In this document: positions 1 to 64,000 of the stretch, in pieces | How positions within the stretch are numbered: position 1 is the first letter of the stretch | Layout of the letters: each line of letters opens with the position of its first letter | From: Escherichia coli | Lineage (GTDB): Bacteria > Pseudomonadota > Gammaproteobacteria > Enterobacterales > Enterobacteriaceae | Reading direction: 5' to 3' (one strand) | DNA: 64,000 nucleotides | Assembly (NCBI RefSeq): GCF_029227855.1 | Contig: NZ_CP074356.1 | The notes under the pieces: model-generated | What the model was told of the DNA's origin: nothing | What the model saw: the letters and a program-made list of their open reading frames with translations, nothing else | Database searches by the model: none | Program-made: the position numbers and the translations under genes

Positions 1-338
1 CGCTGTCGAAAGAGACGCTCGCCACCATTATCGCCGGAAAACTGGCCCGTCTGGATAACGTGCTGCGCAGTCGCTTTGGTGCAGAAGTGGTCATTGAACC
101 GGAAGTGACGGACGAAATCATGAGCCGCGTCACCCGCGCGGAAAACGGCGCGAGGATGCTGGAATCGGTCATCGATGGCGACATGCTACCGCCGCTCTCG
201 CTGCTGCTGTTGCAGAAAATGGCGGCTAACACGGCGATTGCCCGGATTCGGTTGTCGGCGGTGGACGACGCATTTACGGCAGACGTGGAAGATGCTCAGA
301 ACGACGAGTCCGTCACAAAGGATGAAACGGTTTTATGA
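1..338 (+). CDS. tssH: ClpV/TssH AAA+ ATPase of T6SS, C-terminal fragment (5' end lies outside window)
   Basis: Frame open from window edge to TGA at 336-338; tail ...RFGAEVVIEPEVTDEIMSRVTRAENGARMLESVIDG... resembles Clp/Hsp100 C-terminal small domain; stop overlaps next start (ATGA); followed by tssA/tssM/hcp. Confidence 0.6.
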   Translation, partial: LSKETLATIIAGKLARLDNVLRSRFGAEVVIEPEVTDEIMSRVTRAENGARMLESVIDGDMLPPLSLLLLQKMAANTAIARIRLSAVDDAFTADVEDAQNDESVTKDETVL

Positions 339-1078
339 GCAGGTTGCGCGTTTTCCGGCAGACAGGATGGTTTATCGCGGGCCTGATGACGGGCTTACCC
401 GCCACTGCCGCGCCCGCAGAAACATCGTCAATGGCCGGTGTGGCGGTCGCCGTCGCCACCACGACCCCGCCGGATGCGACAGCCACGTCACAGGCCATGC
501 AGTCCTGTCGGCGGGAGTCCGCGGCGCTGGAGCGGCTTGACTGCTATGACCGCCTGCTGGCACCGCTGTCCCCGTCAGGGTTTGACGGGGCGCTGGTCAA
601 AGCCGGTTTTGTGGGCGAGGCCTGGACCCGCGCCACAGAGCAGGAAAAACGCCGCGAGGGCAACACCACAGAACTGCTGGTGACGCAGGTGCCGGGGGAG
701 CGCCCGACGGTGGTGATAACCACCCCGGCTATCGGCCATGTTCCGCCGCGCCCGGTGCTGATGTTCAGTTGCGTGGACAATATCACCCGGATGCAGGTGG
801 CGCTGATGCACCCTCTGGATGTCCATGATATCGCCGTCACTCTGAATGCCGACAGCCGGGCATTGCGTAGCCACTGGTTTGTGCGCGAGAACGGCACCCT
901 GCTGGAGTCCAGCCGGGGGCTGTCCGGGATTGATGAAATTAAGCAACTGTTCGGCGCAAAAACGCTGACAGTGGATACCGGCGCAGATAACGCCGCAGGA
1001 AAGCTGACCTTTAACATTGACGGGCTGGCAAGGGCGATTGCCCCCCTGCGCGTTGCCTGCCACTGGGCGGGAGAATAA
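335..1078 (+). CDS. T6SS-associated exported protein (VasI-like by position), 247 aa
   Basis: ORF with N-terminal hydrophobic signal-like segment (GWFIAGLMTGLPATAAPA) and Ala/Thr/Pro-rich linker; translationally coupled to clpV and tssA; assignment by synteny only. Confidence 0.5.
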   Translation: MSRLRVFRQTGWFIAGLMTGLPATAAPAETSSMAGVAVAVATTTPPDATATSQAMQSCRRESAALERLDCYDRLLAPLSPSGFDGALVKAGFVGEAWTRATEQEKRREGNTTELLVTQVPGERPTVVITTPAIGHVPPRPVLMFSCVDNITRMQVALMHPLDVHDIAVTLNADSRALRSHWFVRENGTLLESSRGLSGIDEIKQLFGAKTLTVDTGADNAAGKLTFNIDGLARAIAPLRVACHWAGE

Positions 1079-1082
1079 AAAT

Positions 1083-2495
1083 ATGGCAATGGACTTACGC
1101 GATCCGAATGTCTGGATAACGCACCTGCTGGAAAACCTGCCGGAAGAAAAACTGGCATCGGCGCTGAAAGATGACAACCCGGACTGGGAGTATATCGACG
1201 GCGAAATCGTCAAACTGGGATCTCTGGCCCACAGTCAACTGGATATCCCGGAACTCCAGCGCCGGGGGCTGGTCATTCTGGCTTCGGAGAGTAAGGACTT
1301 TCGTCTGCTGGCGCATCTGCTGAGAACCCTGCAACACGCCGGTGATCCTCATCTCGCATTGCGCCTGCTGGCGCTGTATGTGGAGCATTACTGGTCGGTG
1401 GCTGCGCCGCAGAATATGGCACATAAAAAACGCTTTGCCAGCCAGGTCATTAAACGCTTCGAAACAGGTATTGAAGGCTTTTCACAGAACGCCGCCACAG
1501 CGCAGCGCGACGCGCTGTCAGGGGAACTGGCGAAACTGGCGCAGTGCTGGCAGTCACATAACGCCCCGGAACTGGCACTGGCTACCGATGATCTTTTTGC
1601 CCTGTACCAGCGTGCGTTTAATCGTGCGGCACCGGCTCCTGCCCCCACTCCAGCGGCCTCCGATAGTTCACGACAGACCACCGCCACGTCTGAAAGCGGC
1701 GTGACGCAACCCAGTGCTCCGGCTCCCCAAATCGCCATCGACAGTCACGACGACAAAGCCTGGCGCGACACGCTGTTAAAAGTGGCGGCTATTTTATGTG
1801 AACGCCAGCCGGACTCGCCGCAGGGCTATCGCCTGCGCCGCCATGCCCTGTGGCAATCCATCACCAGTACACCCCAGGCGGAAAGCGATGGACGTACCCC
1901 ATTGGCTGCGGTCTCTGCCGATATGGTGGCGGATTACCAGTCCCGGCTTGCCAGCGCGGATATGGCGCTGTGGCAGCAGGTTGAGAAAAGCGTATTGCTG
2001 GCTCCTTACTGGCTGGACGGTCACTGTCTTTCTGCACAGACGGCACTGCGTCTGGGTTACAAACAGGTGGCAGACACCATCCGCGATGAGGTCATCCGCT
2101 TCCTTGAGCGTCTGCCCCAGCTTACCGGGCTGCTGTTTAATGACCGCACACCGTTTCTTAGTGAGCAGACGAAACAATGGCTGGCAGCTTCGCCCGACGG
2201 CAAAGTTGCACCGGTTGCGCAAATCGGTGAGGAATCGCAGGCAGCCAGAGCCTGTTTTGCTGGGCAGGGTCTGGAGGCGGCGCTGCGATATCTGGACATG
2301 CTACCCGAAGGCGATCCCCGCGATCAGTTTCACCGCCAGTACCTTGCCGCACAGTTGACGGAGGAGGCGGGGCTGATACAGCTTGCGCAGCAACAGTACC
2401 GGATGTTGTTGATGATAGGGAGTCAGATGATGGTGTCTGACTGGGAGCCATCATTACTTACGCAGCTTGAACAAAAATTCACGGCAGAACAATAA
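1083..2495 (+). CDS. tssA: TssA (ImpA-family) T6SS protein, 470 aa
   Basis: ATG at 1083 preceded by GGGAGA 7 nt upstream; ~470 aa with internal Pro/Ala-rich linker; immediately upstream of tssM as in VasJ-VasK arrangement. Confidence 0.6.
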   Translation: MAMDLRDPNVWITHLLENLPEEKLASALKDDNPDWEYIDGEIVKLGSLAHSQLDIPELQRRGLVILASESKDFRLLAHLLRTLQHAGDPHLALRLLALYVEHYWSVAAPQNMAHKKRFASQVIKRFETGIEGFSQNAATAQRDALSGELAKLAQCWQSHNAPELALATDDLFALYQRAFNRAAPAPAPTPAASDSSRQTTATSESGVTQPSAPAPQIAIDSHDDKAWRDTLLKVAAILCERQPDSPQGYRLRRHALWQSITSTPQAESDGRTPLAAVSADMVADYQSRLASADMALWQQVEKSVLLAPYWLDGHCLSAQTALRLGYKQVADTIRDEVIRFLERLPQLTGLLFNDRTPFLSEQTKQWLAASPDGKVAPVAQIGEESQAARACFAGQGLEAALRYLDMLPEGDPRDQFHRQYLAAQLTEEAGLIQLAQQQYRMLLMIGSQMMVSDWEPSLLTQLEQKFTAEQ

Positions 2496-2513
2496 AAGAG
2501 AACAGGAGTTTTT

Positions 2514-5500
2514 GTGTTCAGATTACCAACACCCCGACTACTCAGCGGACTCAAATCAGCCCTACGCCCGGCGATGCCCCGGTTTAAAGTCTCCGCTTTC
2601 TGGCTGCTGATACTGGCGTGGATTTTTCTGCTGGTATGGATCTGGTGGAAAGGCCCGACGTGGACGCTGTATGAAGAACAGTGGCTCAAACCACTGGCGA
2701 ACCGCTGGCTGGCAACGGCGGCATGGGGGATTATCGCCCTAGTGTGGCTTACCGTCCGGGTGATGAAGCGCCTGCAACAGCTTGAAAAAATGCAAAAGCA
2801 GCAGCGCGAGGAGGCCATTGATCCGCTCAGTGTGGAGCTGAACGCCCAGCAGCGTTACCTTGACCGCTGGCTGCTGCGCCTGCAACGCCATCTCGACAAC
2901 CGCCGTTTCCTGTGGCAGTTGCCGTGGTATATGGTCATCGGCCCGGCGGGCAGTGGCAAAACGACACTGCTGCGCGAGGGTTTTCCGTCCGACATTATTT
3001 ATGCCCCGGAGGGCGCACGCGGCGCAGAACAACGCCTGTACCTCACGCCCCATGTCGGTAAACAGGCGGTGATCTTTGATATCGACGGCACACTCTGCGC
3101 TCCCGCTGATGCGGATATCCTGCATCGCCGTCTGTGGGAACATGCCCTCGGCTGGCTGAAAGAAAAGCGCGCGCGCCAGTCGCTGAACGGGATTATTCTG
3201 ACACTCGATTTACCCGATCTGCTTACCGCAGACAAACGCCGCCGCGAACATCTGTTACAGACGCTGCGCAGCCGCTTGCAGGATATACGCCAGCATCTTC
3301 ACTGCCAGTTACCGGTTTACGTGGTACTCACCCGGCTTGATTTATTGCAGGGTTTTGCCGCCCTGTTCCAGTCACTGAACAGACAGGATCGCGATGCAAT
3401 TCTAGGGGTCACGTTCACCCGCCGCGCCCATGAAAATGATGACTGGCGAACAGAGTTGAATGCTTTCTGGCAGACATGGGTGGATCGAATGAACCTAGCG
3501 TTGCCGGATCTGATGGTCGCTCAGACTCACACCCGCGCGTCTTTATTTAGTTTTTCCCGCCAGATGCAGGGAAGCCGTGAACCACTGGTGTCACTGCTTG
3601 AGGGTCTGCTTGACGGCGAAAATATGAACGTGATGCTGCGTGGCGTCTATCTCACCTCTTCGCTTCAGCGCGGACAGATGGATGATATTTTCACCCAGTC
3701 TGCCGCCCGCCAATACCGGCTGGGCAATAACCCACTGGCGTCCTGGCCTCTGGTGGACACCGCACCCTATTTCACCCGTAGCATGTTCCCGCAGGCGTTA
3801 CTCGCAGAGCCTAATCTGGCAACGGAGAGCCGCGCCTGGCTGATGCGTTCCCGTCGCCGCCTGACGGTTTTCTCTGCCACTGGCGGCGTGGCGGCACTGC
3901 TGCTCATCACCGGCTGGCATCACTATTACAATGGTAACTATCAGTCCGGCATCACCGTGCTTAAGCAGGCCAAAGCCTTTATGGATGTGCCGCCTCCGCA
4001 GGGGGAAGATGACTATGGCAACCTGCAACTGCCGCTGCTGAACCCGGTACGCGATGCCACTCTGGCCTACGGTGACTGGGGCGACCGCAGCCGCCTTGCG
4101 GAGATGGGATTATATCAGGGGCGACGCATCGGGCCTTATGTGGAACGGACCTACCTGCAACTGCTGGAGCAACGCTATCTTCCGTCGCTGTTTAACGGGC
4201 TGGTCAAAGAGATGAACGCCGCGCCACCGGAGAGTGAGGAAAAACTCGCCGTGCTGCGCGTGATGCGAATGCTGGAGGATAAGAGCGGACGTAACAATGA
4301 GGTGGTGAAGCAGTATATGGCAAAACGCTGGAGCGAAAAGTTCCACGGCCAGCGCGATATCCAGGCGCAACAGATGTCCCATCTTGACTACGCGCTGGCT
4401 CACACAGACTGGCATGCAGAGCGTCAGGCGGGCGACGGTGACGCTATCAGCCGCTGGACGCCGTATGACAAGCCCGTTGTGTCAGCACAGAAAGAACTAA
4501 GCAAACTACCTGTCTACCAGCGAGTTTACCAGAGCCTGAAAACGCGGGCGCTGGGCGTTCTTCCTGCCGACCTCAATCTGCGTGACCAGGTAGGGCCAAC
4601 CTTTGACCAGGTGTTTACATCTGCCGATGACAATAAACTGGTTGTTCCACAGTTTCTTACCCGTTACGGCCTGCAAAGCTATTTTGTAAAACAGCGCGAT
4701 GAACTGGTTGAACTGACGGCGATGGATTCCTGGGTACTCAACCTCACCCGCAGCGTGAAATACAGTGACGCCGACCGGGCGGAAATCCAGCGCCAGTTGA
4801 CCGAGCAGTATATCAGCGACTACACCGCCACCTGGCGGGCCGGGATGGACAATCTGAATATCCGCAATTTTGAGTCCATCGGACAACTGACCGGGGCGCT
4901 GGAGCAGGTTATCAGCGGTGACCAGCCTTTGCAGCGGGCGCTGACCGTGCTGCGTGACAACACACAACCAGGCGCCTTTTCTGAAAAGCTATCTGCTAAA
5001 GAACGGGATGAGGCCCTGGCTGAACCAGACTACCAGTTACTCACCCGCCTTGGGCATGAGTTCGCCCCGGAAAACAGTACCCTGACAGTCCAGAAAGATA
5101 AAGAAAGCACGATGCAGGCCGTGTACCTGCAGCTCACCGAGTTACACCGCTACCTGCTGGCGATCCAGAACGCGCCTGTACCTGGGAAATCGGCACTGAA
5201 AGCCGTGCAGTTACGGCTTGATCAGAACAGCAGCGATCCCATATTCGCCACCCGCCAGATGGCAAAAACACTGCCTGCTCCGCTCAACCGCTGGGCAGGC
5301 AGGCTGGCTGACCAGGCCTGGCATGTGGTGATGGTGGAAGCCGTTCACTATATGGAAGTGGACTGGCGCGACAGCGTGGTGAAACCGTTTAACGAGCAAC
5401 TGGCAAATAACTATCCGTTTAATCCACATTCTGCACAGGATGCCTCACTGGATGCCTTCGAACGATTCTTTAAACCAGATGGCATACTGGATACCTTCTA

Positions 5501-6038
5501 CCAGCAGAACCTAAAGCTGTTTATCGACAATGACCTGAGTCTGGAGGATGGCGATAACAACGTCATTATTCGCGAAGATATTATTGCGCAACTGGAAACC
5601 GCGCAGAAAATCCGTGACATATTCTTCAGCAAACAGAACGGTCTGGGAACATCCTTTGCCGTGGAAACGGTATCGCTTTCCGGCAACAAACGCCGCAGCG
5701 TACTGAACCTTGACGGTCAGTTAGTCGATTACAGCCAGGGCCGTAACTATACCGCCCATCTGGTCTGGCCTAACAATATGCGCGAAGGCAACGAAAGCAA
5801 ACTGACGCTGGTTGGTGCCCGCGGCGGCGCACCGCGCAGTATCAGCTTCAGCGGGCCGTGGGCTCCGTTCCGCCTGTTCGGGGCCGGACAGCTGACCGGA
5901 GTACAGGATGGCAACTTTACCGTGCGCTTTAGTGTGGACGGTGGCGCAATGACCTACCGCGTGCATACCGACACGGAAGATAACCCGTTCAGCGGTGGGT
6001 TATTCAGCCAGTTTGGCCTGTCAGACACACTGTACTGA
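2514..6038 (+). CDS. tssM: TssM (IcmF/VasK) T6SS membrane complex protein, 1174 aa
   Basis: GTG start at 2514 with AGGAG 6 nt upstream; N-terminal hydrophobic helices; Walker A GPAGSGKTT encoded at 2940-2966; size typical of IcmF family. Confidence 0.85.
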   Translation: MFRLPTPRLLSGLKSALRPAMPRFKVSAFWLLILAWIFLLVWIWWKGPTWTLYEEQWLKPLANRWLATAAWGIIALVWLTVRVMKRLQQLEKMQKQQREEAIDPLSVELNAQQRYLDRWLLRLQRHLDNRRFLWQLPWYMVIGPAGSGKTTLLREGFPSDIIYAPEGARGAEQRLYLTPHVGKQAVIFDIDGTLCAPADADILHRRLWEHALGWLKEKRARQSLNGIILTLDLPDLLTADKRRREHLLQTLRSRLQDIRQHLHCQLPVYVVLTRLDLLQGFAALFQSLNRQDRDAILGVTFTRRAHENDDWRTELNAFWQTWVDRMNLALPDLMVAQTHTRASLFSFSRQMQGSREPLVSLLEGLLDGENMNVMLRGVYLTSSLQRGQMDDIFTQSAARQYRLGNNPLASWPLVDTAPYFTRSMFPQALLAEPNLATESRAWLMRSRRRLTVFSATGGVAALLLITGWHHYYNGNYQSGITVLKQAKAFMDVPPPQGEDDYGNLQLPLLNPVRDATLAYGDWGDRSRLAEMGLYQGRRIGPYVERTYLQLLEQRYLPSLFNGLVKEMNAAPPESEEKLAVLRVMRMLEDKSGRNNEVVKQYMAKRWSEKFHGQRDIQAQQMSHLDYALAHTDWHAERQAGDGDAISRWTPYDKPVVSAQKELSKLPVYQRVYQSLKTRALGVLPADLNLRDQVGPTFDQVFTSADDNKLVVPQFLTRYGLQSYFVKQRDELVELTAMDSWVLNLTRSVKYSDADRAEIQRQLTEQYISDYTATWRAGMDNLNIRNFESIGQLTGALEQVISGDQPLQRALTVLRDNTQPGAFSEKLSAKERDEALAEPDYQLLTRLGHEFAPENSTLTVQKDKESTMQAVYLQLTELHRYLLAIQNAPVPGKSALKAVQLRLDQNSSDPIFATRQMAKTLPAPLNRWAGRLADQAWHVVMVEAVHYMEVDWRDSVVKPFNEQLANNYPFNPHSAQDASLDAFERFFKPDGILDTFYQQNLKLFIDNDLSLEDGDNNVIIREDIIAQLETAQKIRDIFFSKQNGLGTSFAVETVSLSGNKRRSVLNLDGQLVDYSQGRNYTAHLVWPNNMREGNESKLTLVGARGGAPRSISFSGPWAPFRLFGAGQLTGVQDGNFTVRFSVDGGAMTYRVHTDTEDNPFSGGLFSQFGLSDTLY

Positions 6039-6048
6039 GGAGGCAGGG

Positions 6049-7401
6049 ATGAATAGTAACGGACTGACACAAACTATCGTTACCGGCAGTGACCCGCGCG
6101 GGCTGCCGGAATTCAGCGCCATCCGCGAGGAAATAAACAAAGCCAGCCATCCGTCACAGCCTGAGCTGAACTGGAAACTGGTGGAGTCGCTGGCGCTGGC
6201 GATTTTTAAAGCCAACGGTGTGGATTTACACACCGCCACCTACTATACGCTTGCCCGGACACGGACACAGGGACTGGCGGGATTCTGCGAAGGTGCGGAA
6301 CTGCTGGCGGCAATGGTAAGCCACGACTGGGATAAATTCTGGCCGCAGGGCGGTCCGGCGCGTACTGAAATGCTGGACTGGTTTAACTCCCGAACCGGCA
6401 ATATTCTGCGTCAGCAAATCCCCTTTGCGGAACCCGATCTGCCACTGATCTACCGCACAGAGCGGGCATTGCAGCTTATCTGCGACAAGCTTCAGCAGGT
6501 GGAGCTGAAGCGCGTTCCGCGCGTGGAGAATCTGCTCTATTTTATGCAGAACACGCGTAAGCGGCTTGAACCCCAGCCGAAGAGTAACGTTGAAAACGCC
6601 GTACAGACCACGGTTAGAACACTGATTTATGCCCCGGAAACAACGGCTTCCTCCACGCCAGAAGCGGTAGTGCCTCCCCTGCCCGACCTGCCTGAGATGA
6701 AAGTAGAAGTGCGCAGTCTGTCAGAGAATCCCCCACAGGCCAGTGTGATGAAGCAAGGCAGTACGGTAAGAGGGTTTATCACGGGGATCGCCTGTTCAGT
6801 GGCTGTCGCCTCAGCATTGTGGTGGTGGCAGGTCTATCCGGTGCAACAGCAACTGTTACAGGTTAACGACACCGCGCAGGGCGCAGCAACGGTGTGGATG
6901 GCCTCACCTGAACTAGAAAACTATGAGCGCAGGCTGCAACAGCTTCTTGGCGTCTCCCCGGTACAACCGCTGGAAACCGGGATGCAGATGATGCGTGTTG
7001 CCGACAGTCGCTGGCCGGAAAGCCTGCAGCAGCAGCAGGCCTCGACACATTGGAATGAAGCACTCAAAACCCGCGCACAGAGTAGCCCGCAGTTGCGTGG
7101 CTGGTTGCAGACCCGTCAGGACTTACATGCTTTTGCAGATCTCGTGATGCGGCGCGAGAAAGAGGGACTAACCCTTTCCTATATCAAAAATGTCATCTGG
7201 CAGGCGGAGCGGGGACTGGGGCAGGAAACACCCGTTGAGTCTCTGTTGACGCAGTACCAGGATACCCGTGCGCAGAAGCAGAATATAGATGCGCTGGAAA
7301 AACAAATTAATGAGCGACTCGAAGGCGTGTTAATCCGCTGGCTGCTGCTGAAGAATAACGTCATGCCAGAGGCGGCAACCGGGACCACGGCCGAAAAATA
7401 A
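6049..7401 (+). CDS. TssA-like / VasL-like membrane-anchored T6SS accessory protein, 450 aa
   Basis: ATG at 6049 after GAGGAGG (6038-6044); central hydrophobic segment ITGIACSVAVASALWWW; position after tssM matches VasL; family call by synteny, not verified. Confidence 0.5.
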   Translation: MNSNGLTQTIVTGSDPRGLPEFSAIREEINKASHPSQPELNWKLVESLALAIFKANGVDLHTATYYTLARTRTQGLAGFCEGAELLAAMVSHDWDKFWPQGGPARTEMLDWFNSRTGNILRQQIPFAEPDLPLIYRTERALQLICDKLQQVELKRVPRVENLLYFMQNTRKRLEPQPKSNVENAVQTTVRTLIYAPETTASSTPEAVVPPLPDLPEMKVEVRSLSENPPQASVMKQGSTVRGFITGIACSVAVASALWWWQVYPVQQQLLQVNDTAQGAATVWMASPELENYERRLQQLLGVSPVQPLETGMQMMRVADSRWPESLQQQQASTHWNEALKTRAQSSPQLRGWLQTRQDLHAFADLVMRREKEGLTLSYIKNVIWQAERGLGQETPVESLLTQYQDTRAQKQNIDALEKQINERLEGVLIRWLLLKNNVMPEAATGTTAEK

Positions 7402-7424
7402 TTATTTAATTAAAGGAGATTATC

Positions 7425-7907
7425 ATGGCAAATATGAGTTATTTATCTTTGAGTGGAGAGACACAAGGGCTGATTTCAGCAGGTTGCTCAACGCTTGATT
7501 CTGTCGGAAACAAAGCACAGCCAGAACATAAAGATCAGATCATGGTTTATGCGTTAATGCATTCCATCTCAAGAAGTCAAAATGTCAATCATCATGAATT
7601 AATTATCACCAAACCGGTTGATAAATCCTCACCATTGCTGGCAAAAGCACTTAGTGACAATGAAAAAATGGTAACATGTGAATTTATACTCTACCGAACC
7701 AGTAAAGCGGGTATTTACCAGCCTTATTATAAAATAAACCTGTCAAAAGCCCGAATATCAAGTATTGATTTTGTCACACCGCATGCTGTCCTGGAAAAAG
7801 AACTGGAGCCACAGGAGAGAATTGCCTTTATTTATGAAGATATTTCCTGGGAGCATACGTTAGCCGGTACGAATGCAATGAGTAAATGGCAGGATCGTGT
7901 ACAGTAA
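7425..7907 (+). CDS. hcp: Hcp (TssD) T6SS tube protein, 160 aa
   Basis: AGGAG RBS upstream; 160 aa; Hcp-like segments KSSPLLAKAL and ERIAFIYEDISWEH; no C-terminal extension; lower GC than upstream T6SS genes. Confidence 0.8.
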   Translation: MANMSYLSLSGETQGLISAGCSTLDSVGNKAQPEHKDQIMVYALMHSISRSQNVNHHELIITKPVDKSSPLLAKALSDNEKMVTCEFILYRTSKAGIYQPYYKINLSKARISSIDFVTPHAVLEKELEPQERIAFIYEDISWEHTLAGTNAMSKWQDRVQ

Positions 7908-7950
7908 TTTACTGTAATAACATAATAAATTACTATTGCGGAGAGATATA

Positions 7951-8865
7951 ATGGCTGGTTTAAGGAATAATAACAACACACAGAATGCACAGTGGGCTGA
8001 TTATGTGGGTGACATTCTTCGGGGGGCTCAACCGATAAACCAGCTAGTACCTCAGCACCCTTATCTTAACGACGTCCCACTCATTGATGAATTAAGGCGT
8101 CAGAACACTCATCATGTTATTCTCTTGACACTTGATGTTGCAAAAAAAATACTCAACTCAATAACATCATTTGATTACATTCATTTTATCACTACACATC
8201 CTTCAGGTATAAAAGATACACTCGCTTGGTTAGTTAACGCGGGTAAATTAATGACTGAGTTTGATGGAAATGGGAAAATTATATTTAACTTTAATACCTT
8301 AAAGTATACAAAAGCAAGTTACTTTGAAATACTTGGAGAGAAATATATAAAAATTACAACATCCAGCCCCTGGCTTTTAGAAAAGCTCGGTAAATATATT
8401 TTCTCTTCACGAGCGCCTCAAGTTCTGGAACTCGCTATTGGCTGGCGAGGAGCTTTATCTGAATCAATAAAAGGAGTTAAGTTCTGTATCTGGTTTTCAG
8501 TAGCCTGGAGAACCATAGAATTTATTATGAGTTCAGAGCGAGATCTGGTTAATTTTCTTGGTGATTTTTCAATGGATGTGGCCAAAGCAGTGATTGCAGG
8601 CGGTGTTGCAACTGCTATTGGAAGCCTGGCTTCTTTTGCCTGTCTTAGTTTTGGCCTTCCAGTAATTCTTGTAGGAGGAGCAATTTTACTTACAGGGATA
8701 GTGTGTACAGTTGTTTTAAATGAAATCGATGCTCAATACCATTTATCAGAAAAATTAAAAGATGCAATTAGAGATGGACTAAAACGGCAACAGGAACTTG
8801 ATAAATGGAAAAGGGAAAACATGACTCCATTTATGTATGTTCTTAACACTCCTCCCGTGATATGA
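7951..8865 (+). CDS. hypothetical protein, 304 aa, C-terminal Gly/Ala-rich hydrophobic helical hairpin; candidate T6SS cargo effector
   Basis: ATG 7951 with GGAGAG 5 nt upstream; ~220-aa polar N-terminal region, then two hydrophobic helices (AVIAGGVATAIGSLASFA and GLPVILVGGAILLTGIVCTVVL) and a charged tail; AT-rich; 43 nt downstream of hcp. Confidence 0.55.
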   Translation: MAGLRNNNNTQNAQWADYVGDILRGAQPINQLVPQHPYLNDVPLIDELRRQNTHHVILLTLDVAKKILNSITSFDYIHFITTHPSGIKDTLAWLVNAGKLMTEFDGNGKIIFNFNTLKYTKASYFEILGEKYIKITTSSPWLLEKLGKYIFSSRAPQVLELAIGWRGALSESIKGVKFCIWFSVAWRTIEFIMSSERDLVNFLGDFSMDVAKAVIAGGVATAIGSLASFACLSFGLPVILVGGAILLTGIVCTVVLNEIDAQYHLSEKLKDAIRDGLKRQQELDKWKRENMTPFMYVLNTPPVI

Positions 8866-8874
8866 GGATTAACT

Positions 8875-9129
8875 ATGCGTTTACATGTTAAATTGAAAGA
8901 GTTTTTTTCGATGTTTTTTATAGCCATATTATTTTTCCCTGCATTCAATGCTTCTTTATTTTTTACCGGAATTAAACCTCTATATTCAATAATAAAAGGC
9001 TCCACGGAAATATTTTATGATTGGAGAATGTTGATTCTATGCTTCGGTTTCATATCGTTTTCCTTGTTAAATATTCATGTAATTTTACTAACAATAATAA
9101 AATCATTCTTAATAAAAAAACAAAGGTAA
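8875..9129 (+). CDS. small membrane protein, 84 aa, two predicted TM helices; candidate immunity protein
   Basis: ATG 8875 with GAGGA 6 nt upstream, 9 nt after previous stop; very hydrophobic product; ends just after an A7 run at 9114-9120. Confidence 0.4.
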   Translation: MRLHVKLKEFFSMFFIAILFFPAFNASLFFTGIKPLYSIIKGSTEIFYDWRMLILCFGFISFSLLNIHVILLTIIKSFLIKKQR

Positions 9130-9341
9130 TCAATTTCGCCACAGACATAACAATACAGCTAACTCTTATATTTTTACTAATAGCTATCGTAATAGCACCT
9201 TTAATAGCTCCTTTTGTCACAGGATATGTCAATGCTAATTATCACCCCTGCGGTAATAACACGGGGATTTTCCCAGGAGCAATCTATATTAAAAATGGCA
9301 TAAAATGTAATAATGAACATATTTCTCGCAAGGAAGATTAA
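9021..9341 (+). CDS. hypothetical small membrane ORF (frame 0); possibly the 3' part of a frameshifted gene with 8875..9129
   Basis: Overlaps previous ORF in another frame; one hydrophobic helix LTLIFLLIAIVIAPLIAPFV; no convincing own RBS; frames would join with one extra A at 9114-9120. Confidence 0.2.
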   Translation: MENVDSMLRFHIVFLVKYSCNFTNNNKIILNKKTKVINFATDITIQLTLIFLLIAIVIAPLIAPFVTGYVNANYHPCGNNTGIFPGAIYIKNGIKCNNEHISRKED

Positions 9342-9454
9342 GCAGTTAAATAATTAAATATTCTAAAACAAACAGTTTTTAACGCCGGATTCCATGTCCT
9401 TTCTTGCACTGTCTTTGTCAGGAACAATTTCTTATGCAAAGAATTTTGTATTAT

Positions 9455-9477
9455 TGCCGCCAGAAATTCCTGGCGGC
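9455..9477. terminator. hairpin between convergent cargo ORFs and yafT
   Basis: GCCGCCAG-aaattc-CTGGCGGC inverted repeat flanked by AT-rich sequence. Confidence 0.4.
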
Positions 9478-9489
9478 AGATATAATTTA

Positions 9490-10275
9490 TTATTGATAGC
9501 GGTTAACCAAATCTTTTACCATCGCTTTATAGGTCTTTTGCTTAAGTTGTATGATTTGCTGCTCTGTCATATCAGTCGTACTGGCTTCATTCTTGCCGGG
9601 AAATGGTGGAAGCACTTTATATTCATAATTCACCGGCGACCAGGCAGCCCACTCACCTGTAGCTACATCCACCAGCGTGAATCGCACCAGATAGCGCAGT
9701 GAGATTGTGTTAGTCAGTTTTTCATTTTTATAATCGGACCATACTGTTGATTTCAGTGCAGTGTCATATTTTCCTGTCTGCAACGTATCCTGGTAAACAA
9801 TAATCGCTTTCTGATGGCCTTTTGCCGCCACAAAACGTAATGCCTGCATCCAGTTCATATTTTCAGCACTGGCAACATCCTCGTTCTCATTTTTATCTTT
9901 GTTTTTGTTACAAGTCAGAGGCTTTTGTCTGTCCGGGATACCAGAGAATGTGGAAACAGTATAATATTTTCGCATCTCCTCCTGCATAATGGTTTCCGGT
10001 GCGCGGTTGCCGGATTGAACAAGTATTACAGGTGAATTAAGGGGAACGCGGAACTCATCTCCATCAAGCGCAGCTTGAATATCCTCCTCGGATACGGCTA
10101 GTGTGGTTTCATTACCAAATAAGTCTTTGTCTGTTAGTTGCTGCGGAGCGTTTTTATTAAAATTACTTTGTGTGGTTTGAGCTTTTTTCTTCTTTTCATC
10201 AATAAGAGATTCAGAGACACATCCTGCAAGCAGCGACAATAATACATATATACAACAAACCTTTTTTGAATTCAA
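9490..10275 (-). CDS. yafT: YafT lipoprotein, 261 aa
   Basis: Signal peptide with lipobox LLAGC; Lys/Asn-rich; AT-rich; sits beside aspV as in K-12. Confidence 0.85.
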
Positions 10276-10546
10276 AATCGGACACTCCCTCGTCTGTCAT
10301 AATCATGGTAATGTTTAGCTAACGATTTTTAATTATATACTCCACTTGAATCAGAACAAACAAAAATAATATTAAATATTAATTCATTAAATCAATAGAA
10401 TAATAAAAATTATAACATGGAAATATATTTAAATTGAATGATTCGCTGGTATTATTAAATATTAATGAATGGTCAATCATATATAATTACCACATTTACA
10501 GCATAACAAAATAATTGAACGAAGAAATTGTGGGGTTTAAATACAA

Positions 10547-10582
10547 AAAAAACCGCAAAATTAAAAATTTTGCGGTTCTCTG
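10547..10582 (-). terminator. rho-independent terminator downstream of aspV
   Basis: On minus strand: stem AACCGCAAAAT/ATTTTGCGGTT followed by T8. Confidence 0.7.
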
Positions 10583-10604
10583 AACTCATTTTCATGAGTG
10601 AATT

Positions 10605-10681
10605 TGGCGGAACGGACGGGACTCGAACCCGCGACCCCCTGCGTGACAGGCAGGTATTCTAACCGACTGAACTACCGCTCC
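10605..10681 (-). tRNA. aspV: tRNA-Asp(GUC)
   Basis: 77-nt reverse complement of canonical E. coli tRNA-Asp including CCA; identical to the copy at 19539-19615. Confidence 0.95.
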
Positions 10682-10813
10682 GCGTTGTGTTCCGTTGGGA
10701 ACGAGGCGAATATTACGGATTGCCTCACCCTTCGTCAACGGTTTTTCTCATCTTTTGAATCGTTTGCTGCAAAAATCGCCCAAGTCGCTATTTTTAGCGC
10801 CTTTTACAGGTAT

Positions 10814-11545
10814 TTATGCCCGCCAGAGGCAGCTTCCGCCCTTTTTCTGCACCAGATCGAGACGGGCTTCATGTGCCGCAAGCTCTTCATCTGTCGCAAA
10901 AACAACGCGTAACTTACTTGCCTGACGCACAATGCGCTGAATTGTTGTTTCACCTTGTTGCTGTTGTGTCTCTCCTTCCATCGCAAAAGCCATCGACGTT
11001 TGACCACCAGTCATCGCCAGATAAACTTCCGCAAGGATCTGGGCATCGAGTAATGCCCCGTGCAACGTTCGTTTACTGTTATCTATTTCGTAGCGGGCAC
11101 ATAACGCATCGAGGCTGTTGCGCTTACCGGGAAACATTTTCCTCGCCACCGCAAGGCTATCGGTGACCTTACAGAAGGTATTGGTCTTCGGAATATCGCG
11201 CTTAAGCAACGAAAACTCGTAGTCCATAAAGCCGATATCGAACGCTGCGTTATGGATCACCAACTCCGCGCCGCGAATATAGTCCATGAACTCATCGGCT
11301 ACTTCGGCAAACGTGGGCTTATCGAGCAAAAATTCATCGGCAATACCATGTACGCCAAAGGCTTCCGGATCCACCAGCCGATCGGGTTTGAGATAAACAT
11401 GGAAGTTATTGCCCGTCAGGCGACGGTTCACCACTTCAACGGCACCAATCTCAATGATCTTGTGGCCTTCATAGTGCGCGCCAATCTGGTTCATACCGGT
11501 GGTTTCGGTATCGAGAACGATCTGGCGTGTAATTGCAGTGCTCAT
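10814..11545 (-). CDS. dnaQ: DNA polymerase III epsilon subunit (3'-5' proofreading exonuclease), 243 aa
   Basis: Translation [20 protein letters not shown]... matches DnaQ; start chosen at the conserved Met (ORF extends 3 codons further). Confidence 0.95.
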
Positions 11546-11609
11546 AGCGGTCATTTATGTCAGACTTATCGTTTTACAGTTCGATTCAATTACAGGAAGT
11601 CTACCAGAG

Positions 11610-12077
11610 ATGCTTAAACAGGTAGAAATTTTCACCGATGGTTCGTGTCTGGGTAATCCAGGACCTGGGGGTTACGGCGCTATTTTACGCTATCGCGGAC
11701 GCGAGAAAACCTTTAGCGCAGGCTACACCCGCACCACCAACAACCGTATGGAGTTGATGGCCGCTATTGTCGCGCTGGAGGCGTTAAAAGAACATTGCGA
11801 AGTCATTTTGAGTACCGACAGCCAGTATGTCCGCCAGGGTATCACCCAGTGGATCCATAACTGGAAAAAACGTGGCTGGAAAACCGCAGACAAAAAACCA
11901 GTAAAAAATGTCGATCTCTGGCAACGTCTTGATGCTGCGCTGGGGCAGCATCAAATCAAATGGGAATGGGTTAAAGGCCATGCCGGTCATCCAGAAAACG
12001 AACGTTGCGATGAACTGGCTCGTGCCGCAGCGATGAATCCCACACTGGAAGATACGGGCTATCAAGTCGAAGTTTAA
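11610..12077 (+). CDS. rnhA: ribonuclease HI, 155 aa
   Basis: [26 protein letters not shown]...; divergent from dnaQ. Confidence 0.95.
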
Positions 12078-12796
12078 GCCTGTGGTTTACGACATTGCCG
12101 GGTGGCTCCAACCGCCTGGCGAATTCGTGGCTTGTTTTTACTCTGTTTCATCGGATTTAGCGTTAAAGGAATAGTCCGTTTCCGGGCGACAATAAGTTGT
12201 AAGCAACCAAGCGCAGGAATATGCGCATTCAATAGTTTTCCACCGTGTTTGTTCCACGGGAGAACGTGGAAACGGCTGGCGTGTAGCACTTCAAAATTCA
12301 ACAAAGAGAGCCAGTCCAGCTGCCGCATCAGAGTAAACATCCGGCTATTATAGGGCGAGGTTTTGCGCAATACCGGCACAAGTTTTCGTAATCCCATTAA
12401 ACTGATGGGATTGAAGCCACTAATCACCAGCCAGCCATCATCAATCAATACCCGATCGGCTTCACGCAATAAACGATGCGGATCGGTGCACCACGGCAAT
12501 GTATGTGCCAGTAGACAAACATCAACGGATTTATCGGCAAAAGGAAGATGAAGTGGGTCCGCCTGCACCTGGACGGGCAGTCCTTGCGCAGAAACATTCA
12601 CTTGATGAGAAACCGCGCACGCTTCGCAATTGATTTCTGCGCTTAAATTGCCAATCTTAAGCAGATGAAAACCATACATTTTAGTGAACCACGGGTTGAG
12701 CTGGCGCTCCAGCGCCTTGCGATAAAGCTCTCCCCAGGGCAAATCGCCCCAGCAATCAGGAGCCACGACAGTTTGAGGGACTCTTGCCGGTTTCAT
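12074..12796 (-). CDS. yafS: SAM-dependent methyltransferase YafS, 240 aa
   Basis: Recognised YafS-like sequence [22 protein letters not shown]...; start taken at second Met to match known length. Confidence 0.8.
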
Positions 12797-12826
12797 CACA
12801 ACCTTCCGTTTCACACTGAGAGGTAA

Positions 12827-13585
<759 letters not shown>

Positions 13586-13656
13586 TAAAACTTTCTTGTC
13601 ATCGGCTCCGTTCGCCGTTATGATCGGTCGTCTTTTAAGCAACTATTGACACACAC

Positions 13657-15015
13657 ATGAAGGCAAAAGCGATATTACTCGCCTCTGTCCTGCTCGTGGG
13701 TTGCCAGAGTACCGGCAACGTTCAACAGCACGCACAGAGCCTTTCTGCAGCTGGTCAAGGGGAAGCAGCAAAGTTTACAAGTCAGGCACGATGGATGGAC
13801 GATGGGACGTCTATCGCGCCAGATGGTGACTTGTGGGCTTTCATTGGCGACGAGCTAAAGATGGGAATTCCGGAAAATGACCGGATTCGCGAACAGAAAC
13901 AGAAATATTTACGCAATAAGAGCTATCTCCACGATGTAACTTTACGGGCAGAGCCGTATATGTACTGGATAGCCGGGCAAGTTAAAAAACGTAACATGCC
14001 TATGGAACTGGTACTACTACCCATAGTGGAGAGCGCTTTTGATCCTCACGCAACGTCTGGCGCCAATGCAGCAGGCATCTGGCAGATCATTCCGAGCACG
14101 GGGCGCAATTATGGTTTGAAACAGACCCGCAATTATGACGCGCGTCGCGATGTTGTTGCTTCAACAACTGCCGCGCTGAACATGATGCAGCGTCTGAACA
14201 AGATGTTTGACGGCGACTGGCTTCTGACCGTAGCGGCTTATAACAGCGGCGAAGGTCGAGTCATGAAGGCAATTAAAACGAACAAAGCGCGTGGGAAATC
14301 CACGGACTTCTGGTCGTTACCGTTGCCGCAGGAAACGAAGCAGTACGTGCCTAAAATGCTGGCATTGAGTGATATTCTCAAAAACAGCAAGCGTTATGGC
14401 GTACGTCTGCCAACGACCGATGAAAGCCGTGCTCTGGCGCGTGTGCACCTGAGCAGCCCAGTTGAAATGGCGAAGGTTGCAGATATGGCGGGGATTTCCG
14501 TCAGCAAGCTTAAGACATTCAACGCTGGCGTGAAAGGCTCCACGCTGGGCGCAAGTGGTCCGCAGTACGTGATGGTGCCAAAGAAGCATGCAGATCAACT
14601 GCGTGAATCTCTGGCTTCGGGCGAAATTGCTGCTGTACAGTCGACGCTGGTTGCCGACAATACGCCGCTTAACAGCCGTGTTTACACCGTACGCTCTGGC
14701 GACACGCTTTCAAGTATCGCTTCACGTCTCGGCGTTAGCACCAAAGATTTGCAGCAGTGGAACAAACTGCGCGGATCTAAGCTGAAGCCAGGCCAAAGCT
14801 TGACGATTGGCGCAGGTAGTAGCGCACAGCGGTTGGCAAACAACAGCGATAGCATTACATATCGTGTGCGCAAAGGCGATTCGCTTTCAAGCATTGCTAA
14901 ACGCCACGGCGTGAACATCAAAGATGTGATGCGCTGGAACAGCGATACTGCGAATCTGCAACCAGGCGATAAGCTGACGTTGTTTGTGAAAAACAACAAC
15001 ATGCCAGATTCCTGA
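13657..15015 (+). CDS. mltD: membrane-bound lytic murein transglycosylase D, 452 aa
   Basis: Lipoprotein signal LLVGC, transglycosylase core, C-terminal LysM repeats. Confidence 0.9.
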   Translation: MKAKAILLASVLLVGCQSTGNVQQHAQSLSAAGQGEAAKFTSQARWMDDGTSIAPDGDLWAFIGDELKMGIPENDRIREQKQKYLRNKSYLHDVTLRAEPYMYWIAGQVKKRNMPMELVLLPIVESAFDPHATSGANAAGIWQIIPSTGRNYGLKQTRNYDARRDVVASTTAALNMMQRLNKMFDGDWLLTVAAYNSGEGRVMKAIKTNKARGKSTDFWSLPLPQETKQYVPKMLALSDILKNSKRYGVRLPTTDESRALARVHLSSPVEMAKVADMAGISVSKLKTFNAGVKGSTLGASGPQYVMVPKKHADQLRESLASGEIAAVQSTLVADNTPLNSRVYTVRSGDTLSSIASRLGVSTKDLQQWNKLRGSKLKPGQSLTIGAGSSAQRLANNSDSITYRVRKGDSLSSIAKRHGVNIKDVMRWNSDTANLQPGDKLTLFVKNNNMPDS

Positions 15016-15034
15016 CAAATCAGATAATAAATAT

Positions 15035-15058
15035 CCTCCGGCATAGCCGGAGGTTTTT
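15035..15058 (+). terminator. rho-independent terminator of mltD
   Basis: CCTCCGGC-ata-GCCGGAGG stem followed by TTTTT. Confidence 0.75.
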
Positions 15059-15061
15059 CAA

Positions 15062-15742
15062 ATGCGCCTATAAGGCTCTCTTACCAGCCGCGCCCTAACA
15101 GGCGCACACGATCTGACATTTGCATCCAACTTCGTTACTTACGGCCCGTAAACGGGCTGCCCGGATAGGGAATCGATAACTGCTCTCCCATTTTATCCTC
15201 TTCAAGCTGGTGCTTTATGTAATCCTGTATCTTCGCCGTGTTCTTACCCACTGTATCGACGTAGTACCCTCTGCACCAGAACTCCCTGTTCCTGTATTTG
15301 AATTTCAAATCACCAAACTGCTCGTAAAGCATCAGACTGCTTTTCCCTTTCAGATATCCCATAAACCCGGATACGCTCATTTTGGGCGGGATCTCCACAA
15401 GCATATGGATATGATCTGCACAGCATTCAGCTTCCAGAATCCGTACGCTTTTCCACTCACACAGCTTTCTCAAAATACTGCCTATTGCTCTACGCTTCTC
15501 TCTGTAGAACACCTGTCTTCGGTATTTTGGCGCAAAAACTATGTGATATTTACAGTTCCATCGGGTGTGCGCTAAGCTCTTTTCGTTCCCCATTGGGACC
15601 CCCTTTTGATTTCTTGTTTGACACTTGCAGTTGCCAGACCGCAAAGTGTTTTAACAAATCAAAAGGGGTTTTAATAACTGGCTCAAAGCTGAAAGCTTTC
15701 CGGAACCCCCAGCCTAGCTGGGGGTTTTCTGTGCACAATGAA
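15062..15742 (-). mobile_element. IS200-family insertion sequence (IS200/IS605 family), boundaries approximate (+/-30 bp)
   Basis: Single 152-aa Y1 transposase ORF; perfect palindrome AACCCCCAGC-cta-GCTGGGGGTT at 15704-15727; 5' UTR inverted repeat 15596-15672 pairing with the SD; ~0.7 kb extra DNA between convergent mltD and yafE. Confidence 0.65.
15135..15593 (-). CDS. tnpA: IS200-family transposase TnpA (HUH Y1 transposase), 152 aa
   Basis: MGNEKSLAHTRWNCKYHIVFAPKYRR...HIHMLVEIPPK... with HUH motif; start at internal ATG 15593 with GGGGG SD. Confidence 0.85.
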   Translation of the reverse strand: MGNEKSLAHTRWNCKYHIVFAPKYRRQVFYREKRRAIGSILRKLCEWKSVRILEAECCADHIHMLVEIPPKMSVSGFMGYLKGKSSLMLYEQFGDLKFKYRNREFWCRGYYVDTVGKNTAKIQDYIKHQLEEDKMGEQLSIPYPGSPFTGRK

Positions 15743-15743
15743 A

Positions 15744-15770
15744 GGCACCGATTCCCCCGGTGCCTTTTTT
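15744..15770. terminator. hairpin downstream of yafE stop (likely native yafE/mltD terminator)
   Basis: GGCACCG-attcccc-CGGTGCC with A-run on one side and T6 on the other. Confidence 0.5.
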
Positions 15771-15772
15771 AT

Positions 15773-16543
15773 TTATGCTGCTTTATGTGCTTCTACAATG
15801 ATGATATCACTGGTGAAAGAGCCATCATTCTGCAAGGCAAAATACGTTTTCACCTCTGTCGATGCGCTCTGTTGGTAAATGCGAATAGCGTCTACTAACG
15901 CTTCTGGCGTACGCATTCTCGCGACCCATGAAGAAAATTCCAGCGGTAACTTATCTGTAATTAAATTATCAACTATCAGATTGGCTTCATTGATTAACGT
16001 CAACCACTCACCGCTGGCGTAGTTTCGTACGTGAGAGGTATCGCGTAATGCTTCTACCGTCTGTAACCAGACGTCGCGCACTGGGTGCCCCGGAGACATT
16101 ACGTCCATCACAATCAGCCTACCGCCAGGTTTCAATATCCTATTCACTTCTCGCAGTGCTGCACCAACATCATGCCAGTGATGGGCAGAATAACGGCTGA
16201 TAACAATATCAAATGCGTTATCGGCAAATGGCAGACTTTCGACATAACCCTGGCGGGTGGTGATATTTTTCAGTTGCCGGGCTTCGGCAGCTTGTGCCAC
16301 GACATCCAGCATGTGGGCAGATAAGTCATACGCCACCACCGCGCTCACGTTCTGCGCAGCGACAAAGCTGGCATGCCCTGCTCCGCAGCCCATATCAAGT
16401 ACACTTGCATCAGGATAATCAGCCAGACGCACCGCCAGGCGCTGTAAATCCCGTCCGGATGCATGTACGGTACTAGTCAGATATTCGCTAGCTTGAGAGC
16501 TAAACTGCTTTTCTACGTGGTCATGGTGGGATTGTGATGTCAT
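15773..16543 (-). CDS. yafE: SAM-dependent methyltransferase YafE; full ORF 256 aa
   Basis: Contains SAM-binding motif VLDMGCGAGH; longest ORF annotated, shorter internal starts possible. Confidence 0.8.
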   Translation of the reverse strand: MTSQSHHDHVEKQFSSQASEYLTSTVHASGRDLQRLAVRLADYPDASVLDMGCGAGHASFVAAQNVSAVVAYDLSAHMLDVVAQAAEARQLKNITTRQGYVESLPFADNAFDIVISRYSAHHWHDVGAALREVNRILKPGGRLIVMDVMSPGHPVRDVWLQTVEALRDTSHVRNYASGEWLTLINEANLIVDNLITDKLPLEFSSWVARMRTPEALVDAIRIYQQSASTEVKTYFALQNDGSFTSDIIIVEAHKAA

Positions 16544-16620
16544 TGCGCTGTCCTTTTGTTGTTTGAGTATAAAAGGGCAGCGCCAAACGTTGGTCTGCCC
16601 TGTGGCAGACCTGACATACC

Positions 16621-17472
<852 letters not shown>

Positions 17473-17661
17473 CTACTGTTATAGGGATTTTAGCTCACTC
17501 TTTCAACGAGCAATTGTATATTGTTATGTAAGCAAGTGCTTACACCGGTCAGAAATTTGCTCATTATTGAGAACATTAAATCGGATGACATATCACGCAT
17601 CCTGATGGTTTAATGACAAATAAATTCAAAATATCTCATCTATTTTGCAACAGGAGCAAAA

Positions 17662-18576
17662 ATGAAAGCCACGTCGGAAGAACTCGCCATTTTTGTTTCG
17701 GTCGTCGAAAGCGGCAGCTTTAGCCGGGCAGCGGAACAATTAGGGCAAGCAAACTCAGCGGTAAGCCGGGCGGTGAAGAAGCTGGAGATGAAACTTGGCG
17801 TTAGCCTGCTTAATCGGACCACGCGGCAACTTAGCCTGACGGAAGAAGGCGAGCGTTATTTTCGTCGCGTACAGTCAATTTTGCAGGAGATGGCAGCGGC
17901 AGAATCAGAAATTATGGAGACGCGTAATACACCGCGTGGACTGTTGCGCATCGATGCCGCAACTCCAGTAGTGCTGCACTTTCTGATGCCGTTGATTAAG
18001 CCTTTCCGTGAACGCTATCCGGAAGTCACTTTATCACTAGTCTCCTCCGAAACGATTATTAATTTGATCGAAAGAAAAGTGGATGTCGCGATACGCGCCG
18101 GTACGTTAACGGATTCCAGCTTACGTGCCAGGCCGTTATTTAACAGTTATCGAAAAATTATAGCCTCCCCCGATTATATTTCCCGCTATGGGAAGCCAGA
18201 AACGATCGACGATTTAAAGCAACATGTTTGCCTGGGATTCACTGAACCCGCTTCCCTCAATACCTGGCCGATAGCCTGTAGCGATGGACAATTACATGAG
18301 GTGAAGTACGGTTTGTCATCCAATAGTGGGGAAACACTGAAACAGCTTTGCCTGAGTGGCAACGGGATTGCGTGTTTGTCCGACTACATGATCGACAGAG
18401 AAATCGCTCGCGGAGAATTGGTGGCGCTAATGGCAGATAAAGTGTTGCCAGTGGAAATGCCATTCAGTGCAGTCTATTACAGCGACCGTGCGGTAAGTAC
18501 GCGCATCCGGGCTTTTATCGATTTCCTTAGCGAGCATGTAAAAACAGCTCCCGGAGGAGCTGTCAGAGAGGCTTAA
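17662..18576 (+). CDS. yafC: LysR-family transcriptional regulator YafC, 304 aa
   Basis: N-terminal HTH ([32 protein letters not shown]) plus LysR substrate-binding domain. Confidence 0.85.
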
Positions 18577-19376
18577 TCCCATTCAGGAGCCAGACCTTCC
18601 GGGCTAACCAGGCGGTCGTTGCAATCCAGTGCGGCGATCGCTTTTTTATCTTCGGCATCAAGCTGTAAATTTTGTGCCTTAAGATTACTTTCCAGGTTTT
18701 TACGTTTAGTAGAAGAAGGAATTACTGAGTAACCTTCCCCCATAGCCCACGCCAGAATCACTTGTGCCGGAGTCGCATTGTGTTTAGCTGCGATACGAGC
18801 AATAACCTCATCTTTCAGGGCCTTACCATACGCCAGCGTCATATAGGAAGTAATATGGATGCCGTGCTGTTTAGCCCAGGCAACCACTTTACGGTTTTGC
18901 AGATAAGGAGAGAGTTCAATCTGGTTAGTAGCGATGTTTTCAGCACCAACAGCAGCAATCGCTTTTTCCATCAATGGGATCGTGAAGTTGGAAATACCGA
19001 TCTCACGCGTCAGCCCTTGTTTTTTGGCTTCCAGCAGCGCCTGCATAAACTCTTCAACAGAGACTTCATCGTTTGGTGACGGCCAGTGGATTAGCGTCAG
19101 ATCAACATAATCAGTACGCAATTTTTGCAGGCTCTCTTGCAGACTCGGGATCAATTTGTCTTTGCTGAGATTTTCAATCCAGATTTTAGTGGTGATGTAG
19201 AGTTCATGACGTGGCACGCCACTTTCTGCAATCGCCTGACCTACGGCAGCTTCGTTATCATAGATTTGTGCGGTATCAATTGCGCGATAACTAAGTTCAA
19301 GCGCCGTTTTCACAGATGAAATAACAACGTCGTCTTTGAGACGGAAAGTACCTAAACCAAATGCAGGGATAGCCAT
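18573..19376 (-). CDS. dkgB: 2,5-diketo-D-gluconate reductase B (aldo-keto reductase), 267 aa
   Basis: Aldo-keto reductase fold; matches DkgB/YafB. Confidence 0.9.
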
Positions 19377-19498
19377 AATATGCCTCTTTTAATGCTATTT
19401 TCGTTAACTGAGGTGATTATGGGCTTCAGACTGTTGCGGAAAAAGAGCGTAAAATGCAGAGGATTTTTGCGATTCTGGCAATAATAGATATACAGACG

Positions 19499-19529
19499 AA
19501 AAAAAACCTCGAGCGTTAACTCGAGGCTT
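19499..19529 (-). terminator. rrnH operon terminator
   Basis: On minus strand: GCCTCGAG-ttaacg-CTCGAGG hairpin followed by T8. Confidence 0.75.
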
Positions 19530-19538
19530 CTTAATAAG

Positions 19539-19615
19539 TGGCGGAACGGACGGGACTCGAACCCGCGACCCCCTGCGTGACAGGCAGGTATTCTAACCGA
19601 CTGAACTACCGCTCC
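19539..19615 (-). tRNA. aspU: tRNA-Asp(GUC), distal tRNA of rrnH
   Basis: 77-nt reverse complement of canonical tRNA-Asp including CCA. Confidence 0.95.
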
Positions 19616-19667
19616 ACCGAATTCTTTTACAACCACCGGTTTTATGACCGGCTTACTGCTAAATTTG

Positions 19668-19787
19668 ATGCCTGGCAGTTCCCTACTCTCGCATGGGGAG
19701 ACCCCACACTACCATCGGCGCTACGGCGTTTCACTTCTGAGTTCGGCATGGGGTCAGGTGGGACCACCGCGCTAAGGCCGCCAGGCA
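19668..19787 (-). rRNA. rrfH: 5S ribosomal RNA
   Basis: 120-nt reverse complement of E. coli 5S rRNA; one difference from the copy I recall. Confidence 0.95.
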
Positions 19788-19878
19788 AATTCTGTTTATC
19801 AGACCGCTTCTGCGTTCTGATTTAATCTGTATCAGGCTGAAAATCTTCTCTCATCCGCCAAAACATCTTCGGCGTTGT

Positions 19879-22783
<2,905 letters not shown>

Positions 22784-22966
22784 TCACAACCCGAAGATGT
22801 TTCTTTCGATTCATCATCGTGTTGCGAAAATTTGAGAGACTCACGAACAACTTTCGTTGTTCAGTGTTTCAATTTTCAGCTTGATCCAGATTTTTAAAGA
22901 GCAAAACTTCGCAGTGAACCTTTGCAGGTACACTCTGAAGTATTTTTTATTTAATCACTACAGAGA

Positions 22967-23042
22967 TGGTGGAGCTATGCGGGATCGAACCGCAGACCTC
23001 CTGCGTGCAAAGCAGGCGCTCTCCCAGCTGAGCTATAGCCCC
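22967..23042 (-). tRNA. alaV: tRNA-Ala(UGC), spacer tRNA
   Basis: Reverse complement of GGGGCTATAGCTCAGCTGGGAGAGCGCCTGCTTTGCACGCAGGAGGTCTGCGGTTCGATCCCGCATAGCTCCACCA. Confidence 0.95.
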
Positions 23043-23084
23043 ATAACATGTAGTTAAAACCTCTTCAAATTTGCGGTGCAAATT

Positions 23085-23161
<77 letters not shown>

Positions 23162-23229
23162 GTAGAGGTTTTACTGCTCATTTTCATCAGACAATCTGTG
23201 TGAGCACTGCAAAGAACGCTTCTTTAAGG

Positions 23230-24771
<1,542 letters not shown>

Positions 24772-24903
24772 AAAAGTTTGATGCTCAAAGAATTAAACTT
24801 CGTAATGAATTACGTGTTCACTCTTGAGACTTGGTATTCATTTTTCGTCTTGCGACGTTAAGAATCCGTATCTTCGAGCGCCCACACAGATTGTCTGATA
24901 AAT

Positions 24904-24916
24904 TGTTAAAGAGCAG
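24904..24916 (-). promoter_or_regulatory. boxA antitermination element in rrn leader
   Basis: Reverse complement reads TGCTCTTTAACAA between P2 and 16S. Confidence 0.7.
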
Positions 24917-24949
24917 TTGCGACGCGGCTTTCAGCTCACTGTCGCGAGG

Positions 24950-24990
24950 TGGCGTATATTACGCTTTCCTCTTTCAGAGTCAACCCTGAA
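24950..24990 (-). promoter_or_regulatory. rrnH P2 promoter
   Basis: Minus strand TTGACT (24978-24983) and TAATAT (24956-24961); matches the rrn P2 sequence TTGACTCTGAAAGAGGAAAGCGTAATATAC. Confidence 0.7.
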
Positions 24991-25059
24991 TTTCAGGATT
25001 TTTCTCTTCAACCGAACCGGCTGTTTGTGTGAAGTGATTCACATCCGCCGTGTCGATGG

Positions 25060-25120
25060 AGGCGCATTATAGGGAGTCGGCTCAGGAAGACAAGCGGAAA
25101 AATGCATTTTTATTTCAACC
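25060..25120 (-). promoter_or_regulatory. rrnH P1 promoter with AT-rich UP element
   Basis: Minus strand -35 CTTGTC (25088-25093), -10 TATAAT (25066-25071), GCGC discriminator; AT-rich 25094-25118; ~110 bp upstream of P2. Confidence 0.65.
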
Positions 25121-25136
25121 GCTCATCTTTTAATCA

Positions 25137-25709
25137 TTACGCCGGTTTTTGCTGCTTTTTTATCGCTTGCGGCAGGTCTGCCAGGCTATTTAACACCCAA
25201 TCTGCCGCGTTTTCTGCTTCAGGTGTAATAAGTTTACCCGTACGCACCAGCACTTTTGTTCCCACGTTCGCCGCAGCCGCTGCCTGCATATCTTCTAATT
25301 TATCGCCCACCATATAAGAAGCGGCCATATCAATATGCAAATAATCGCGTGCCGATAAAAGCATCCCCGGATGTGGTTTGCGGCAGTCGCAGACCTGGCG
25401 AAACTCTTCAACACTACCCTGCGGATGATGCGGGCAATAATAGATACCATCCAGATCGACATCGCGGTCCGCCAGCGACCAGTCCATCCACTCGGTCAGC
25501 GTTTCAAACTGTGCTTCAGTAAATTTACCGCGAGCAATGCCAGACTGGTTGGTTACTACCACCAGCGCAAAGCCCATTTTTTTTAGCTCGCGCATGGCGT
25601 CAATAACACCGTCGATAAATTCAAAGTTGTCGATCTCATGGACATAGCCGTGATCGACATTAATGGTGCCATCACGGTCAAGAAAAATTGCGGGTACGCT
25701 CTTCGCCAC
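25137..25709 (-). CDS. gmhB: D,D-heptose 1,7-bisphosphate phosphatase, 190 aa
   Basis: HAD motif FLDRDGTIN; matches GmhB/YaeD. Confidence 0.9.
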
Positions 25710-25790
25710 CTTTTATAGCTCCTTAATAAGGCATGTGACGCTAGTATCGCATGTTTCGACCAGCAAGAAAGTGCTCTTCGCATAAACCTG

Positions 25791-25822
25791 ATTGATTTAG
25801 ACGTCTGGATGCCTTAACATCC
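25791..25822 (+). promoter_or_regulatory. putative MetJ operator (met boxes) upstream of metN
   Basis: Perfect met box AGACGTCT at 25799-25806 flanked by degenerate tandem 8-mers. Confidence 0.45.
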
Positions 25823-25896
25823 ATTTCATTGACGGCGTTGCCCGTTCCAGGCATTCGAAATGCCACGACTAACTTAATGACGATAATAAATAATCA

Positions 25897-26928
25897 ATGA
25901 TAAAACTTTCGAATATCACCAAAGTGTTCCACCAGGGCACCCGCACCATCCAGGCGTTGAACAACGTCAGCCTGCATGTGCCAGCTGGACAAATTTATGG
26001 CGTTATCGGTGCCTCAGGCGCGGGTAAGAGTACGCTTATACGTTGTGTAAACCTGCTGGAGCGCCCAACCGAGGGTAGCGTGCTGGTCGATGGCCAAGAA
26101 CTGACCACGCTGTCAGAATCCGAGTTGACCAAAGCTCGCCGCCAGATTGGTATGATTTTCCAGCATTTTAACCTGCTCTCTTCGCGTACTGTTTTTGGCA
26201 ACGTGGCTCTGCCGCTGGAGCTGGACAACACACCGAAAGATGAGATCAAACGTCGCGTGACGGAATTGCTGTCATTGGTTGGTCTTGGCGATAAGCATGA
26301 TAGCTACCCGTCGAATCTTTCCGGTGGGCAGAAACAGCGTGTGGCGATTGCCCGTGCGTTAGCCAGCAATCCCAAAGTATTGCTGTGTGATGAGGCCACC
26401 AGCGCGCTGGATCCGGCAACGACACGTTCTATTCTCGAACTGCTGAAAGACATCAACCGCCGTCTGGGTTTGACGATTCTGTTGATCACCCACGAAATGG
26501 ACGTTGTGAAGCGTATTTGTGATTGCGTGGCGGTCATCAGCAATGGCGAACTGATCGAGCAGGACACGGTAAGTGAAGTGTTCTCGCATCCGAAAACGCC
26601 GCTGGCGCAGAAGTTTATTCAGTCGACCTTGCATCTGGATATCCCGGAAGATTACCAGGAACGTCTGCAAGCGGAGCCATTCACTGACTGCGTGCCGATG
26701 TTACGTCTGGAGTTTACCGGTCAATCGGTCGATGCCCCACTGCTTTCTGAAACCGCACGTCGTTTCAACGTCAACAACAACATTATTAGCGCGCAGATGG
26801 ATTACGCCGGTGGCGTTAAGTTCGGCATCATGCTGACTGAAATGCACGGCACACAACAAGATACGCAAGCCGCCATTGCCTGGCTGCAGGAACACCATGT
26901 AAAAGTAGAGGTACTGGGTTATGTCTGA
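25897..26928 (+). CDS. metN: methionine ABC transporter ATP-binding protein, 343 aa
   Basis: Walker [13 protein letters not shown] signature LSGGQKQR, C-terminal regulatory domain. Confidence 0.95.
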
Positions 26929-27574
26929 GCCGATGATGTGGCTGCTGGTTCGTGGCGTATGGGAAACGCTGGCAATGACCTTCGTATCCGGTTTTTTTGG
27001 ATTTGTGATTGGTCTGCCGGTTGGCGTCCTGCTTTATGTCACGCGTCCGGGGCAAATTATTGCTAACGCGAAGCTGTATCGTACCGTTTCTGCGATTGTG
27101 AACATTTTCCGTTCCATCCCGTTCATTATCTTGCTGGTATGGATGATTCCGTTTACCCGCGTTATTGTTGGTACATCGATTGGTTTGCAGGCAGCGATTG
27201 TTCCGTTAACCGTTGGTGCAGCACCGTTTATTGCCCGTATGGTCGAGAACGCTCTGCTGGAGATCCCAACCGGGCTAATTGAAGCTTCCCGCGCAATGGG
27301 TGCCACGCCGATGCAGATCGTCCGTAAAGTGCTGTTACCGGAAGCATTGCCGGGTCTGGTAAATGCTGCGACTATCACCCTGATTACCCTGGTCGGTTAT
27401 TCCGCGATGGGTGGTGCAGTCGGTGCCGGTGGTTTAGGTCAGATTGGCTATCAGTATGGCTACATCGGCTACAACGCGACGGTGATGAATACGGTACTGG
27501 TATTGCTGGTCATTCTGGTTTATTTAATTCAGTTCGCAGGCGACCGCATCGTCCGGGCTGTCACTCGCAAGTAA
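26921..27574 (+). CDS. metI: methionine ABC transporter permease, 217 aa
   Basis: Polytopic membrane protein; 8-nt overlap with metN. Confidence 0.9.
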
Positions 27575-27613
27575 CGTTCAACACAACATAAATAATTGAA
27601 GAAGGAATAAGGT

Positions 27614-28429
27614 ATGGCGTTCAAATTCAAAACCTTTGCGGCAGTGGGAGCCCTGATTGGATCACTAGCACTGGTAGGCTGCGGTCAGGATGAAAAAGAT
27701 CCAAACCACATTAAAGTCGGCGTGATTGTTGGTGCCGAACAGCAGGTTGCAGAAGTCGCGCAGAAAGTTGCGAAAGACAAATATGGCCTGGACGTTGAGC
27801 TGGTAACCTTCAACGACTATGTTCTGCCAAACGAGGCATTGAGCAAAGGCGATATTGACGCCAACGCCTTCCAGCATAAACCGTACCTTGATCAGCAACT
27901 GAAAGATCGTGGCTACAAACTGGTCGCAGTAGGCAACACTTTTGTTTATCCGATTGCTGGTTACTCCAAGAAAATCAAATCACTGGATGAACTGCAGGAT
28001 GGTTCGCAGGTTGCCGTGCCAAACGACCCAACTAACCTTGGCCGTTCTCTGCTGCTGCTGCAAAAAGTGGGCTTGATCAAACTGAAAGATGGTGTTGGCC
28101 TGCTGCCGACCGTTCTTGATGTTGTTGAGAACCCAAAAAATCTGAAAATTGTTGAGCTGGAAGCACCGCAGCTGCCTCGCTCTCTGGACGACGCGCAAAT
28201 CGCGCTGGCAGTTATTAACACCACCTATGCCAGCCAGATTGGCCTGACTCCGGCGAAAGACGGTATCTTTGTCGAAGATAAAGACTCCCCGTATGTTAAC
28301 CTGATCGTGACGCGTGAAGATAACAAAGACGCCGAGAACGTGAAGAAATTCGTCCAGGCTTATCAGTCTGACGAAGTTTACGAAGCAGCAAACAAAGTGT
28401 TTAACGGCGGCGCTGTTAAAGGCTGGTAA
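27614..28429 (+). CDS. metQ: methionine-binding lipoprotein, 271 aa
   Basis: Lipobox LVGC; NlpA-family binding protein. Confidence 0.9.
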   Translation: MAFKFKTFAAVGALIGSLALVGCGQDEKDPNHIKVGVIVGAEQQVAEVAQKVAKDKYGLDVELVTFNDYVLPNEALSKGDIDANAFQHKPYLDQQLKDRGYKLVAVGNTFVYPIAGYSKKIKSLDELQDGSQVAVPNDPTNLGRSLLLLQKVGLIKLKDGVGLLPTVLDVVENPKNLKIVELEAPQLPRSLDDAQIALAVINTTYASQIGLTPAKDGIFVEDKDSPYVNLIVTREDNKDAENVKKFVQAYQSDEVYEAANKVFNGGAVKGW

Positions 28430-28466
28430 TTTTTAGGCTGTTTCCACAATTTGTAATATCATTCAG

Positions 28467-28495
28467 GACGGGCGCTTGCCCGTCTTGTCATTTTT
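28467..28495 (+). terminator. terminator after metQ
   Basis: GACGGGC-gctt-GCCCGTC stem followed by T-rich tract. Confidence 0.6.
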
Positions 28496-28546
28496 ACAAG
28501 CTCCTGATTCAATATTGACGTTTTGATCATACATTGAGGAAATACT

Positions 28547-28951
28547 ATGCGTGCTTTACCGATCTGTTTAGTAGCACTCATGCTAAGCGGCTGTTCCATG
28601 TTAAGCAGATCCCCTGTCGAACCCGTTCAAAGCACTGCACCCCAGCCGAAAGCGGAGCCTGCAAAACCGAAAGCGCCGCGCGCCACGCCGGTCCGAATTT
28701 ATACCAATGCAGAAGAATTAGTCGGCAAACCGTTCCGCGATCTCGGTGAAGTCAGTGGCGATTCTTGCCAGGCCTCCAATCAGGACTCTCCGCCGAGCAT
28801 TCCAACCGCACGTAAGCGGATGCAAATCAACGCCTCGAAAATGAAGGCCAATGCGGTATTACTGCATAGCTGCGAAGTCACCAGCGGTACGCCAGGCTGC
28901 TATCGTCAGGCTGTATGTATCGGTTCTGCGCTTAACATTACGGCGAAATGA
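28547..28951 (+). CDS. rcsF: outer-membrane lipoprotein RcsF (Rcs phosphorelay sensor), 134 aa
   Basis: Lipobox LSGC, Pro/Lys-rich linker, Cys-containing C-terminal domain. Confidence 0.9.
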   Translation: MRALPICLVALMLSGCSMLSRSPVEPVQSTAPQPKAEPAKPKAPRATPVRIYTNAEELVGKPFRDLGEVSGDSCQASNQDSPPSIPTARKRMQINASKMKANAVLLHSCEVTSGTPGCYRQAVCIGSALNITAK

Positions 28952-29655
28952 GCAGTTTCCAGTTCGAGCAAATAGGCGTTATTCGCTCGCCCTATAAAGA
29001 AAAATTCGCCGTTCCGCGCCAGCCAGGTCTGGTAAAAAGCGCCAACGGCGAACTGCATCTCATTGCTCCCTACAACCAGGCCGACGCCGTTCGCGGCCTG
29101 GAAGCGTTCAGCCATTTATGGATCCTTTTCGTCTTTCATCAAACGATGGAAGGCGGCTGGCGTCCGACTGTGCGTCCACCGCGCCTCGGCGGTAATGCCA
29201 GAATGGGTGTTTTCGCTACGCGCTCCACTTTCCGCCCTAACCCGATTGGTATGTCGCTGGTAAAGCTGAAAGAGGTTGTTTGCCATAAAGACAGCGTGAT
29301 TCTGAAGCTCGGCAGTCTGGATCTGATAGATGGGACGCCGGTGGTGGATATCAAACCGTATCTCCCCTTTGCCGAATCGCTTCCAAATGCCAGTGCCAGC
29401 TATGCGCAAAGTGCGCCAGCGGCAGAGATGGCGGTGAGCTTTACCGCAGAGGTCGAAAAGCAGCTTTTGACGCTGGAGAAACGTTATCCGCAGTTAACGC
29501 TGTTTATCCGCGAAGTACTGGCGCAGGACCCGCGCCCGGCCTATCGTAAAGGTGAGGAAACGGGCAAAACCTATGCCGTCTGGCTGCATGATTTTAACGT
29601 TCGCTGGCGCGTCACCGACGCAGGTTTTGAAGTCTTTGCGCTGGAACCGCGTTAA
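28948..29655 (+). CDS. tsaA: tRNA (adenine37-N6)-methyltransferase TsaA/YaeB, 235 aa
   Basis: MSSFQFEQIGVIRSPYKEKFAVPRQPGL...; overlaps rcsF stop by 4 nt. Confidence 0.85.
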   Translation: MSSFQFEQIGVIRSPYKEKFAVPRQPGLVKSANGELHLIAPYNQADAVRGLEAFSHLWILFVFHQTMEGGWRPTVRPPRLGGNARMGVFATRSTFRPNPIGMSLVKLKEVVCHKDSVILKLGSLDLIDGTPVVDIKPYLPFAESLPNASASYAQSAPAAEMAVSFTAEVEKQLLTLEKRYPQLTLFIREVLAQDPRPAYRKGEETGKTYAVWLHDFNVRWRVTDAGFEVFALEPR

Positions 29656-29765
29656 ATTCGCGCCCTTCTCTTTTGACATTTCTTTTGCACTGGTAAACTA
29701 AATCACTTTTTTTGTCCCAGGCTCGCCTTGAGCCTGTTCTACCTTCCAACTGGAACCGTAACAAC

Positions 29766-31484
29766 ATGCGTACTAGCCAATACCTGCTCTCCACTCTCAA
29801 GGAGACACCTGCCGACGCCGAGGTGATCAGCCATCAGCTGATGCTGCGCGCCGGGATGATCCGCAAGCTGGCCTCCGGGTTATATACCTGGCTGCCGACC
29901 GGCGTGCGCGTTCTGAAAAAAGTCGAAAACATCGTGCGTGAAGAGATGAACAACGCCGGTGCGATCGAGGTGTCGATGCCGGTGGTTCAGCCAGCCGATT
30001 TGTGGCAAGAGAGTGGTCGTTGGGAACAGTACGGTCCGGAACTGCTGCGTTTTGTTGACCGTGGCGAGCGTCCGTTCGTACTCGGCCCAACTCATGAAGA
30101 AGTTATTACAGACCTGATTCGTAACGAGCTTAGCTCTTACAAACAGCTGCCGCTGAACTTCTATCAGATCCAGACCAAGTTCCGCGACGAAGTGCGTCCG
30201 CGTTTCGGCGTCATGCGTTCCCGCGAATTCCTGATGAAAGATGCTTACTCTTTCCATACTTCTCAGGAATCCCTGCAGGAAACCTACGATGCAATGTATG
30301 CGGCCTACAGCAAAATCTTCAGCCGCATGGGGCTGGATTTCCGCGCCGTACAGGCCGACACCGGTTCTATCGGCGGTAGCGCCTCTCACGAATTCCAGGT
30401 GCTGGCGCAGAGCGGTGAAGACGATGTGGTCTTCTCCGACACCTCTGACTATGCAGCGAACATTGAACTGGCAGAAGCTATCGCGCCGAAAGAACCGCGC
30501 GCTGCTGCTACCCAGGAAATGACGCTGGTTGATACGCCGAACGCGAAAACCATCGCGGAACTGGTTGAACAGTTCAATCTGCCGATTGAGAAAACGGTGA
30601 AGACTCTGCTGGTTAAAGCGGTTGAAGGCAGTAGCTTCCCGCTGGTTGCGCTGCTGGTGCGTGGTGACCACGAGCTGAACGAAGTTAAAGCAGAAAAACT
30701 GCCGCAGGTTGCAAGCCCGCTGACTTTTGCGACCGAAGAAGAAATTCGTGCCGTGGTTAAAGCCGGTCCGGGTTCACTGGGTCCGGTAAACATGCCGATT
30801 CCGGTGGTGATTGACCGTACCGTTGCAGCGATGAGTGATTTCGCTGCTGGTGCTAACATCGATGGTAAACACTACTTCGGCATCAACTGGGATCGCGATG
30901 TCGCTACCCCAGAAATTGCTGATATCCGTAACGTGGTGGCTGGCGATCCAAGCCCGGATGGCCAGGGTACGCTGCTGATCAAACGTGGTATCGAAGTCGG
31001 TCACATCTTCCAGCTGGGTACTAAGTACTCTGAAGCACTGAAAGCCTCCGTACAGGGTGAAGATGGCCGTAACCAAATCCTGACGATGGGTTGCTACGGT
31101 ATCGGGGTAACGCGTGTAGTAGCTGCGGCAATTGAGCAGAACTACGACGAACGCGGCATCGTATGGCCTGACGCTATCGCGCCGTTCCAGGTGGCGATTC
31201 TGCCGATGAACATGCATAAATCCTTCCGCGTACAGGAGCTGGCCGAGAAACTGTACAGCGAACTGCGTGCACAAGGTATCGAAGTGCTGCTGGATGACCG
31301 CAAAGAGCGTCCGGGCGTGATGTTTGCTGATATGGAACTGATCGGTATTCCGCACACTATTGTGCTGGGCGACCGTAACCTCGACAACGACGATATCGAA
31401 TATAAATATCGTCGTAACGGCGAGAAACAGTTAATTAAAACTGGTGACATCGTCGATTATCTGGTGAAACAGATTAAAGGCTGA
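29766..31484 (+). CDS. proS: prolyl-tRNA synthetase, 572 aa
   Basis: [44 protein letters not shown]...; start at conserved ATG. Confidence 0.95.
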
Positions 31485-31493
31485 TGCCAGAAA

Positions 31494-31520
31494 GGGTCCT
31501 GAATTTCAGGGCCCTTTTTT
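31494..31520 (+). terminator. rho-independent terminator of proS
   Basis: GGGTCCTGAA/TTCAGGGCCC stem followed by T6. Confidence 0.75.
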
Positions 31521-31536
31521 ACATGGATTGTATAAA

Positions 31537-32360
31537 ATGGATAAACCAAAGGCGCATTGCCGCCTGCTTCTCCCCTGCTTTTTTTCCTTTCGGCCTGTAC
31601 CGTAGATATCAGCCAGCCGGACTCATCAGCCACAGCGGTAGATGCCGGGGCGAAAACATGGGCAGTCAAATTCCAGCATCAAAGCTCTTTTACCGAACAA
31701 TCAATAAAAGAAATAACGGAACCTGATCTCAAACCCGGCGATTTGCTGTTCTCCTCAAGCCTTGGGGTAACCTCATTTGGAATCCGCGTCTTCAGCACTT
31801 CCTCTGTGAGTCACGTTGCAATCTATCTGGGTGAAAATAACGTTGCAGAAGCGACAGGCGCTGGCGTCCAGATTGTTTCCCTCAAAAAAGCGATGAAGCA
31901 TAGCGATAAGCTTTTCGTCTTACGAGTCCCGGATCTTACCCCGCAACAAGCCACAGAAATCACCGCATTCGCCAACAAAATTAAAGATAGCGGTTACAAC
32001 TATCGCGGCATTGTCGAATTTATTCCCTTTATGGTGACTCGCCAGATGTGCTCACTGAATCCGTTCTCCGAGGATTTTCGTCAACAGTGCGTCAGCGGCC
32101 TGGCGAAAGCGCAGTTAAGCAGTGTGGGCGAAGGAGACAAAAAGTCGTGGTTTTGTTCGGAATTTGTCACTGATGCATTTGCCAAAGCCGGGCATCCGCT
32201 TACACTGGCGCAATCGGGCTGGATTAGCCCTGCCGATCTGATGCATATGCGTATTGGTGATGTCTCTGCGTTTAAGCCAGAAACGCAGTTACAGTATGTT
32301 GGGCACCTGAAGCCTGGGATTTATATCAAGGCGGGTCGCTTTGTTGGGCTGACTCAGTGA
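31537..32360 (+). pseudogene. yaeF: YaeF NlpC/P60-family lipoprotein gene, apparently frameshifted in T7 run 31579-31585 (or sequencing error)
   Basis: ATG 31537 encodes MDKPKAHCRLLLPCFF then hits a stop; body of protein continues in frame 0 from TTG 31557; one extra T would restore a 274-aa lipoprotein with lipobox FLSAC. Confidence 0.55.
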
Positions 32361-32362
32361 TG

Positions 32363-32386
32363 AAAGCCGGAGAATGCTCCGGCTTT
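32363..32386. terminator. bidirectional terminator between convergent yaeF and nlpE
   Basis: AAAGCCGGAG-aatgc-TCCGGCTTT hairpin flanked by T/A runs. Confidence 0.65.
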
Positions 32387-32389
32387 CAA

Positions 32390-33100
32390 TTACTGCCCCA
32401 AACTACTGCAATCCTGGTTCGGGTAAAATTTACCTGCCGTATCGGGCGCTAATACTTTGGTTGGCGCACCGGTATCCGGATTAGCCTCAAGCGTAAAGTG
32501 ACCTTCTACTGACAGTAACATCGGTTTTTCACTATGACCGCGCGCCGCCAGGTAGCCACGCTCCAGCTCTGCATTATTCGCTACCATGAAACGTTTTCCG
32601 GTCGCGCAATCAGTGAAGGTCGCCGCATCAGCCATATAAAAATACATGCCCCGCAGGGTCATCGGCGTCATGGGTAAATTGGATTGCGCCGGTTCCAGCG
32701 TATAGTTGAACTGCGATTCAATCGGATTACCTTCACGATCGAGCATCTCCAGCGCATCGCCTTTCGCCCGATAATATGACTTTTCACCTTTGCTGTCGGT
32801 TAATACCAGCTTGTCAGCGGTTCGCGCCCATGTACCGTAGGAAGCGAAAGAGGAAGGCTCTTCACGCGCACCAAGATAGCGTTCATTCATCACCCAGGTT
32901 CCATCTTTTTCGAGGAACAAAGAGGTTTCGATCCCTTCGCAATCGGCACACGGCAGCACGCCGCGCCAACTTTGCGGCATCGGTTTCAGTTCGGCAGCCT
33001 GCGCCGGAGAAAGCGTGTCGACTTCGGCCCGATTATTACATCCCATCAGAGTAAAGAGGCTGATTACAGCCATCGCTGTCACTATCGCTTTTTTCACCAT
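32390..33100 (-). CDS. nlpE: envelope stress-sensing lipoprotein NlpE (CutF), 236 aa
   Basis: Lipobox LMGC; CxxC motif PCADCEG. Confidence 0.9.
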   Translation of the reverse strand: MVKKAIVTAMAVISLFTLMGCNNRAEVDTLSPAQAAELKPMPQSWRGVLPCADCEGIETSLFLEKDGTWVMNERYLGAREEPSSFASYGTWARTADKLVLTDSKGEKSYYRAKGDALEMLDREGNPIESQFNYTLEPAQSNLPMTPMTLRGMYFYMADAATFTDCATGKRFMVANNAELERGYLAARGHSEKPMLLSVEGHFTLEANPDTGAPTKVLAPDTAGKFYPNQDCSSLGQ

Positions 33101-33113
33101 CCATTCCTTCTTT

Positions 33114-33536
33114 TTATTCCCGACCGCTGCGCACTTTGCCGCGCATCGCCTTCACGCTTGATTTTTGTGCTTTCGATGCCAGCCTGCGCTCTTTTGATGC
33201 GCGGGTGGGCCGCGTGGGTCGTCGGGCTTTTTGTTCTGTTGTTAAATCTTTAATCACTGCCACCAGCCGGGCCAGCGCCGCTTCGCGGTTGAGCTCCTGA
33301 TTGCGGTATTCCTGTGCCTTAATGACAATCACGCCATCACTGCTGATCAAATGATGGCTGGCGGCGAGCAGACGCTCTTTGTAATACTCTGGCAGGCTGG
33401 ACGCCCGAATGTCAAAACGCAGATGAATAGCCGTTGAGGTCTTATTAACATGCTGCCCGCCCGCGCCCTGCGCACGAATGGCGGTGATCTCAAGCTCACC
33501 ATCGGGGATAGCAACATGTCGGGAAATCACAATCAT
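33114..33536 (-). CDS. arfB: peptidyl-tRNA hydrolase ArfB (YaeJ), 140 aa
   Basis: GGQ motif ([10 protein letters not shown]) and basic C-terminal tail. Confidence 0.9.
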
Positions 33537-34078
33537 GAAGGTTGTTGCCAGACGGTTAAGTTCACTTCCAGATTATTCTTATCATCCGATAACCAGATCA
33601 CGCCATCCTGAATCGTTGCCTGCAGCGTCATGGTACGATCGGCAAAGGCGCTTACTTTCGCCAGTTGTTCATCGTCCAGATACCAGACGGAAAGATTGGC
33701 AAACTGCGCACATTTGCTCTGATTTTGCTGCCACCAGATTTGCGCCGCCCGACTATTATAGGCAAACAGCGCTACTTCTGCGGCCTGGGTGCAGGCTTTC
33801 TTAATCCGTCGCTCATCCGGCAGCCCCAGCTCGATCCACAAATCAATGCCCAAATGATCGTTACGCAGCCACGCTTCCGGCTCATCATCGGCACACAAAC
33901 CACGGGTAAATTGCAGACGTTCATCAGCATATTTCAGCCACGCCAGCAGGCGCAGCATCATGCGCTCCTGGGTTTCTGAAGGGTGGCGCGCCAGCGTCAG
34001 AGAGGCATCGAGAAACTGGTTGCGGTCGAGATCGGCCACATTAACCGTCGCTTTATAAATTGTCGCTTTAAGCGCCAT
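33533..34078 (-). CDS. yaeQ: YaeQ family protein, 181 aa
   Basis: [22 protein letters not shown]... recognised as YaeQ. Confidence 0.85.
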
Positions 34079-34243
34079 AAGAAAACTCCTTTCGAATCAG
34101 GAGGCCATTGTAACGGAATACGTGCAGTTGCGGCGCTGATATTGCAGAAATGAGTGTGGTATAGTCACCTTGCGAAACAGAGTTTATCTTCGTAGGCTTA
34201 GACTTGCATCCACGGTTAAGTCAGAGTGCTGACAGGAGGGCAT

Positions 34244-34444
34244 GTGGAAAAATATTGTGAGTTAATACGCAAGCGGTACGCGGAAATCGCCAGCGGAGAC
34301 TTAGGATACGTTCCGGACGCGCTGGGCTGCGTTTTGAAAGTGCTGAATGAAATGGCTGCCGACGACGCCCTTTCTGAGGCTGTCAGGGAAAAAGCAGCAT
34401 ACGCTGCGGCAAACTTACTGGTGAGCGATTATGTCAATGAATGA
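34244..34444 (+). CDS. yaeP: UPF0253 protein YaeP, 66 aa
   Basis: GTG start at 34244 after GGAGGG; (M)[24 protein letters not shown]... Confidence 0.75.
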
Positions 34445-34691
34445 TACGTATCAACCAATCAATTGTGATGATTACGATAATCTTGAGCTCGCCTGCCAGC
34501 ATCATTTAATGCTGACACTTGAGCTGAAAGATGGCGAAAAATTGCAGGCGAAGGCCAGCGATTTAGTCTCCCGCAAAAATGTGGAGTATCTGGTCGTCGA
34601 GGCCGCTGGTACAACCCGCGAGCTGCGTCTGGATAAAATTACCAGCTTTAGCCACCCGGAAATCGGTACGGTGGTGGTGAGCGAGTCCTGA
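34431..34691 (+). CDS. rof: Rho-binding antiterminator Rof, 86 aa
   Basis: [37 protein letters not shown]...; overlaps yaeP 3' end. Confidence 0.85.
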
Positions 34692-34700
34692 TTGACTTTC

Positions 34701-34733
34701 GCCGGATGCGACGTTTGAAGCGTCTTATCCGGC
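34701..34733. repeat. REP (repetitive extragenic palindromic) element
   Basis: GCCGGATGCGACG...CGTCTTATCCGGC imperfect palindrome between convergent rof and tilS. Confidence 0.7.
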
Positions 34734-34739
34734 TTTCAC

Positions 34740-36038
34740 TTAACTAAGCGTTTTCTGCCAGACAAAACTGACGCCATTCTCACCTTCAGCCACACCTTCT
34801 TGCGTCACAAATACCCCTGCCGCCGCAATCAACGTTTCGCCATAAAACAGCAGTGGCGTGGTGTCACGTAGCCACGGCGGCACACCCAGCTCTTGCCAGA
34901 TTTTCTTTAGCTTACGTCCGCCGTTGCGTCCGACTATATGCAGCAATCCTGGCGCTTTGAAACGCACGCTGACCGCTTCGTCTGCACGCGGAGGGCGAAT
35001 ATCGCCTCCCGCAGTAAGCTGTACACTTCCCAGTCCCGCCAGTAATTCCAGCGGTTGTAGCCACGTCTGCCACGGCACAATGGTTTCGCTTTGCCCGGCA
35101 ACGGATTTAATCCACCACAGTTGCGACTGATAGCGGCGGATTTCAAACGCGCCCAGACGTAAACAGGGGGAAGCATCTTCCCGCGCCAGCGCCACTTCCT
35201 GCCAGATGCGCACCAGCGCGTCGCGGGAAGGCATCGGTGCATTCTGCCCTGCCAGCCAGCGACGGATAATCGCCGCGCGGCGGGCATCACTCATCGCCAG
35301 CATTGGCGCAATCTGCAGCGTCCCCTGCGGCGATTGACAGTGTGCTAAATCATCCGCCAGCAGTTCATCCAACAGGCTCTCTTGTTCAGCACAAAGTGCG
35401 GCGCTGCGGGCCGTTGCTTCGGCAAAATGCGGCCAACGCTGCTGCAATAACGGCACTACGCGCAGGCGCAGAAAGTTACGATCGTATGAGTCGTCCTGAT
35501 TACTTTCGTCTTCAATCCAGCGTAAACCATGCGCCAATGCCCACTGCTCCAGTTCCCCCCGCGTGCGGGCGAGCAACGGGCGGATAAGCCGTGTTCCGGC
35601 AAACTCCGAAACTTCCGCCATAGCCGAAAGCCCGGCAGGGCCGCTACCGCGTTTTAGCGCCAGCAGAAAGGTTTCACATTGATCGTCGAGATGTTGCGCG
35701 GTGACCAGCACTTCGCCGGGCAATAGGGTACGGGCAAATGCCTGATAACGCGCCTGCCGCGCCTGGGCCTCAATCCCCAGCCCCTCTTGCGCAAGTTGTA
35801 CGCGTTCGACCACCAGCGGCACCTGCCACTGTTGGCAGATGTTCTCGCAATGCCTAACCCAGGCATCGGCATTGGCACTTAAACCGTGATGCACATGGAT
35901 AGCGCGTAGAGTGACGCCCGGATTTTCCGTCCGCCACTGCACCAACTGATGCAGCAAAACGGTGGAGTCAAGCCCGCCGCTAAAGGCCACCAGAATCTGG
36001 CGTGAGGTGAGAAGTTGTCTATTGAGCGTGAGTGTCAT
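34740..36038 (-). CDS. tilS: tRNA(Ile)-lysidine synthetase, 432 aa
   Basis: PP-loop motif SGGLDS near N-terminus. Confidence 0.9.
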
Positions 36039-36102
36039 GATGGTGCGATTTTACAGTAGCAATGCCCGGCACGTTACCGGGCAAATGCGGCGATGACAAG
36101 CC

Positions 36103-36492
36103 TTACTGCTCATACAGTTCCAACGGCAGCCCGTCCGGATCGTTAAAGAACGTGAAGCGTTTTTGCGTGTATGGATCGACACGGATGGCTTCACACTTCA
36201 CGTTATGGCTTTCAAGGTGCGCCACTGCCGCATCGATATCATCAACGCTAAAAGCCAGATGACGCAGGCCGCAAGCTTCCGGTCGGCTGGGGCGCTCCGG
36301 CGGGAACGGAAATGAGAAAAGCTCAATCACATATTGCCCATTAAGCGCCAAATCCCCTTTCCACGAGTCGCGCGCTTCGCGATAGACTTCGCTTTGCAGC
36401 GTGAAACCAAGAATATCGCAGTAAAACGCTTTGCTCACCGCATAATCCGTCGCAATAATCGCAATATGGTGAACCTGTTTTAAACCCAGCAT
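36103..36492 (-). CDS. yaeR: glyoxalase/VOC-family protein YaeR, 129 aa
   Basis: MLGLKQVHHIAIIATDYAVSKAFYCDILGF...; start at internal Met to match known length. Confidence 0.8.
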   Translation of the reverse strand: MLGLKQVHHIAIIATDYAVSKAFYCDILGFTLQSEVYREARDSWKGDLALNGQYVIELFSFPFPPERPSRPEACGLRHLAFSVDDIDAAVAHLESHNVKCEAIRVDPYTQKRFTFFNDPDGLPLELYEQ

Positions 36493-36548
36493 AACGTCTC
36501 CTTTATTTGTTAACAGCACGTTACTCGCCCGGAAGCCGCTCTGGCAAG

Positions 36549-38690
36549 TTATCCCGCCATTTTTAGGACTCGTACGCGGTAAACGCCGTCTTCGTCCTGT
36601 TTCGCGCCGTGAATATCCGTTTCAAAACCGGGGTAATGTTGCCCTACGGAACAAAGCATCAGTAGAAAATCGAGTACTGTGCGGCTCTCTTTGGTCAGCA
36701 TTTCTCCTGGCATCAGCAGCGGTACGCCCGGTGGATAAGGCAGGATCATATTTGCCGACACCCTACCAACCAGTTGTTCCAGCGCAATGGTTTCTACTTC
36801 GCCTTTAATCTGCCTCTGCCATGCCTGATGTGGCGTCATGATCATCTCCGGCAAGGTATCGAATGCCCGCAACATCAAACCGGGAAGATCGTGTTTACGA
36901 ATCAGCTTATGGATCCCTTGCGCCAGATCCTGAATGCGCATATTGCGGTAGAAATCGGGATCTTCTGCATAGAGATCGGGTAGCATATTTTTGATCCGCA
37001 GGTTGAGATCGTAAGAGCGCTTAAATTCCGTCAACCCACGCAATAATCCCATTGCTTTGGTTTTATCGATTCCAATACTAAAGAGAAACAGCAGGTTATA
37101 AGGACCGGTTTTCTCTACTACGATCCCTCGTTCGTCGAGGAATTTTGCTACCAGCGCCGCCGGGATCCCCTCCTCGCTCATATTGCCCTGCTCGTCCATC
37201 CCCGGTGTCAAAATAGTGACTTTAACCGGATCGAGAAACATATGATCGGCATCCGCATCGTTAAAGCCGTGCCACTGTTCGCCAGGCGCAACGGGCCAGC
37301 ATTCGGCTTCATCCACCTGCGGCGGTTGCCAGATATCGAAAAACCAACCGTCAGACTCTTCCCGCAGCCGCTGGACCTCTTTGCGAAAATGCAGCGCCCG
37401 CTCCACCGAACGGTTAATCAGCCGTTTGCCCGGATTACCACGCAGCATCGCCGCCGCCGTCTCAACCGAAGCAACAATGGGATAACTGGGCGAGGTGGTG
37501 GTATGCATCATAAAGGCTTCGTTAAACGCCTCTTCGTCATACTCGCCTTTAATGTGGATCAGCGAAGCCTGCGATAACGCCGCCAGCATTTTGTGGGTCG
37601 ACTGCGTTTCGAAGATCACTTTTCCCGCAACACGCTCGCCGCTCATACCACTTTTACCCTGGTAGATCGGATGAAAATGGGTGTACGGCACCCAGGCAGA
37701 ATCGAAGTGAATCGACGGGACATCCAGCGTCTGTTTGATCCAGTCGGTGTTGTAGAGCAAGCCATCATAGGTGGAGTTGGTGATCACCGCATGAACCGGC
37801 CATTGAGCTTGCGTGGTAGCAGCGACTTTCTCTTCGATGCTGTCGCGAGTAAATTCACGGCGCGGGATCCCACCAAGAATCCCCAACGCATTACGCGTCG
37901 GTTTCAGCCAGACTGGCACTACATCGTTCATCATCAACAGATGCGCCAGCGATTTATGACAATTGCGGTCGATCAACAGCGTACTGCCGGACGGCGCGGC
38001 GTACATACCCACAATTTTGTTAGACGTCGATGTTCCGTTGGTAACGATATAACTCTGTTCCGCGCCAAAAGTCCGCGCGATGTACTCTTCCGCTTCCAGG
38101 TGTGGCCCGGTGTGGTCGAGCAACGAACCAAGCTCGGTAACCGAAATAGAGACATCAGCCTTAAGAGTATTCCCGCCGAAAAAATCATAAAACAGACAGC
38201 CAACCGGGCTTTTTTGATATGCGGTGCCGCCCATATGACCCGGCGTACAAAAGGTGTACTTCCGCTCTTTGACGTAGGTAAACAAGGCTTTCGTGAACGG
38301 CGGTGTAATGTTATCAAGATATTCGTCGGTGTACTGACGCATACGAATGGCGATATCTTCTGCCTGCCCCAGCGCATATTCAAAAAACCAGAGCGCCATC
38401 CGCATATCCTGCACGCTGACATCCATCGTCGAGTGGGTGTTGATGAAGGCATAAAGCGGGAGATATTCATTAAGCTGATTGATATCGCTACATAAATCGA
38501 GACTGTACTCATCCCAGTCAAAAATCACGCCGCAAATTCGAGGGTTATGTTCAATAAATTTCAGCAAATCAACGCTGTTTTGTGGCCAGATAATCTGAAA
38601 GCCTTGCGCCACCAGCGCCGACTCCAGTTCTTTGATGGGCTCATCTTTATAAAAGACGCCATGCGGTCCCATAATGGCAATGATGTTCAT
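36549..38690 (-). CDS. ldcC: constitutive lysine decarboxylase, 713 aa
   Basis: Orn/Lys/Arg decarboxylase fold; matches LdcC. Confidence 0.9.
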   Translation of the reverse strand: MNIIAIMGPHGVFYKDEPIKELESALVAQGFQIIWPQNSVDLLKFIEHNPRICGVIFDWDEYSLDLCSDINQLNEYLPLYAFINTHSTMDVSVQDMRMALWFFEYALGQAEDIAIRMRQYTDEYLDNITPPFTKALFTYVKERKYTFCTPGHMGGTAYQKSPVGCLFYDFFGGNTLKADVSISVTELGSLLDHTGPHLEAEEYIARTFGAEQSYIVTNGTSTSNKIVGMYAAPSGSTLLIDRNCHKSLAHLLMMNDVVPVWLKPTRNALGILGGIPRREFTRDSIEEKVAATTQAQWPVHAVITNSTYDGLLYNTDWIKQTLDVPSIHFDSAWVPYTHFHPIYQGKSGMSGERVAGKVIFETQSTHKMLAALSQASLIHIKGEYDEEAFNEAFMMHTTTSPSYPIVASVETAAAMLRGNPGKRLINRSVERALHFRKEVQRLREESDGWFFDIWQPPQVDEAECWPVAPGEQWHGFNDADADHMFLDPVKVTILTPGMDEQGNMSEEGIPAALVAKFLDERGIVVEKTGPYNLLFLFSIGIDKTKAMGLLRGLTEFKRSYDLNLRIKNMLPDLYAEDPDFYRNMRIQDLAQGIHKLIRKHDLPGLMLRAFDTLPEMIMTPHQAWQRQIKGEVETIALEQLVGRVSANMILPYPPGVPLLMPGEMLTKESRTVLDFLLMLCSVGQHYPGFETDIHGAKQDEDGVYRVRVLKMAG

Positions 38691-38744
38691 GTGTTCCTCC
38701 TGGAAAATCCTTCCTTAATCATAGCCTGCTCAAACCGTGGCGAT

Positions 38745-38775
38745 AAAAAAGGGCCACCGAAGTGACCCTTTTTCA
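38745..38775 (-). terminator. terminator downstream of accA
   Basis: On minus strand AGGGTCAC-ttcg-GTGGCCCT followed by T6. Confidence 0.65.
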
Positions 38776-38788
38776 GAACTTTTGCGAA

Positions 38789-39748
38789 TTACGCGTAACC
38801 GTAGCTCATCAGGCGCTGATAACGACGATTTTTTAAATCTTCAGTGCTTAACACGTCGAGATCGGCCAGATCCGCCAGCAGTTGCGCTTTCAACGATGCC
38901 GCCATCGCTTCCGGGTTACGATGAGCGCCGCCCAGCGGTTCCGGGATGATGGAGTCGATCAGTTTCAGCTCTTTCAGACGCGGAGCAATGATACCCATCG
39001 CTTCAGCCGCCAGCGGCGCTTTGTCGGCGCTCTTCCACAGAATGGACGCACAACCTTCCGGCGAGATAACGGAATAGGTGCTGTATTGCAGCATATTCAC
39101 TTTATCGCCCACGCCAATCGCCAGCGCACCGCCAGAACCACCTTCACCGATAACCGTACAAACTACCGGTACGCTAAGGCGAGACATTTCACGCAGGTTG
39201 CGTGCAATGGCTTCAGACTGACCACGCTCTTCTGCGCCCACGCCAGGATAAGCCCCCGGGGTGTCGATAAAGGTGATGATAGGCATCTTAAAGCGTTCAG
39301 CCATTTGCATCAGACGCAGTGCTTTACGGTAACCTTCTGGCGCTGGCATACCAAAGTTACGGCGAATTTTTTCTTTGGTTTCACGACCTTTTTGATGACC
39401 AATGATCATCACCGGACGACCATCGAGACGGGCGATACCACCGACGATAGCTTTATCGTCTGCATACGCGCGGTCGCCAGCCAGTTCGTCAAATTCATCA
39501 AATGCCAGGCGAACGTAATCCAGGGTATAAGGACGCTGTGGATGGCGTGCCAGTTGCGCAATCTGCCATGCACCAAGATCGGCGAAGATTTTACGCGTCA
39601 GTTCTACGCTTTTTTCACGCAGACGATGCACTTCTTCATCGATGTTAATATCCAGTTTCTCATCCTGACGGCTAACCGCAGTCAGAGAATCGATTTTCGC
39701 TTCCAGCTCTGCAATCGGCTGTTCAAAATCAAGGAAATTCAGACTCAT
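38789..39748 (-). CDS. accA: acetyl-CoA carboxylase carboxyltransferase alpha subunit, 319 aa
   Basis: [22 protein letters not shown]...; matches AccA. Confidence 0.95.
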
Positions 39749-39760
39749 AGTATTCCTGTA

Positions 39761-42700
39761 TTAGTCAAACTCCAGTTCCACCTGCTCCGAACCAATGAGG
39801 CCACGGAGATCGTTTAATAAACGATCGCTCGGAGAGACACGCCACGTCGCGCCAAAACGCAACCGCGCGCGTGCATCCGCCCTCTGATAGTAGAGATGTA
39901 CTGGAATTGTCCCAGAGCGGTGGGGTTCCAGAGACTGACGGAGTCGGTTTAAAAGCTGGTCATCAATTTGCCTGTCCGTCAGCGAGATAGCAAGCCCGCG
40001 AGCATATTTTTCCCGGGCTTCGTCAATATCCATCACTTCGCGAGCGGTCATTTTAAGCCCACCGCTGAAGTCATCAAAGCTGACCTGTCCGCTGACGATA
40101 AGTATGCGGTCTTTTTCCAGCAATTGCTGGTATTTATCCAGGGCGTCAGTAAACAACATCACTTCCAGCCGCCCGGAACGGTCATCCAGCGTGCAGATAC
40201 CGATACGATTGCCGCGCTTGGTGACCATAACCCGCGCGGCAACAACGAGCCCCGCAGCCGTGATGACTTTACCACGTTCTGTCGGGTGCATGTCTTTCAG
40301 CCTTACGCCTCCGACATAACGCTCAATCTCTTTTAAATACTGATTGATAGGGTGTCCCGTCAGGTACAGACCTAACGTTTCACGTTCCCCATCTAATACC
40401 ACCTGCTCCGGCCACGGTTGGCAGCTGGCGTAGGATTGTTCAATTTGTTCCGGCTCTTCGGCCAGCACACCGAACATATCGGCCTGACCGATAGCTTCCG
40501 CTTTCGCGTGTTGATCTGCCGCTTTTAACGCATCGCCCAGCGAGTTCATCAGCGCCGCGCGGTGTGGCCCAAGACGGTCAAACGCCCCGGACATGATCAG
40601 TTTTTCCAGCACCCGCCGGTTTAACTTTTTGGTGTCGGTTCGGGCGCAGAGATCAAACAGTTCGCGGAAGTAGCCGCCTTTATTACGGGCTTCGATGATG
40701 GTCTCAATCGGACCTTCACCGACCCCTTTGATCGCGCCAATACCATACACGATTTCGCCGTCGTCGTTGACGTGGAAATGGTAAAGACCGGAGTTTATAT
40801 CTGGTGGCAGGATTTTCAGCCCCATCCGCCAGCACTCATCCACCAGGCCCACCACCTTCTCGGTGTTGTCCATATCGGCGGTCATTACCGCCGCCATAAA
40901 CTCCGCCGGATAGTGCGCTTTCAGCCATAACGTTTGATATGACACCAAAGCATAGGCCGCAGAGTGCGATTTGTTAAATCCGTAACCAGCGAATTTTTCC
41001 ACCAGGTCGAAGATTTTCATCGCCAGTTCAGCGTTGATTCCGTTCTTTTCTGCACCTTCAGCAAATACAGAACGCTGCTTAGCCATCTCTTCCGGCTTTT
41101 TCTTACCCATCGCACGACGCAGCATATCCGCGCCACCGAGGGTATAACCAGAAAGCACCTGGGCAATCTGCATGACCTGTTCCTGATACAGGATGATGCC
41201 GTAGGTTGGCTCCAGTACCGGTTTCAGGCTTTCATGCTGCCACTGCACGTCCGGATAGGAGATCTCTTCGCGACCATGTTTACGGTCGATAAAGTTATCC
41301 ACCATCCCTGACTGCAACGGACCAGGGCGGAACAGTGCCACCAGTGCGATCATATCTTCGAAGCAGTCAGGTTGCAGACGCTTGATCAGGTCTTTCATGC
41401 CGCGCGATTCAAGCTGGAATACCGCCGTGGTTTCCGAGCGTTGCAGCATATCGAAGCTTTTCTTATCATCCAGCGGGATCGCGGCGATATCCAGAGGCGG
41501 CTCGCCATTCTTCGCCCGCCGCTTGTTGATCATCTCCAGCGCCCAGTTGATGATGGTGAGCGTACGCAAACCGAGGAAGTCGAACTTCACCAGCCCGGCG
41601 TATTCAACGTCGCTTTTATCAAACTGGGTGACCGGATGTTTGCCCTCTTCATCGCAATAAAGCGGCGCAAAATCAGTAATTTTGGTCGGCGCGATAACCA
41701 CCCCACCGGCGTGCTTACCGGCGTTACGGGTGACCCCTTCCAGTTTGCGCGCCATGTCGATCAGCGCCTTAACTTCTTCATCCGCTTCGTAGATTTCCGG
41801 CAGCTGCGGCTCGGCTTCAAACGCTTTTGCCAGCGTCATCCCCGGATCGGGCGGGATCAGTTTCGAGATACGATCGACAAAGCCGTACGGATGCCCCAGA
41901 ACGCGGCCTACGTCGCGGATCACCGCTTTCGCCGCCATCGTACCGAAGGTGATAATCTGCGATACCGCATCACGACCGTACATGTCTGCCACGTGTTCGA
42001 TAACCTGATCGCGTTTCTCCATACAGAAGTCAACGTCAAAGTCAGGCATGGAGACACGTTCCGGGTTAAGGAAACGTTCGAACAGCAGGTCAAATTCCAG
42101 CGGATCGAGATCGGTGATTTTTAACGCGTAGGCCACCAGTGACCCTGCACCAGAACCACGGCCTGGCCCTACCGGTACACCGTTATCTTTCGACCACTGG
42201 ATAAATTCCATAACGATGAGGAAGTAACCCGGGAAGCCCATCTGGTTGATAACCTGAAGTTCAGTATCCAGACGTTCGTCATACTCCGGGCGGCGCTTAA
42301 CACGTTCTTCCTCGTCAGGGAATAAAAATGCCAGACGCTCTTCCAGGCCTTCTTTTGCACGCTTGACCAGATAATCTTCGGTACTCATGTCCCCGGTCGG
42401 GAATTGCGGCAAGAAGTATTCACCCAGACGCACGGTTACGTTACAACGTTTGGCTATCTCAACGGTGTTGGCAAGGGCTTCGGGAATGTCGGCAAAAAGC
42501 TCGCACATCTCCTCTTCGCTACGCATATATTGCTGCGGCGAATAGTTACGCGGGCGTTTAGGATCGTCGAGGGTAAAGCCGTCGTGGATCGCGACGCGGA
42601 TTTCGTGTGCGTCAAAGTCGCTGCTGTCGATAAAGCGCACGTCGTTGGTCGCCACAACGGGCAAACCGCGTGATTCCGCCAGTTCCACCGCAGCGTGCAG

Positions 42701-43243
42701 ATAGCTTTCTTCGTCCGGCCTGCCGGTGCGGATCAGCTCGAGAAAATAGCGATCCGGGAAGTGTTCTTCATAAAACGCAACGCACTCATCTACCAGCGCG
42801 CTGTTACCACGCAAAAGACTGCGTCCGACGTCGCCCATGCGCCCGCCGGAAAGAAGGATCAACCCTTCGTTTAATTCGATAAGCCAGTCGCGATCGATGA
42901 TCGGCCCAGCTGCACCGTACCCGCGCTGATACGCTTTTGAGATCAGCAACGTCAGATTCTGATAGCCGGTATTGTTCGCCGCCAGCACCGTCAGGTGGGT
43001 TAACTCATCACCCAGCAGGTCGCACTGGACATTAAAATCTGCCCCGACGATAGGCTTAATCCCTGCGCCATGTCCCGCTCCGTAGAACTTCACCAGACCG
43101 CAAAGGTTGGTGAAATCGGTGATCGCCAGTGCTGGCATACCCAACGCCGCCGCCTTTTTTACCAGCGGTGCGGTTTTGGCCAGACCATCGATCATCGAGT
43201 AGTCGCTGTGCACCCGCAGGTGTACGAAACGTGGTTCAGACAT
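39761..43243 (-). CDS. dnaE: DNA polymerase III alpha subunit, 1160 aa
   Basis: [23 protein letters not shown]... PHP domain and polymerase core. Confidence 0.95.
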
Positions 43244-43279
43244 CTTCAGATTCCGGTTTACTTAATCTCGACACAAGAA

Positions 43280-43876
43280 TCAGGACGCAAGTCCCAGTGC
43301 GCGTTTGACAGGCCCAAAGCTGCGACGATGATGTTCAGTCGCGCCATATTCAGCCAGTTTTTCCAGATGAAAAGCAGTTGGATACCCTTTGTGTTGGGCA
43401 AAACCATATTGCGGGAAAACAATATCCAGCGCCGCCATTTCGGCGTCGCGCGTCACTTTCGCCAGGATAGACGCAGCACTGATTTCTGGTACGCGGCTAT
43501 CGCCTTTCACCACTGCCATCGAAGGCATCGGTAATTTCGGGCAGCGGTTACCATCAATCAACACATATTCCGGCGCAATATGCAGCCCAGCGACGGCACG
43601 CTGCATCGCCAGCATGGTCGCGTGTAAAATATTCAGTTCGTCGATTTCGTGGGGTTCCGCGCGGCCCAGACTCCAGCTCAACGCTTTATCTTTGATCTCT
43701 TCACAGAGCGCCAGACGGCGTTTTTCGCTCAGCTTTTTGGAATCATTCAGCCCGGCAATCGGGCGCGATGGGTCAAGGATCACCGCAGCGGTGACGACCG
43801 CGCCAACTAACGGCCCGCGTCCGACTTCATCCACACCCGCAACCAGCTGCGTGTGCGGATAAACAAATTCGATCAT
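43280..43876 (-). CDS. rnhB: ribonuclease HII, 198 aa
   Basis: [28 protein letters not shown]... Confidence 0.95.
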
Positions 43877-45021
43877 TGTGCTAACTCCAGAACGGCTTGT
43901 GCCGCCTGCTCATCGGCATTGCAGCGGATCTGCTGATGCAGTTCACGGAAGGTATCGTGCATCGCGTGGCTGGTTTTCCCGTTCGCCAACAGCGGTAACA
44001 GCGCCGCAGCCAGTTTTTGCGGCTCACACTCTTCCTGCAATAACTCTTTGACTAACTCTCTGCCCGCCAGCAGATTTGGCAGCGAGACATAATCAGTTTT
44101 CACCAGACGCTTCGCCAACCAGAAAGTGAAAGGCTTCATGCGATACCCCACCACCATCGGGCATTTCGCCAGCATGCACTCCAGAGCTGCCGTCCCCGAC
44201 GCCAGTAGTGCCGCATCACTAGCGACCATCGCCTCACGGCCCATCCCATCCAACATATGAACCGACAGGTCTGGCGCAACTTCAGCTTTGATGCGTTCAA
44301 ACTGCTCGCGGCGTTTGGCATTCACCAGCGGCACCACGATTTCGAGATCCGGATATGTCTGGCGCAAAAGCTGGGCCGTTTTCAGAAAATCGGCGCTAAG
44401 CATTTCGACTTCCGCACCACGGCTGCCCGGCAACAATGCCAGACAGTGGGCATCGTGAGGGATCCCCAGCACATCACGGGCACCATTTTTATCTGGATCT
44501 AATGGCATGGCATCAGCCATGGTATGACCGATAAAGCGGCACGGTACGTTGTATTTGTCATAAAACGCTTTTTCGAAAGGCAGAAATGCGAGCACCAGAT
44601 CGGTGGCTCTGCCTATTTTGAAAACTCGTTTCTGTCGCCACGCCCAGACGGACGGACTGACGTAATGAATGGTTTTGATACCCTGCTTTTTGAGGTTACC
44701 TTCAAGAGTAATATTGAAGTCAGGCGCATCAATACCGACAAAAACATCTGGCTTCAGTTCGCCAAAACGCTTTGTCAGATCGGCACGAATATGCAGTAAG
44801 CGACGCAGACGACCGAGCACTTCAACAATGCCCATCACTGCCAGTTCTTCCATTTCGTACCAGGCTTCGCAGCCTTCAGCCTGCATTCGTGGCCCGGCAA
44901 CACCAACAAAGCGGGCGTTGGGCACACGTTCTTTCAGAGCGCGGATTAAACCGGCCCCCAGGATATCGCCGGAGGTTTCTCCGGCGACCAGGGCAATCGT
45001 TAATGGACGCTGTTCAGTCAT
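43873..45021 (-). CDS. lpxB: lipid-A-disaccharide synthase, 382 aa
   Basis: [30 protein letters not shown]... Confidence 0.95.
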
Positions 45022-45809
45022 TAACGAATCAGACCGCGCGTTGAGCGTGCAAAGAAATCGGTAAAGGCTTTCACTTCCGGATATGTTTCCGCCAGTTCAG
45101 CAATTTCCGGTTTCACTTCATCGAGCGTTTTACCGCTACGATAAATCAGCTTATACGCATTGCGGATAGCGGTAATCGCCTCACGGCTGAATCCGCGGCG
45201 CTTCAGCCCTTCGATATTGACACCGAACGGCGTTGCGTGGTTACCCTGCGCAATGACATAAGGAGGGACGTCCTGCGCCACACCGGAGCAGCCGCCAACC
45301 ATCACATGCGCACCAATGATGCAGAACTGATGGACTGCGGTCATGCCGCCGATGATCGCGAAGTCGTCAACCGATACGTGACCCGCCAGCGTTGCGTTGT
45401 TGGCGAGAATACAGCGGTTACCTACCGTACAATCGTGCGCAATGTGCGCGTTGATCATCAGTAAGTTGTCGCTGCCCACCTTCGTCAATCCACCGCCCTG
45501 GACTGTGCCACGATGAATGGTGACGCTTTCGCGAATGCGGTTACGATCGCCGATTTCCACGCGGGTCGGTTCGCCAGCATATTTCAGATCCTGGTTAACT
45601 TCGCCGATGGAGGCGAACTGATAAATCTCATTATCGCGGCCAATTTTAGTATGACCATTCACGACAACGTGAGATTTCAGTACGGTACCCTCACCAATTT
45701 CGACATGGGGTCCAACGATACAAAAAGGACCAATGTGAGCGTTAGCGCCAATCGACGCGCCCTCTTCCACAATGGCGGTTGGATGCACAAAGGCGGATTT
45801 ATCAATCAC
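45021..45809 (-). CDS. lpxA: UDP-N-acetylglucosamine acyltransferase, 262 aa
   Basis: Hexapeptide-repeat protein [29 protein letters not shown]... Confidence 0.95.
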
Positions 45810-45812
45810 GTA

Positions 45813-46268
45813 TCAGGCCTCCCGGCTACGAGCACACATCATCGTTGCTTCGCAAACTACTTTACCGTCGACCAGAGCAACCCCTTTAAAACGGGTCAGG
45901 CCGCGGCGCGTTTTTTCGAAAGTGACTTCCATGATCATTTGATCGCCAGGCACGACCGGGCGCTTGAAGCGCGCTTCGTCAATACCAGCGAAGTAGTACA
46001 GCTCACCCGGTTCCAGTTTTCCTACGCTTTTAAACGCCAGAATACCTGTTGCCTGTGCCATTGCTTCCAGAATCAGCACTCCCGGGAAAATCGGTTTTCC
46101 AGGGAAATGGCCCTGGAAGAATGGCTCATTGACAGAGACATTTTTTACTGCGCGCAGAAAACGACCTTCTTCAAAATCCAGCACGCGATCCACCAGTAAG
46201 AACGGGAAACGGTGCGGCAGAAGTTCTAAAATCTCTTCAATCTGCAGAGTATGAGTGTTAGTAGTCAA
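45813..46268 (-). CDS. fabZ: 3-hydroxyacyl-ACP dehydratase FabZ, 151 aa
   Basis: TTG start at 46268 giving (M)[28 protein letters not shown]... Confidence 0.9.
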
Positions 46269-46372
46269 GATACTCTTCCTGTCAAAATATAAGAAACGAC
46301 AATAATAACACGGCCTGCCGCAATCGTAAGAATGAGACAGGCCGTAAAGTTTGGCGAACAAAAGATGGAACG

Positions 46373-47398
46373 TTAGTCTTGTTGATTAACCTTGCGCTCA
46401 AGCGATTTCAGACGCTTGCTCATGTCATCAATGTTCATCACCAGTGCAGCGGTTTTGCGCCAGACTTTGTTGGGTTGCAGCGGAATGCCTGAGGAATAGA
46501 CGCCTGGTTCAGTGATGGGACGCATCACCATACCCATGCCCGTAACCGTCACTTTGTCGCATATTTCCATATGCCCGTTGATTACGCTGGCTCCGCCGAT
46601 CATGCAGTAACGACCAATTTTCAGGCTGCCCGCCATAATGACGCCACCGGCAACCGCCGTATTGTCGCCAATCACGACGTTATGTGCAATCTGGCACTGG
46701 TTATCAATGATCACGCCATTGCCAATAACAGTGTCATCCAGCGCGCCGCGATCGATGGTTGTGCAGGCACCGATCTCCACGCGATCGCCAATAATTACGC
46801 GACCTATCTGCGGGATCTTCACCCAGTTACCACGATCGTTGGCATAACCAAAGCCGTCTGCACCTACCACTGTTCCGGACTGGATCAGGCAATTCTGACC
46901 GATCTGGATCTCATGGTAAATGGTTACGTTCGCCCAGAGACGCGAACCTGCACCGATTTTGCTGTTTTTACCTACGAAGCAACCGGCACCGATAATCACG
47001 TTATCGCCCAGTTCAACGCCGGACTCAATCACAGCGTTAGCGCCAATCGATACGTTGTTACCCAGCTTCGCCGTCGCGTCGATCACCGCACTGGGTGCAA
47101 TGTTCTGCGCGGGCTGCGGCGTGGTATCTAAAATTTGCGCCATGCGCGCGTAAGTCAGGTAGGGATTCTTCACTACCAGCGCGGCACTTTTCGCGAAAGG
47201 AAGATCGTCCTGGGTCATGACAACCGCGGACGCCTGGCACAAGCCTAAATGCTCACGGTATTTTGGGTTAACCATGAACGTGATGTGACCTGTTTGTGCA
47301 GATTGCATGGACGCAACGCCGGTGATGACGATATCGCCATCACCGTGTAGTTCTGCATCCAACTGCTGCGCTAAATCAGCCAGTCGAATTGAAGGCAT
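46373..47398 (-). CDS. lpxD: UDP-3-O-acylglucosamine N-acyltransferase, 341 aa
   Basis: [31 protein letters not shown]...; hexapeptide repeats. Confidence 0.95.
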
Positions 47399-47401
47399 TA
47401 C

Positions 47402-47887
47402 TTATTTAACCTGTTTCAGTACGTCGGCAGTGATGTCTTTTACATCGCTGCTGTTGTAAGCAACGGCGTTTGCATCAACAACCAGATCGATATCCTGGCT
47501 GTTGGCAACGGATTTCACAGCAGTCTGGATACGAGTAACCAGTTTGCCGCGTTCTTCGTTGGAACGACGTGCGCGATCCTGCTCAAAAGCCTGCGCTTTC
47601 TGAGCAAAAGTCTGGCGCTGAGCCATCACGTCTTTTTCCAGTTTGGTGCGATCGCTGCCCGCTTTCATGGACTGCAGCTTTTTCATTTTAGCCTGCAGAT
47701 CGGTTTCCATACGCTGCAGTTCGCTGGCACGGCCTTTGAACTCATTTTCCAGCGTGTTAGAAACACCGGTTTTCTGCGCTACCTGCTGGAACAGGCTGCC
47801 CATATTGACGATTGCAATTTTGTCAGCCGCCTGAGCAGAAGTTGCCAGTGCTAAACCGAGACCTGCAGCTAATAACCACTTTTTCAC
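47402..47887 (-). CDS. skp: periplasmic chaperone Skp, 161 aa
   Basis: Signal peptide then [22 protein letters not shown]... Confidence 0.95.
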
Positions 47888-48008
47888 AATAAACTCCTTA
47901 CCATCCCATTTGCACCGGAGGGTGCAGTTCTTTGCGTGGCCCGGCGATCTTATATTGATCGCCTAAAGTCATCGCTACACTACCACTACATTCCTTTGTG
48001 GAGAACAC

Positions 48009-50459
<2,451 letters not shown>

Positions 50460-50470
50460 CTAACTAACTC

Positions 50471-51823
50471 TCATAACCGAGAGAAATCATTGAAAAGTGC
50501 AAGCCCCATTAACAGCACCAGCAGAATCGAGCCAATGCGATAACAAAAGTCTTGAACCCGCTCGGATACCGGTCCGCCCTTGATCTTTTCGATCGCAAGG
50601 AACAGCAGATGCCCCCCGTCAAGTACGGGCAACGGAAACAGGTTAATTATCCCTAAGTTCACGCTAATAAGCGCAAGAAACGGCAGGTAATAAACAACCC
50701 CGAGTTCCGCTGTCATCCCAGCCCCCTTGGCGATAGAGATCGGCCCACTGAGGTTGTTCAGTTTCACATCACCGGTGATCAATTTTCCCAGCATACTGAC
50801 CGTCAGCTTCATCAGCTGCCACGTTTTGTCCGTGGCTTCGACGATGGCGTTGAACGGCCCATACTGGCGTACAACTTTATACTCATCTGGCAAAGGAATG
50901 ACTTTCGGCTCAATACCGACAAAACCAATCGCTTTACCATTACCCGGTTTACTCTCCGGGATTAATGTCAAAGACAAGGGACTTCCCTGCCTTTCGATTT
51001 CTAACGCTAAGGATTTACCCGGGTTATCCCGGACAAGCATCACAAAGGTCACCCACTGCGTTAAGGGCTGACCATCGACTTTAACGATCCTGTCGCCTGC
51101 TTGCAAACCTGCCTTGCTTGCCGCCGAGTTTGGCTGCACATTTTCCAGTACAGGTTCAATTTGCGGCCCACGAGGACGAATCCCCAGCGAAGATACCGGA
51201 TCTTCTTTATCAGGCTCAAACGCCCAGTGACGTAAATCGAGCTTTACATCCCGCCGTTGGTCGCTGCCAAATGGCGCTACCGTAATGGTGGTGCTTTCAT
51301 CGCCAATTTTATCGACCAACTGCAAACGCACGGCATCCCAATCAGGCGTTTCGATACCATCTACGGCTTTTAGTTCCGTACCTGGTGCAATTTGTGCTTC
51401 CGCAGCTATCGAATTGGCTGCTATTTCGCCAACCACCGGACGTACGCCAGGCACACCAATAATAAAAACCAGCCAGTAGGCAAAGATAGCAAAAATGAAG
51501 TTTGCAACCGGACCTGCGGCAATAATCGCCGCTCGTTGGCCGACAGATTTATTATTGAAGGCATGGTGGCGGAGTTCCGGAACGACCGGTTCTGCGCGCT
51601 CATCCAGCATTTTGACATAACCGCCCAACGGGATCAGGGCGATAACATATTCGGTGCCGAGCTTATCAGTTCGCCGCCAGAGCGCCTTACCAAACCCTAT
51701 TGAGAAACGCTCAACGCGAACACCACAACGCCGGGCAACCCAGAAATGACCAAATTCATGCACGGTGATAAGTACACCCAGTGCAACGATGAACGAAGCC
51801 AAATCCCAGAGAAAACTCAGCAT
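50471..51823 (-). CDS. rseP: regulator of sigma-E protease RseP (site-2 protease), 450 aa
   Basis: HEFGH zinc motif and PDZ domains; start at internal Met to match known length. Confidence 0.9.
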
Positions 51824-51834
51824 ATTACCTTCCG

Positions 51835-64000: not shown

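What the first reader, a model, noticed from the sequence alone, without database searches (positions are those of the whole stretch)
1..7907. Partial type VI secretion structural locus in Vibrio-like order, tightly coupled
The window opens inside a T6SS cluster: ClpV C-terminus, a VasI-like exported protein, TssA, TssM, a VasL-like protein and Hcp, all on the plus strand with overlapping or near-abutting stop/start codons (ATGA overlap at 335-338; gaps of 4-23 nt), implying one operon. The order clpV-vasI-tssA-tssM-vasL resembles the Vibrio cholerae large cluster. The remaining core genes (tssB/C, tssE-G, tssJ-L, vgrG) must lie beyond the window start.
Basis: partly seen in the sequence, partly recalled or inferred. 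Interest (0 to 1): 0.5.

Follow-up and report, generated by a model that had tools for sequence, protein, structure and literature searches.

The report
E. coli T6SS-2 operon tail end

Summary
Confirmed and ordinary. Window 1-7907 carries, on the + strand, the clpV/tssH 3' end, vasI, tssA, tssM, a TagA/VasL-type gene and hcp. All are intact. All match their NCBIfam or Pfam families far above cut-off. The junctions are as reported: an ATGA overlap, then gaps of 4, 18, 10 and 23 nt.

The window is E. coli chromosome, 99.95% identical to strain JNEC-KY178 over 64 kb. In that genome every missing core gene lies directly upstream, with a divergent hcp-vgrG-rhs unit. The locus abuts yafT and tRNA-Asp aspV. 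This is the published E. coli "T6SS-2" island (EHEC EDL933, APEC, NMEC).

The order matches V. cholerae VCA0116-0121, except that vasH is absent and an hcp follows vasL.

The unit does not stop at 7907. hcp starts an AT-rich module (30-39% GC against 56-64%) that continues with a 304-aa Tme-family membrane toxin (7951-8865) and its predicted immunity gene ykfM (8875-9342). A strong hairpin follows at 9455-9479. In this window ykfM is frameshifted at a poly-A tract.

K-12 yafU and ykfM are remnants of this module. Novelty: already known. Interest: low.

The parts
1..338 (+). 3' end of tssH/clpV (last 111 codons; the gene starts upstream of the window)
   Evidence: TIGR03345 TssH model positions 767-851 of 852, E = 1e-15. 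Annotated tssH in the 99.95%-identical genome JNEC-KY178, ending at this position.
335..1078 (+). vasI (T6SS accessory protein, 247 aa; start overlaps the clpV stop in ATGA)
   Evidence: TIGR03360 VasI, 256 bits against a cut-off of 124. Overlap read. The Salmonella orthologue carries PF11319 VasI. The N-terminus MSRLRVFRQTGWFIAGLMTGLPATAA looks like a signal peptide, but no dedicated predictor was run.
1083..2495 (+). tssA (class A: ImpA_N + VasJ; 470 aa)
   Evidence: TIGR03362, 500 bits against a cut-off of 230. Pfam ImpA_N 27-112 and T6SS_VasJ 223-465, E = 2e-70. PDB relatives are 6G7B (272 bits) and V. cholerae 6RIU (216 bits).
2514..6038 (+). tssM/icmF-type membrane-complex subunit (1174 aa from GTG 2514; RefSeq starts at 2574 or 2604)
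   Evidence: TIGR03348, 932 bits against a cut-off of 388, covering model positions 2-1167 of 1168. Three hydrophobic segments (22-49, 65-84, 450-468) and Walker A GPAGSGKT at residue 143. The C-terminal domain matches PDB 4Y7M.
6049..7401 (+). tagA/vasL-type gene (class B TssA-like; 450 aa)
   Evidence: Pfam ImpA_N 12-113 (E = 3e-19) and VasL PF12486 292-434 (E = 7.5e-22). Hydrophobic stretch at residues 239-260, mean Kyte-Doolittle 1.56. Only a partial TssA hit below cut-off in NCBIfam. RefSeq calls it 'VasL domain-containing protein'.
7425..7907 (+). hcp (tssD; the 'Hcp2A'-position Hcp at the end of the main operon), first gene of the AT-rich module
   Evidence: TIGR03344, 204 bits against a cut-off of 59. 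GC 0.39 against 0.56-0.64 for the core genes. It is 57% identical to the orphan Hcp next to tme/tmi in Rahnella, but only 29% to the strain's other Hcp.
   Evidence: No Pfam or NCBIfam hit. It is 96% identical to E. coli SE11 WP_000908051.1. That protein is listed with a Tme domain at 122-277, E = 1.2e-35, in Suppl. Data of PMC7046647. Invariant D209-x-x-K212, hydrophobic 213-259 and D260.
8875..9342 (+). ykfM: predicted Tmi (DUF1240-like) immunity gene, frameshifted here at the A7 tract 9114-9120 (the ORF stops at 9129)
   Evidence: Alignment with JNEC-KY178 (A8) and K-12 (CA7). PGAP labels the A7 allele 'frameshifted' in strain 746. The intact protein has three hydrophobic segments. It is 50% identical to a Salmonella protein carrying PF06836 DUF1240. 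A direct Pfam scan was negative.
9455..9479 (.). GC-rich hairpin between convergent ykfM and yafT; likely bidirectional terminator and 3' end of the T6SS transcription unit
   Evidence: Terminator-like site. RNA fold -21.7 kcal/mol, z = -4.85 on the + strand; -19.5 kcal/mol, z = -4.7 on the - strand.
10605..10681 (-). tRNA-Asp (aspV), chromosomal anchor of the island
   Evidence: ARAGORN and Rfam. Same arrangement as K-12 aspV-yafT-ykfM-yafU.

Best explanation
Window 1-7907 is the distal third of the main operon of the E. coli T6SS-2 gene cluster. This is the horizontally acquired island next to tRNA-Asp aspV that is already described in EHEC, APEC, NMEC and many commensals.

The roles below follow from established knowledge of each family, not from tests here:
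- ClpV recycles the contracted sheath.
- VasI is an accessory protein. In V. cholerae it is dispensable for Hcp secretion but needed for full killing.
- TssA (ImpA_N + VasJ) caps the growing sheath and tube and coordinates their growth.
- TssM, with TssJ and TssL, forms the envelope-spanning membrane complex.
- The TagA/VasL protein is a membrane-anchored factor that limits and stabilises the fully extended sheath.
- Hcp forms the tube.

The tight spacing, the absence of internal terminators and the single strong hairpin after ykfM suggest one transcript. It would run from upstream of the window through hcp into two further genes. These are a Tme-family membrane-disrupting toxin, probably carried by this particular Hcp, and its multi-pass membrane immunity protein YkfM.

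hcp-tme-ykfM is a separately acquired AT-rich cargo module grafted onto the GC-rich core.

In the strain sequenced here the immunity gene is broken by a 1-base loss in a poly-A run, while the toxin gene is intact.
For: Family assignments are above curated cut-offs.

The window is 99.95% identical over 64 kb to E. coli JNEC-KY178. That genome has tssB, tssC, tssE, tssF, tssG, tagH, tssJ, tssK and tssL directly upstream, plus a divergent hcp-vgrG-rhs unit. Strain 746 has the same layout.

Among 5426 complete E. coli genomes, 1828 hold at least 80% of window 1-10600 and 2548 hold hcp plus the tme 5' part.

Literature:
- A 37-kb aspV-linked T6SS island in EDL933, H-NS repressed (PMC5363993).
- The APEC 'vipA2-hcp2A' main cluster against the divergent 'hcp2B-vgrG2' operon (PMC5874247).
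- T6SS-2 defined by gene organisation, FHA and rhs (PMC10711316).
- V. cholerae gene order and phenotypes (PMC3166118).
- TssA and TagA classes (PMC6745524).

Operon evidence: gaps of -4, 4, 18, 10, 23, 43 and 9 nt. There is no convincing intergenic terminator or stable fold in the vasL-hcp and hcp-tme spacers. There is a strong hairpin at 9455-9479.

Cargo-module evidence:
- The GC step from 0.56-0.64 to 0.30-0.39.
- The Tme listing of a 96%-identical protein with the same 43-nt and 9-nt spacing.
- The DxxK-TM-D motif.
- The same trio in Salmonella at the same place, and in Rahnella as an AT-rich islet with no T6SS core within the 8 kb fetched on each side.
Against: The upstream two thirds of the cluster are not in the window. 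Their presence is inferred from near-identical genomes.

No transcript data were examined here, so a single operon is inferred. The hcp-tme-ykfM part is AT-rich, carries several weak promoter-like sites and could be transcribed separately.

No E. coli Tme or YkfM experiment was found in the searchable literature. YkfM does not hit Pfam DUF1240 directly.

At 34 kDa, Tme is large for an effector carried inside Hcp rings (own knowledge).

The published E. coli T6SS-2 clusters are H-NS-silenced in the laboratory, so activity in this strain is unknown.
Confidence: 0.93

Rival explanations
1. The locus is a decaying or silent relic in this strain. The genes are recognisable but the system no longer fires, as in ST131 clade C, ST410-B4 and O157:H7.
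For: ykfM is frameshifted in the window. The rhs gene of the related strain 746 is frameshifted. Published parallel losses and degeneration of E. coli T6SS-2 (PMC10711316; PMC12981562). H-NS silencing.
Against: All six in-window machine genes are full length, with end-to-end model coverage and no stops. tssM is not IS-interrupted. tme is intact. All upstream core genes are intact in JNEC-KY178.
Confidence: 0.25
2. The segment is not one operon. hcp-tme-ykfM is an independent, separately regulated transcription unit that merely sits behind vasL.
For: Sharp GC drop at about 7400. The same trio exists away from any T6SS core in Rahnella. AT-rich DNA is the usual H-NS target (own knowledge). Weak promoter-like matches lie at 7898-7926 and 8125-8153.
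Against: The gap between vasL and hcp is only 23 nt, with a Shine-Dalgarno sequence and no stable fold (z = 0.68). No terminator lies after vasL. APEC work treats vipA2-hcp2A as one cluster. The promoter-like sites score only 9-10 of 12 and lie inside or after hcp.
Confidence: 0.25
3. The IcmF-like and ImpA-like genes belong to another machine, such as a type IVB secretion system, rather than a T6SS.
For: TssM also hits the type IVB IcmF model at 187 bits. RefSeq names the upstream tssL 'IcmH/DotU'.
Against: The IcmF_IVB score is far below its cut-off of 1000, while the TssM model scores 932 against a cut-off of 388. Neighbouring genes are T6SS-specific: sheath, baseplate, Hcp, VgrG and ClpV.
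Confidence: 0.01

Closest known systems
E. coli T6SS-2 cluster at aspV (EHEC EDL933 O-island with z0250-z0267; APEC TW-XM T6SS2; NMEC RS218)
   Same: Same chromosomal site, next to aspV and yafT. Same gene content and order: main operon tssB...clpV-vasI-tssA-tssM-vasL-hcp, with a divergent hcp-vgrG-rhs unit. FHA gene present. A 96-100% identical copy is present in hundreds to thousands of complete E. coli genomes.
   Different: Nothing structural. The differences are allelic: two private SNPs and the A7 frameshift in ykfM, which is shared with 44 of 5426 genomes.
Vibrio cholerae large T6SS cluster (VCA0107-VCA0123)
   Same: Order clpV, VasI (VCA0118), TssA (VCA0119), VasK/TssM (VCA0120), TagA/VasL (VCA0121). 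Same domain classes: TssA is ImpA_N + VasJ, and TagA is ImpA_N + hydrophobic + VasL. TssA scores 216 bits against V. cholerae TssA 6RIU.
   Different: There is no sigma-54 activator vasH between clpV and vasI. An hcp gene and a tme/tmi pair follow vasL here, in place of VCA0122 and vgrG-3. V. cholerae hcp genes lie outside the large cluster. Regulation in E. coli is by H-NS silencing.
EAEC Sci-1 (E. coli T6SS-1), the structurally best-studied E. coli T6SS
   Same: Same 13 core functions. TagA was first characterised there (cited).
   Different: Distant lineage. Sci-1 TssA (4YO3) scores only 33 bits, Hcp1 (4HKH) 28 bits and the TssM C-terminal domain (4Y7M) 43 bits. The gene order differs (own knowledge).
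Tme1/Tmi1 and Tme2/Tmi2 of Vibrio parahaemolyticus (Fridman et al. 2020, PMC7046647)
   Same: C-terminal Tme domain with DxxK, a transmembrane helix and a flanking D. A multi-pass DUF1240-like protein is encoded directly downstream and a T6SS gene directly upstream.
   Different: The E. coli member is only computationally listed, not tested. It follows an Hcp. YkfM is not recognised by the Pfam DUF1240 model itself. Here the immunity gene is frameshifted.

Membership tests
Type VI secretion system gene cluster (E. coli T6SS-2) | Core genes tssA, tssM, tssH (clpV) and tssD (hcp) present and intact | tested here: met
   NCBIfam equivalog and subfamily hits are above cut-off for TssA, TssM and Hcp. 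The C-terminal fragment matches the end of the TssH model. No internal stops.
Type VI secretion system gene cluster (E. coli T6SS-2) | Remaining core genes tssB, C, E, F, G, J, K, L and vgrG adjacent | tested here: inconclusive
   They are not in the window. All are present directly upstream in JNEC-KY178 (99.95% identical over 64 kb) and in strain 746.
Type VI secretion system gene cluster (E. coli T6SS-2) | Location next to tRNA-Asp aspV, with accessory genes tagH (FHA), vasI, tagA/vasL and an rhs-linked vgrG | tested here: met
   aspV lies at 10605-10681. vasI and vasL are in the window. tagH and rhs are seen in the near-identical genomes.
Type VI secretion system gene cluster (E. coli T6SS-2) | Functional secretion (Hcp export, sheath dynamics) | not testable with these tools
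   Shown for EHEC and APEC clusters only in hns mutants or in serum. Unknown for this strain.
TssA class A | N-terminal ImpA_N domain plus C-terminal VasJ domain | tested here: met
   Pfam ImpA_N 27-112 and T6SS_VasJ 223-465. The class definition is in PMC6745524.
TagA (class B TssA-like, VasL) | ImpA_N domain, central hydrophobic region, C-terminal VasL domain (PF12486) | tested here: met
   ImpA_N 12-113 and VasL 292-434. The hydrophobic stretch 239-260 has mean KD 1.56, just under the usual 1.6 threshold for a transmembrane helix.
TssM (IcmF-like) | Three transmembrane segments, cytoplasmic Walker A NTPase motif, periplasmic C-terminal domain | tested here: met
   Hydrophobic segments 22-49, 65-84 and 450-468, and GPAGSGKT at residue 143. 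Full-length TIGR03348 match. The C-terminus matches 4Y7M.
[quoted passage not shown] | C-terminal Tme domain: near-invariant DxxK, then a predicted transmembrane helix flanked by another D | tested here: met
   D209-V-A-K212, hydrophobic 213-259 and D260 are invariant across 7 homologues. A 96%-identical SE11 protein is listed as Tme with E = 1.2e-35.
[quoted passage not shown] | T6SS-dependent secretion and membrane-depolarising toxicity neutralised by the downstream gene | not testable with these tools
   Shown only for Vibrio Tme1 and Tme2. No E. coli study was found.
Tmi / DUF1240 immunity | Match to DUF1240 (PF06836) or a DUF1240-like protein | tested here: inconclusive
   A direct Pfam scan of intact YkfM found no hit. 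YkfM is 50% identical to the Salmonella positional orthologue that carries PF06836. It is weakly similar (23%, E = 5e-5) to the Rahnella DUF1240 protein.
Tmi / DUF1240 immunity | Encoded immediately downstream of tme, with 3-6 transmembrane helices, and intact | tested here: not met
   Position (9-nt gap) and three hydrophobic segments hold for the intact allele. In this window the gene is frameshifted after codon 82 and stops at 9129, losing the third helix and the C-terminal part.

The most novel reading that the evidence does not exclude
The Hcp at the end of the T6SS-2 operon may not be a generic tube subunit. It could be the dedicated carrier of a mobile AT-rich hcp-tme-tmi cassette that moves between Enterobacterales independently of the T6SS core.

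Its immunity gene ykfM may switch on and off by slippage at an A7/A8 tract. At least two slippage events are implied among three near-identical genomes. Such lineages would carry an intact membrane toxin without immunity.

K-12's long-unexplained ykfM would then be an orphan immunity gene, and yafU would be the toxin stump.
Probability: 0.2. Interest if true: 0.35.

Novelty: already known. Interest (0 to 1): 0.1.

Why it matters
It matters little as a discovery. The cluster, its aspV location, its Vibrio-like organisation and its H-NS silencing are all published, and RefSeq annotates every gene in it.

The practical value is in annotation:
- The functional unit extends to about 9480, not 7907.
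- tssM most likely starts at GTG 2514, upstream of the RefSeq calls.
- The 'hypothetical protein' after hcp is a Tme-family toxin candidate.
- K-12 yafU and ykfM can be read as the stump of that toxin and its surviving immunity gene.
- In this lineage the immunity gene is frameshifted while the toxin is intact. That is a cheap, testable hint about whether T6SS-2 is ever fired by these strains.

Tried and rejected
- Pfam and NCBIfam on the 304-aa ORF and on YkfM gave nothing. Identification came instead from gene context in Salmonella and Rahnella and from the DUF1240 literature trail.
- A full-text search for 'ykfM' or 'yafU' returned only unrelated acronyms.
- A search for E. coli Tme/Tmi experiments found none.
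- Rfam at gathering thresholds found only tRNA-Asp in 1-12500.
- The repeat search in 7300-10800 found only short AT-rich chance matches.
- The vasL-hcp and hcp-tme spacers do not fold better than shuffles, so there is no attenuator or terminator there.
- A blastn 'distant' search for ykfM paralogues found a median of one place per genome, so no second immunity copy is visible at the DNA level.
- The type IVB IcmF reading was rejected on score: 187 bits against a cut-off of 1000.
- Long antisense ORFs inside vasI (544-1158 and 575-1213, - strand) were treated as by-products of high GC and not pursued.
- Two Python runs failed because a locus file had not yet been synchronised. The alignment tools were used instead.
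- Structure prediction, fold search and the large protein and metagenome scans were not used. They could not change the verdict on a locus that is 99.95% identical to annotated genomes.
Full report
**What is in the sequence**

The + strand of window 1-7907 carries an uninterrupted series of ORFs.
- An ORF open at the window start ends at 338.
- Five more run 335-1078, 1083-2495, 2514-6038, 6049-7401 and 7425-7907.
- The first junction is an ATGA stop/start overlap at 335-338.

The only uncertain boundary is the start of the fourth gene.
- RefSeq annotation of near-identical strains uses ATG 2574 or position 2604.
- GTG 2514 has an AGGAG 5 nt upstream, and both GTG and AGGAG are conserved in Salmonella.
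- The 20 codons between GTG and ATG differ from Salmonella by 8 synonymous and 3 non-synonymous changes. That is the pattern of translated sequence.

**What the genes are**

NCBIfam equivalog models assign the ORFs as follows.

| ORF | Family and model | Score (bits) | Curated cut-off |
|---|---|---|---|
| 1-338 | TssH/ClpV, last 85 model positions | 57 (fragment) | 885 |
| 335-1078 | VasI, TIGR03360 | 256 | 124 |
| 1083-2495 | TssA, TIGR03362 | 500 | 230 |
| 2514-6038 | TssM, TIGR03348, end-to-end | 932 | 388 |
| 7425-7907 | Hcp, TIGR03344 | 204 | 59 |

Further detail:
- Pfam shows that TssA is of the ImpA_N + VasJ type.
- The fifth ORF (6049-7401) has ImpA_N plus the VasL domain PF12486, with a hydrophobic stretch between them. 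This is the 'class B' TagA architecture of Schneider et al. 2019 (PMC6745524).
- TssM has the expected three hydrophobic segments and a Walker A motif.
- The weak hit of TssM to the type IVB IcmF model (187 bits against a cut-off of 1000) excludes a Dot/Icm reading.

**Where it comes from and what lies upstream**

Megablast against 5,426 complete E. coli genomes finds the first 10.6 kb of the window in 4,224 genomes. In 1,828 of them at least 80% of it is covered.

The best match is strain JNEC-KY178. It is 99.95% identical to the window over all 64 kb. In that genome the genes immediately upstream are tssB, a small hypothetical gene, tssC, tssE, tssF, tssG, tagH (FHA), tssJ, tssK, tssL (annotated icmH/dotU) and tssH. 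A divergently transcribed hcp-vgrG-rhs unit lies beyond them. Strain 746 shows the same layout.

Downstream, the window continues into yafT, tRNA-Asp (aspV, 10605-10681), dnaQ and rnhA. After that come ordinary core genes up to glnD and dapD.

This is the published aspV-linked T6SS island of E. coli:
- It is a 37-kb, H-NS-repressed cluster in EHEC EDL933 (PMC5363993).
- It is the 'T6SS2' of APEC, with a main vipA2-hcp2A cluster and a divergent hcp2B-vgrG2 operon (PMC5874247).
- It is classified as T6SS-2 by its organisation, its FHA gene and its rhs element (PMC10711316).

**The Vibrio comparison**

In V. cholerae the large cluster reads VCA0116 clpV, VCA0117 vasH, VCA0118 (VasI, predicted exported), VCA0119 (TssA), VCA0120 vasK, VCA0121 (TagA/VasL), VCA0122 and vgrG-3. 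Its hcp genes lie elsewhere (PMC3166118; PMC6745524).

The E. coli order is the same, with three differences:
- No vasH sits between clpV and vasI. Those two genes overlap here.
- An hcp follows vasL.
- The tail end holds a toxin/immunity pair instead of VCA0122 and vgrG-3.

The kinship extends beyond gene order. The TssA here scores 272 bits against Aeromonas TssA (6G7B) and 216 bits against V. cholerae TssA (6RIU). It scores only 33 bits against the TssA of the E. coli Sci-1 system (4YO3). Hcp and TssM show the same trend.

**How it most likely works**

The roles below follow from established knowledge of the families and from the cited papers. They were not tested here.
- ClpV disassembles contracted sheaths.
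- TssM, with TssJ and TssL, builds the envelope-spanning complex.
- TssA caps the distal end and coordinates sheath and tube polymerisation.
- TagA/VasL is anchored in the membrane, and limits and stabilises the extended sheath.
- VasI is accessory. In V. cholerae it is dispensable for Hcp secretion but needed for full killing.
- Hcp forms the tube.

Co-transcription is inferred, not shown:
- The spacers are tiny.
- The vasL-hcp and hcp-tme spacers do not fold better than shuffled sequence.
- The only strong + strand hairpin lies at 9455-9479, between the convergent ykfM and yafT genes. It folds at -21.7 kcal/mol with z = -4.85, and folds equally well on the other strand.

**The unit does not end at 7907**

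At about 7400 the GC content drops from 0.56-0.64 in clpV through vasL to 0.39 in hcp, 0.38 in the next ORF and 0.30 in the one after.

The ORF at 7951-8865 (304 aa) has no Pfam or NCBIfam match. Its relatives are a narrow set of 'hypothetical proteins' in E. coli, Salmonella enterica and Rahnella.

Gene context gave the lead:
- In Salmonella it sits in the same place after hcp and is followed by a DUF1240 protein.
- In Rahnella bruchi it sits with a DUF1240 gene next to an orphan hcp, in an AT-rich islet with no T6SS core within the 8 kb fetched on each side.

DUF1240 is the immunity family (Tmi) of the Tme 'type VI membrane-disrupting effectors' described by Fridman et al. 2020 (PMC7046647).
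- Their supplementary table lists E. coli SE11 WP_000908051.1. It has 304 aa, a Tme domain at 122-277 with E = 1.2e-35, an upstream Hcp at 43 nt and a downstream 159-aa three-helix protein at 9 nt.
- The window protein is 96% identical to that entry and has the same 43-nt and 9-nt spacings.
- It also carries the defining DxxK motif, the transmembrane stretch and the flanking D. These are D209, K212 and D260, and all are invariant among seven homologues.

The downstream gene is ykfM.
- The intact protein has three hydrophobic segments.
- It is 50% identical to the Salmonella DUF1240 protein.
- The Pfam model does not detect it directly.

The Hcp of this module is 57% identical to the Rahnella orphan Hcp, but only 29% identical to the other Hcp of the same E. 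coli cluster. This suggests that the Hcp type travels with the toxin. No experimental work on the E. coli pair was found in the searchable literature. Its function as a T6SS-delivered toxin and immunity pair is therefore inferred by homology.

**Details noticed on the way**

- **ykfM frameshift.** In the window, ykfM is frameshifted at the poly-A tract 9114-9120. The window has A7. JNEC-KY178 has A8, and K-12 has CA7, which is in frame. PGAP labels the A7 allele 'frameshifted' in strain 746.
- **Allele counts.** Exact matches to the A7 version occur in 44 of 5,426 genomes and to the A8 version in 255. Another 2,594 genomes match at 90-95% identity. The listed examples span 88 bases, like the in-frame K-12 allele, and include K-12-type strains.
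- **Repeated slippage.** Over the 10.7 kb compared, the window shares ten SNP states with JNEC-KY178 (A8) against strain 746 (A7), yet it shares the A7 state with strain 746. At least two slippage events, or assembly errors, are needed among these three close relatives.
- **K-12 remnants.** K-12 homology to the window begins at 8509, inside tme. The K-12 pseudogene yafU is the last 112 codons of tme, and K-12 ykfM is the intact immunity gene left after loss of the T6SS.
- **Orphan carriage.** ykfM is present in about 3,000 genomes, and hcp plus the tme 5' part in 2,548. Several hundred genomes therefore resemble K-12 in this respect.

**Verdict**

- There is no vasH.
- hcp belongs to an appended AT-rich cargo module.
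- The unit extends to about 9480.
- A single operon is inferred rather than shown.

The locus is a textbook, RefSeq-annotated, very common E. coli feature. Its novelty is 'already known' and its interest is low. The Tme/YkfM reading is itself implicit in published supplementary data. Only the frameshifted immunity allele and the link to K-12 yafU and ykfM add a modest new angle.

Noticed in passing
window 7951-8865: The 304-aa 'hypothetical protein' directly after hcp is a Tme-family predicted membrane-disrupting T6SS effector. It has the DxxK-TM-D motif and is 96% identical to a protein listed as Tme in the supplement of PMC7046647. It is unnamed in RefSeq and no study of it in E. coli was found in the searchable literature.
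   Followed up: yes
window 8875-9342 (poly-A at 9114-9120): ykfM, the predicted Tmi immunity gene, is frameshifted at an A7 tract. A8 or CA7 is in frame. Exact A7 occurs in 44 of 5426 complete E. coli genomes and exact A8 in 255. Comparing the window with two close relatives implies at least two slippage events, or homopolymer assembly errors. The toxin gene next to it is intact.
   Followed up: partly
window 8509 onward; L003 (K-12 NC_000913.3 238257-239084): K-12 homology starts inside tme at window 8509. The K-12 pseudogene yafU is the last 112 codons of tme, and K-12 ykfM is the intact immunity gene. They are remnants of a deleted T6SS-2 island and a possible orphan immunity gene. About 450-500 more genomes carry ykfM than carry hcp plus the tme 5' part.
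   Followed up: partly
window 7400-9480 versus 1-7400; L004 7500-10500: There is a sharp GC step, from 0.56-0.64 in the core to 0.30-0.39 in hcp-tme-ykfM. The same trio forms an AT-rich islet in Rahnella bruchi with no T6SS core within the 8 kb fetched on each side. The Rahnella Hcp is 57% identical to this Hcp, whereas the strain's other Hcp is only 29% identical.
   Followed up: partly
window 2514 / 2574 / 2604: RefSeq annotations of near-identical strains disagree on the tssM start (ATG 2574 or position 2604). The conserved AGGAG-GTG at 2514, and 8 synonymous against 3 non-synonymous codon changes versus Salmonella, favour GTG 2514.
   Followed up: yes
window 9455-9479: A GC-rich hairpin lies between the convergent ykfM and yafT genes. 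It folds at -21.7 and -19.5 kcal/mol on the two strands, with z about -4.8. It is a likely bidirectional terminator.
   Followed up: yes
window about 15135-15593: An IS200C-type tnpA lies between mltD and a methyltransferase gene. It is annotated in JNEC-KY178, with which the window aligns without a break, and it is absent from strain 746. A local GC-skew dip is seen at 15001-15500.
   Followed up: no
window 544-1158 and 575-1213 (- strand): Two long antisense ORFs of 204 and 212 aa lie inside vasI. They are most likely by-products of the 64% GC content and were not examined further.
   Followed up: no
window 19539-24800: An rRNA operon on the - strand (16S, tRNA-Ile, tRNA-Ala, 23S, 5S, and a second tRNA-Asp identical to aspV) lies downstream of dkgB. 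The two identical tRNA-Asp genes are about 9 kb apart.
   Followed up: no
(two plasmid hits): Two of the 4238 places matching window 1-10600 are on plasmids. A plasmid-borne T6SS-2 has been reported (pSTEC299_1, PMC10711316).
   Followed up: no

What the first reader, a model, noticed from the sequence alone, without database searches (positions are those of the whole stretch)
6049..7401. A second, membrane-anchored TssA-like protein flanking tssM
Both the ORF before tssM (1083-2495) and the one after it (6049-7401) fit the size and position of ImpA-family (TssA-like) proteins, but only the latter carries a central hydrophobic segment (ITGIACSVAVASALWWW) that would anchor it in the membrane. 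The role of such VasL-type paralogs is poorly defined, so this is a functional lead rather than a settled annotation.
Basis: inference. Interest (0 to 1): 0.35.

Follow-up and report, generated by a model that had tools for sequence, protein, structure and literature searches.

The report
TagA sheath anchor of E. coli T6SS
The gene after tssM encodes TagA (also called VasL or TsmA), a known membrane-bound accessory protein that stops the growing type VI secretion sheath at the far side of the cell and holds it there, so the finding is correct but ordinary.

Summary
[quoted passage not shown] The ORF before tssM (1083-2495) is the true core TssA (ImpA_N + VasJ) and has no hydrophobic segment.

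The protein is not an undefined paralog. It aligns over its full length with the experimentally studied EAEC TagA (28% identity over 449 aa, E 7e-53), with the same two Pfam domains and a colinear hydrophobic helix. The gene order vasI-tssA-tssM-vasL matches Vibrio cholerae. TagA proteins sit in the inner membrane, bind the TssA cap, stop sheath growth at the opposite membrane and hold the sheath extended.

The window is E. coli chromosome, in the T6SS island next to tRNA-Asp (aspV). The gene occurs in about 2,950 of 5,426 complete E. coli genomes, and the EHEC orthologue is already tabulated as TagA in a published dataset. Novelty is therefore low.

One open point is topology. In 50 homologues the helix follows the positive-inside rule (N-terminus in the cytoplasm), and the VasL part is almost free of cysteine (0.03% against 0.90%), like the periplasmic domain of TssM. 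This hints that VasL is periplasmic, whereas the literature calls TagA cytosolic or peripheral.

The parts
6049..7401 (+). tagA (vasL/tsmA) CDS, 450 aa: ImpA_N domain, linker, hydrophobic helix, VasL domain
   Evidence: ORF list. Pfam ImpA_N 71.9 bits and VasL 78.3 bits. RefSeq calls the same coordinates a 'VasL domain-containing protein'. 28% identity over 449 aa to EAEC TagA, E 7e-53.
6037..6043 (+). Shine-Dalgarno GAGGAGG, overlapping the tssM stop codon (6036-6038), 5 nt before the ATG at 6049
   Evidence: Read directly from the sequence. The 10-nt tssM-tagA gap implies co-transcription and coupled translation (inference).
6076..6573 (+). N-terminal helical TssA-like domain (residues 10-175); the Pfam ImpA_N match is residues 12-113 (6082-6387)
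6580..6759 (+). Low-confidence, probably disordered Pro/Ser/Thr-rich linker (residues 178-237)
   Evidence: AlphaFold pLDDT about 45-55 with no secondary structure. Highest dN/dS of the gene, 0.41. Poorly aligned among homologues.
6763..6870 (+). Single long helix (residues 239-274) with hydrophobic core at residues 242-260 (6772-6828, GFITGIACSVAVASALWWW): the membrane anchor
   Evidence: KD19 1.56, comparable to TM3 of the neighbouring TssM at 1.65. Positionally conserved in 50 homologues, median KD 1.99. G246 is nearly invariant. K+R is enriched on the N-terminal flank. AlphaFold helix 239-274.
6922..7350 (+). VasL domain (PF12486, residues 292-434); the helical C-terminal domain spans residues 276-435
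   Evidence: Pfam 78.3 bits. All-helical model with pLDDT 80-95. Only generic TPR-like structural neighbours. Cysteine-free in 48 of 50 homologues. dN/dS 0.21.
1083..2495 (+). tssA (vasJ-type, long TssA): the core cap protein and expected binding partner of TagA
   Evidence: TIGR03362 499.9 bits against a cut-off of 230.1. Pfam ImpA_N plus T6SS_VasJ. No hydrophobic segment, KD maximum 0.92.
2514..6038 (+). tssM (vasK/icmF), the inner-membrane subunit of the membrane complex (RefSeq starts it at 2574)
   Evidence: TIGR03348 931.7 bits. Three hydrophobic helices at 26-44, 66-84 and 450-468. RefSeq annotation.
335..1078 (+). vasI, a T6SS-associated accessory protein
   Evidence: PF11319 178.6 bits and TIGR03360 256.3 bits.
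7425..7907 (+). hcp (tssD) tube-protein gene immediately downstream of tagA
   Evidence: PF05638 and TIGR03344 204.5 bits.

Best explanation
ORF 6049-7401 encodes the TagA (VasL/TsmA, 'class B' ImpA_N) accessory protein of the E. coli T6SS island next to tRNA-Asp (aspV). This island is the EHEC-type, phylogenetic group 1 system, with V. cholerae-like gene order. The likely mechanism is as follows. The protein is held in the inner membrane by its single central hydrophobic helix. Its cytoplasmic N-terminal ImpA_N domain recognises the TssA cap (the product of 1083-2495), which rides on the growing distal end of the sheath. [quoted passage not shown] This prevents over-long, bent or detached sheaths. 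Shown here: the domain architecture, the fold of the N-domain, conservation of the hydrophobic helix, full-length homology to EAEC TagA, the genomic context and purifying selection. Inferred by homology from EAEC and V. cholerae experiments: membrane localisation, TssA binding and the stop-and-hold activity.
Against: No experiment on this particular protein was found. Identity to the studied EAEC protein is only 28%, and Schneider et al. give 19% between the EAEC and V. cholerae TagAs, so details may differ. In V. cholerae TagA also inhibits initiation, and TssA-TagA contact is reported as not required for termination. The helix of this allele is only moderately hydrophobic (KD 1.56, just under the classical 1.6). 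The EHEC version of this T6SS is H-NS-silenced in vitro. Some strains carry the gene with an internal stop or a truncation, so it is dispensable in at least some lineages.
Confidence: 0.85

Rival explanations
1. It is a second, redundant core TssA (a cap or chaperone that primes and coordinates tube and sheath polymerisation).
For: It shares ImpA_N with TssA. It gives partial hits to the TssA equivalog models TIGR03362 and TIGR03363 over the N-terminal 200 residues. Its N-domain has a TssA-like fold.
Against: Scores are far below the equivalog cut-offs (83.3 against 230.1, and 40.5 against 160.85). It has no VasJ or other ring-forming C-terminal domain. Pairwise similarity to the neighbouring TssA is not significant (E 0.27). 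It carries a membrane helix, which TssA lacks.
Confidence: 0.03
2. It acts mainly as a negative regulator of assembly initiation, sequestering TssA or the membrane-complex and baseplate at the membrane, rather than as a distal-end clamp.
For: In V. cholerae, TagA overexpression abolishes sheath assembly and holds TssA at initiation sites. TagA interacts with TssM, and deleting it in a tssA mutant increases sheath numbers. Here tagA is translationally adjacent to tssM.
Against: At native levels, deletion phenotypes in both EAEC and V. cholerae are over-long, bent and unstable sheaths, with TagA foci at distal ends. The two roles are not mutually exclusive.
Confidence: 0.1
3. It is a decaying, non-functional remnant in a silenced island.
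For: The EHEC T6SS is poorly expressed in vitro. Pseudogene and truncated alleles exist. About 46% of complete E. coli genomes lack the gene.
Against: The ORF in the window is intact, full-length and has a strong ribosome-binding site. dN/dS is 0.22, and lowest in the folded domains. 2,690 genomes keep at least 80% of it at 95-100% identity. Orthologues of 72-84% identity are found across Salmonella, Citrobacter, Enterobacter and E. albertii.
Confidence: 0.02

Closest known systems
EAEC TagA (EC042_4550; L002:34070-35437), Santin et al. 2018 Nat Microbiol
   Same: Same length class (450 and 455 aa). Same Pfam pair, ImpA_N plus VasL. Colinear hydrophobic helix. Full-length alignment at 28% identity, E 7e-53. 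Both accompany a long VasJ-type TssA.
   Different: It belongs to a different T6SS: the Sci-1 (T6SS-1, group 2) cluster at pheU, against the aspV group 1 cluster here. In EAEC the gene lies several genes beyond the cluster end, whereas here it directly follows tssM. The helix of the window protein is less hydrophobic (KD 1.56 against 1.99).
Vibrio cholerae TagA / VasL (VCA0121), Schneider et al. 2019; Stietz et al. 2020
   Same: Same position in the operon, vasI-vasJ(tssA)-vasK(tssM)-vasL. Same phylogenetic group 1. The architecture is ImpA_N followed by a hydrophobic domain. It gives its name to the VasL Pfam family that the window protein matches.
   Different: I did not hold its sequence, so I computed no direct alignment. 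Bernal et al. put the V. cholerae protein in a separate column ('TagAV') from EAEC-type TagA and place the EHEC orthologue under 'TagA'.
Core TssA, long form (window 1083-2495; EAEC TssA, PDB 6rju)
   Same: Both have an N-terminal ImpA_N domain with a TssA-like helical fold.
   Different: TssA has a VasJ C-terminal oligomerisation domain and no membrane helix. It is essential or near-essential and rides the growing sheath end. The window protein fails the TssA equivalog cut-offs.
TagB / TagJ sheath stabilisers of short-TssA systems (Bernal et al. 2021)
   Same: They are accessory proteins recruited by TssA that stabilise the extended sheath.
   Different: They are about 30 kDa, unrelated in sequence, act at the baseplate rather than the distal end, and occur in groups 3-5 with short TssA.

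Membership tests
TagA / TsmA (class B ImpA_N proteins) | N-terminal ImpA_N domain (PF06812) | tested here: met
   [not shown]
TagA / TsmA (class B ImpA_N proteins) | Central hydrophobic or transmembrane region following the ImpA_N domain | tested here: met
   One hydrophobic helix at residues 242-260 (KD19 1.56), at the same alignment position as in EAEC TagA and 48 other homologues. AlphaFold helix 239-274. No dedicated TM predictor was available.
TagA / TsmA (class B ImpA_N proteins) | C-terminal VasL domain (PF12486) | tested here: met
   78.3 bits against a cut-off of 27.3, residues 292-434. EAEC TagA scores 129.8 bits on the same model.
TagA / TsmA (class B ImpA_N proteins) | Full-length sequence homology to an experimentally characterised TagA | tested here: met
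   BLASTP against EAEC 042 TagA: 28% identity over 449 aa, E 7e-53. The EHEC orthologue is listed as TagA at 0.32 identity and 0.93 coverage in Bernal et al. Dataset S1.
TagA / TsmA (class B ImpA_N proteins) | Encoded with a T6SS that has a long (VasJ-type) TssA | tested here: met
   TssA at 1083-2495 has ImpA_N plus VasJ and scores 499.9 bits on TIGR03362. A complete cluster lies upstream in the identical genome.
TagA / TsmA (class B ImpA_N proteins) | Inner-membrane localisation | not testable with these tools
   Only sequence signals are available. Fractionation or microscopy is needed.
TagA / TsmA (class B ImpA_N proteins) | Binds TssA, localises to the distal sheath end, and stops and holds the sheath | not testable with these tools
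   Known for the EAEC and V. cholerae proteins. No data were found for this orthologue.
Core TssA (TIGR03362 / TIGR03363) | Reaches the NCBIfam equivalog cut-off over the full model | tested here: not met
   83.3 bits against 230.1, with only model positions 14-205 of 476 matched, and 40.5 bits against 160.85.
Core TssA (TIGR03362 / TIGR03363) | C-terminal ring-forming domain (VasJ or equivalent) | tested here: not met
   No T6SS_VasJ hit; the C-terminus is VasL instead. There is no significant similarity to the neighbouring TssA.

The most novel reading that the evidence does not exclude
TagA may be a true bitopic protein, with its N-terminus in the cytoplasm and its C-terminal VasL domain in the periplasm. 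The 'clamp' would then be braced across the inner membrane, for example against peptidoglycan or the periplasmic part of TssM. This differs from the literature's description of a cytosolic protein tightly or peripherally attached to the membrane. Evidence for: there is only one hydrophobic helix and no second one to return the chain to the cytoplasm. K+R averages 2.98 in the 15 residues before the helix and 1.28 after it, with 41 of 50 homologues showing more upstream. Cysteine is 0.90% in the N-terminal part (40 alignment columns) but 0.03% in the C-terminal part (3 columns; 48 of 50 sequences have none). The same pattern appears in the known periplasmic domain of the neighbouring TssM, with 0 Cys in 706 residues against 2 in its cytoplasmic domain. 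Evidence against: published descriptions call it 'peripherally associated', and I recall 'cytosolic' from the Santin 2018 abstract, a paper I could not read. A C-terminal mNeonGreen fusion of the V. cholerae protein is fluorescent and active.
Probability: 0.25. Interest if true: 0.5.

Novelty: already known. Interest (0 to 1): 0.12.

Why it matters
For annotation, the gene can be named tagA (vasL/tsmA) instead of 'VasL domain-containing protein' or 'hypothetical'. The two ImpA_N genes that flank tssM should not be treated as duplicates, because one is the cap (TssA) and the other is its membrane stopper. For biology, the presence of TagA predicts that this widespread E. coli T6SS is a 'slow', long-residence system whose sheaths span the cell and wait before firing, like those of EAEC Sci-1 and V. 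cholerae. Nothing here changes what is known about the family. The only point that could matter more broadly is the topology of the VasL domain, whose function is still unassigned in the literature.

Tried and rejected
1. A second TssA: rejected. It falls below the equivalog cut-offs, lacks VasJ, and shows no significant pairwise similarity to the neighbouring TssA.
2. An upstream GTG start at 5995: rejected. It lies inside tssM, and the ATG at 6049 has a consensus Shine-Dalgarno sequence and is the RefSeq start.
4. Family members with a different, informative C-terminal domain: nine longer or two-stretch homologues were scanned, and all were ImpA_N plus VasL.
5. Foldseek against AFDB50: the library was unavailable.
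6. Santin et al. 2018, the primary TagA paper: not held, so its topology experiments could not be checked. Secondary descriptions disagree with each other: 'transmembrane region', 'membrane-associated', 'peripherally associated'.
7. A literature search for 'VasL' or 'TsmA' work on this orthologue found nothing specific.
That allele is annotated as a pseudogene with an internal stop.
9. No direct alignment with V. cholerae VCA0121 was made, because its sequence was not held.

Full report
**Where the window comes from.** The window is Escherichia coli chromosome. Bases 5900-7500 match strain JNEC-KY178 at 100%. The annotated region of that genome shows a complete type VI secretion cluster: tssB, tssC, tssE, tssF, tssG, tagH, tssJ, tssK, tssL/icmH, tssH, vasI, tssA, tssM, a 'VasL domain-containing protein' and hcp. 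This cluster ends at yafT, tRNA-Asp (aspV), dnaQ and rnhA. The window starts inside tssH/clpV and holds the 3' end of that island. tRNA-Asp lies at 10605-10681, and GC content falls to 36.5% at 8-10 kb. This is the aspV-linked T6SS described for EHEC EDL933. A 2023 review places the EHEC system in phylogenetic group 1.

**Check of the observation.** An ORF of 450 codons runs from the ATG at 6049 to 7401. A longer GTG-initiated version from 5995 lies inside tssM. The ATG is preceded by GAGGAGG (6037-6043), which overlaps the tssM stop codon, and RefSeq uses the same coordinates.
- Both ORFs flanking tssM contain ImpA_N (PF06812), at 71.9 bits for 6049-7401 and 31.3 bits for 1083-2495.
- Only 6049-7401 has a hydrophobic stretch. 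Its best 19-residue Kyte-Doolittle mean is 1.56, around GFITGIACSVAVASALWWW (residues 242-260), and everything else in the protein is 0.88 or below.
- The maximum in TssA is 0.92.

**What the two ImpA_N proteins are.** ORF 1083-2495 is the core TssA. It scores 499.9 bits on TIGR03362 (cut-off 230.1) and has a T6SS_VasJ C-terminal domain. ORF 6049-7401 matches only the N-terminal ~200 positions of the TssA models and stays far below their cut-offs (83.3 and 40.5 bits). Its C-terminus is a VasL domain (PF12486, 78.3 bits, residues 292-434). The two neighbours are not detectably similar by BLASTP (E 0.27), so this is not a recent duplicate.

**Structure model.** I built an AlphaFold2 model from an alignment of 50 homologues (mean pLDDT 83.6). 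It shows four parts:
- a confident helical N-domain (residues 10-175);
- a roughly 60-residue low-confidence linker (178-237);
- one long helix (239-274) that contains the hydrophobic stretch;
- an all-helical C-domain (276-435).

[quoted passage not shown] 2019). I recovered the experimentally studied EAEC 042 TagA as an intact 455-codon ORF downstream of the Sci-1 cluster (L002:34070-35437).
- The window protein aligns with it end to end at 28% identity over 449 residues, E 7e-53, with the hydrophobic helices in register.
- EAEC TagA has the same two Pfam domains.
- The local gene order vasI, tssA(VasJ), tssM(VasK), vasL is that of V. cholerae VCA0118-VCA0121. This follows from the Pfam family names and from TagA-VC being VCA0121.
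- Bernal et al. 2021 report that long TssA proteins of groups 1 and 2 usually co-occur with a TagA.
- Their Dataset S1 lists E. coli O157:H7 EDL933 in group 1 with a TagA entry of 0.32 identity and 0.93 coverage. That entry is the orthologue of this gene.

[quoted passage not shown] It interacts with TssA and can recruit TssA to the envelope. Its loss gives over-long, sliding, bent or detached sheaths without a static extended phase, and lowers T6SS efficiency. Overproduction blocks assembly. Stietz et al. add a TssM-TagA interaction and an inhibitory effect on initiation.

I therefore assign the same stop-and-hold (distal anchor) role to the window protein. The TssA of 1083-2495 would be its partner, and the helix at residues 242-260 its membrane anchor. 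None of this has been tested on this orthologue, and I found no paper that does so.

**Is the gene functional and how widespread is it?**
- It is present in 2,948-2,950 of 5,426 complete E. coli genomes, and at least 80% complete in about 2,690.
- The window carries a minority allele. 302 genomes are at least 99% identical and about 2,611 are 95-99% identical.
- Against the common allele, dN/dS is 0.22: 0.10 in the N-domain, 0.21 in the C-domain and 0.41 in the linker. This indicates purifying selection on the folded parts.
- Orthologues at 72-84% identity occur in Salmonella, Citrobacter, Enterobacter, Pseudocitrobacter, Yokenella and E. albertii.
- An exhaustive profile-free search found 890 cluster representatives at E 0.001 or below.
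- Some strains carry an internal stop or a truncation.
- Distant homologues sit in a Sci-1-like cluster after tssE (L003), next to vgrG (L004), or alone between ccm operons (L005). Adjacency to tssM is thus a feature of this V. cholerae-like arrangement, not of the family as a whole.

**The hydrophobic helix and topology.** Across 50 homologues of 24-76% identity the segment keeps its position and its hydrophobicity (median KD 1.99; 44 of 50 at 1.6 or above) while its sequence varies. G246 is nearly invariant. The E. coli allele is at the weak end (1.56) but is comparable to TM3 of the adjacent TssM (1.65). This pattern fits a membrane helix, not a buried core element.

Two further signals bear on orientation:
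- Basic residues are concentrated on the N-terminal flank: 2.98 K+R in the preceding 15 residues against 1.28 in the following 15, with 41 of 50 sequences having more upstream. Under the positive-inside rule this puts the ImpA_N domain in the cytoplasm.
- The part C-terminal to the helix is almost devoid of cysteine (3 in 9,986 residues, 0.03%, none in 48 of 50 sequences). The N-terminal part has 0.90%, spread over 40 alignment columns.

As a control, TssM from the same cluster has 2 cysteines in its cytoplasmic domain and none in its 706-residue C-terminal domain. That C-terminal domain is known to be periplasmic from established knowledge of TssM. No second hydrophobic helix exists to bring the chain back.

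Taken alone, these signals favour a bitopic protein with the VasL domain in the periplasm. [quoted passage not shown] 2018, 'a cytosolic protein tightly associated with the membrane'. I could not read that paper.

There are caveats. The sequences are related, so the Fisher P value overstates significance. A functional C-terminal mNeonGreen fusion in V. cholerae argues mildly for a cytoplasmic C-terminus. I therefore keep the periplasmic reading as the most novel reading not excluded, at a probability of about 0.25, and not as a conclusion.

**Verdict.** Its suggestion that this is an unsettled functional lead is out of date. The gene is the TagA/VasL/TsmA accessory component of a well-catalogued E. 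coli T6SS. It is annotated as a VasL-domain protein in RefSeq, and its EHEC orthologue is already tabulated as TagA. Novelty: already known. Interest: low.

Noticed in passing
L002:34070-35437 (E. coli 042, NC_017626.1 4884070-4885437): RefSeq/PGAP annotates the experimentally characterised EAEC TagA as three pseudogene fragments: an ImpA N-terminal fragment, a 'POTRA domain-containing protein' and a VasL fragment. The region is in fact one intact 455-codon ORF with ImpA_N and VasL domains, so this looks like an annotation artefact.
   Followed up: partly
window 7951-8865 (+): A 304-aa hypothetical protein lies directly after hcp in the low-GC (36.5%) tail of the island. It has no Pfam or NCBIfam match. 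It has two strongly hydrophobic helices (residues 214-232, KD 1.88; residues 238-256, KD 2.71). It belongs to a 3,465-member cluster in which all 15 listed members are named 'hypothetical'. It may be an Hcp-linked cargo or immunity protein.
   Followed up: partly
alignment A1 (50 TagA homologues); window 6870-7401: The region C-terminal to the membrane helix is almost cysteine-free across the family (0.03% against 0.90% in the N-terminal part). It is also Gln-rich (12.2%) and His-poor (1.6% against 3.7%). The periplasmic domain of the neighbouring TssM (residues 469-1174) is cysteine-free as well.
   Followed up: yes
[not shown]
   Followed up: partly
L005:7600-9419 (GCA_001484765.1 contig LLXO01000013.1): An orphan tagA homologue (472 aa, ImpA_N plus VasL) lies outside any T6SS cluster, between two cytochrome c maturation (ccm) operons. 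A 134-aa ORF without Pfam hits precedes it and overlaps it by 4 nt. The same pair occurs in a second sample (L006).
   Followed up: no
window 2514 vs 2574: The tssM start differs between the mechanical ORF call (GTG at 2514, 1174 aa) and RefSeq (equivalent to window 2574). The first hydrophobic helix (residues 26-44 in the long form) begins only a few codons after the RefSeq start.
   Followed up: no
window 19539-23161: A second tRNA-Asp, together with tRNA-Ala and tRNA-Ile on the minus strand, marks an rRNA operon (annotated 5S, 23S and 16S in the identical genome). It is unrelated to the finding.
   Followed up: no

Follow-up and report, generated by a model that had tools for sequence, protein, structure and literature searches.

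The window, that is, the whole stretch of 64,000 nt of Escherichia coli DNA analysed here, opens inside a type VI secretion (T6SS) island of about 33 kb which is bounded by yafV and the 3' end of aspV (Table 1). The gene identities given in an earlier note, which had been made from the sequence by eye, were correct: Pfam and NCBIfam identified VasI, TssA/VasJ, TssM/IcmF, VasL and Hcp. The identity of yafT was confirmed by the RefSeq annotation of a near-identical genome, in which ykfM is also named. The latter genome differs from the window by one base over 5900-10760.

Table 1. Features at the aspV-proximal end of the T6SS island (window coordinates).
Feature	Coordinates	Strand	GC	Evidence or remarks
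vasI, structural/accessory gene, GC-rich	335..1078	+	0.64	Pfam VasI 1.3e-52; RefSeq annotation of near-identical genome
tssA (VasJ type)	1083..2495	+	0.58	Pfam T6SS_VasJ 2.2e-70; RefSeq annotation
tssM (IcmF family)	2574..6038	+	0.57	Pfam IcmF-related domains; RefSeq annotation
vasL (ImpA_N/VasL-domain gene), last GC-rich gene	6049..7401	+	0.56	Pfam VasL, ImpA_N
Left boundary zone	7359..7393	.		Breakpoint 7358/9 and GC change point 7393
Second hcp (tssD) of the island, 160 aa	7425..7907	+	0.39	TIGR03344 204.5 bits (cutoff 58.9); PF05638 83.7 bits (cutoff 23.5)
tme, predicted 304-aa Tme-family effector	7951..8865	+		Full-length form of K-12 yafU
ykfM, putative immunity gene, DUF1240-like (Tmi-type), three TMH	8875..9341	+		Downstream of Tme in PMC7046647
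GC-rich hairpin between convergent ykfM and yafT, 10 pairs	9454..9479	+		Terminator-like site
yafT, lipoprotein gene	9490..10275	-	0.41	Lipobox LLAGC; PF25851 on homologues
yafT-aspV spacer	10276..10604	.	0.25	Contains aspV terminator (10581-10547, minus strand)
aspV (tRNA-Asp GTC), island boundary	10605..10681	-		ARAGORN; Rfam tRNA 67.7 bits

The earlier note had described 300-7400 as GC-rich, with a drop at about 7410 that continues through hcp, the cargo, yafT and the spacer. Measurement agreed with this on both counts. The GC content was 0.575 for positions 1-7401, 0.3575 for 7402-10604 and 0.513 for 10605-64000. A two-segment likelihood scan placed the left change point at 7393 by maximum likelihood, with a log-likelihood of -7130.9; a single segment gave -7348.2, so that the split gained 217 nats. 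This position is 6-8 nt ahead of the vasL stop codon (7399-7401). The maximum likelihood position of the right change point was 10605, which is the 3' end of aspV. The 3203 nt from 7402 to 10604 represented the lowest-GC window of this size within the 64 kb and were about 8.9 sd below the mean of same-size windows outside the island (mean 0.514, sd 0.018, minimum 0.468). The discontinuity was also present in codon usage. GC3 fell from about 65% to 28-39%, with values of 0.74, 0.66 and 0.63 for vasI, tssM and vasL and of 0.34, 0.28, 0.27 and 0.39 for hcp, tme, ykfM and yafT, and the intergenic GC content within the AT-rich stretch was 0.17-0.34. The Karlin B codon-usage distance from 15 core genes was raised for hcp (0.50), tme (0.56) and ykfM (0.67); it was 0.375 for yafT, and core genes averaged 0.34. 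The island comprises three compositional layers: a structural operon (vasI-tssA-tssM-vasL) of about 57% GC, a cassette of 36-38% GC and a conserved AT-rich frame. The GC content of the structural operon was similar in every host examined. The rhs element of the island has a core of 60-68% GC and falls to 31-42%.

The hcp gene starts 23 nt past vasL and carries an AGGAG ribosome-binding site of its own. Its product exceeded both curated cutoffs for the Hcp/TssD family and showed 31% identity to the main Hcp of the island and 55%-57% identity to Hcp of other cassette types. The tme gene lies 43 nt downstream of hcp and is followed after 9 nt by ykfM, for which three TMH are predicted. The cargo protein has the sequence features of the Tme family, namely MDxxK, a hydrophobic hairpin and an invariant D. 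Its DxxK motif is D209-K212 (8575-8586), the hydrophobic helical hairpin comprises residues 213-261 (8587-8733) according to hydropathy, and M208, D209, K212 and D260 were invariant in nine homologues with identities down to 35%. Genes for DUF1240 proteins directly follow the Tme homologues in Salmonella, in Rahnella and at loci L022 and L023. In PMC7046647, Supplementary Data 5 gives E. coli WP_000908051/52 as Tme proteins (domain 122-277, E about 1e-35); the neighboring genes recorded there encode Hcp WP_001284199 (upstream) and YkfM WP_001236649 (downstream). Strain iso602 encodes WP_000908052 at this locus, a protein that differs from the window Tme at 10 of 304 residues. Judged by motif and gene context, the 304-aa cargo protein is a predicted membrane-disrupting effector of the Tme family. 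A PDB sequence search with Tme gave only a non-significant match to AhlB (E 0.89). An AlphaFold model (9 sequences) was unusable with a pLDDT of 44.7 and was excluded from the fold search.

No Pfam match at E<=0.1, including DUF1240 (PF06836), was obtained for YkfM of a cassette carrier or of K-12. YkfM is linked to DUF1240 by BLASTP to DUF1240-scoring neighbors of Tme homologues (6e-8 in Salmonella, 4.6e-5 in Rahnella) and by the clustering published in PMC7046647, where the Tmi proteins are termed 'DUF1240-like'. In the window, the deletion of 1 nt from an A-run (A7 at 9114-9120; A8 in strain JNEC-KY178) shifts the reading frame of ykfM. A sequencing error was considered and rejected, since 44 complete genomes from unrelated projects share the A7 allele. 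An intact tme beside a frameshifted ykfM would not be expected of an active toxin/immunity pair. A literature search for ykfM and yafU returned mostly irrelevant papers, and none was found tying ykfM to type VI secretion. The yafU and ykfM genes of K-12 are remnants of this cassette.

The hairpin between ykfM and yafT is likely the shared terminator of both genes. A promoter scan predicted 16 sites, with 12.2 ± 3.2 expected, and was uninformative in this AT-rich DNA. In an Rfam scan of 7000-10900 at E<=0.1, the tRNA was the sole match. YafT had no match in the local Pfam copy or in the PDB sequence search; a precomputed PF25851 match exists for all 120 listed homologues. The AF2 model of YafT (pLDDT 62.9) gave weak Foldseek matches to outer-membrane lipoproteins of the LptE/GNA1162 type (TM-score 0.2-0.35, query-normalised), and the label 'aminopeptidase' in some RefSeq records was unsupported. 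The last 44 codons of yafT (9490-9620) move with the cassette, and its 5' part (9621-10275) is in the conserved frame. The adjoining spacer exists as two alleles of about 77% identity, which assort independently of the T6SS backbone.

That the island abuts the aspV 3' end, as the earlier note had stated, was borne out by strain EC32. In this strain yafV is located directly beside aspV, both the T6SS and yafT are missing (empty site), and homology to the window starts at 10599, at a distance of 6 nt to the 3' end of aspV. The island has the features of a tRNA-associated island, as it lies at a tRNA 3' end, is absent from some strains and shows an atypical composition (57.5% and 35.8% GC versus 51.3% for the remaining window). 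The earlier note had also proposed to look for a direct repeat of the aspV 3' end at the distal boundary. We searched 54.7 kb of JNEC-KY178, covering the island and the yafV-side flank, and found no copy of at least 12 nt (12-20-nt partial copies, either strand) except for the gene itself. No integrase is annotated between yafV and aspV in JNEC-KY178. At the distal end of its island, remnants of transposase and ISAs1 come after yafV, with rhs beyond them, so that a repeat may have been lost.

An alignment across genomes revealed an exchangeable cassette at about 7359-9620, which comprises the second hcp, tme and ykfM and has been exchanged separately from tssM/vasL and from the yafT 5' part. 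Between O157:H7 and strains 98215, iso602 and Z1322, identity was 99.0%-99.2% in tssM-3'/vasL and 99.2%-99.5% in the yafT 5' part. Unrelated cassettes were present between these near-identical flanks, with abrupt breakpoints equivalent to window positions 7358/9 and 9620/1. The left breakpoint is separated from the GC change point by 35 nt. According to the junction alignment of O157 versus 98215, the final 14 codons of vasL (from about 7359) are already part of the cassette, and the match of a second homologous genome to the window stops at 7358, inside vasL. These comparisons showed that homologous recombination, with the vasL 3' end and yafT as arms, exchanged the cassette as a whole. They also showed that toxin and immunity gene alone were swapped, with hcp and about 43 initial tme codons as arms. 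Codons 1-43 (7951-8079) represent a conserved N-terminal handle with breakpoints at codons 43-46; more tme/tmi variants were found behind the conserved hcp and tme N-terminus, and Salmonella has an orphan array. A search for repeats flanking the cassette gave only short AT-rich chance matches. The earlier note had proposed that the low-GC end was exchanged separately from the structural operon. This view is supported for the hcp/cargo cassette by the unrelated cassettes on 99% identical backbones, but it does not apply to the yafT 5' part and the spacer, which form a conserved tRNA-proximal frame.

Synonymous divergence between the window and iso602 was 0.10-0.18 for tssA, tssM and vasL, 0.19 for yafT, 0.03 for hcp, 0.08 for tme and 0.10 for ykfM. 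The low hcp value corresponds to 3 synonymous changes, and selection or composition could produce the same. Mismatch density between the two sequences steps between 9601 and 9645. The O157 cassette (cassette B) has an hcp gene of 33% GC, with 73- and 198-aa ORFs and a signal-peptide DUF1311/LprI-like protein. Its proteins gave only sub-threshold matches to LprI/DUF1311 in Pfam and NCBIfam, and cassette B is a putative effector/immunity pair.

We surveyed 5426 complete genomes, counting backbones and cassettes separately, each as its own match. Three states were present: an alpha backbone with cassette A, the alpha backbone with cassette B, and a beta backbone without cargo. The vasL 3' end of the alpha backbone was matched in 2919 of the 5426 genomes, cassette A in 2545 and cassette B in 365. 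The beta backbone, which has an hcp gene of 51% GC and no cargo, was found in 580 genomes; it is 76% identical to the window backbone at the nucleotide level, with a dS of about 1-1.4. Exchange appears to be rare, since these three combinations account for nearly all cases, the association of backbone and cassette is strong, and one clear replacement (A versus B) is documented.

The same locus is found in other genera. The GC content at aspV of Salmonella is 0.555 for vasL, 0.395 for hcp, 0.378 for tme and 0.258 for tmi. In Lelliottia, hcp has a GC content of 0.42 versus 0.575 for vasL, and the cargo is absent. In Lelliottia, Hafnia and Salmonella alike, vasL is followed by hcp, (cargo), a convergent yafT and the 3' end of a tRNA (tRNA-Phe or tRNA-Asp). 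An orphan hcp/tme/DUF1240 module of 38%-40% GC is located between neighbors of 51%-57% GC in Rahnella bruchi. The GC break is an old, family-wide feature, shared with Salmonella, Lelliottia and Hafnia, and did not arise recently in this strain.

We consider it highly probable that the AT-rich stretch consists of a swappable toxin-delivery cassette, exchanged by recombination, and a conserved frame, which together close a mosaic T6SS island. The Vibrio pairs discussed below, which have been studied by experiment, and the gene order suggest how the cassette may function. The hcp gene would be co-transcribed with vasL, and Hcp would carry Tme out via the T6SS tube. The C-terminal hydrophobic helices of Tme would insert into the target inner membrane and cause depolarisation, and YkfM would shield sister cells from Tme. 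The low GC content would stem from a horizontally circulating pool of effector/immunity genes, and the region is probably under H-NS silencing.

Alternatively, the island may have arrived once as a unit together with its AT-rich end, the break being inherited without separate exchange in the lineage of this strain. The GC drop from vasL to hcp in Salmonella, Lelliottia and Hafnia is in agreement with a single arrival, as are the occurrence of cassette A on both alpha sub-lineages and the restriction of alpha backbones to A or B, whose 2545 and 365 genomes come close to 2919. We nevertheless regard it as unlikely. A replacement between A and B occurred on 99% identical backbones, divergence between the window and other cassette-A strains steps at 7359-7400 and between 9601 and 9645, alternative tme/tmi bodies follow the same hcp, an orphan trio exists in Rahnella, and the beta-type hcp has 51% GC. 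The low GC content could also reflect functional constraint, such as membrane-protein composition, low expression or H-NS binding, instead of a different origin. This would fit the hydrophobic membrane proteins Tme and YkfM and the repression of the homologous EHEC island by H-NS (PMC5363993), but we consider it very improbable, as synonymous third positions (from 0.65 to 0.28-0.39) and the intergenic DNA (0.17-0.34) show the greatest drop, and as the gene for the soluble Hcp is AT-rich in the window, whereas other strains encode a 57% identical Hcp with 51% GC.

A further explanation concerns the right-hand part only: yafT and the spacer could be native chromosome, with the T6SS inserted between yafT and yafV and not at aspV. 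Strains in which the T6SS was lost, K-12 among them, retain yafT, E. fergusonii and Citrobacter have YafT without a T6SS within 8 kb, the codon bias of yafT (0.375) is inside the core range, and the identity of alpha and beta yafT (87%-88%) is above that of the T6SS (76%). However, yafT is absent from EC32, its GC content is 0.41 versus 0.51 for the neighbors, its dS to other strains is 0.19-0.53 versus 0.04-0.14 for the core, and Lelliottia and Hafnia show the arrangement vasL, hcp, yafT, tRNA at other tRNA genes. We therefore judge a native origin of yafT to be quite improbable. The retention of convergent yafT next to the tRNA 3' end in Lelliottia, Hafnia and Salmonella, and the joint absence of yafT and T6SS in EC32, argue that yafT belongs to the island.

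With the swappable cassette as the preferred reading, the compositional break is explained as the border at which the conserved T6SS machinery meets an effector/immunity cassette that circulates horizontally. Three K-12 genes about which little is known gain a context: yafU as a Tme toxin remnant, ykfM as an immunity gene and yafT as the terminal lipoprotein gene of the island. Cassette A, cassette B and the lack of cargo would predict incompatibility groups of E. coli strains. As a tentative extension, which we consider possible rather than probable, hcp and roughly the first 43 codons of tme may form a conserved delivery handle, behind which units of toxin body and immunity gene are swapped or stacked. 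The hcp-tme-tmi trio would then be a self-contained AT-rich mobile unit that also occurs outside T6SS clusters, as in Rahnella. If so, yafU and ykfM of K-12 would be the wreck of such a unit, and the orphan ykfM would protect T6SS-less strains from Tme-armed relatives. The A7/A8 run would be a slippage-prone switch that disables immunity in a sub-lineage (the 44 complete genomes) with the toxin gene intact. The feature itself is ordinary and its arrangement typical and largely documented, with E. coli orthologues of the trio already listed by Fridman et al. (2020). The current understanding of T6SS biology is unchanged by these results.

The effector/immunity pairs Tme1/Tmi1 and Tme2/Tmi2 belong to T6SS1 of Vibrio parahaemolyticus (Fridman et al. 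2020, PMC7046647). Like these, the E. coli pair combines a C-terminal DxxK, transmembrane helix(es) after it and a flanking D with a DUF1240-like gene for a multi-TMH protein directly downstream and a T6SS gene directly upstream. Unlike them, E. coli tme is preceded by a dedicated hcp that closes the main T6SS cluster, and about 43 N-terminal residues represent a conserved handle common to divergent toxin bodies. A 37-kb aspV-associated T6SS island was described for EHEC O157:H7 EDL933 (Wan et al. 2017, PMC5363993). It occupies the same chromosomal site, has several hcp genes and is repressed by H-NS, and its tssM/vasL are 94.5%-95.5% identical to those of the window, but it ends in a different cassette instead of hcp-tme-ykfM.

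Rhs/CDI polymorphic-toxin loci have a 5' part that is conserved or conserved and GC-rich, an AT-rich variable toxin tip with an immunity gene, and orphan arrays; recombination in the conserved part replaces the tips, and displaced modules remain as orphans. Orphan tme/tmi modules are similar, for example the Salmonella array L014 versus L022, and the rhs of the island is a local example. Different from Rhs/CDI, the handle consists of a separate hcp and about 43 effector codons, and the effector is cargo and not fused to a large repeat protein. In Vibrio cholerae, effector/immunity modules of T6SS auxiliary clusters are said to be exchanged between strains, in work attributed to Unterweger and colleagues (2014) and Kirchberger and colleagues (2017), and reportedly differ in GC content from the adjoining conserved genes. 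The E. coli island resembles these as a vas-type T6SS with strain-swapped effector/immunity modules; unlike the auxiliary clusters, its module is located inside the main cluster beside a tRNA, and two cargo-bearing types dominate the species.

The GC content fell from 57.5% in positions 1-7401 to 35.75% in 7402-10604; the other 53 kb of the window had 51.3%. The GC-rich half lies above and the AT-rich half below what is typical of the host. A two-segment likelihood scan, which was 217 nats better than a single segment, put the change point on the left side at 7393, a little short of the VasL-domain gene's stop codon (7399-7401). The right change point was 10605, exactly the 3' end of aspV. No other 3203-nt stretch of the 64 kb was as low in GC as 7402-10604, which lay about 8.9 sd under the mean of such stretches outside the island. 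GC3 fell from 0.63-0.74 in the GC-rich genes to 0.27-0.39 in the AT-rich genes, intergenic GC in the AT-rich stretch was 0.17-0.34, and the fall was steepest at synonymous positions and in intergenic DNA. In codon usage, hcp, the cargo gene and ykfM had distances of 0.50-0.67 from 15 neighbouring core genes (core mean 0.34). The sharp break at the hcp end, noticed by eye in the earlier note, was thus real and large.

The gene gloB (12830-13585) also had low values (GC 0.40, GC3 0.36; neighbours about 0.50). It was 98.4-99.1% conserved in all strains compared and is a low-GC core gene, not part of the island. A strong negative GC skew coincided with an IS200C-family transposase gene at about 15100-15600 (29237-29695 in the compared locus L001), which lies between mltD and a yafE-like methyltransferase gene in the window's lineage.

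Gene identities were taken from the annotation of strain JNEC-KY178, which matched positions 1-11600 by 99.97% and 5900-10760 by 100.0% except for one single-base indel, and from Pfam and NCBIfam.

Genes at the aspV-proximal end of the island (window positions)
Feature	Position	Strand	Remark
vasI	335-1078
tssA	1083-2495
tssM	2574-6038
VasL-domain gene	6049-7401
hcp	7425-7907
tme	7951-8865		304-aa gene, annotated 'hypothetical'
ykfM	8875-9341
yafT	9490-10275	minus
aspV (tRNA-Asp)	10605-10681	minus	dnaQ and rnhA beyond

In JNEC-KY178 the island has the order yafV, ISAs1 remnants, rhs, vgrG, a first hcp, tssB...vasL, aspV. It is the same aspV-associated island as in EHEC EDL933, where a 37-kb T6SS cluster is repressed by H-NS (PMC5363993). 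The proposed contact with the aspV 3' end was confirmed by the change point at 10605 and by strain EC32, in which yafV directly adjoins aspV, both T6SS and yafT are lacking, and homology to the window begins at 10599. The signature of an integrase-type insertion was not found: the JNEC-KY178 island contained no integrase gene and no aspV copy of at least 12 nt, and thus no direct repeat at the distal boundary, which harbors ISAs1 and rhs remnants. The aspV terminator (10581-10547) lies within the island-specific spacer. At the distal end (23100-24600 of the JNEC-KY178 locus) GC fell from 60-68% in the rhs core to 31-42% in the 3' tip and a small downstream ORF, a mirror image of the break at the hcp end, adjoining ISAs1/transposase pseudogenes and yafV.

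Counting by megablast in 5426 complete E. coli genomes revealed essentially three backbone/cassette states. The alpha backbone (2919 genomes with a match to the vasL 3' end) carried either cassette A, hcp-tme-ykfM (2545 genomes in full, about 485 with remnants, including K-12), or the O157:H7-type cassette B (365 genomes). The beta backbone (580 genomes) had an hcp of 51% GC followed directly by yafT, with no cargo. Beta showed 76% nt identity to the window's allele over the entire T6SS, dS of about 1-1.4 and 74% aa identity in VasL (strains 1105 and CB6837), and was about as distant as the Salmonella version (VasL 75.6%). Since the core genes flanking it were 98-99% identical to those of the window, we concluded that E. 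coli has two anciently diverged island versions at the same site.

O157 and the cassette A strains iso602, Z1322 and 98215 were 99.0-99.2% identical in tssM-3'/vasL and 99.2-99.5% in the 5' part of yafT, with no alignment between these blocks. Both junctions were abrupt. The left one lies 14 codons short of the vasL stop (7358/9), at a distance of 35 nt from the GC change point, and the right one 44 codons short of the yafT stop (9620/1). Between the window's lineage alpha1 (302 genomes at ≥99%) and alpha2 strains, dS was 0.10-0.18 in tssA, tssM and vasL, 0.03 in hcp, 0.08 in tme, 0.10 in ykfM and 0.19 in yafT, and the mismatch density rose stepwise between 9601 and 9645. The hcp-cargo end was thus exchanged as a unit, separately from the structural operon, as the earlier note had suspected. 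The AT-rich stretch is not one block, however: hcp and cargo are swapped, while yafT (GC 0.41) lies outside the cassette except for its last 44 codons.

Cassette B comprises an hcp (33% GC), two ORFs (73 and 198 aa) and a DUF1311/LprI-like protein with a signal peptide, which points to an effector that may act in the periplasm and a matching immunity protein. In O157:H7 (L002, 5025-6373) the 73-aa ORF precedes the soluble 198-aa protein and the signal-peptide protein, whose LprI/DUF1311 (lysozyme-inhibitor-like) match is sub-threshold.

The order vasL, hcp, (cargo), convergent yafT and tRNA 3' end was kept in Lelliottia (tRNA-Phe), Hafnia and Salmonella (both tRNA-Asp). Because this order recurs and EC32 lacks T6SS and yafT together, yafT belongs to the island. 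This link is frequent but not absolute, since no T6SS gene lay within 8 kb of YafT in E. fergusonii and Citrobacter. The same GC step in Lelliottia, which has no cargo (vasL 0.575, hcp 0.42, yafT 0.44), indicated that the vasL/hcp step is old and family-wide. The yafT-aspV spacer (10276-10604) had two alleles, about 77% identical, which assorted independently of the backbone type (type 1: window, 1105, iso602, EC0026B; type 2: O157, K-12, CB6837, Z1322, 98215).

The 304-aa cargo protein had no sequence match in Pfam, NCBIfam or PDB, and its few homologues came from E. coli, Salmonella, Rahnella and metagenomes, with identities down to 35%. M208, D209, K212 and D260 were invariant among them and bracket a hydrophobic stretch (213-261). 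At motif level this is the signature of the Tme family of membrane-disrupting T6SS effectors, DxxK, a transmembrane helix and then D (Fridman et al. 2020, PMC7046647). In that study, Supplementary Data 5 lists E. coli WP_000908051/52 as Tme proteins, with Hcp WP_001284199 upstream and WP_001236649 (YkfM, 3 TMH) downstream. These accessions are those at this locus in iso602, Z1322 and 98215; WP_000908052 differs from the window's protein in 10 residues. YkfM has three predicted TM helices and matched the DUF1240 proteins downstream of the Salmonella and Rahnella tme homologues (BLASTP 6e-8 and 4.6e-5); the Tmi immunity family consists of DUF1240-like proteins (PMC7046647). From the signature, this listing and the DUF1240 relation, we predict that the cargo is a Tme/Tmi effector/immunity pair. 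In the window a 1-nt deletion in the A-run 9114-9120 (A7; A8 in JNEC-KY178) splits ykfM, the predicted immunity gene, into 84-aa and downstream ORFs; the toxin gene before it remains intact. The same A7 allele was present in 44 complete E. coli genomes, and ykfM is annotated 'frameshifted' in CFSAN061763. Our literature search found no paper mentioning ykfM together with type VI secretion.

The 23 nt between vasL and hcp contain an AGGAG site and lack a terminator, and a hairpin was found only 3' of ykfM (9454-9479), which points to co-transcription of hcp with vasL. The cassette's Hcp would carry Tme, which may depolarise the target inner membrane like Vibrio Tme1 and Tme2; YkfM would protect kin, and H-NS would bind the AT-rich DNA.

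Outside E. coli, too, the cassette appears to be modular and mobile. In a Salmonella contig whose core flank has 82% identity to the window, tssM-vasL-hcp-tme-DUF1240...yafT-aspV showed the GC step again (vasL 0.555, hcp 0.395, tme 0.378, tmi 0.258). Rahnella bruchi had an orphan trio of tme, DUF1240 and hcp at 38-40% GC among neighbours of 51-57%. Two further contigs shared the 160-aa hcp and the initial 43-46 codons of tme, and beyond these both the toxin body and the DUF1240 gene differed. The Salmonella locus L014 (6001-9010) equals locus L022 plus a tme307/tmi unit inserted behind hcp, which left a 98-nt hcp-3' duplicate, a truncated tme remnant of the 327-aa type and the remnant's DUF1240 immunity gene. 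In Hafnia alvei (L018, 11721-13233) the same parts were rearranged: two DUF1240 genes and a fragment of the Tme C-terminus, bearing the ITMDIAK...LDYLD motif, are located upstream of vasL rather than downstream of hcp.

K-12 keeps the equivalent of 8509-11600 (the last 118 tme codons, ykfM, yafT and aspV); an ISAs1 fragment and yafV adjoin this segment. Its tme remnant, annotated as an incomplete hypothetical protein, is the classical yafU; remnants of this kind occurred in about 485 genomes.

The mosaic interpretation is supported with refinements, among them yafT outside the cassette, an old family-wide step and no integrase-type insertion signature. The feature, a tRNA-linked T6SS island whose AT-rich effector/immunity end is exchangeable, is of an ordinary, largely documented kind, and these E. 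coli proteins are already included in the published effector family (PMC7046647). The increments are the base-level junctions, the modularity of hcp and the N-terminal handle, the reinterpretation of yafU, ykfM and yafT, and the recurrent frameshift in the immunity gene. Rhs and CDI loci carry orphan arrays of displaced toxin/immunity units. The stacked tme/tmi units of L014 are such an orphan effector/immunity array; swapping and stacking behind a conserved hcp/tme 5' end resembles the Rhs and CDI arrays, and the core-to-tip GC fall in the island's own rhs element mirrors that of the cassette.

Follow-up and report, generated by a model that had tools for sequence, protein, structure and literature searches.

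The closest described relatives of the locus analysed here are the Tme toxins and the Tmi immunity proteins, two families defined by Fridman et al., 2020 (Nat Commun, PMC7046647). The Tme domain is defined by a DxxK motif and is C-terminal to variable N-termini, among them the T6SS delivery domains PAAR, VgrG, MIX and ImpA. The position-specific scoring matrix of the family was made from Tme1 residues 161–310 and applied with RPS-BLAST at E ≤ 1e-8 over at least 80 aa. Tmi proteins are DUF1240 or DUF1240-like proteins with 3–6 TM helices (PMC7046647). In Vibrio, Tme1 (WP_015297525.1) and Tme2 (WP_047706523.1) are toxic specifically in the periplasm, where their presence leads to membrane depolarisation and propidium iodide uptake without lysis; their secretion is T6SS-dependent, and the cognate proteins Tmi1 and Tmi2 rescue specifically (PMC7046647). 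The same combination of depolarisation and propidium iodide uptake is seen with VasX in the published assays (PMC7046647). A search of the searchable literature for experimental work on the Escherichia coli Tme/YkfM pair found none.

The window that we analysed is a stretch of 64,000 nucleotides from the chromosome of E. coli (RefSeq assembly GCF_029227855.1, contig NZ_CP074356.1), and it contains the aspV T6SS island. The structural genes of the island are arranged in the order of the V. cholerae vas cluster (tssJ-tssK-tssL-tssH-vasI-tssA-tssM-vasL) and are followed at the distal end of the island by hcp, an ORF encoding a protein of 304 aa, and ykfM (Table 1). Beyond ykfM lie yafT and dnaQ, together with aspV. 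A preliminary description, made from the sequence of this stretch, had reported a 304-aa ORF directly downstream of hcp and one or two small ORFs after it, in the same orientation with short gaps and each with its own Shine-Dalgarno sequence. The spacing was confirmed: 43 nt separate the hcp stop (7907) from the ATG of the 304-aa ORF, which has GGAGAG upstream, and the ATG of ykfM, with GAGGA upstream, lies 9 nt past that ORF.

Table 1. Positions of the features discussed in the text (numbered from the first letter of the window) and the basis of each assignment.
Feature	Position	Strand	Basis
hcp (160 aa)	7425..7907	+	TIGR03344 match, E=1e-60
tme-like gene, 304-aa predicted membrane-disrupting T6SS effector	7951..8865	+	identical to WP_113519504.1
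N-terminal ~45 residues, candidate loading/delivery segment	7951..8085	+	conserved across otherwise divergent paralogues
Tme domain, residues 122–277	8314..8781	+	boundaries from the available part of a PMC7046647 table
DxxK motif, D209-V-A-K212	8575..8586	+	73-sequence family alignment
Gly/Ala-rich hydrophobic helical hairpin, residues 213–256	8587..8718	+	Kyte-Doolittle
ykfM, tmi-like putative immunity gene, frameshifted here	8875..9341	+	alignment; 155 aa, 3 TM when intact
A7 homopolymer, frameshift site, zero frame A_AAA_AAA	9114..9120	+	alignment to JNEC-KY178
terminator-like GC-rich hairpin between convergent ykfM and yafT	9454..9479	.	consensus scan only
yafT, convergent lipoprotein gene, beyond ykfM	9490-10275		
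tRNA-Asp (aspV), T6SS island boundary	10605..10681	-	ARAGORN and annotation of matching genomes

The genes at the end of the island differ in composition from the structural genes, as had been noticed earlier when an AT-rich cargo module was placed after hcp. The AT-richness holds: the 304-aa ORF has a GC content of 0.377 and ykfM one of 0.296, compared with 0.56–0.57 in tssM and vasL. The starting point does not hold, since hcp (GC 0.391) already belongs to the module and is its first gene. Of 5426 complete E. coli genomes, 5425 have a match to the region 7400–10800, and in 2566 at least 80% of it is covered at one place; the module is carried by about half of complete E. coli genomes. Close homologues of the 304-aa protein are few and come from Enterobacterales only, namely E. 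coli, Salmonella (63% identity) and Rahnella (39%). Because the locus is present in so many genomes and the protein is conserved in the other two genera, the 304-aa ORF is not a chance ORF.

The preliminary description could match the 304-aa protein to no family and called the pair uncharacterised. This part has to be given up, as the Tme family was defined in 2020 and two of its Vibrio members were tested experimentally (PMC7046647). A full-text search on DUF1240, a lead supplied by the Salmonella and Rahnella gene contexts, led to that paper. WP_113519504.1, which is identical to the window's protein, was not found among the rows listed of its tables. WP_000908071.1, identical to the window's protein at 303 of 304 residues, is entered in the available part of Supplementary Data 5 with at least 50 occurrences and a Tme domain at residues 122–277 (E=1.3e-37). 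Its neighbours in the same rows are the Hcp protein WP_000002621.1, encoded 43 nt upstream, and the 155-aa, 3-TM protein WP_001236629.1, encoded 9 nt downstream (PMC7046647); both accessions are also annotated in strains that match the window. A further protein, WP_000908051.1 of strain SE11, is 96% identical to that of the window and is likewise listed as Tme (E=1.16e-35) in the rows available. In this part of Supplementary Data 5 the name Escherichia coli appears at least 1254 times, and the E. coli entries of 304 aa have their Tme domain at residues 122–277, with Hcp encoded 43 nt before the gene and a 155–159-aa protein with 3 TM helices encoded 9 nt after it (PMC7046647). The published near-identical entry, the motif and the gene context together support the assignment, from sequence, of the 304-aa protein as an E. 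coli member of the Tme family. The system is therefore one already catalogued and not a new kind of system.

Several features of the family can be read directly from the protein. Its hydropathy profile has a polar N-terminal part, a single continuous hydrophobic block at approximately residues 213–261 and a charged tail. The two Gly/Ala-rich hydrophobic helices that had been noted ahead of such a tail both fall inside this block, and Kyte-Doolittle means over 19-residue windows reach 2.7 in the hairpin at residues 213–256. A Phobius TM helix is given at 234–256 in the available part of the published table (PMC7046647). In the AlphaFold2 model, the Tme domain region consists of a β-hairpin at residues 121–136 followed by long helices from 165 to 290, with pLDDT values of 72–93 over these elements. 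In an alignment of 73 family sequences, K212 is present in 72, D209 in 65 and D260 in all 73, and these residues flank the hydrophobic helices. The protein combines traits by which Tme members are recognised: a DxxK motif with a hydrophobic block and a flanking Asp, a C-terminal domain joined to variable N-termini, and a T6SS gene upstream.

We also built a profile from ten close homologues and compared it with 1.84 billion representatives at E ≤ 0.001, which yielded 702 matching cluster representatives. The stretch common to them corresponds to approximately residues 120–280, with N-termini and total lengths that vary. Among 15 longer relatives, six have a PAAR domain, located N-terminally, and one has DUF4280. 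Ten of the matching clusters were sampled and included a Chlamydiales MAG, an Acidobacteria MAG, Desulfamplus, Moritella and metagenomes; V. parahaemolyticus Tme1 was not among these ten. In the profile and structure searches that had been proposed as a check on the earlier description, Pfam, PDB and Foldseek returned no significant match.

The outcome of these searches bears on the likeness to pore-forming colicins that had been suggested earlier. If the 304-aa protein were a colicin-like or ClyA-like pore former, it would be a true homologue of a structurally known toxin class, and its hydrophobic hairpin of helices, set in a helical protein, is a layout in keeping with such a toxin. A weak phmmer match to the hydrophobic head of AhlB points the same way, but at E=0.89 it is insignificant and we rejected it. 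Scans of Pfam, NCBIfam, PADLOC and PHROGs gave nothing significant for either the 304-aa protein or YkfM, and no colicin or other toxin domain of Pfam is present in the former. Against PDB sequences, neither the 304-aa sequence alone nor the 73-sequence profile gave matches above chance level, the family profile giving nothing below E=0.2, and Foldseek gave no match at E ≤ 0.001. With neither sequence nor predicted fold lending support to the colicin likeness, we regard true homology to a known pore-forming class as very unlikely.

The first ~45 residues of the protein are 78–84% identical in the paralogues P0016, P0018 and P0019, as against only 22–34% for the remainder of the protein, and we infer that this segment acts in loading or delivery. 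A search for the first 68 residues on other toxins returned only fragments of the same 304-aa protein.

Comparison of related loci shows how closely the effector gene is tied to its neighbours. In Salmonella the order is T6SS, hcp, a gene for a 307-aa protein and a DUF1240 gene, and this locus also has a second, truncated tme followed by a second DUF1240 gene. In Rahnella bruchi, a gene for a 304-aa protein and a DUF1240 gene lie beside an orphan hcp in convergent orientation, and T6SS structural genes are absent nearby. A 329-aa paralogue fills the equivalent slot downstream of hcp in another T6SS island, with a DUF1240-type gene next, and a 298-aa relative without hcp nearby still has a DUF1240-type gene directly downstream. 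In all, such a gene is directly downstream in five of the five contexts examined, which include Salmonella, Rahnella and the P0020 and P0021 loci. The survey of homologous loci suggested earlier for linkage of the pair to hcp found hcp beside the pair in Salmonella, the P0020 loci and Rahnella; in the window, as in Salmonella and the P0020 loci, hcp is directly upstream on the same strand.

These contexts also speak to the idea that the 304-aa protein is not a toxin but serves the T6SS as an accessory or structural component anchored in the membrane, with YkfM as its partner membrane protein. Its gene closes the operon-like series that includes tssM, vasL and hcp, and this position would suit such a component, as would the absence of an enzymatic domain. 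However, the pair occurs without nearby T6SS structural genes in Rahnella and in the P0021 loci, relatives carry the domain fused to PAAR, and the slot is also filled by divergent alleles that each have a downstream partner of their own. Vibrio tme1, moreover, is dispensable for T6SS activity. We consider an accessory role extremely improbable.

The Hcp protein of the window is 57% identical to the orphan Hcp of Rahnella, compared with 29% to the vgrG-linked Hcp of its own E. coli cluster. That it is closer to the former suggests that the pair travels with an Hcp of its own, and we infer that Hcp is the carrier of the E. coli Tme, the adjacent hcp likely encoding a carrier dedicated to this effector. 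At 34 kDa, the 304-aa protein is large for a cargo inside the Hcp lumen, and this size makes loading by Hcp uncertain.

The gene downstream of the effector was described earlier as one or two very hydrophobic small ORFs. The hydrophobicity was correctly recognised, but the count resolves to one: the ORFs at 8875–9129 and 9021–9341 are the two halves of the single gene ykfM, split by a 1-nt deletion. Strain JNEC-KY178 has a run of eight A residues (A8) where the window has seven (A7), and the two are otherwise identical over 3.4 kb. The intact YkfM encoded by the A8 allele has 155 aa and three hydrophobic segments, and Phobius assigns 3 TM helices to the intact 155-aa protein in the available part of the published table (PMC7046647). 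With a gap of 9 nt and, when intact, three hydrophobic segments, ykfM resembles Tmi genes, which lie directly downstream of tme and encode proteins with 3–6 predicted TM helices. YkfM gives no direct match to Pfam DUF1240 (PF06836) even at E ≤ 10. The Salmonella protein encoded at the same position, which does have a Pfam DUF1240 match, shares 50% identity with YkfM (E=7e-48), and a conserved C-terminal Y-H-x-C...Y-x-K...C region of YkfM gives matches to another two DUF1240 proteins (E=6e-8 and 5e-5). The link of YkfM to the DUF1240 family is transitive.

The toxin ORF of the window is intact beside this frameshifted ykfM. A frameshifted immunity gene beside an intact toxin is odd for an active toxin-immunity pair, and this observation counts against reading the locus as one.

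The A7 allele is not peculiar to the window: 36 complete genomes, which come from many different laboratories and hosts, contain a segment 100% identical to it. One of these is strain 746, where PGAP labels ykfM 'frameshifted' and every T6SS core gene is annotated intact. The toxin allele N69 is common to the window and an A8 strain, and S69 is present in the other A7 strains compared; the A-run may have changed in length more than once, or one assembly may have a homopolymer error. The zero-frame codons around the run are ATA AAA AAA CAA AGG TAA, and by our own codon reading a -1 slip or one added A gives ...LIKKTKVI..., exactly as in intact YkfM. A search for a stimulatory RNA structure downstream of the A-run found none (z=0.04). 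From the sequence of the run, it is conceivable, if improbable, that ykfM immunity is set low by recoding or is phase-variable through homopolymer slippage; if true, this would be a phase-variable T6SS immunity gene.

A locus in decay is the other way to view the frameshift. In this strain the module may be a decaying or silent relic, with ykfM reduced to a pseudogene, transcription of the AT-rich genes silenced and the toxin no longer deployed; the family identity of the protein would be unaffected. Low GC of foreign DNA in E. coli is linked to transcriptional silencing, and the values of 0.30–0.39 found here are typical of such silenced DNA. The frameshift in ykfM agrees with this, as does the decay of the locus in K-12, described below. 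But the toxin ORF is undamaged, and a strain with intact ykfM has the identical toxin; the T6SS core genes of strain 746 are all annotated intact in the presence of the A7 allele. The frameshift, too, is a single homopolymer step that can revert, and the run that remains is an in-frame slippery heptamer. A relic is on balance unlikely, with about one chance in four being left to it in our judgement.

K-12 has neither the T6SS nor hcp, and its toxin gene has lost the N-terminal two thirds. The K-12 pseudogene yafU corresponds to residues 193–304, the last 112, of the 304-aa protein (96% identity), and K-12 ykfM, kept intact, is the same gene as that of the window (~95% DNA identity). Among the 5426 complete genomes, ykfM is present in 3016, compared with about 2566 for the whole module. 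Loss of most of the toxin with retention of ykfM is the pattern expected of an orphan immunity gene that guards against toxin-producing relatives. K-12 ykfM has been known only from a stress-lethality transposon screen and not as an immunity gene. Two long-unexplained K-12 genes would in this way gain a meaning, yafU as a toxin remnant and ykfM as a retained orphan immunity gene.

Taken together, we favour, with a probability of roughly 85%, the reading that hcp, tme and tmi form a three-gene cargo module in which the 304-aa protein is a Tme-family antibacterial effector and YkfM its Tmi immunity protein. This upholds the proposal, made from the sequence alone, of a membrane-depolarising T6SS effector followed by a small multi-TM immunity protein and acquired as separate cargo, which fits the published Tme/Tmi family (PMC7046647). 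The inverse arrangement, in which the 304-aa protein would confer immunity, had also been considered; it is contradicted by the published Vibrio data, where the toxicity comes from Tme and the rescue from Tmi (PMC7046647), and we rejected it.

If the E. coli protein acts as Tme1 and Tme2 do in Vibrio, an analogy on which the following steps depend, the 304-aa Tme would probably be loaded via the Hcp encoded just upstream and fired by the T6SS into neighbouring Gram-negative cells. In the periplasm of the recipient, the C-terminal Tme domain, with its DxxK motif and Gly/Ala-rich helical hairpin, would enter the inner membrane, and the membrane potential would then collapse and the membrane leak, the cell not being lysed. 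In the inner membrane of the producer, YkfM, a DUF1240-like protein predicted to have three TM helices as well as a periplasmic tail that contains Cys, would neutralise toxin arriving from sister cells.

Among known systems, the Tme1/Tmi1 and Tme2/Tmi2 pairs of Vibrio parahaemolyticus are the most similar to the module described here. The toxins share the C-terminal Tme domain, the DxxK motif, the TM helix, the flanking Asp and a variable N-terminus, and the loci share a T6SS gene directly upstream and a multi-TM DUF1240 or DUF1240-like gene directly downstream. They differ in that the E. coli protein is tied to hcp in a V. cholerae-like, vas-order cluster. The N-terminus of the E. coli protein is specific to Enterobacterales and that of Tme1 is a RIX domain, and YkfM is not directly recognised by Pfam as DUF1240. 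VasX of V. cholerae and the pore-forming colicins resemble the proposed effector in that the inner membrane is attacked from the periplasm, but a relationship to the 304-aa protein in sequence or predicted fold is undetectable. Tse4 of P. aeruginosa and Ssp6 of Serratia are small, Hcp-dependent, membrane-targeting effectors with 'zipper'-like hydrophobic helices rich in Gly, Ala and Ser, and they cause membrane depolarisation. The 304-aa protein is larger than these and has a long polar N-terminal part, but as those effectors are described it resembles them in the 'zipper'-like helix at residues 216–228 and in its association with Hcp.

The divergent paralogues of the 304-aa Tme-like toxin (P0016, P0018 and P0019) share 78–84% identity with it across residues 1–45 and merely 22–34% identity outside this N-terminal segment. 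On the basis of these alignments, the toxin would be polymorphic, with its N-terminal ~45 residues resembling a conserved segment for loading. When residues 1–68 were used as a query, no instance of this N-terminus turned up on other toxin domains. Because the two Hcp proteins of the island are only 29% identical to one another, and the tme-adjacent Hcp is nearer to the orphan Hcp found beside a Rahnella Tme/Tmi pair (57% identity), the sequences suggest that the Hcp carriers are effector-specific.

The immunity gene ykfM is frameshifted in the window, where a run of seven adenines (A7) replaces A8, although the toxin gene is intact. The A7 allele is common to 36 complete genomes; one carrier is strain 746, whose T6SS core genes are intact as well. 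The run forms an A_AAA_AAA heptamer that is in frame, and a −1 slip at this position would return the exact full-length YkfM. The length of the run does not go together with the flanking N69/S69 polymorphism at residue 69 of the toxin.

Downstream, ykfM converges on the lipoprotein gene yafT, and the hairpin between the two genes, a consensus match only, could act as a bidirectional terminator. In E. coli, in Salmonella, and in the P0020 loci, where a toxin paralogue occupies the same slot downstream of hcp, yafT separates the module from aspV; the Rahnella orphan locus is without yafT. Like the module, yafT is AT-rich, with a GC content of 0.41.

Features of the hcp-tme-tmi module and of related loci
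Feature	Locus	Position	Strand	Remark
tme-adjacent hcp	window	7425-7907	+	
Toxin residues 1-45	window	7951-8085	+	
ykfM	window	8875-9341	+	
A7 run in ykfM	window	9114-9120	+	
Hairpin	window	9454-9479		GC-rich; 10 pairs, 7 G-C
yafT	window	9490-10275	-	Pfam PF25851 in relatives
Second hcp of the island	L002 (E. coli)	18634-19152		vgrG-linked
169-aa ORF, then second DUF1240 gene	L003 (Salmonella enterica DALPDZ010000034.1)	11586-13010		downstream of first tme-DUF1240 pair
ykfM + yafU	L008 (K-12 MG1655)	2758-3585		

In Salmonella, the 169-aa ORF that follows the first tme-DUF1240 pair is similar to the N-terminal part of another Tme paralogue, different from the first; taken with the second DUF1240 gene, it has the appearance of a toxin remnant accompanied by an orphan immunity gene. 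In K-12 MG1655, the pseudogene yafU corresponds to the last 112 codons of the 304-aa toxin gene, and the ykfM beside it is intact. The yafU-ykfM pair is the leftover of an hcp-tme-tmi module after loss of the T6SS island, which gives an origin to two K-12 genes that had long been without explanation.

Follow-up and report, generated by a model that had tools for sequence, protein, structure and literature searches.

A frameshifted allele of ykfM, a predicted T6SS immunity gene, in an Escherichia coli genome

Two reading frames overlapping at an A7 tract

Two small open reading frames overlap at a run of A's in the window, by which we mean the whole stretch of 64,000 nucleotides of Escherichia coli DNA that was analyzed. 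The arrangement raises the question of whether they are two genes, one gene broken by mutation, or one gene broken only in the assembly. The first frame (8875..9129, plus strand, ATG start, 84 aa) ends with ...LIKKQR and a TAA at 9127–9129, right after a homopolymer at 9114–9120 that consists of exactly seven A's, with T9113 and C9121 on either side. An earlier reading of this DNA, made from the letters only and referred to here as the sequence-only reading, had reported these coordinates, and all of them were verified. The second frame (9021..9341, plus strand, TTG start, 106 aa) lies in the -1 frame and continues for 73 codons beyond the A7 tract. When one A was inserted in the tract, translation of the reconstruction gave a single ORF of 155 aa with three hydrophobic segments (residues 13–31, 53–71, and 97–115), which is the fused three-helix protein of about 155 aa that the same reading had proposed.

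The start codon at 8875 is preceded by GAGG 7 nt upstream. For the downstream frame, the sequence-only reading had seen no convincing start or RBS, and we came to the same view. The mechanically defined ORF begins at TTG 9021, upstream of which a search for an RBS found nothing, and the start used by gene callers, ATG 9039 (giving a 100-aa product), has just a weak GGAG 12 nt upstream. Numbered on the reconstructed protein, the upstream half (8875..9129, plus strand) contains native residues 1–82 with TM1 and TM2, followed by Gln-Arg and the stop. The downstream half (9120..9341, plus strand, -1 frame) contains native residues 83–155 with TM3 and a conserved C-terminal YHPC...G...Y.K...C domain, and its stop is at 9339–9341. 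The tract itself (9114..9120, plus strand), which is A8 in the intact alleles of the lineage, falls in the codons for Ile80(ATA)-Lys81-Lys82-Thr83, in the TM2–TM3 cytoplasmic loop. The gene is AT-rich, with a GC content of 29.6% as compared with 51% for the whole window.

We compared the region with 5,426 complete E. coli genomes by megablast. It was present in about 3,000 of them, where it is annotated as ykfM. A chance overlap of two ORFs was ruled out, as about 3,000 complete genomes have one uninterrupted ykfM at this place. In the closest alleles, intact ykfM has 468 nt and encodes 155 aa (WP_001236629.1), and in K-12 it has 480 nt and encodes 159 aa. A homologue search with the fused frame, which the sequence-only reading had put forward as a check, returned an exact match to WP_001236629.1, the product of one intact gene in close relatives. 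The reconstructed protein thus matches WP_001236629.1 over its full length at 100% identity, and its identity to the 159-aa form of the K-12 type is 92%. At the nucleotide level, the window copy (8875..9341, plus strand) and the intact gene for WP_001236629.1 are 99.8% identical and differ by one gap, and there is 100% identity to loci that PGAP, the annotation pipeline of NCBI, labels 'ykfM, frameshifted', the label given to genomes that are identical to the window at ykfM. The position is also that of ykfM, between tme (a yafU remnant in K-12) and yafT-aspV-dnaQ. Only the reading frame departs from the family, being interrupted in the window copy by the A7 tract and the stop at 9127–9129. 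It is therefore near certain that the two ORFs are the halves of ykfM, split by the loss of one base from a homopolymer.

The K-12 ykfM is the same gene and occupies the same locus, with the 92% identity to the reconstructed protein given above, but it differs from the window copy in having ATC before the run and a C-terminus that is 4 residues longer. The K-12 tract codons are ATC AAA AAA ACG, that is, an in-frame A7 with C on both sides. The YkfM family proper was found in Escherichia and Shigella only. Public annotation and the supplementary table of one paper already contain ykfM, the frameshifted allele, and the role predicted for the gene, and the identification as such carries little weight as a discovery.

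An A7 tract could in principle be decoded on purpose, by -1 ribosomal frameshifting or transcriptional slippage that yields full-length YkfM, or the two frames could encode two independent small proteins. The sequence A_AAA_AAA at 9114–9120 is indeed a slippery heptamer in phase with the ORF that starts at 8875, which resembles dnaX-type -1 frameshifting, where the slippery heptamer is likewise A-rich and in phase with the frame upstream, and the weak GGAG before ATG 9039 would suit a separate downstream protein. Unlike the dnaX-type system, however, ykfM has neither a stimulatory hairpin (the 70 nt downstream of the tract fold at -3.5 kcal/mol, z = 0.2) nor a Shine-Dalgarno-like element upstream of the tract. 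The layout in two frames is not conserved either, as most genomes, E. albertii, and the Salmonella homologues have a single frame. Programmed -1 frameshifting was rejected on these three grounds, and we consider purposeful decoding of the tract, in whichever form, extremely improbable. Low-level slippage at A7 may occur, but it would not be a designed feature.

Some other ykfM loci were noted in passing. In the K-12 strain C600 (L003, 2534–3655), an intact 159-aa ykfM has as neighbors what remains of the C-terminal part of tme and a fragment of an ISAs1 transposase, and is in effect an orphan immunity gene left by the loss of the T6SS island. Strain TUM1886 (L014) has another ykfM frameshift, caused by an additional A at the equivalent of window position 9290, and its tssA has a deletion of 1 nt; the two lesions reflect either errors of the assembly or continued decay at this locus. 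In public drafts, 'partial' YkfM fragments, dozens of them distinct, are located where contigs of ~10 kb and ~30 kb end, indicating that short-read assemblies often break inside ykfM, for which low coverage and tract heterogeneity are candidate causes.

The predicted function of ykfM and of the upstream gene

The gene order around ykfM is tssH, vasI, tssA, tssM, vasL, hcp, a 304-aa gene that we refer to as tme, and ykfM, followed by the convergent yafT, tRNA-Asp, and dnaQ, so that ykfM forms the distal end of a T6SS cluster. The hcp gene (7425..7907, plus strand; annotated Hcp family T6SS effector, PF05638) ends 43 nt upstream of tme (7951..8865, plus strand), and tme and ykfM are on the same strand with a gap of 9 nt (8865 to 8875). 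Between the convergent ykfM and yafT there is a terminator-like hairpin (9454..9479, plus strand) with a 10-bp stem and 7 GC pairs, which was recognized by its match to the consensus only.

Fridman et al. 2020 (PMC7046647) defined the Tme membrane-disrupting T6SS effectors and their Tmi immunity proteins, which are DUF1240 or DUF1240-like, and validated the pairs Tme1/Tmi1 and Tme2/Tmi2 of Vibrio parahaemolyticus. Supplementary Data 5 of that paper lists WP_000908071.1 as a Tme (domain 122–277, E = 1.3e-37), with an Hcp at 43 bp on the upstream side and the 155-aa protein WP_001236629.1 at 9 bp on the downstream side, so that the E. coli pair appears there as a predicted Tme effector and a predicted Tmi immunity protein. 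The Phobius topology given there for WP_001236629.1 is i12-32o52-75i96-119o, that is, three helices.

The 304-aa protein of the window is intact and differs from WP_000908071.1 by one residue. It contains the Tme motif, with DVAK (DxxK) at residues 209–212, hydrophobic helices at 214–232 and 238–256, and then ...NEID, and on this evidence it is a predicted membrane-disrupting T6SS effector. Its linkage to T6SS is that of a Tme, since its gene is located where the tssA-tssM-vasL cluster ends, with hcp 43 nt upstream. As to ykfM, Tmi genes lie at most 50 bp downstream of the Tme gene on the same strand and encode three to six TM helices. The 9-nt distance falls within this limit, and the reconstructed protein has three helices, of which the 84-aa fragment keeps two.

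The sequence of YkfM itself gave less direct evidence. No Pfam match was found for it at E ≤ 1, and no Pfam or NCBIfam model matched either the reconstructed YkfM or the 304-aa Tme. We therefore looked at homologues of the neighborhood. Homologues of tme are found in Salmonella (63% identity) and Rahnella (39%) and adjoin hcp in both. In each case a gene for a membrane protein of 149–160 aa lies 1–2 nt downstream, for which the best Pfam model is DUF1240, just below the threshold (23.6, 20.4, and 11.2 bits for the syntenic Rahnella and Salmonella genes against DUF1240, PF06836, with a cut-off of 24.3). YkfM can be aligned with these homologues through intermediates at 67%, 50%, 25%, and 20% identity, and BLASTP of YkfM against the Rahnella protein gave E = 5e-5. 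The invariant residues of the alignment are M1, F20, and F30, together with Y123, C126, G131, Y138, K140, and C145; the latter six are all in the C-terminal tail and all past the frameshift. A profile built from YkfM orthologues alone and searched against 1.8 billion representatives retrieved few proteins, and its full-length distant matches best fitted DUF1240, at 16.5–23.8 bits against the same cut-off of 24.3.

Taken as sequence evidence, these results suggest that YkfM is the predicted cognate immunity protein (Tmi, DUF1240-like) of the upstream effector, because its gene lies 9 nt downstream of tme, which itself follows hcp. The conservation of the order hcp, tme, and small DUF1240-like membrane gene in Salmonella and Rahnella supports this reading. 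The pair resembles the Tme/Tmi family in that the upstream protein has the DxxK, TM-helix, and D motif, ykfM stands in the Tmi position and would encode three TM helices, and the homologues of YkfM best match DUF1240 in Pfam. It is unlike the family in that YkfM itself is below every Pfam threshold, and in that the window has a broken immunity gene next to an intact effector gene. The guess of the sequence-only reading that the fused product would be an immunity protein for a pore-forming toxin agrees with the bioinformatic assignment in PMC7046647, in which it is the predicted Tmi 9 bp downstream of a Tme. A literature search on the E. coli Tme/Tmi pair and on immunity for the aspV T6SS found no experimental study. 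In a Salmonella enterica locus (L042, 6001–9010), two DUF1240-like genes encoding 149 and 151 aa, separated by a 169-aa gene, occupy the interval from the tme homologue to yafT and may form an immunity-gene array.

Frequency and recurrence of the A7 allele in E. coli

The number of A7 genomes was determined from the exact-match ranks of longer queries. The results showed that 36 complete genomes are 100% identical to the window over 8875–9341 and that a 37th has A7 plus one SNP, giving at least 37 A7 genomes; the next roughly 260 genomes in the ranking differ from the window ykfM solely by A8. The complete genomes with A7 come from unrelated laboratories and from humans, dogs, cattle, gulls, swans, rivers, and cheese. 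At the protein level, exact matches to the 100-aa product that A7 gives from ATG 9039 were found in 1,960 collection blocks, short-read drafts and metagenomes among them, and the exact 84-aa product was found in 27 contigs. The intact 155-aa protein was found in 10,553 collection blocks and at least 1,000 contigs. The A7 allele is thus real and recurrent in natural E. coli. In the K-12-type alleles (C-A7-C), an A has been lost in 1 of about 1,540 genomes.

The A7 tract was found on several flanking haplotypes, some of which are otherwise identical to those of A8 genomes (L016 and FDAARGOS_1276; L019 and strain 1190). On a neighbor-joining tree of 26 loci, constructed from 15 kb with the tract masked, at least six changes of tract length are required, a count that is indicative and not exact because recombination has occurred in the region, where some SNP pairs are present in all four combinations. 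A7 is thus not a single event. There is a second A8 tract in tme (8142..8149, plus strand), which is in frame in the window; strain 1190 has A9 at this tract and a tme annotated as frameshifted, and L019 has A10. The tme gene of L018 has a different lesion, a 1-nt deletion at 8349.

Strain 746 (L044), which has A7, retains the complete set of T6SS core genes along with two hcp genes, vgrG, and tme, all annotated as intact; apart from ykfM, a frameshift is present in an Rhs gene only. These genes are likewise annotated as intact in other genomes with a frameshifted ykfM (L008–L011). Natural strains with an apparently intact T6SS and tme and yet a broken predicted immunity gene present a small puzzle as to the need for YkfM in self-protection. 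The options by which A7 strains would tolerate the lesion are a silent system, a working split protein, rescue by slippage, or a dispensable YkfM.

The recurrence of A7 bears on one further explanation, namely adaptive phase variation, in which the A8 tracts of ykfM (tmi) and tme would be reversible contingency switches of immunity and effector expression. If this were true, subpopulations would be vulnerable to, or disarmed from, T6SS attack by kin, and it would be explained why successful global lineages have an intact T6SS and tme but a frameshifted immunity gene. The tract resembles the contingency loci of Neisseria, Haemophilus, and Campylobacter in being a coding homopolymer whose length varies in close relatives (A7, A8, and A9) and thereby switches the frame. 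The variation among near-identical haplotypes, with the six or more changes on the tree, the occurrence of lengths 7, 8, and 9 within one sublineage and of A9 and A10 in tme, and the retention of an apparently intact T6SS and tme in A7 strains are all consistent with this. Unlike in those loci, however, the ykfM tract is short, and eight A's are few for the phase-variable contingency class. The K-12-type C-A7-C alleles are shifted in just the single case among about 1,540 noted above. The frequency of A7 largely fits clonal spread, ordinary slippage, and recombination, in line with the incompatibilities between SNPs, and some of the length variants are possibly sequencing errors. Nothing in the data points to switching within a culture or to an advantage of the OFF state. 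The data are accounted for by ordinary slippage in an accessory gene that is decaying, and we regard adaptive phase variation as very unlikely.

As a recurrent indel hotspot, the A8 tract of ykfM can be expected to give rise again to split ORFs and to pseudogene or 'highly mutated' calls in variant screens. A QMS-seq study (PMC11742677) found ykfM to be the most mutated gene under three antibiotics and suggested that it encodes a porin. The calls are single-nucleotide G>T changes that occur in clusters and in virtually all samples, a pattern that resembles an artefact of mapping or of the reference more than it does selection. As these are not tract indels, we dropped this report as evidence on the tract.

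The A7 tract in the window genome

The nearest complete genome is that of JNEC-KY178 (AP045174), which has A8 at ykfM. Over the 64 kb, 17 substitutions separate it from the window, of which 11 fall in the rRNA operon, and the indels number exactly two, A8 to A7 in ykfM and T8 to T7 in yaeF. The 11 substitutions (window 21555–23219) cluster in the 23S gene and the spacer, as expected of differences between operon copies or of gene conversion. The sequence-only reading had pointed to the same type of one-base homopolymer loss in yaeF, and the comparison bears this out, as yaeF (about 31537–32360) has T7 at 31578–31584, T8 in JNEC-KY178, and its frame is broken near the 5' end. Among 5,423 complete E. 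coli genomes, not one had the yaeF T7 allele. Thus, 2 of the 7 homopolymers of length 8 differ between the two genomes, whereas none of the 60 runs of 6–7 bases does.

The window and JNEC-KY178 have in common the SNPs 3783A, 5866C, 6421C, 8853T, 10237C, and 13409A, which are present in no other sampled A7 genome. The frameshifted pseudogenes annotated by PGAP in CFSAN061763, 746, MS14384, SCU-109, and C1 have the same 467-nt sequence including A7, but they are on another flanking haplotype, without the SNPs of the window and JNEC-KY178 at 8853, 10237, and 13409. On the basis of these flanking SNPs, we rejected descent of the window A7 from the common A7 clade, and it follows that the window A7 either arose independently or is an assembly error. 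We identified additional members of the sublineage by a YafT variant that is specific to it, and found five short-read assemblies with A8, one with A9, and none with A7. The comparison of run lengths in related strains, suggested by the sequence-only reading, hence gave A8 in JNEC-KY178 and in the five short-read assemblies, from which it follows that the window A7 has no second assembly in its support. Within its sublineage, A7 is private to the window genome. A private TssM variant of the window (L to Q at 4372) was absent from protein records when searched with three alternative starts.

The possibility exists that ykfM is intact, with A8, in the DNA of the strain, and that its lost A and the lost T of yaeF are both homopolymer undercalls of long-read sequencing. 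The window assembly is probably a long-read or finished one, since the window spans a whole rRNA operon. Both indels in the 64 kb are contractions from 8 to 7 that affect 2 of its 7 longest homopolymers, with all 60 runs of 6–7 bases unaltered, and such paired homopolymer contractions are a pattern typical of long-read undercalling. The uniqueness of the yaeF T7 to the window among complete genomes points in the same direction, as do the sublineage members with a readable tract, all of which have A8 or A9 and never A7, and the lack of an independent assembly with A7. On the other hand, five of the seven 8-mers are intact, including the A8 of tme just 970 nt away, and the same contraction is demonstrably real and common in other strains, so that a real event needs no special pleading. 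We judge the probability of an assembly artefact to be substantial, if somewhat short of even.

A genuine mutation is favored by the fact that the identical contraction at the ykfM tract is real and common elsewhere, and a recent slippage event is plausible because this tract mutates often. Against it is the ratio of two indels to about six non-rRNA substitutions, which is high for natural divergence. Roughly weighting both indels together, we find recent slippage at ykfM and a homopolymer error of the assembly to be about as likely as each other, and we would give an even chance to A7 being a genuine mutation of the window genome. The sequence-only reading had named a sequencing artefact, pseudogenisation, and phase variation as the options. 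This was the right set, and the allele proved to be real in nature; the choice has been narrowed without being settled for the window genome.

If the mutation is genuine, the course of events at the tract may have been as follows. Intact YkfM is a predicted inner-membrane protein of 155 aa with three helices, its N-terminus inside, its C-terminus in the periplasm, and a conserved C-terminal domain with two cysteines. In the lineage of the window, a synonymous Ile codon, ATA in place of ATC, makes the tract an A8, from which replication slippage would then have deleted one A. Translation would meet a stop two codons past the lesion and produce an 84-aa fragment without TM3 and the conserved periplasmic domain, and the outcome would be a pseudogene allele with loss of function. 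Loss of YkfM function is the expected consequence of the frameshift because TM3 and the conserved two-cysteine periplasmic domain are removed.

The private pair of 8-to-7 contractions in ykfM and yaeF is also a warning that homopolymer lengths in this assembly may be unreliable throughout the genome. A minor feature that the window shares with JNEC-KY178 is an IS200C element at 15031–15737 (tnpA at 15136–15594, minus strand), located between mltD and a SAM-methyltransferase gene. At this site, FDAARGOS_1276 and L020 also contain an IS200, with ~30 SNPs relative to the IS200C copy.

What the first reader, a model, noticed from the sequence alone, without database searches (positions are those of the whole stretch)
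15062..15742. IS200-family element inserted between the convergent genes mltD and yafE
About 0.7 kb separates the mltD terminator hairpin (15035-15058) from the yafE stop (15773). It holds one ORF encoding a 152-aa IS200-type Y1 (HUH) transposase, a perfect terminal palindrome (15704-15727) and a 5' UTR inverted repeat (15596-15672) positioned to pair with the GGGGG Shine-Dalgarno. Both are hallmarks of IS200, which lacks terminal inverted repeats and is translationally repressed by such a stem-loop. From memory of K-12 these two genes are separated by only a short spacer, so this looks like a strain-specific insertion that could be a useful lineage marker.
Basis: partly seen in the sequence, partly recalled or inferred. 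Interest (0 to 1): 0.45.

Follow-up and report, generated by a model that had tools for sequence, protein, structure and literature searches.

The report
IS200C insertion in mltD–yafE terminator
This is an ordinary, intact copy of the known insertion sequence IS200C, sitting just after the shared terminator of mltD and yafE, a site that IS200 elements have hit independently at least four times in E. coli.

Summary
RefSeq names its transposase IS200C.

**Extent.** The element is 15026-15736, 711 bp, with tnpA on the minus strand. Deleting exactly that stretch gives a 200-bp junction found at 100% identity in many E. coli genomes, so there is no target duplication.

**Hairpins.** The native two-way terminator is 15740-15768.

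**Other features confirmed:**
- a 152-aa Y1/HUH transposase (Pfam E 3.8e-38; H61-I-H63, Y125)
- the left-end palindrome
- the stem-loop that hides the ribosome-binding site (Rfam STnc490, 144.6 bits)

**Distribution.** IS200C-like DNA occurs in 3096 of 5426 complete E. coli genomes. Only 24 carry it at this site, from at least four separate insertions. Two hit the identical bond in one lineage with IS200 subtypes 4.2% apart. Presence alone is therefore an unreliable lineage marker.

**Target.** 80% of 118 related insertion sites lie directly after a terminator-like hairpin and T-run, against 1.9% of random positions.

Verdict: already known, low interest.

The parts
15026..15736 (-). Complete IS200C element, 711 bp. 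In tnpA orientation it reads 5'-GTGCACAGAAAA...GGAGGATATTTATT-3'. Left end at 15736, right end at 15026.
   Evidence: Deleting this stretch gives an empty site found at 100%/100% in many genomes. Ten independent copies share sequence exactly to these ends. A 100% identical 711-bp copy lies at another locus in strain MRSN346647. The end positions are ambiguous by 3 nt at this site (ATT on both sides) and by 2 nt (TT) across sites.
15135..15593 (-). tnpA, a 152-aa Y1 (HUH) transposase. HUH = H61-I62-H63, catalytic Tyr = Y125, Q129. The end coordinate includes the stop codon.
   Evidence: Pfam PF01797, E 3.8e-38. Homologous to solved Y1 transposases 2EC2 (4e-23), IS608 TnpA 2A6M/2VJV (4e-19) and ISDra2 2XM3 (2e-16), with DHIH and Y aligned. 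RefSeq protein WP_000526135.1 is named IS200C family transposase.
15704..15726 (.). Left-end subterminal perfect palindrome AACCCCCAGC-TAG-GCTGGGGGTT (IS nt 11-33). In the literature this is the IS200 two-way Rho-independent terminator that blocks incoming transcription.
   Evidence: First helix of the Rfam STnc490 match. Function taken from PMC4513863 and PMC5435999 (about 85% termination), not tested here.
15599..15668 (-). tnpA 5'UTR stem-loop (IS nt 69-138), whose 3' arm contains the Shine-Dalgarno AAAGGGGG. It represses translation.
   Evidence: Inverted repeat I1. MFE fold, z = -4.7. Rfam structure. Coordinates agree with the nts 69-138 given in PMC4513863.
15603..15726 (-). Match to Rfam RF01405 (STnc490 Hfq-binding RNA), full length 1-124.
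   Evidence: 144.6 bits against a gathering score of 56, E 4.8e-31. The match is on the tnpA-sense strand.
15583..15673 (+). Inferred position of art200, the ~90-nt antisense sRNA that blocks tnpA translation. [quoted passage not shown]
   Evidence: Mapped by coordinates from PMC4513863 (5' ends at IS nt 153/154, length 90 nt), using IS nt 1 = window 15736 and ATG = nt 144. Inference by homology; expression was not tested.
15035..15058 (.). Right-end subterminal hairpin CCTCCGGC-ATA-GCCGGAGG plus TTTTT on the + strand.
   Evidence: Absent from the K-12 and C4 empty sites and present in all other IS200C copies. Scored as terminator-like on both strands. 14 of the 19 core nucleotides are identical to the left-end hairpin, and both are preceded by an A-run.
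15740..15768 (.). Native two-way Rho-independent terminator shared by mltD and yafE (GAAAGGCACCG...CGGTGCCTTTT). Its minus-strand tail TTTCATT (15737-15743) is the insertion target.
   Evidence: Present in the K-12 empty site directly after the mltD stop. Inverted repeat I7. Terminator scan.
13657..15015 (+). mltD (murein transglycosylase D), left neighbour. Its stop codon lies 10 nt before the IS right end.
   Evidence: RefSeq annotation.
15773..16543 (-). yafE-type class I SAM-dependent methyltransferase, right neighbour. It is transcribed in the same direction as tnpA.
   Evidence: RefSeq annotation.

Best explanation
Window 15026-15736 is an intact copy of the known insertion sequence IS200C (IS200/IS605 family, IS200 group), inserted without target duplication.

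**Position.** Read in the tnpA direction (minus strand), the left end sits immediately 3' of the T-rich tail (TTTCATT) of the two-way mltD/yafE terminator.

**How it is kept quiet.** Literature on Salmonella IS200 says tnpA is silenced in three ways (not tested here): the left-end hairpin terminator, a 5'UTR stem-loop that buries the Shine-Dalgarno sequence, and the antisense sRNA art200. All three elements are conserved in this copy.

**How it moves.** By homology to IS608 and ISDra2, the 152-aa Y1/HUH transposase would excise one strand as a circle and paste it into single-stranded DNA. This is inferred, not shown.

**Why here.** The target was a terminator because IS200-group elements insert after a GC hairpin followed by a T-run ending in TT. 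I infer that the A-run just 5' of the left-end hairpin acts as a 'guide' that pairs with the T-run, as GL pairs with TTAC in IS608.

**Effect on neighbours.** mltD is now separated from its native terminator. Its transcripts probably stop at the IS right-end hairpin plus TTTTT (inferred).

**History.** The insertion is recent and confined to a sublineage, and the site is a recurrent hot spot.
For: **Identity**
- Pfam Y1_Tnp, E 3.8e-38.
- HUH and Tyr aligned to solved IS200/IS605 transposases.
- RefSeq names the identical protein IS200C.
- Rfam STnc490, 144.6 bits.
- SD-sequestering fold, z = -4.7.
- No terminal inverted repeats: 11 of 40 positions match.

**Precise insertion**
- The empty site is recreated at 100% identity.
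- K-12 and C4 lack the 710-711 bp.

**Mobility**
- 10,727 places in 3096 of 5426 genomes, up to 35 per genome.
- 24 places in the closest genome, JNEC-KY178.

**Terminator targeting**
- 10 of 10 E. coli sites have a host hairpin and T-run abutting the left end.
- 94 of 118 sites across many taxa do so, against 95 of 5000 random positions.
- The flank is T at position -2 in 116 of 118 sites and at -1 in 105 of 118.

**Hot spot**
- Three junction types at this locus.
- Same bond but IS 4.2% diverged, with flanks about 0.1% diverged.
- Three-way SNP pattern of 15/2/0 places the window outside the pair formed by 20AH011 and empty strain 746.

**Orientation**
- The window + strand has GC skew of -0.044, so the tnpA-sense strand is the lagging-strand template. 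This matches the family bias described in PMC5027513.
Against: - No transposition, transcription or termination was measured.
- The regulatory roles are transferred from Salmonella IS200 papers.
- The guide-pairing idea is an analogy to IS608 and is untested.
- The element ends are ambiguous by 2-3 nt because of terminal T/ATT repeats.
- Two other insertions at this locus (L004, L005) differ by one extra T at the junction, which I did not resolve.
- An ISfinder reference sequence could not be consulted, so the name IS200C rests on RefSeq/PGAP labelling.
- The terminator detector was a simple home-made rule.
Confidence: 0.95

Rival explanations
1. One ancestral insertion at this site in the lineage, later overwritten by IS-to-IS gene conversion. 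On this view the window copy (IS200C subtype) and the copy in the 21-genome group (subtype with TnpA WP_001550737.1) are the same event.
For: The junctions are identical on both sides. Flanks differ by only about 1 per kb. The terminal 44 and 64 bp of the two copies are identical, which could seed recombination. The host genomes carry 12-24 potential donor copies.
Against: All 30 differences span nearly the whole element, 15070-15672. Empty-site strain 746 differs from occupied strain 20AH011 at only 2 positions in 18 kb, while the window differs from both at 15. A single origin would therefore also need loss in the many empty relatives seen. The site is independently hit in two other lineages.
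Confidence: 0.15
2. The 0.7 kb is ancestral intergenic DNA that K-12 and most strains have deleted.
For: None beyond its absence from K-12.
Against: 5393 of 5426 genomes have the uninterrupted junction. The same 711-bp unit occurs at thousands of unrelated loci and on plasmids. Its excision is exact to the base.
Confidence: 0.01
3. The copy is an inert relic: structurally complete but no longer able to move, as is often said of IS200.
For: The literature calls IS200 mostly dormant, with several layers of repression (PMC4513863). All the repressive elements are intact here.
Against: The ORF is intact with HUH and Tyr present. Both ends are intact. A 100% identical copy lies elsewhere. The closest genome has 24 copies, against 10-16 in most close relatives listed. 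Recent independent hits at this very site argue for activity in this lineage.
Confidence: 0.15
4. The hairpin at 15035-15058 is the native mltD terminator and the element starts after it.
For: It looks like a good intrinsic terminator on the + strand, with 8 bp (7 GC) followed by TTTTT, and it lies 20 nt after the mltD stop.
Against: It is absent from the K-12, C4 and same-lineage empty sites. It is present at the right end of every other IS200C copy, and in Y. pestis IS1541 tandem junctions.
Confidence: 0.02

Closest known systems
IS200 of Salmonella enterica / IS200C of E. coli (IS200/IS605 family, IS200 group)
   Same: Size of about 707-711 bp. A single tnpA encoding a 152-aa Y1 transposase. 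A left-end terminator palindrome, an SD-sequestering 5'UTR stem-loop at nt 69-138, and the art200/STnc490 region. No terminal inverted repeats and no target duplication (PMC4513863). RefSeq labels the identical protein IS200C.
   Different: Nothing of substance. By comparing empty and filled sites I get 711 bp, ending in TTTATT, against the 707 bp quoted for Salmonella IS200. Copy number in this lineage (up to 24-35) is far above the E. coli average of 2.9 quoted in PMC4513863.
IS1541 of Yersinia pestis / pseudotuberculosis
   Same: Identical 23-nt left-end hairpin and the same right-end hairpin. The same habit of sitting right after a terminator-like hairpin and T-run.
   Different: The left-end tip is GTGCCCAG rather than GTGCACAG. 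Copy number is much higher, and tandem head-to-tail dimers are seen (L082, L084).
IS608 (Helicobacter pylori) and ISDra2 (Deinococcus)
   Same: Homologous TnpA with HUH, Tyr and Gln (E 4e-19 and 2e-16). Subterminal hairpins at both ends. Insertion 3' of a short flank sequence next to the left end. No duplication. Orientation consistent with the lagging-strand template (PMC5027513, PMC5934647).
   Different: IS608 and ISDra2 carry tnpB and use a fixed target (TTAC, TTGAT). IS200C has no tnpB. Its target is a degenerate T-run ending in TT that usually follows a GC hairpin. Guide pairing is shown for IS608 and only inferred here.

Membership tests
IS200/IS605 family, IS200 group (IS200C) | Encodes a Y1 (single-tyrosine) HUH transposase of Pfam family PF01797 | tested here: met
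   E 3.8e-38, 130.7 bits against a cutoff of 23, covering profile positions 2-121 of 121.
IS200/IS605 family, IS200 group (IS200C) | Catalytic HUH motif and C-terminal Tyr (with Gln four residues later) conserved | tested here: met
   H61-I62-H63, Y125 and Q129. DHIH and Y are aligned with 2EC2 and 2F4F in the printed alignments, and IS608 and ISDra2 TnpA are also hit.
IS200/IS605 family, IS200 group (IS200C) | tnpA is the only gene; no tnpB | tested here: met
   The element is 711 bp. The only ORF with a family match is tnpA; the other ORFs overlapping it are antisense or out of frame.
IS200/IS605 family, IS200 group (IS200C) | No terminal inverted repeats | tested here: met
   The first 40 nt and the reverse complement of the last 40 nt are identical at 11 of 40 positions, which is chance level.
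IS200/IS605 family, IS200 group (IS200C) | Inserts without target-site duplication, so excision would restore the site exactly | tested here: met
   The window with 15026-15736 removed matches natural empty sites at 100% over 200 bp.
IS200/IS605 family, IS200 group (IS200C) | Subterminal hairpins at both the left and right ends | tested here: met
   Left end 15704-15726, right end 15035-15053. The cores share 14 of 19 nt, and each is preceded by an A-run.
IS200/IS605 family, IS200 group (IS200C) | Left end abuts a specific short target sequence kept in the flank | tested here: inconclusive
   The flank is a T-rich run ending in TT (position -2 T in 116/118, position -1 T in 105/118; position -3 variable) rather than a fixed tetra- or pentanucleotide. 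Which nucleotides are recognised is unknown.
IS200/IS605 family, IS200 group (IS200C) | Single-strand 'peel and paste' transposition on the lagging-strand template | not testable with these tools
   Only the orientation is consistent: the tnpA-sense strand lies on the G-rich strand, which is the lagging-strand template.
IS200/IS605 family, IS200 group (IS200C) | Nucleotide identity to the ISfinder reference for IS200C | not testable with these tools
   ISfinder is not available. The name rests on RefSeq/PGAP annotation of identical DNA and on hundreds of 99-100% identical copies carrying the same label.
Rfam RF01405 STnc490 (IS200 left-end RNA; art200 / 5'tnpA region) | Sequence and structure score above Rfam's gathering threshold | tested here: met
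   144.6 bits against 56, full model 1-124. Expression and Hfq binding are not testable here.

The most novel reading that the evidence does not exclude
IS200-group transposases may choose intrinsic terminators as integration sites by structure.
- A terminator (A-run, GC hairpin, T-rich tail) resembles the element's own right end (GAAAAA, CCTCCGGC-TAT-GCCGGAGG, ATATTTATT).
- Its T-tail can pair with the A-run 'guide' just 5' of the left-end hairpin.

This would explain three things:
- why 80% of 118 insertion sites from Enterobacterales, Vibrio and diverse gut MAGs lie a few nucleotides after a terminator-like hairpin;
- why elements form head-to-tail dimers in Y. pestis;
- why the mltD/yafE terminator was hit at least four times.

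A 2025-26 preprint reports terminator enrichment upstream of IS200/IS605 elements (10.1101/2025.07.22.666184). It reads that enrichment as a niche that limits transposase expression, not as a targeting mechanism.
Probability: 0.3. Interest if true: 0.4.

Novelty: already known. Interest (0 to 1): 0.13.

Why it matters
For this window it matters little. It is a correctly recognised copy of a named IS, and the annotation needs only small corrections to the ends and to which hairpin is the host terminator.

**Practical points**
- Presence or absence of IS200 at mltD-yafE is not a reliable marker, because the site has been hit repeatedly. Any typing use must read the junction and the IS subtype.
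- mltD is cut off from its native terminator and probably borrows the IS right-end hairpin.
- Each extra IS200 copy adds another source of two small RNAs, art200 and 5'tnpA. In Salmonella the latter regulates host genes (PMC5435999).

**Wider point**
The side observation that IS200-group elements land just after terminators, in many phyla, helps explain why this IS is tolerated: it rarely breaks genes and is shielded from read-through. It also offers a testable targeting rule.

Tried and rejected
- **Insertion defined against K-12 alone.** This gave 15031/2-15740/1 (710 bp), which clashed with the conserved ends of other copies. The clash was resolved when the lineage's own empty allele (…CAGAT|AATGAAAGG…) was found at 100% identity. 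K-12 carries a different allele of the spacer.
- **The hairpin at 15035-15058 as the mltD terminator.** Rejected.
- **Weak Rfam hits** to Ysr202 (29.8 bits against 315) and sroD (19.4 against 50) over the mltD stop and right-end hairpin. These are far below threshold and match only a generic terminator stem, so I rejected them.
- **Other copies in the 64-kb window.** A search found none.
- **Primary papers.** I tried to read Odaert 1998 on IS1541 insertion sites and Beuzón 1999. Neither is held, so I cannot say whether terminator-adjacent insertion was already described there.
- **The extra T at the MS 196-1 and E04 junctions.** I built hypothetical empty sites but did not search them. The E04 right flank is disrupted by an IS3-family element, and the answer would not change the verdict.
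- **Copy enumeration.** I could not list all IS200 copies in the source genome, because the tools return one row per record.

Full report
**What is in the sequence**

mltD occupies 13657-15015 on the + strand. A yafE-type methyltransferase occupies 15773-16543 on the minus strand. Between them lies one meaningful ORF, 15135-15593 on the minus strand, encoding 152 aa.

This ORF matches Pfam Y1_Tnp (PF01797) over the whole profile, with E 3.8e-38. It is homologous to the solved IS200/IS605 transposases:
- Sulfolobus 2EC2, E 4e-23
- IS608 TnpA 2A6M/2VJV, E 4e-19
- ISDra2 2XM3, E 2e-16

The HUH motif (H61-I62-H63) and the catalytic tyrosine (Y125, followed by Q129) are aligned.

It lies at 15704-15726, with 10-nt arms and a 3-nt loop, and shuffled sequence gave 0 matches.

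The 5'UTR inverted repeat is real as well (15600-15615 / 15653-15668). Folded as RNA, it buries AAAGGGGG, which lies 5 nt upstream of the ATG. The MFE is -62.1 kcal/mol, z = -4.7, and no shuffle folds as well.

The whole left-end region matches Rfam RF01405 (STnc490) at 144.6 bits, against a gathering score of 56.

**True extent**

Against K-12 the locus carries about 710 extra bases. However, other IS200C copies share sequence from window 15026 onward.

I lined up ten independent copies in the tnpA direction. The conserved block runs from GTGCACAG to GGAGGATATTTATT.

I then deleted exactly 15026-15736 (711 bp) and searched with the resulting 200-bp junction. It is found at 100% identity and full coverage in at least 25 listed genomes. 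5393 of 5426 genomes have an uninterrupted junction.

The element is therefore 15026-15736, inserted without target duplication into this lineage's own allele of the spacer. K-12 carries a slightly different allele, which explains the earlier 1-5 nt discrepancy. A 3-nt ambiguity remains because ATT occurs on both sides.

**The misassigned hairpin**

The hairpin at 15035-15058 is missing from all empty sites and present in every other IS200C copy. It is the right-end subterminal hairpin of the element.

The native two-way terminator of mltD and yafE is 15740-15768. In K-12 it follows the mltD stop directly.

On the + strand the IS hairpin is followed by TTTTT and scores as terminator-like. It probably now ends mltD transcripts. 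This is inferred.

**Identity and known biology**

RefSeq annotates the identical DNA in strain JNEC-KY178 as 'IS200/IS605-like element IS200C family transposase'.

The published map of Salmonella IS200 fits this copy when IS nt 1 is set to window 15736 (PMC4513863):
- terminator hairpin at nts 12-34
- tnpA transcription start near nt 40
- SD-sequestering repeat at nts 69-138
- art200 5' ends at nts 153/154

The ATG then falls at nt 144. This places art200 at about 15583-15673 on the + strand, by inference.

The literature gives the function of these parts. The left-end hairpin stops about 85% of incoming transcripts. The stem-loop and art200 each block translation. The processed 5'UTR acts as an sRNA in Salmonella (PMC4513863, PMC5435999). 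None of this was measured here.

The element has no terminal inverted repeats (11 of 40 positions match).

**Distribution**

IS200C-like sequence occurs in 3096 of 5426 complete E. coli genomes. Of these, 2063 have a near-full copy, and one genome has 35 places. The closest genome to the window has 24 places.

The window itself holds only this one copy.

At mltD-yafE, only 24 genomes carry an IS200.

**Not one event**

- Strains MS 196-1 and E04 carry the element in K-12-like flanks, with different junction sequences.
- Twenty-one genomes, for example 20AH011, have exactly the window's junction. Their IS differs from the window's at 30 of 711 positions (4.2%), and its transposase has a different accession. 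The surrounding 25 kb differs at only about 1 per kb.
- Many genomes with an empty site are just as close to the window, at 99.9% over 12 kb.
- In a three-way comparison over 18 kb of flank, the window has 15 private differences, 20AH011 has 2, and the empty strain 746 has 0. The window is therefore the outlier, and an empty strain sits next to an occupied one.

The simplest reading is two independent insertions of two IS200 subtypes at the same bond in one lineage, plus two more in other lineages. A single insertion followed by IS-to-IS conversion is not excluded, but it would also require loss in many relatives.

**Why this site**

In all ten E. coli copies examined, the left end abuts a host hairpin followed by a T-run, mostly between convergent genes.

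I scanned the one-genome-per-species collection with the 23-nt left-end hairpin. Among 118 unique left flanks:
- 94 (80%) have a GC hairpin with a T-rich tail ending within 16 nt of the element, against 95 of 5000 (1.9%) random positions in the same loci;
- the two flank bases next to the element are T in 116 and 105 of the 118 sites.

In Y. pestis some copies sit directly after the right end of another copy. The right end itself consists of an A-run, a GC hairpin and a T-rich tail.

In IS608 the target TTAC is read by base pairing with a four-base guide just 5' of the left-end hairpin (PMC5934647). In IS200C the equivalent position holds AGAAAA, and GAAAAA at the right end. I infer that this A-run pairs with the T-tail of terminators.

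A recent preprint reports that terminator-like sequences are enriched upstream of IS elements, most strongly for IS200/IS605 (10.1101/2025.07.22.666184). The pattern is therefore at least partly known.

The tnpA-sense strand lies on the G-rich strand, which is the lagging-strand template (GC skew of the + strand -0.044). This matches the family's reported bias (PMC5027513).

**Verdict**

The element is a named, well-studied IS. The useful additions are the corrected ends, the correct assignment of the two hairpins, and the warning that this insertion site is a hot spot. Novelty: already known. Interest: low.

Noticed in passing
L016-L135 (genome-contig scan): The exact 23-nt IS200 left-end hairpin occurs in Enterobacterales and Vibrio. 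It also occurs in MAGs labelled Oxalobacter, Mailhella/Desulfovibrio, Bacillota, Peptococcaceae, Saccharibacteria and Elusimicrobiaceae, often at contig ends and with lineage-specific left-end tips. Either the IS200 group has spread very widely with an invariant hairpin, or some MAG bins are contaminated.
   Followed up: partly
L082 2661-3393, L084 12605-13337, L081, L128 (Yersinia pestis NCTC5923): Head-to-tail tandem IS1541 copies about 710 bp apart. The second copy's left end directly follows the first copy's right end (…GGAGGATATTTA(T)|TTGTGCCC), as if the right end served as a target.
   Followed up: partly
window 15603-15726 (-): The Rfam STnc490 model matches the tnpA-sense strand (left-end hairpin plus 5'UTR stem-loop). 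The papers define STnc490/art200 as the antisense RNA. The model's strand may correspond to the 5'tnpA sRNA rather than to art200.
   Followed up: no
L006 1404-2600 (strain WP2-W18-ESBL-10); L005 2103-2600 (strain E04); L004 2044-2601 (strain MS 196-1): Secondary damage at the same locus in other strains. In WP2-W18-ESBL-10 the IS200 at mltD-yafE is itself interrupted by an IS66-family element (ISEc8). In E04 an IS3-family element disrupts yafE. In MS 196-1 yafE is annotated as partial.
   Followed up: no
window 15773-16543 (-) versus L001 664-1287: The yafE-type methyltransferase is a 256-aa ORF here and in many strains. In K-12 it is annotated as only 624 bp (207 aa), so K-12 either uses a later start or is truncated at the N-terminus.
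   Followed up: no
E. coli complete genomes: IS200C copy number varies greatly, from a median of 1 place to as many as 35-37 places per genome. The high counts are in strains closely related to the window's lineage. The 2015 literature figure was about 2.9 per E. coli genome. This suggests lineage-specific bursts of an IS usually called dormant.
   Followed up: partly
window 1-9700 and 19600-25000: By alignment to the annotated strain 20AH011, the window also holds part of a type VI secretion cluster (tssH, vasI, tssA, tssM, VasL, Hcp) and an rRNA operon. Differences from 20AH011 are clustered after about 26 kb, reaching up to 49 per kb, which looks like recombination patches.
   Followed up: no

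What the first reader, a model, noticed from the sequence alone, without database searches (positions are those of the whole stretch)
15773..16543. yafE: long ORF keeps the SAM-binding motif that shorter starts would truncate
The 256-aa ORF places the glycine-rich methyltransferase motif VLDMGCGAGH around residue 50. An internal start at the Met inside that motif (a shorter annotation I recall for some references, from memory only) would remove the beginning of the motif, so the longer start is more plausible biologically.
Basis: inference. Interest (0 to 1): 0.2.

Follow-up and report, generated by a model that had tools for sequence, protein, structure and literature searches.

The report
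Intact yafE methyltransferase; K-12 copy is truncated
The 256-codon reading frame is the correct, full-length form of an ordinary E. coli methyltransferase gene, and the shorter "reference" version in laboratory strains K-12, B and C comes from a 221-base deletion that removed the cofactor-binding motif, not from a different start codon.

Summary
Window 15773-16543 (minus strand) is a 256-aa ORF, and VLDMGCGAGH is residues 48-57 (M51 inside it).

The long start is right:
- An invariant AAGGA Shine-Dalgarno lies 7 nt upstream of the ATG.
- Orthologues in more than 20 enterobacterial genera are 256 aa with the same start.
- Codons 2-47 show the same purifying selection as the rest (pN/pS 0.20 in both).
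- M51 is Leu or Val in many genera.
- RefSeq already annotates this 256-aa CDS, so the start is not new.

Internal-start annotations do exist but are rare: 206 aa from M51 (AVS49332.1) and 219 aa from GTG-38.

The well-known short form has a different cause. K-12 YafE (207 aa) comes from a 221-bp deletion (window 16362-16582) between 11-bp direct repeats. The deletion removed the SD, the start codon and codons 1-60, including motif I. It fused the remainder to an accidental ATG in the yafD-yafE spacer.

About 30% of 5,426 complete E. coli genomes carry the deletion, including K-12, B/BL21, C and NCTC86. This fits a 2025 report that purified MG1655 YafE does not bind SAM.

Side observation: the spacer is a conserved, structured RNA that pairs the SD and AUG. 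It has no Rfam match.

The parts
15773..16543 (-). Intact yafE coding sequence, 256 aa: a class I SAM-dependent methyltransferase of the YcgJ/BH2331 type
   Evidence: ORF list; Pfam Methyltransf_11 E 2.7e-27; the same CDS in RefSeq; 256-aa orthologues
16541..16543 (-). ATG start codon of yafE, the start supported here
   Evidence: First start after the in-frame stop; invariant ATGAC in 13 and 40 orthologous spacers; 3-nt periodic variation begins here
16551..16555 (-). Shine-Dalgarno AAGGA, 7 nt upstream of the ATG
   Evidence: Coordinates checked; AAGGA invariant in all 40 spacers, AAGGACA in the 13-genus set
16373..16402 (-). Motif I, the SAM-binding glycine loop VLDMGCGAGH, residues 48-57
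   Evidence: Translation; G52, C53, G54, A55, G56 and H57 invariant across 24 orthologues
16391..16393 (-). Internal ATG (M51), rejected as the start
   Evidence: No SD upstream (sequence); Leu in 6 of 11 other genera and Val in others; annotated as the start in only 3 contigs
16430..16432 (-). Internal GTG (V38), rejected as the start
   Evidence: Glu in all non-Escherichia orthologues; annotated as the start in 2 contigs
16362..16582 (.). 221-bp segment present here but deleted in K-12, B, C and about 30% of complete E. coli genomes. It holds part of the spacer, the SD, the start codon and codons 1-60
   Evidence: Alignment with K-12; present in 3809 of 5426 genomes; junction 40-mers found in 1328 + 270 genomes
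16577..16587 (-). Upstream copy of the direct repeat, TTTGGCGCTGC, at the deletion endpoint
16356..16366 (-). Downstream copy of the direct repeat, TTTGTCGCTGC, at the deletion endpoint
16544..16620 (-). yafD-yafE spacer (77 nt), a conserved structured leader of yafE
   Evidence: MFE -33.1 kcal/mol, z -5.4; conserved blocks; 95% of pair cells paired against 33-43% in slid controls
16592..16611 (-). Hairpin 1, GGUCUGCC-ACAG-GGCAGACC
   Evidence: single copy in the window
16571..16583 (-). Anti-SD arm GCGCUGCCCUUUU. It pairs with 16545-16557, or its CUGCCC pairs with GGGCAG at 16595-16600 as a terminator-like helix followed by a U-run
16545..16557 (-). SD-containing arm AAAAGGACAGCGC, paired with the anti-SD arm
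16621..17421 (-). yafD (endonuclease/exonuclease/phosphatase family), the conserved upstream neighbour and probable operon partner
   Evidence: synteny in 11 genera; no promoter-like site found in the spacer
15740..15768 (.). GC-rich hairpin with T-runs directly after the yafE stop codon, a terminator-like site
   Evidence: conserved in K-12 and PK6

Best explanation
Window 15773-16543 (minus strand) is the intact allele of E. coli yafE. It encodes a 256-aa class I (Rossmann-fold) SAM-dependent methyltransferase. The closest solved relatives are B. subtilis YcgJ and B. halodurans BH2331, and it resembles small-molecule methyltransferases more generally. Its substrate is unknown.

Translation starts at ATG 16543-16541, served by an invariant AAGGA 7 nt upstream. 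The gene is probably co-transcribed with yafD (inferred). Residues 1-47 are predicted helices that carry a conserved YxTSxxHAxGxDL block. They precede strand beta-1 and the glycine loop (motif I, residues 48-57) that binds SAM.

Shorter versions have two causes:
1. Rare gene-caller errors that start intact alleles at M51 (206 aa) or GTG-38 (219 aa).
2. A real 221-bp deletion between 11-bp imperfect direct repeats (TTTGGCGCTGC and TTTGTCGCTGC). It removed the SD, the start codon and codons 1-60, and fused codon 61 onward to an accidental ATG three bases after the yafD stop codon. The result is the 207-aa K-12 'YafE' (MSGLPQGRPTFG-AAQNVS...).

That K-12 protein has no beta-1 strand and no motif I, so it is most likely a dead remnant.

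Shown here: the anatomy, the conservation, the deletion and its frequency. Inferred: the catalytic function, the role of the N-terminal helices, and loss of function of the K-12 allele. The last inference agrees with a published negative SAM-binding assay.
For: ORF and motif.

Family: Pfam Methyltransf_11 full-length match, E 2.7e-27; PDB YcgJ 1XXL E 1.3e-37 and BH2331 1VL5 E 1.1e-30, the latter aligned from residue 20; AlphaFold model matched by Foldseek to 1XXL and 1VL5 at TM 0.75-0.83, followed by MitM, TleD, RebM and AtmM.

Start:
- SD AAGGA and ATGAC are invariant in 13 and then 40 orthologous spacers, and third-position periodicity begins at the ATG.
- All orthologues are 256 aa with 100% coverage.
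- 22 of the first 47 residues are invariant in 24 orthologues.
- pN/pS is 0.20 for codons 2-47 and 0.20 for codons 48-256.
- M51 becomes Leu or Val and V38 becomes Glu in other genera.
- RefSeq annotates 256 aa here.

Deletion:
- K-12 alignment and translation; BL21 has the same 207-aa CDS.
- The segment is present in 3809 of 5426 genomes.
- Junction variants occur in 1328 and 270 genomes.
- Outgroup genera all have the long form, so the deletion is derived.
- PGAP labels some deletion alleles 'missing N-terminus'.

Function loss: purified MG1655 YafE showed no SAM binding, whereas YafS bound with Kd 0.68 uM (PMC12096079).
Against: There is no direct experimental N-terminus for the intact allele. 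The commonly used initiation-site and proteomic strains are K-12 (from my own knowledge), and K-12 and BL21 both carry the deletion. The AlphaFold model is only moderate: mean pLDDT is 74.8, and residues 1-30 score 48-62. The structural role of the N-terminal helices is therefore not established. The K-12 remnant still scores 83 bits against Methyltransf_11, and it was purified as a soluble protein, so a residual non-catalytic role is not excluded. The published SAM assay used tryptophan fluorescence only.
Confidence: 0.93

Rival explanations
1. The real start is the internal ATG at M51 (206 aa), and the upstream 50 codons are untranslated leader that happens to be open.
For: A few GenBank records annotate it this way (AVS49332.1, HAI1531545.1). 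The length is close to the 207-aa K-12 reference.
Against: Codons 2-47 are under the same purifying selection as the rest (pN/pS 0.20 in both). M51 is Leu in 6 of 11 other genera and Val in others. There is no SD before it. It would remove strand beta-1 and the conserved Asp of motif I. An N-terminal block is conserved as far as Bacillus BH2331.
Confidence: 0.02
2. Both starts are used: the full-length enzyme, plus an N-truncated isoform from M51 or GTG-38 with a separate (for example regulatory) role in E. coli.
For: Internal ATG and GTG codons exist in E. coli alleles. The SD and AUG of the long start appear to be sequestered in RNA structure, which could favour leaky internal initiation.
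Against: Neither internal codon is conserved outside Escherichia. Neither has a recognisable SD. A protein that starts inside motif I would lack the central beta-strand.
Confidence: 0.03
3. The short K-12 form is ancestral, and the 256-aa form arose by insertion of 221 bp in other E. coli.
For: None beyond K-12 being the reference.
Against: Citrobacter, Salmonella, Klebsiella, Enterobacter and more than 15 further genera all carry the homologous 5' region and 256-aa protein in the same synteny. The K-12 N-terminus is encoded by spacer hairpin DNA. The endpoints are direct repeats, as expected for a deletion.
Confidence: 0.01
4. The K-12-type 207-aa YafE is still a working methyltransferase that uses its chimeric N-terminus (G-L-P-Q-G) as a substitute glycine loop.
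For: It passes Pfam thresholds (83 bits). By chance the chimeric N-terminus matches G..G...F.AAQ of the original. The allele is frequent, and its ORF is kept open in K-12 and B.
Against: It has no beta-1 strand, the middle Gly is replaced by Pro, and the motif I Asp is absent. The purified protein did not bind SAM. Some carriers have further frameshifts and are flagged as pseudogenes.
Confidence: 0.04

Closest known systems
E. coli K-12 YafE (b0210, UniProt YAFE_ECOLI, WP_000016007.1, 207 aa)
   Same: Same locus (yafD-yafE-mltD). Residues 61-256 of the window protein correspond to residues 12-207 of K-12 YafE with a handful of substitutions.
   Different: K-12 lacks window 16362-16582, which holds the SD, the start and codons 1-60 including motif I. 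Its first 11-12 residues come from spacer DNA. It does not bind SAM in vitro. RefSeq gives the symbol yafE only to this truncated form.
B. subtilis YcgJ (PDB 1XXL, 2GLU) and B. halodurans BH2331 (PDB 1VL5)
   Same: Best sequence matches among solved structures (E 1.3e-37 and 1.1e-30) and best fold matches (TM 0.75-0.83, 31-33% identity). They share the C-terminal subdomain, and BH2331 shares the N-terminal YxTSxxHAxGxDL block.
   Different: Only about 31-33% identical. Both are structural-genomics proteins with no assigned substrate, so they do not reveal the function.
UbiE/MenG C-methyltransferases (TIGR01934, PF01209)
   Same: Same class I fold and motif I. Some sources name the orthologues 'UbiE'.
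   Different: Scores 75.7 bits against a cut-off of 158.35 for TIGR01934, and well below the cut-off of every UbiE/MenG equivalog. It is not a member.
Natural-product small-molecule methyltransferases (MitM, TleD, RebM, AtmM, GPP methyltransferase)
   Same: Next-best structural neighbours (Foldseek E about 1e-15, TM about 0.6). This suggests a small-molecule rather than nucleic-acid substrate.
   Different: 17-24% identity, and no biosynthetic cluster context. Here the conserved partner is yafD, an EEP-family hydrolase.

Membership tests
Class I SAM-dependent methyltransferase (Pfam Methyltransf_11 / Methyltransf_25) | Motif I: acidic residue followed by GxGxG at the end of strand beta-1 | tested here: met
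   VLDMGCGAGH at residues 48-57; D50, G52, G54 and G56 invariant in 24 orthologues
Class I SAM-dependent methyltransferase (Pfam Methyltransf_11 / Methyltransf_25) | Acidic residue at the end of strand beta-2 (ribose contact) | tested here: met
   D73 in VVAYDLS is invariant and aligns with the Asp of YcgJ (GVDAT)
Class I SAM-dependent methyltransferase (Pfam Methyltransf_11 / Methyltransf_25) | Full-length match to the family profile above the curated threshold | tested here: met
   PF08241 95.7 bits (cut-off 21.2), profile positions 1-95 of 95; PF13649 84.2 bits
Class I SAM-dependent methyltransferase (Pfam Methyltransf_11 / Methyltransf_25) | Rossmann-like alpha/beta fold | tested here: met
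   AlphaFold model (pLDDT 74.8, core blocks 84-95) with alternating strands and helices; Foldseek 1XXL/1VL5 probability 1.00, TM 0.75-0.83. Moderate-confidence model
Class I SAM-dependent methyltransferase (Pfam Methyltransf_11 / Methyltransf_25) | Binds SAM and transfers a methyl group | not testable with these tools
   The only experiment found used the K-12 deletion allele and was negative (PMC12096079). The intact protein has not been tested
YcgJ/BH2331 subfamily | Significant end-to-end similarity, including the C-terminal subdomain after the core fold | tested here: met
   1XXL covers query residues 45-237; 1VL5 covers 20-254
UbiE/MenG quinone C-methyltransferase | Score above the NCBIfam/TIGRFAM trusted cut-off | tested here: not met
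   TIGR01934 75.7 bits against 158.35; PRK00216 equivalogs 49-67 bits against 216-378
Known RNA families (Rfam 15), for the yafD-yafE spacer | Match to any covariance model | tested here: not met
   No match up to E = 10 on window 16350-16750

The most novel reading that the evidence does not exclude
The 77-nt yafD-yafE spacer (window 16544-16620) may be an undescribed cis-regulatory RNA conserved across Enterobacteriaceae.

In its lowest-energy fold:
- A closing helix (GUCA with UGAC) buries the AUG.
- An 11-bp helix (GCUGCCCUUU with AAAGGACAGC) buries the SD.
- A central GGGCAGRCC segment can pair either with an upstream arm (hairpin 1) or with CUGCCC followed by a U-run (a terminator-like helix).

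This would make a switch. Ribosomes terminating at the yafD stop codon, 10 nt upstream, could drive it (structural translational coupling), or a ligand or temperature could.

The K-12, B and C laboratory strains have lost its 3' half together with the yafE 5' end. K-12-based screens could therefore not have found it, and all K-12 'yafE' phenotypes and biochemistry have been obtained on a dead allele.
Probability: 0.3. Interest if true: 0.45.

Novelty: already known. Interest (0 to 1): 0.25.

Why it matters
For this window, nothing needs correcting. The 256-aa start is the right one and is already in RefSeq.

The useful result is about the reference strains. The yafE of K-12, B and C is a deletion remnant without the SAM-binding motif. 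This explains a published negative SAM-binding result. It also means that Keio delta-yafE phenotypes, screens for RNA or protein methyltransferases, and 'y-ome' efforts that use K-12 cannot reveal the function of this conserved enterobacterial enzyme. Such work should use an intact allele like the one in this window.

The locus also shows how an annotation can mislead: a truncated protein keeps a family name because most of the domain still scores, while the gene symbol is attached only to the broken form.

Tried and rejected
- UbiE/MenG identity, suggested by some source names, is rejected because every NCBIfam score is far below its cut-off.
- I considered whether spacer hairpin 1 is a REP-like dispersed repeat. 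The window holds one copy, and each enterobacterial locus the genome-contig scan returned held one copy at yafE. The other matches were unrelated palindromes in distant taxa.
- Rfam gave no match for the spacer.
- The sigma-70 scan found no promoter-like site in the spacer on the gene strand. The only minus-strand site is upstream of yafD. I therefore assume co-transcription but did not show it.
- The AlphaFold model was meant to show how the N-terminal helices cap the SAM site. Confidence for residues 1-30 is too low (48-62) to claim this.
- Literature searches for yafE with yafD, Escherichia or methyltransferase found no description of the K-12 deletion or of any substrate. The library covers open-access full text only.
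- The Klebsiella 277-279-aa forms are upstream over-extensions through the spacer and are not conserved.
- I could not decide whether the two junction variants (TTTGG and TTTGT) are two deletion events or one event plus a substitution. The flanking SNPs are mixed.
- My first count of the anti-SD helix on alignment A8 was one column out of register. One search supersedes it.

Full report
THE OBSERVATION. The ORF finder lists an ORF at exactly 15773..16543 on the minus strand, with an ATG start and 256 aa. Its translation carries VLDMGCGAGH at residues 48-57, which is window 16373-16402. The Met inside the motif is residue 51, at 16391-16393. Pfam matches Methyltransf_11 over the whole profile (residues 49-145, E 2.7e-27) along with several sister families. 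The window is E. coli. The region is 100% identical to strain JNEC-KY178, where RefSeq annotates the same 256-aa CDS (WP_001521855.1) between yafD and an IS200C copy.

WHICH START IS USED.
- Sequence around the start. ATG 16543-16541 is the first start codon after the upstream in-frame stop. AAGGA (16555-16551) lies 7 nt before it.
- Conservation of the start region. I aligned the yafD 3' end, the spacer and the yafE 5' end from Citrobacter, Salmonella, Klebsiella and Enterobacter. I then extended this to 13 and to 40 distinct orthologous spacers. AAGGA and ATGAC are invariant throughout, and AAGGACA is invariant in the 13-genus set. Substitutions take on a three-base periodicity exactly from the ATG onward.
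- Protein length. Orthologues in more than 20 genera are 256 aa and cover 100% of the query.
- N-terminal conservation. Twenty-two of the first 47 residues are invariant in 24 orthologues.
- Selection. Across 12 genera, codons 2-47 have mean pS 0.674 and pN 0.136 (ratio 0.20). Codons 48-256 have pS 0.716 and pN 0.143 (ratio 0.20). The N-terminal 47 codons are therefore translated and constrained like the rest.
- Deep conservation. The block Y21-L-T-S-x-V-H-A-S-G-R-D-L33 aligns with M-Y-V-T-S-Q-I-H-A-K-G-S-D-L of Bacillus halodurans BH2331, PDB 1VL5.
- The alternative starts are not conserved. M51 is Leu in 6 of 11 other genera and Val in Pluralibacter and Pseudescherichia. V38 (GTG) is Glu in all non-Escherichia orthologues. 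Neither has an SD.
- Structure. An AlphaFold model predicts helices at 3-22, 25-28 and 31-40, then strand beta-1 at 47-50. Confidence for residues 1-30 is low (48-62), so I do not claim a specific structural role for them.

THE SHORTER ANNOTATIONS. This very allele is annotated from M51 (206 aa; AVS49332.1, HAI1531545.1; 3 contigs) and from GTG-38 (219 aa; AVJ72810.1; 2 contigs). The 256-aa form is on at least 1000 contigs. These are minority gene-caller choices.

The well-known short form is something else. K-12 YafE (207 aa, YAFE_ECOLI) begins three bases after the yafD stop codon and reads MSGLPQGRPTFGAAQNVSAVV.... Alignment shows that K-12 lacks 221 bp, equal to window 16362-16582. The lost segment holds the 3' half of the yafD-yafE spacer, the SD, the start codon and codons 1-60, including strand beta-1 and motif I. 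The endpoints are 11-bp imperfect direct repeats: TTTGGCGCTGC (16587-16577) and TTTGTCGCTGC (16366-16356). This 10-of-11 match is specific to Escherichia; other genera differ at both sites. All outgroup genera have the long form in the same synteny (yafC, sometimes an MFS gene, yafD, yafE, mltD, gloB, yafS), so the deletion is derived.

HOW COMMON THE DELETION IS.
- The 221-bp segment is present in 3809 of 5426 complete E. coli genomes.
- A 40-mer across the K-12 junction (…ACGTTTGG CGCTGCGC…) occurs in 1328 genomes. These include MG1655, BW25113, MC4100, DH1 and XL1-Blue. NCTC86 has the same junction.
- A variant junction (…TTTGT CGCTGCGC…) occurs in 270 genomes, including the B lineage (BL21, C41), E. 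coli C and some O145 strains. BL21 is annotated with the same 207-aa chimeric CDS.
- Together these make 1598 genomes (29.5%). About 19 genomes remain unaccounted for.
- I could not decide whether the two junctions are separate events at the same repeats or one event plus a substitution.
- PGAP labels some carriers as pseudogenes 'missing N-terminus' (65COLEC), and NCTC86 is additionally frameshifted.
- Other E. coli alleles carry independent in-frame deletions. Strain A21 has an 84-bp deletion in the N-terminal region. Database proteins of 243, 236, 250, 225 and 222 aa lack strand beta-2 or other core segments. This suggests relaxed constraint on yafE within E. coli.

FUNCTIONAL CONSEQUENCE. 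The K-12 protein still scores 83 bits against Methyltransf_11, which explains why it keeps its family name. It has no beta-1 strand, however, and its N-terminus reads G-L-P-Q-G where the enzyme has G-C-G-A-G. A 2025 study cloned yafE from MG1655 and purified it from BL21(DE3). It found no SAM-dependent fluorescence change and no methyltransferase activity, whereas YafS bound SAM with Kd 0.68 uM (PMC12096079). The passages I retrieved from that paper do not mention the deletion. My reading (an inference) is that the negative result reflects the missing motif. Other papers used Keio delta-yafE or Salmonella yafE only as members of candidate lists, and a Dickeya proteome lists the orthologue as Lon-dependent. 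No substrate is known, and no paper in the searchable library describes the deletion.

WHAT THE PROTEIN IS.
- The best solved relatives are B. subtilis YcgJ (1XXL, E 1.3e-37) and BH2331 (1VL5, E 1.1e-30). The model superposes on them with TM 0.75-0.83.
- The next structural neighbours are small-molecule methyltransferases (MitM, TleD, RebM, AtmM, GPP methyltransferase, BioC).
- Every NCBIfam equivalog, including UbiE/MenG, is far below its cut-off.
- I therefore file it as a class I SAM-dependent methyltransferase of the YcgJ/BH2331 type, probably acting on a small molecule. It is not UbiE.

THE SPACER (side finding). The 77-nt yafD-yafE spacer is more conserved than synonymous sites in the flanking genes. 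Its invariant blocks are GTCAGGyCTGCC, GGGCAGrCy, GyGCTGyCyTyT and AAGGACA. As RNA it folds at -33.1 kcal/mol, with z = -5.4 against shuffles. The fold has two parts: hairpin 1 (16611-16592), and a helix that pairs GCGCUG.CCUUUU (16583-16571) with AAAAGG.CAGCGC (16557-16545) and so buries the SD.

A scan of species-representative genomes with the hairpin pattern added 31 enterobacterial loci, each directly upstream of yafE. On the resulting 40-sequence alignment, RNAalifold adds a closing helix, GUCA with UGAC, that includes the UG of the start codon. For this 'closed' structure:
- 95.1% of pair cells are standard pairs, against 33-43% when partners are slid.
- Three pairs show compensatory double changes (11 cells).
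- No shuffle out of 500 reaches the observed covariation score.

A mutually exclusive helix, GGGCAGRCC with GGyGCUGCCC followed by a U-rich run, is 98% pairable but shows no double changes.

Caveats apply. Hairpin 1 was the search pattern for 31 of the sequences. Most paired columns never vary. The sequences are related to one another. There is no Rfam match.

A plausible but untested mechanism is structural coupling of yafE translation to yafD translation, or attenuation. The K-12 deletion starts inside this element, and the K-12 chimeric ORF begins inside hairpin 1.

VERDICT. The finding is correct and ordinary: the long start is right and is already annotated that way. What the analysis adds is that the short reference form comes from a common deletion allele, fixed in the classical laboratory strains, that removes the SAM-binding motif. 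In addition, the lost region includes half of a conserved, apparently structured leader.

Noticed in passing
window 16544-16620 (minus strand): The yafD-yafE spacer is a conserved structured RNA. It has hairpin 1, an 11-bp helix that sequesters the yafE SD, and a closing helix that includes the AUG. There is also a mutually exclusive terminator-like alternative. It has no Rfam match, and its 3' half is lost in K-12, B and C.
   Followed up: partly
window 15031-15740: A 710-bp IS200C element (tnpA ORF within 15135-15644, minus strand) is inserted between the yafE terminator hairpin and the 3' end of mltD, directly beside the hairpin. The identical strain JNEC-KY178 shows 24 matching places for a query that includes the IS end, so it carries many copies.
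   Followed up: partly
L006 (E. coli A21) 1240-1926; proteins P0005-P0008, P0012, P0058: Further independent in-frame deletions of yafE occur in E. coli: 84 bp in the N-terminal region of A21, and alleles of 243, 236, 250, 225 and 222 aa that lack strand beta-2 or other core segments. This suggests ongoing decay of the gene within the species.
   Followed up: partly
RefSeq annotation of E. coli genomes: PGAP attaches the gene symbol yafE only to the truncated K-12-type allele, and intact alleles get no symbol. The same deletion allele is a normal CDS in K-12 and BL21 but a pseudogene ('missing N-terminus') in 65COLEC and NCTC86.
   Followed up: yes
L001 1584-2207 (K-12 yafE): By chance the chimeric K-12 N-terminus (MSGLPQGRPTFGAAQ) resembles the lost glycine loop (DMGCGAGHASFVAAQ) at G, G, F and AAQ. 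The truncated protein still scores 83 bits against Methyltransf_11, which hides the loss from domain-based annotation.
   Followed up: yes
P0052, P0064 and similar (Klebsiella, 277-279 aa): Some Klebsiella yafE annotations are over-extended upstream through the spacer (MGQACACMVLPF...).
   Followed up: yes
L008, L009, L010 about 310-1500, compared with L001-L003 and L007: Salmonella, Klebsiella and Enterobacter have an MFS transporter gene between yafC (a LysR regulator) and yafD. It is absent in E. coli and in the C. koseri locus.
   Followed up: no
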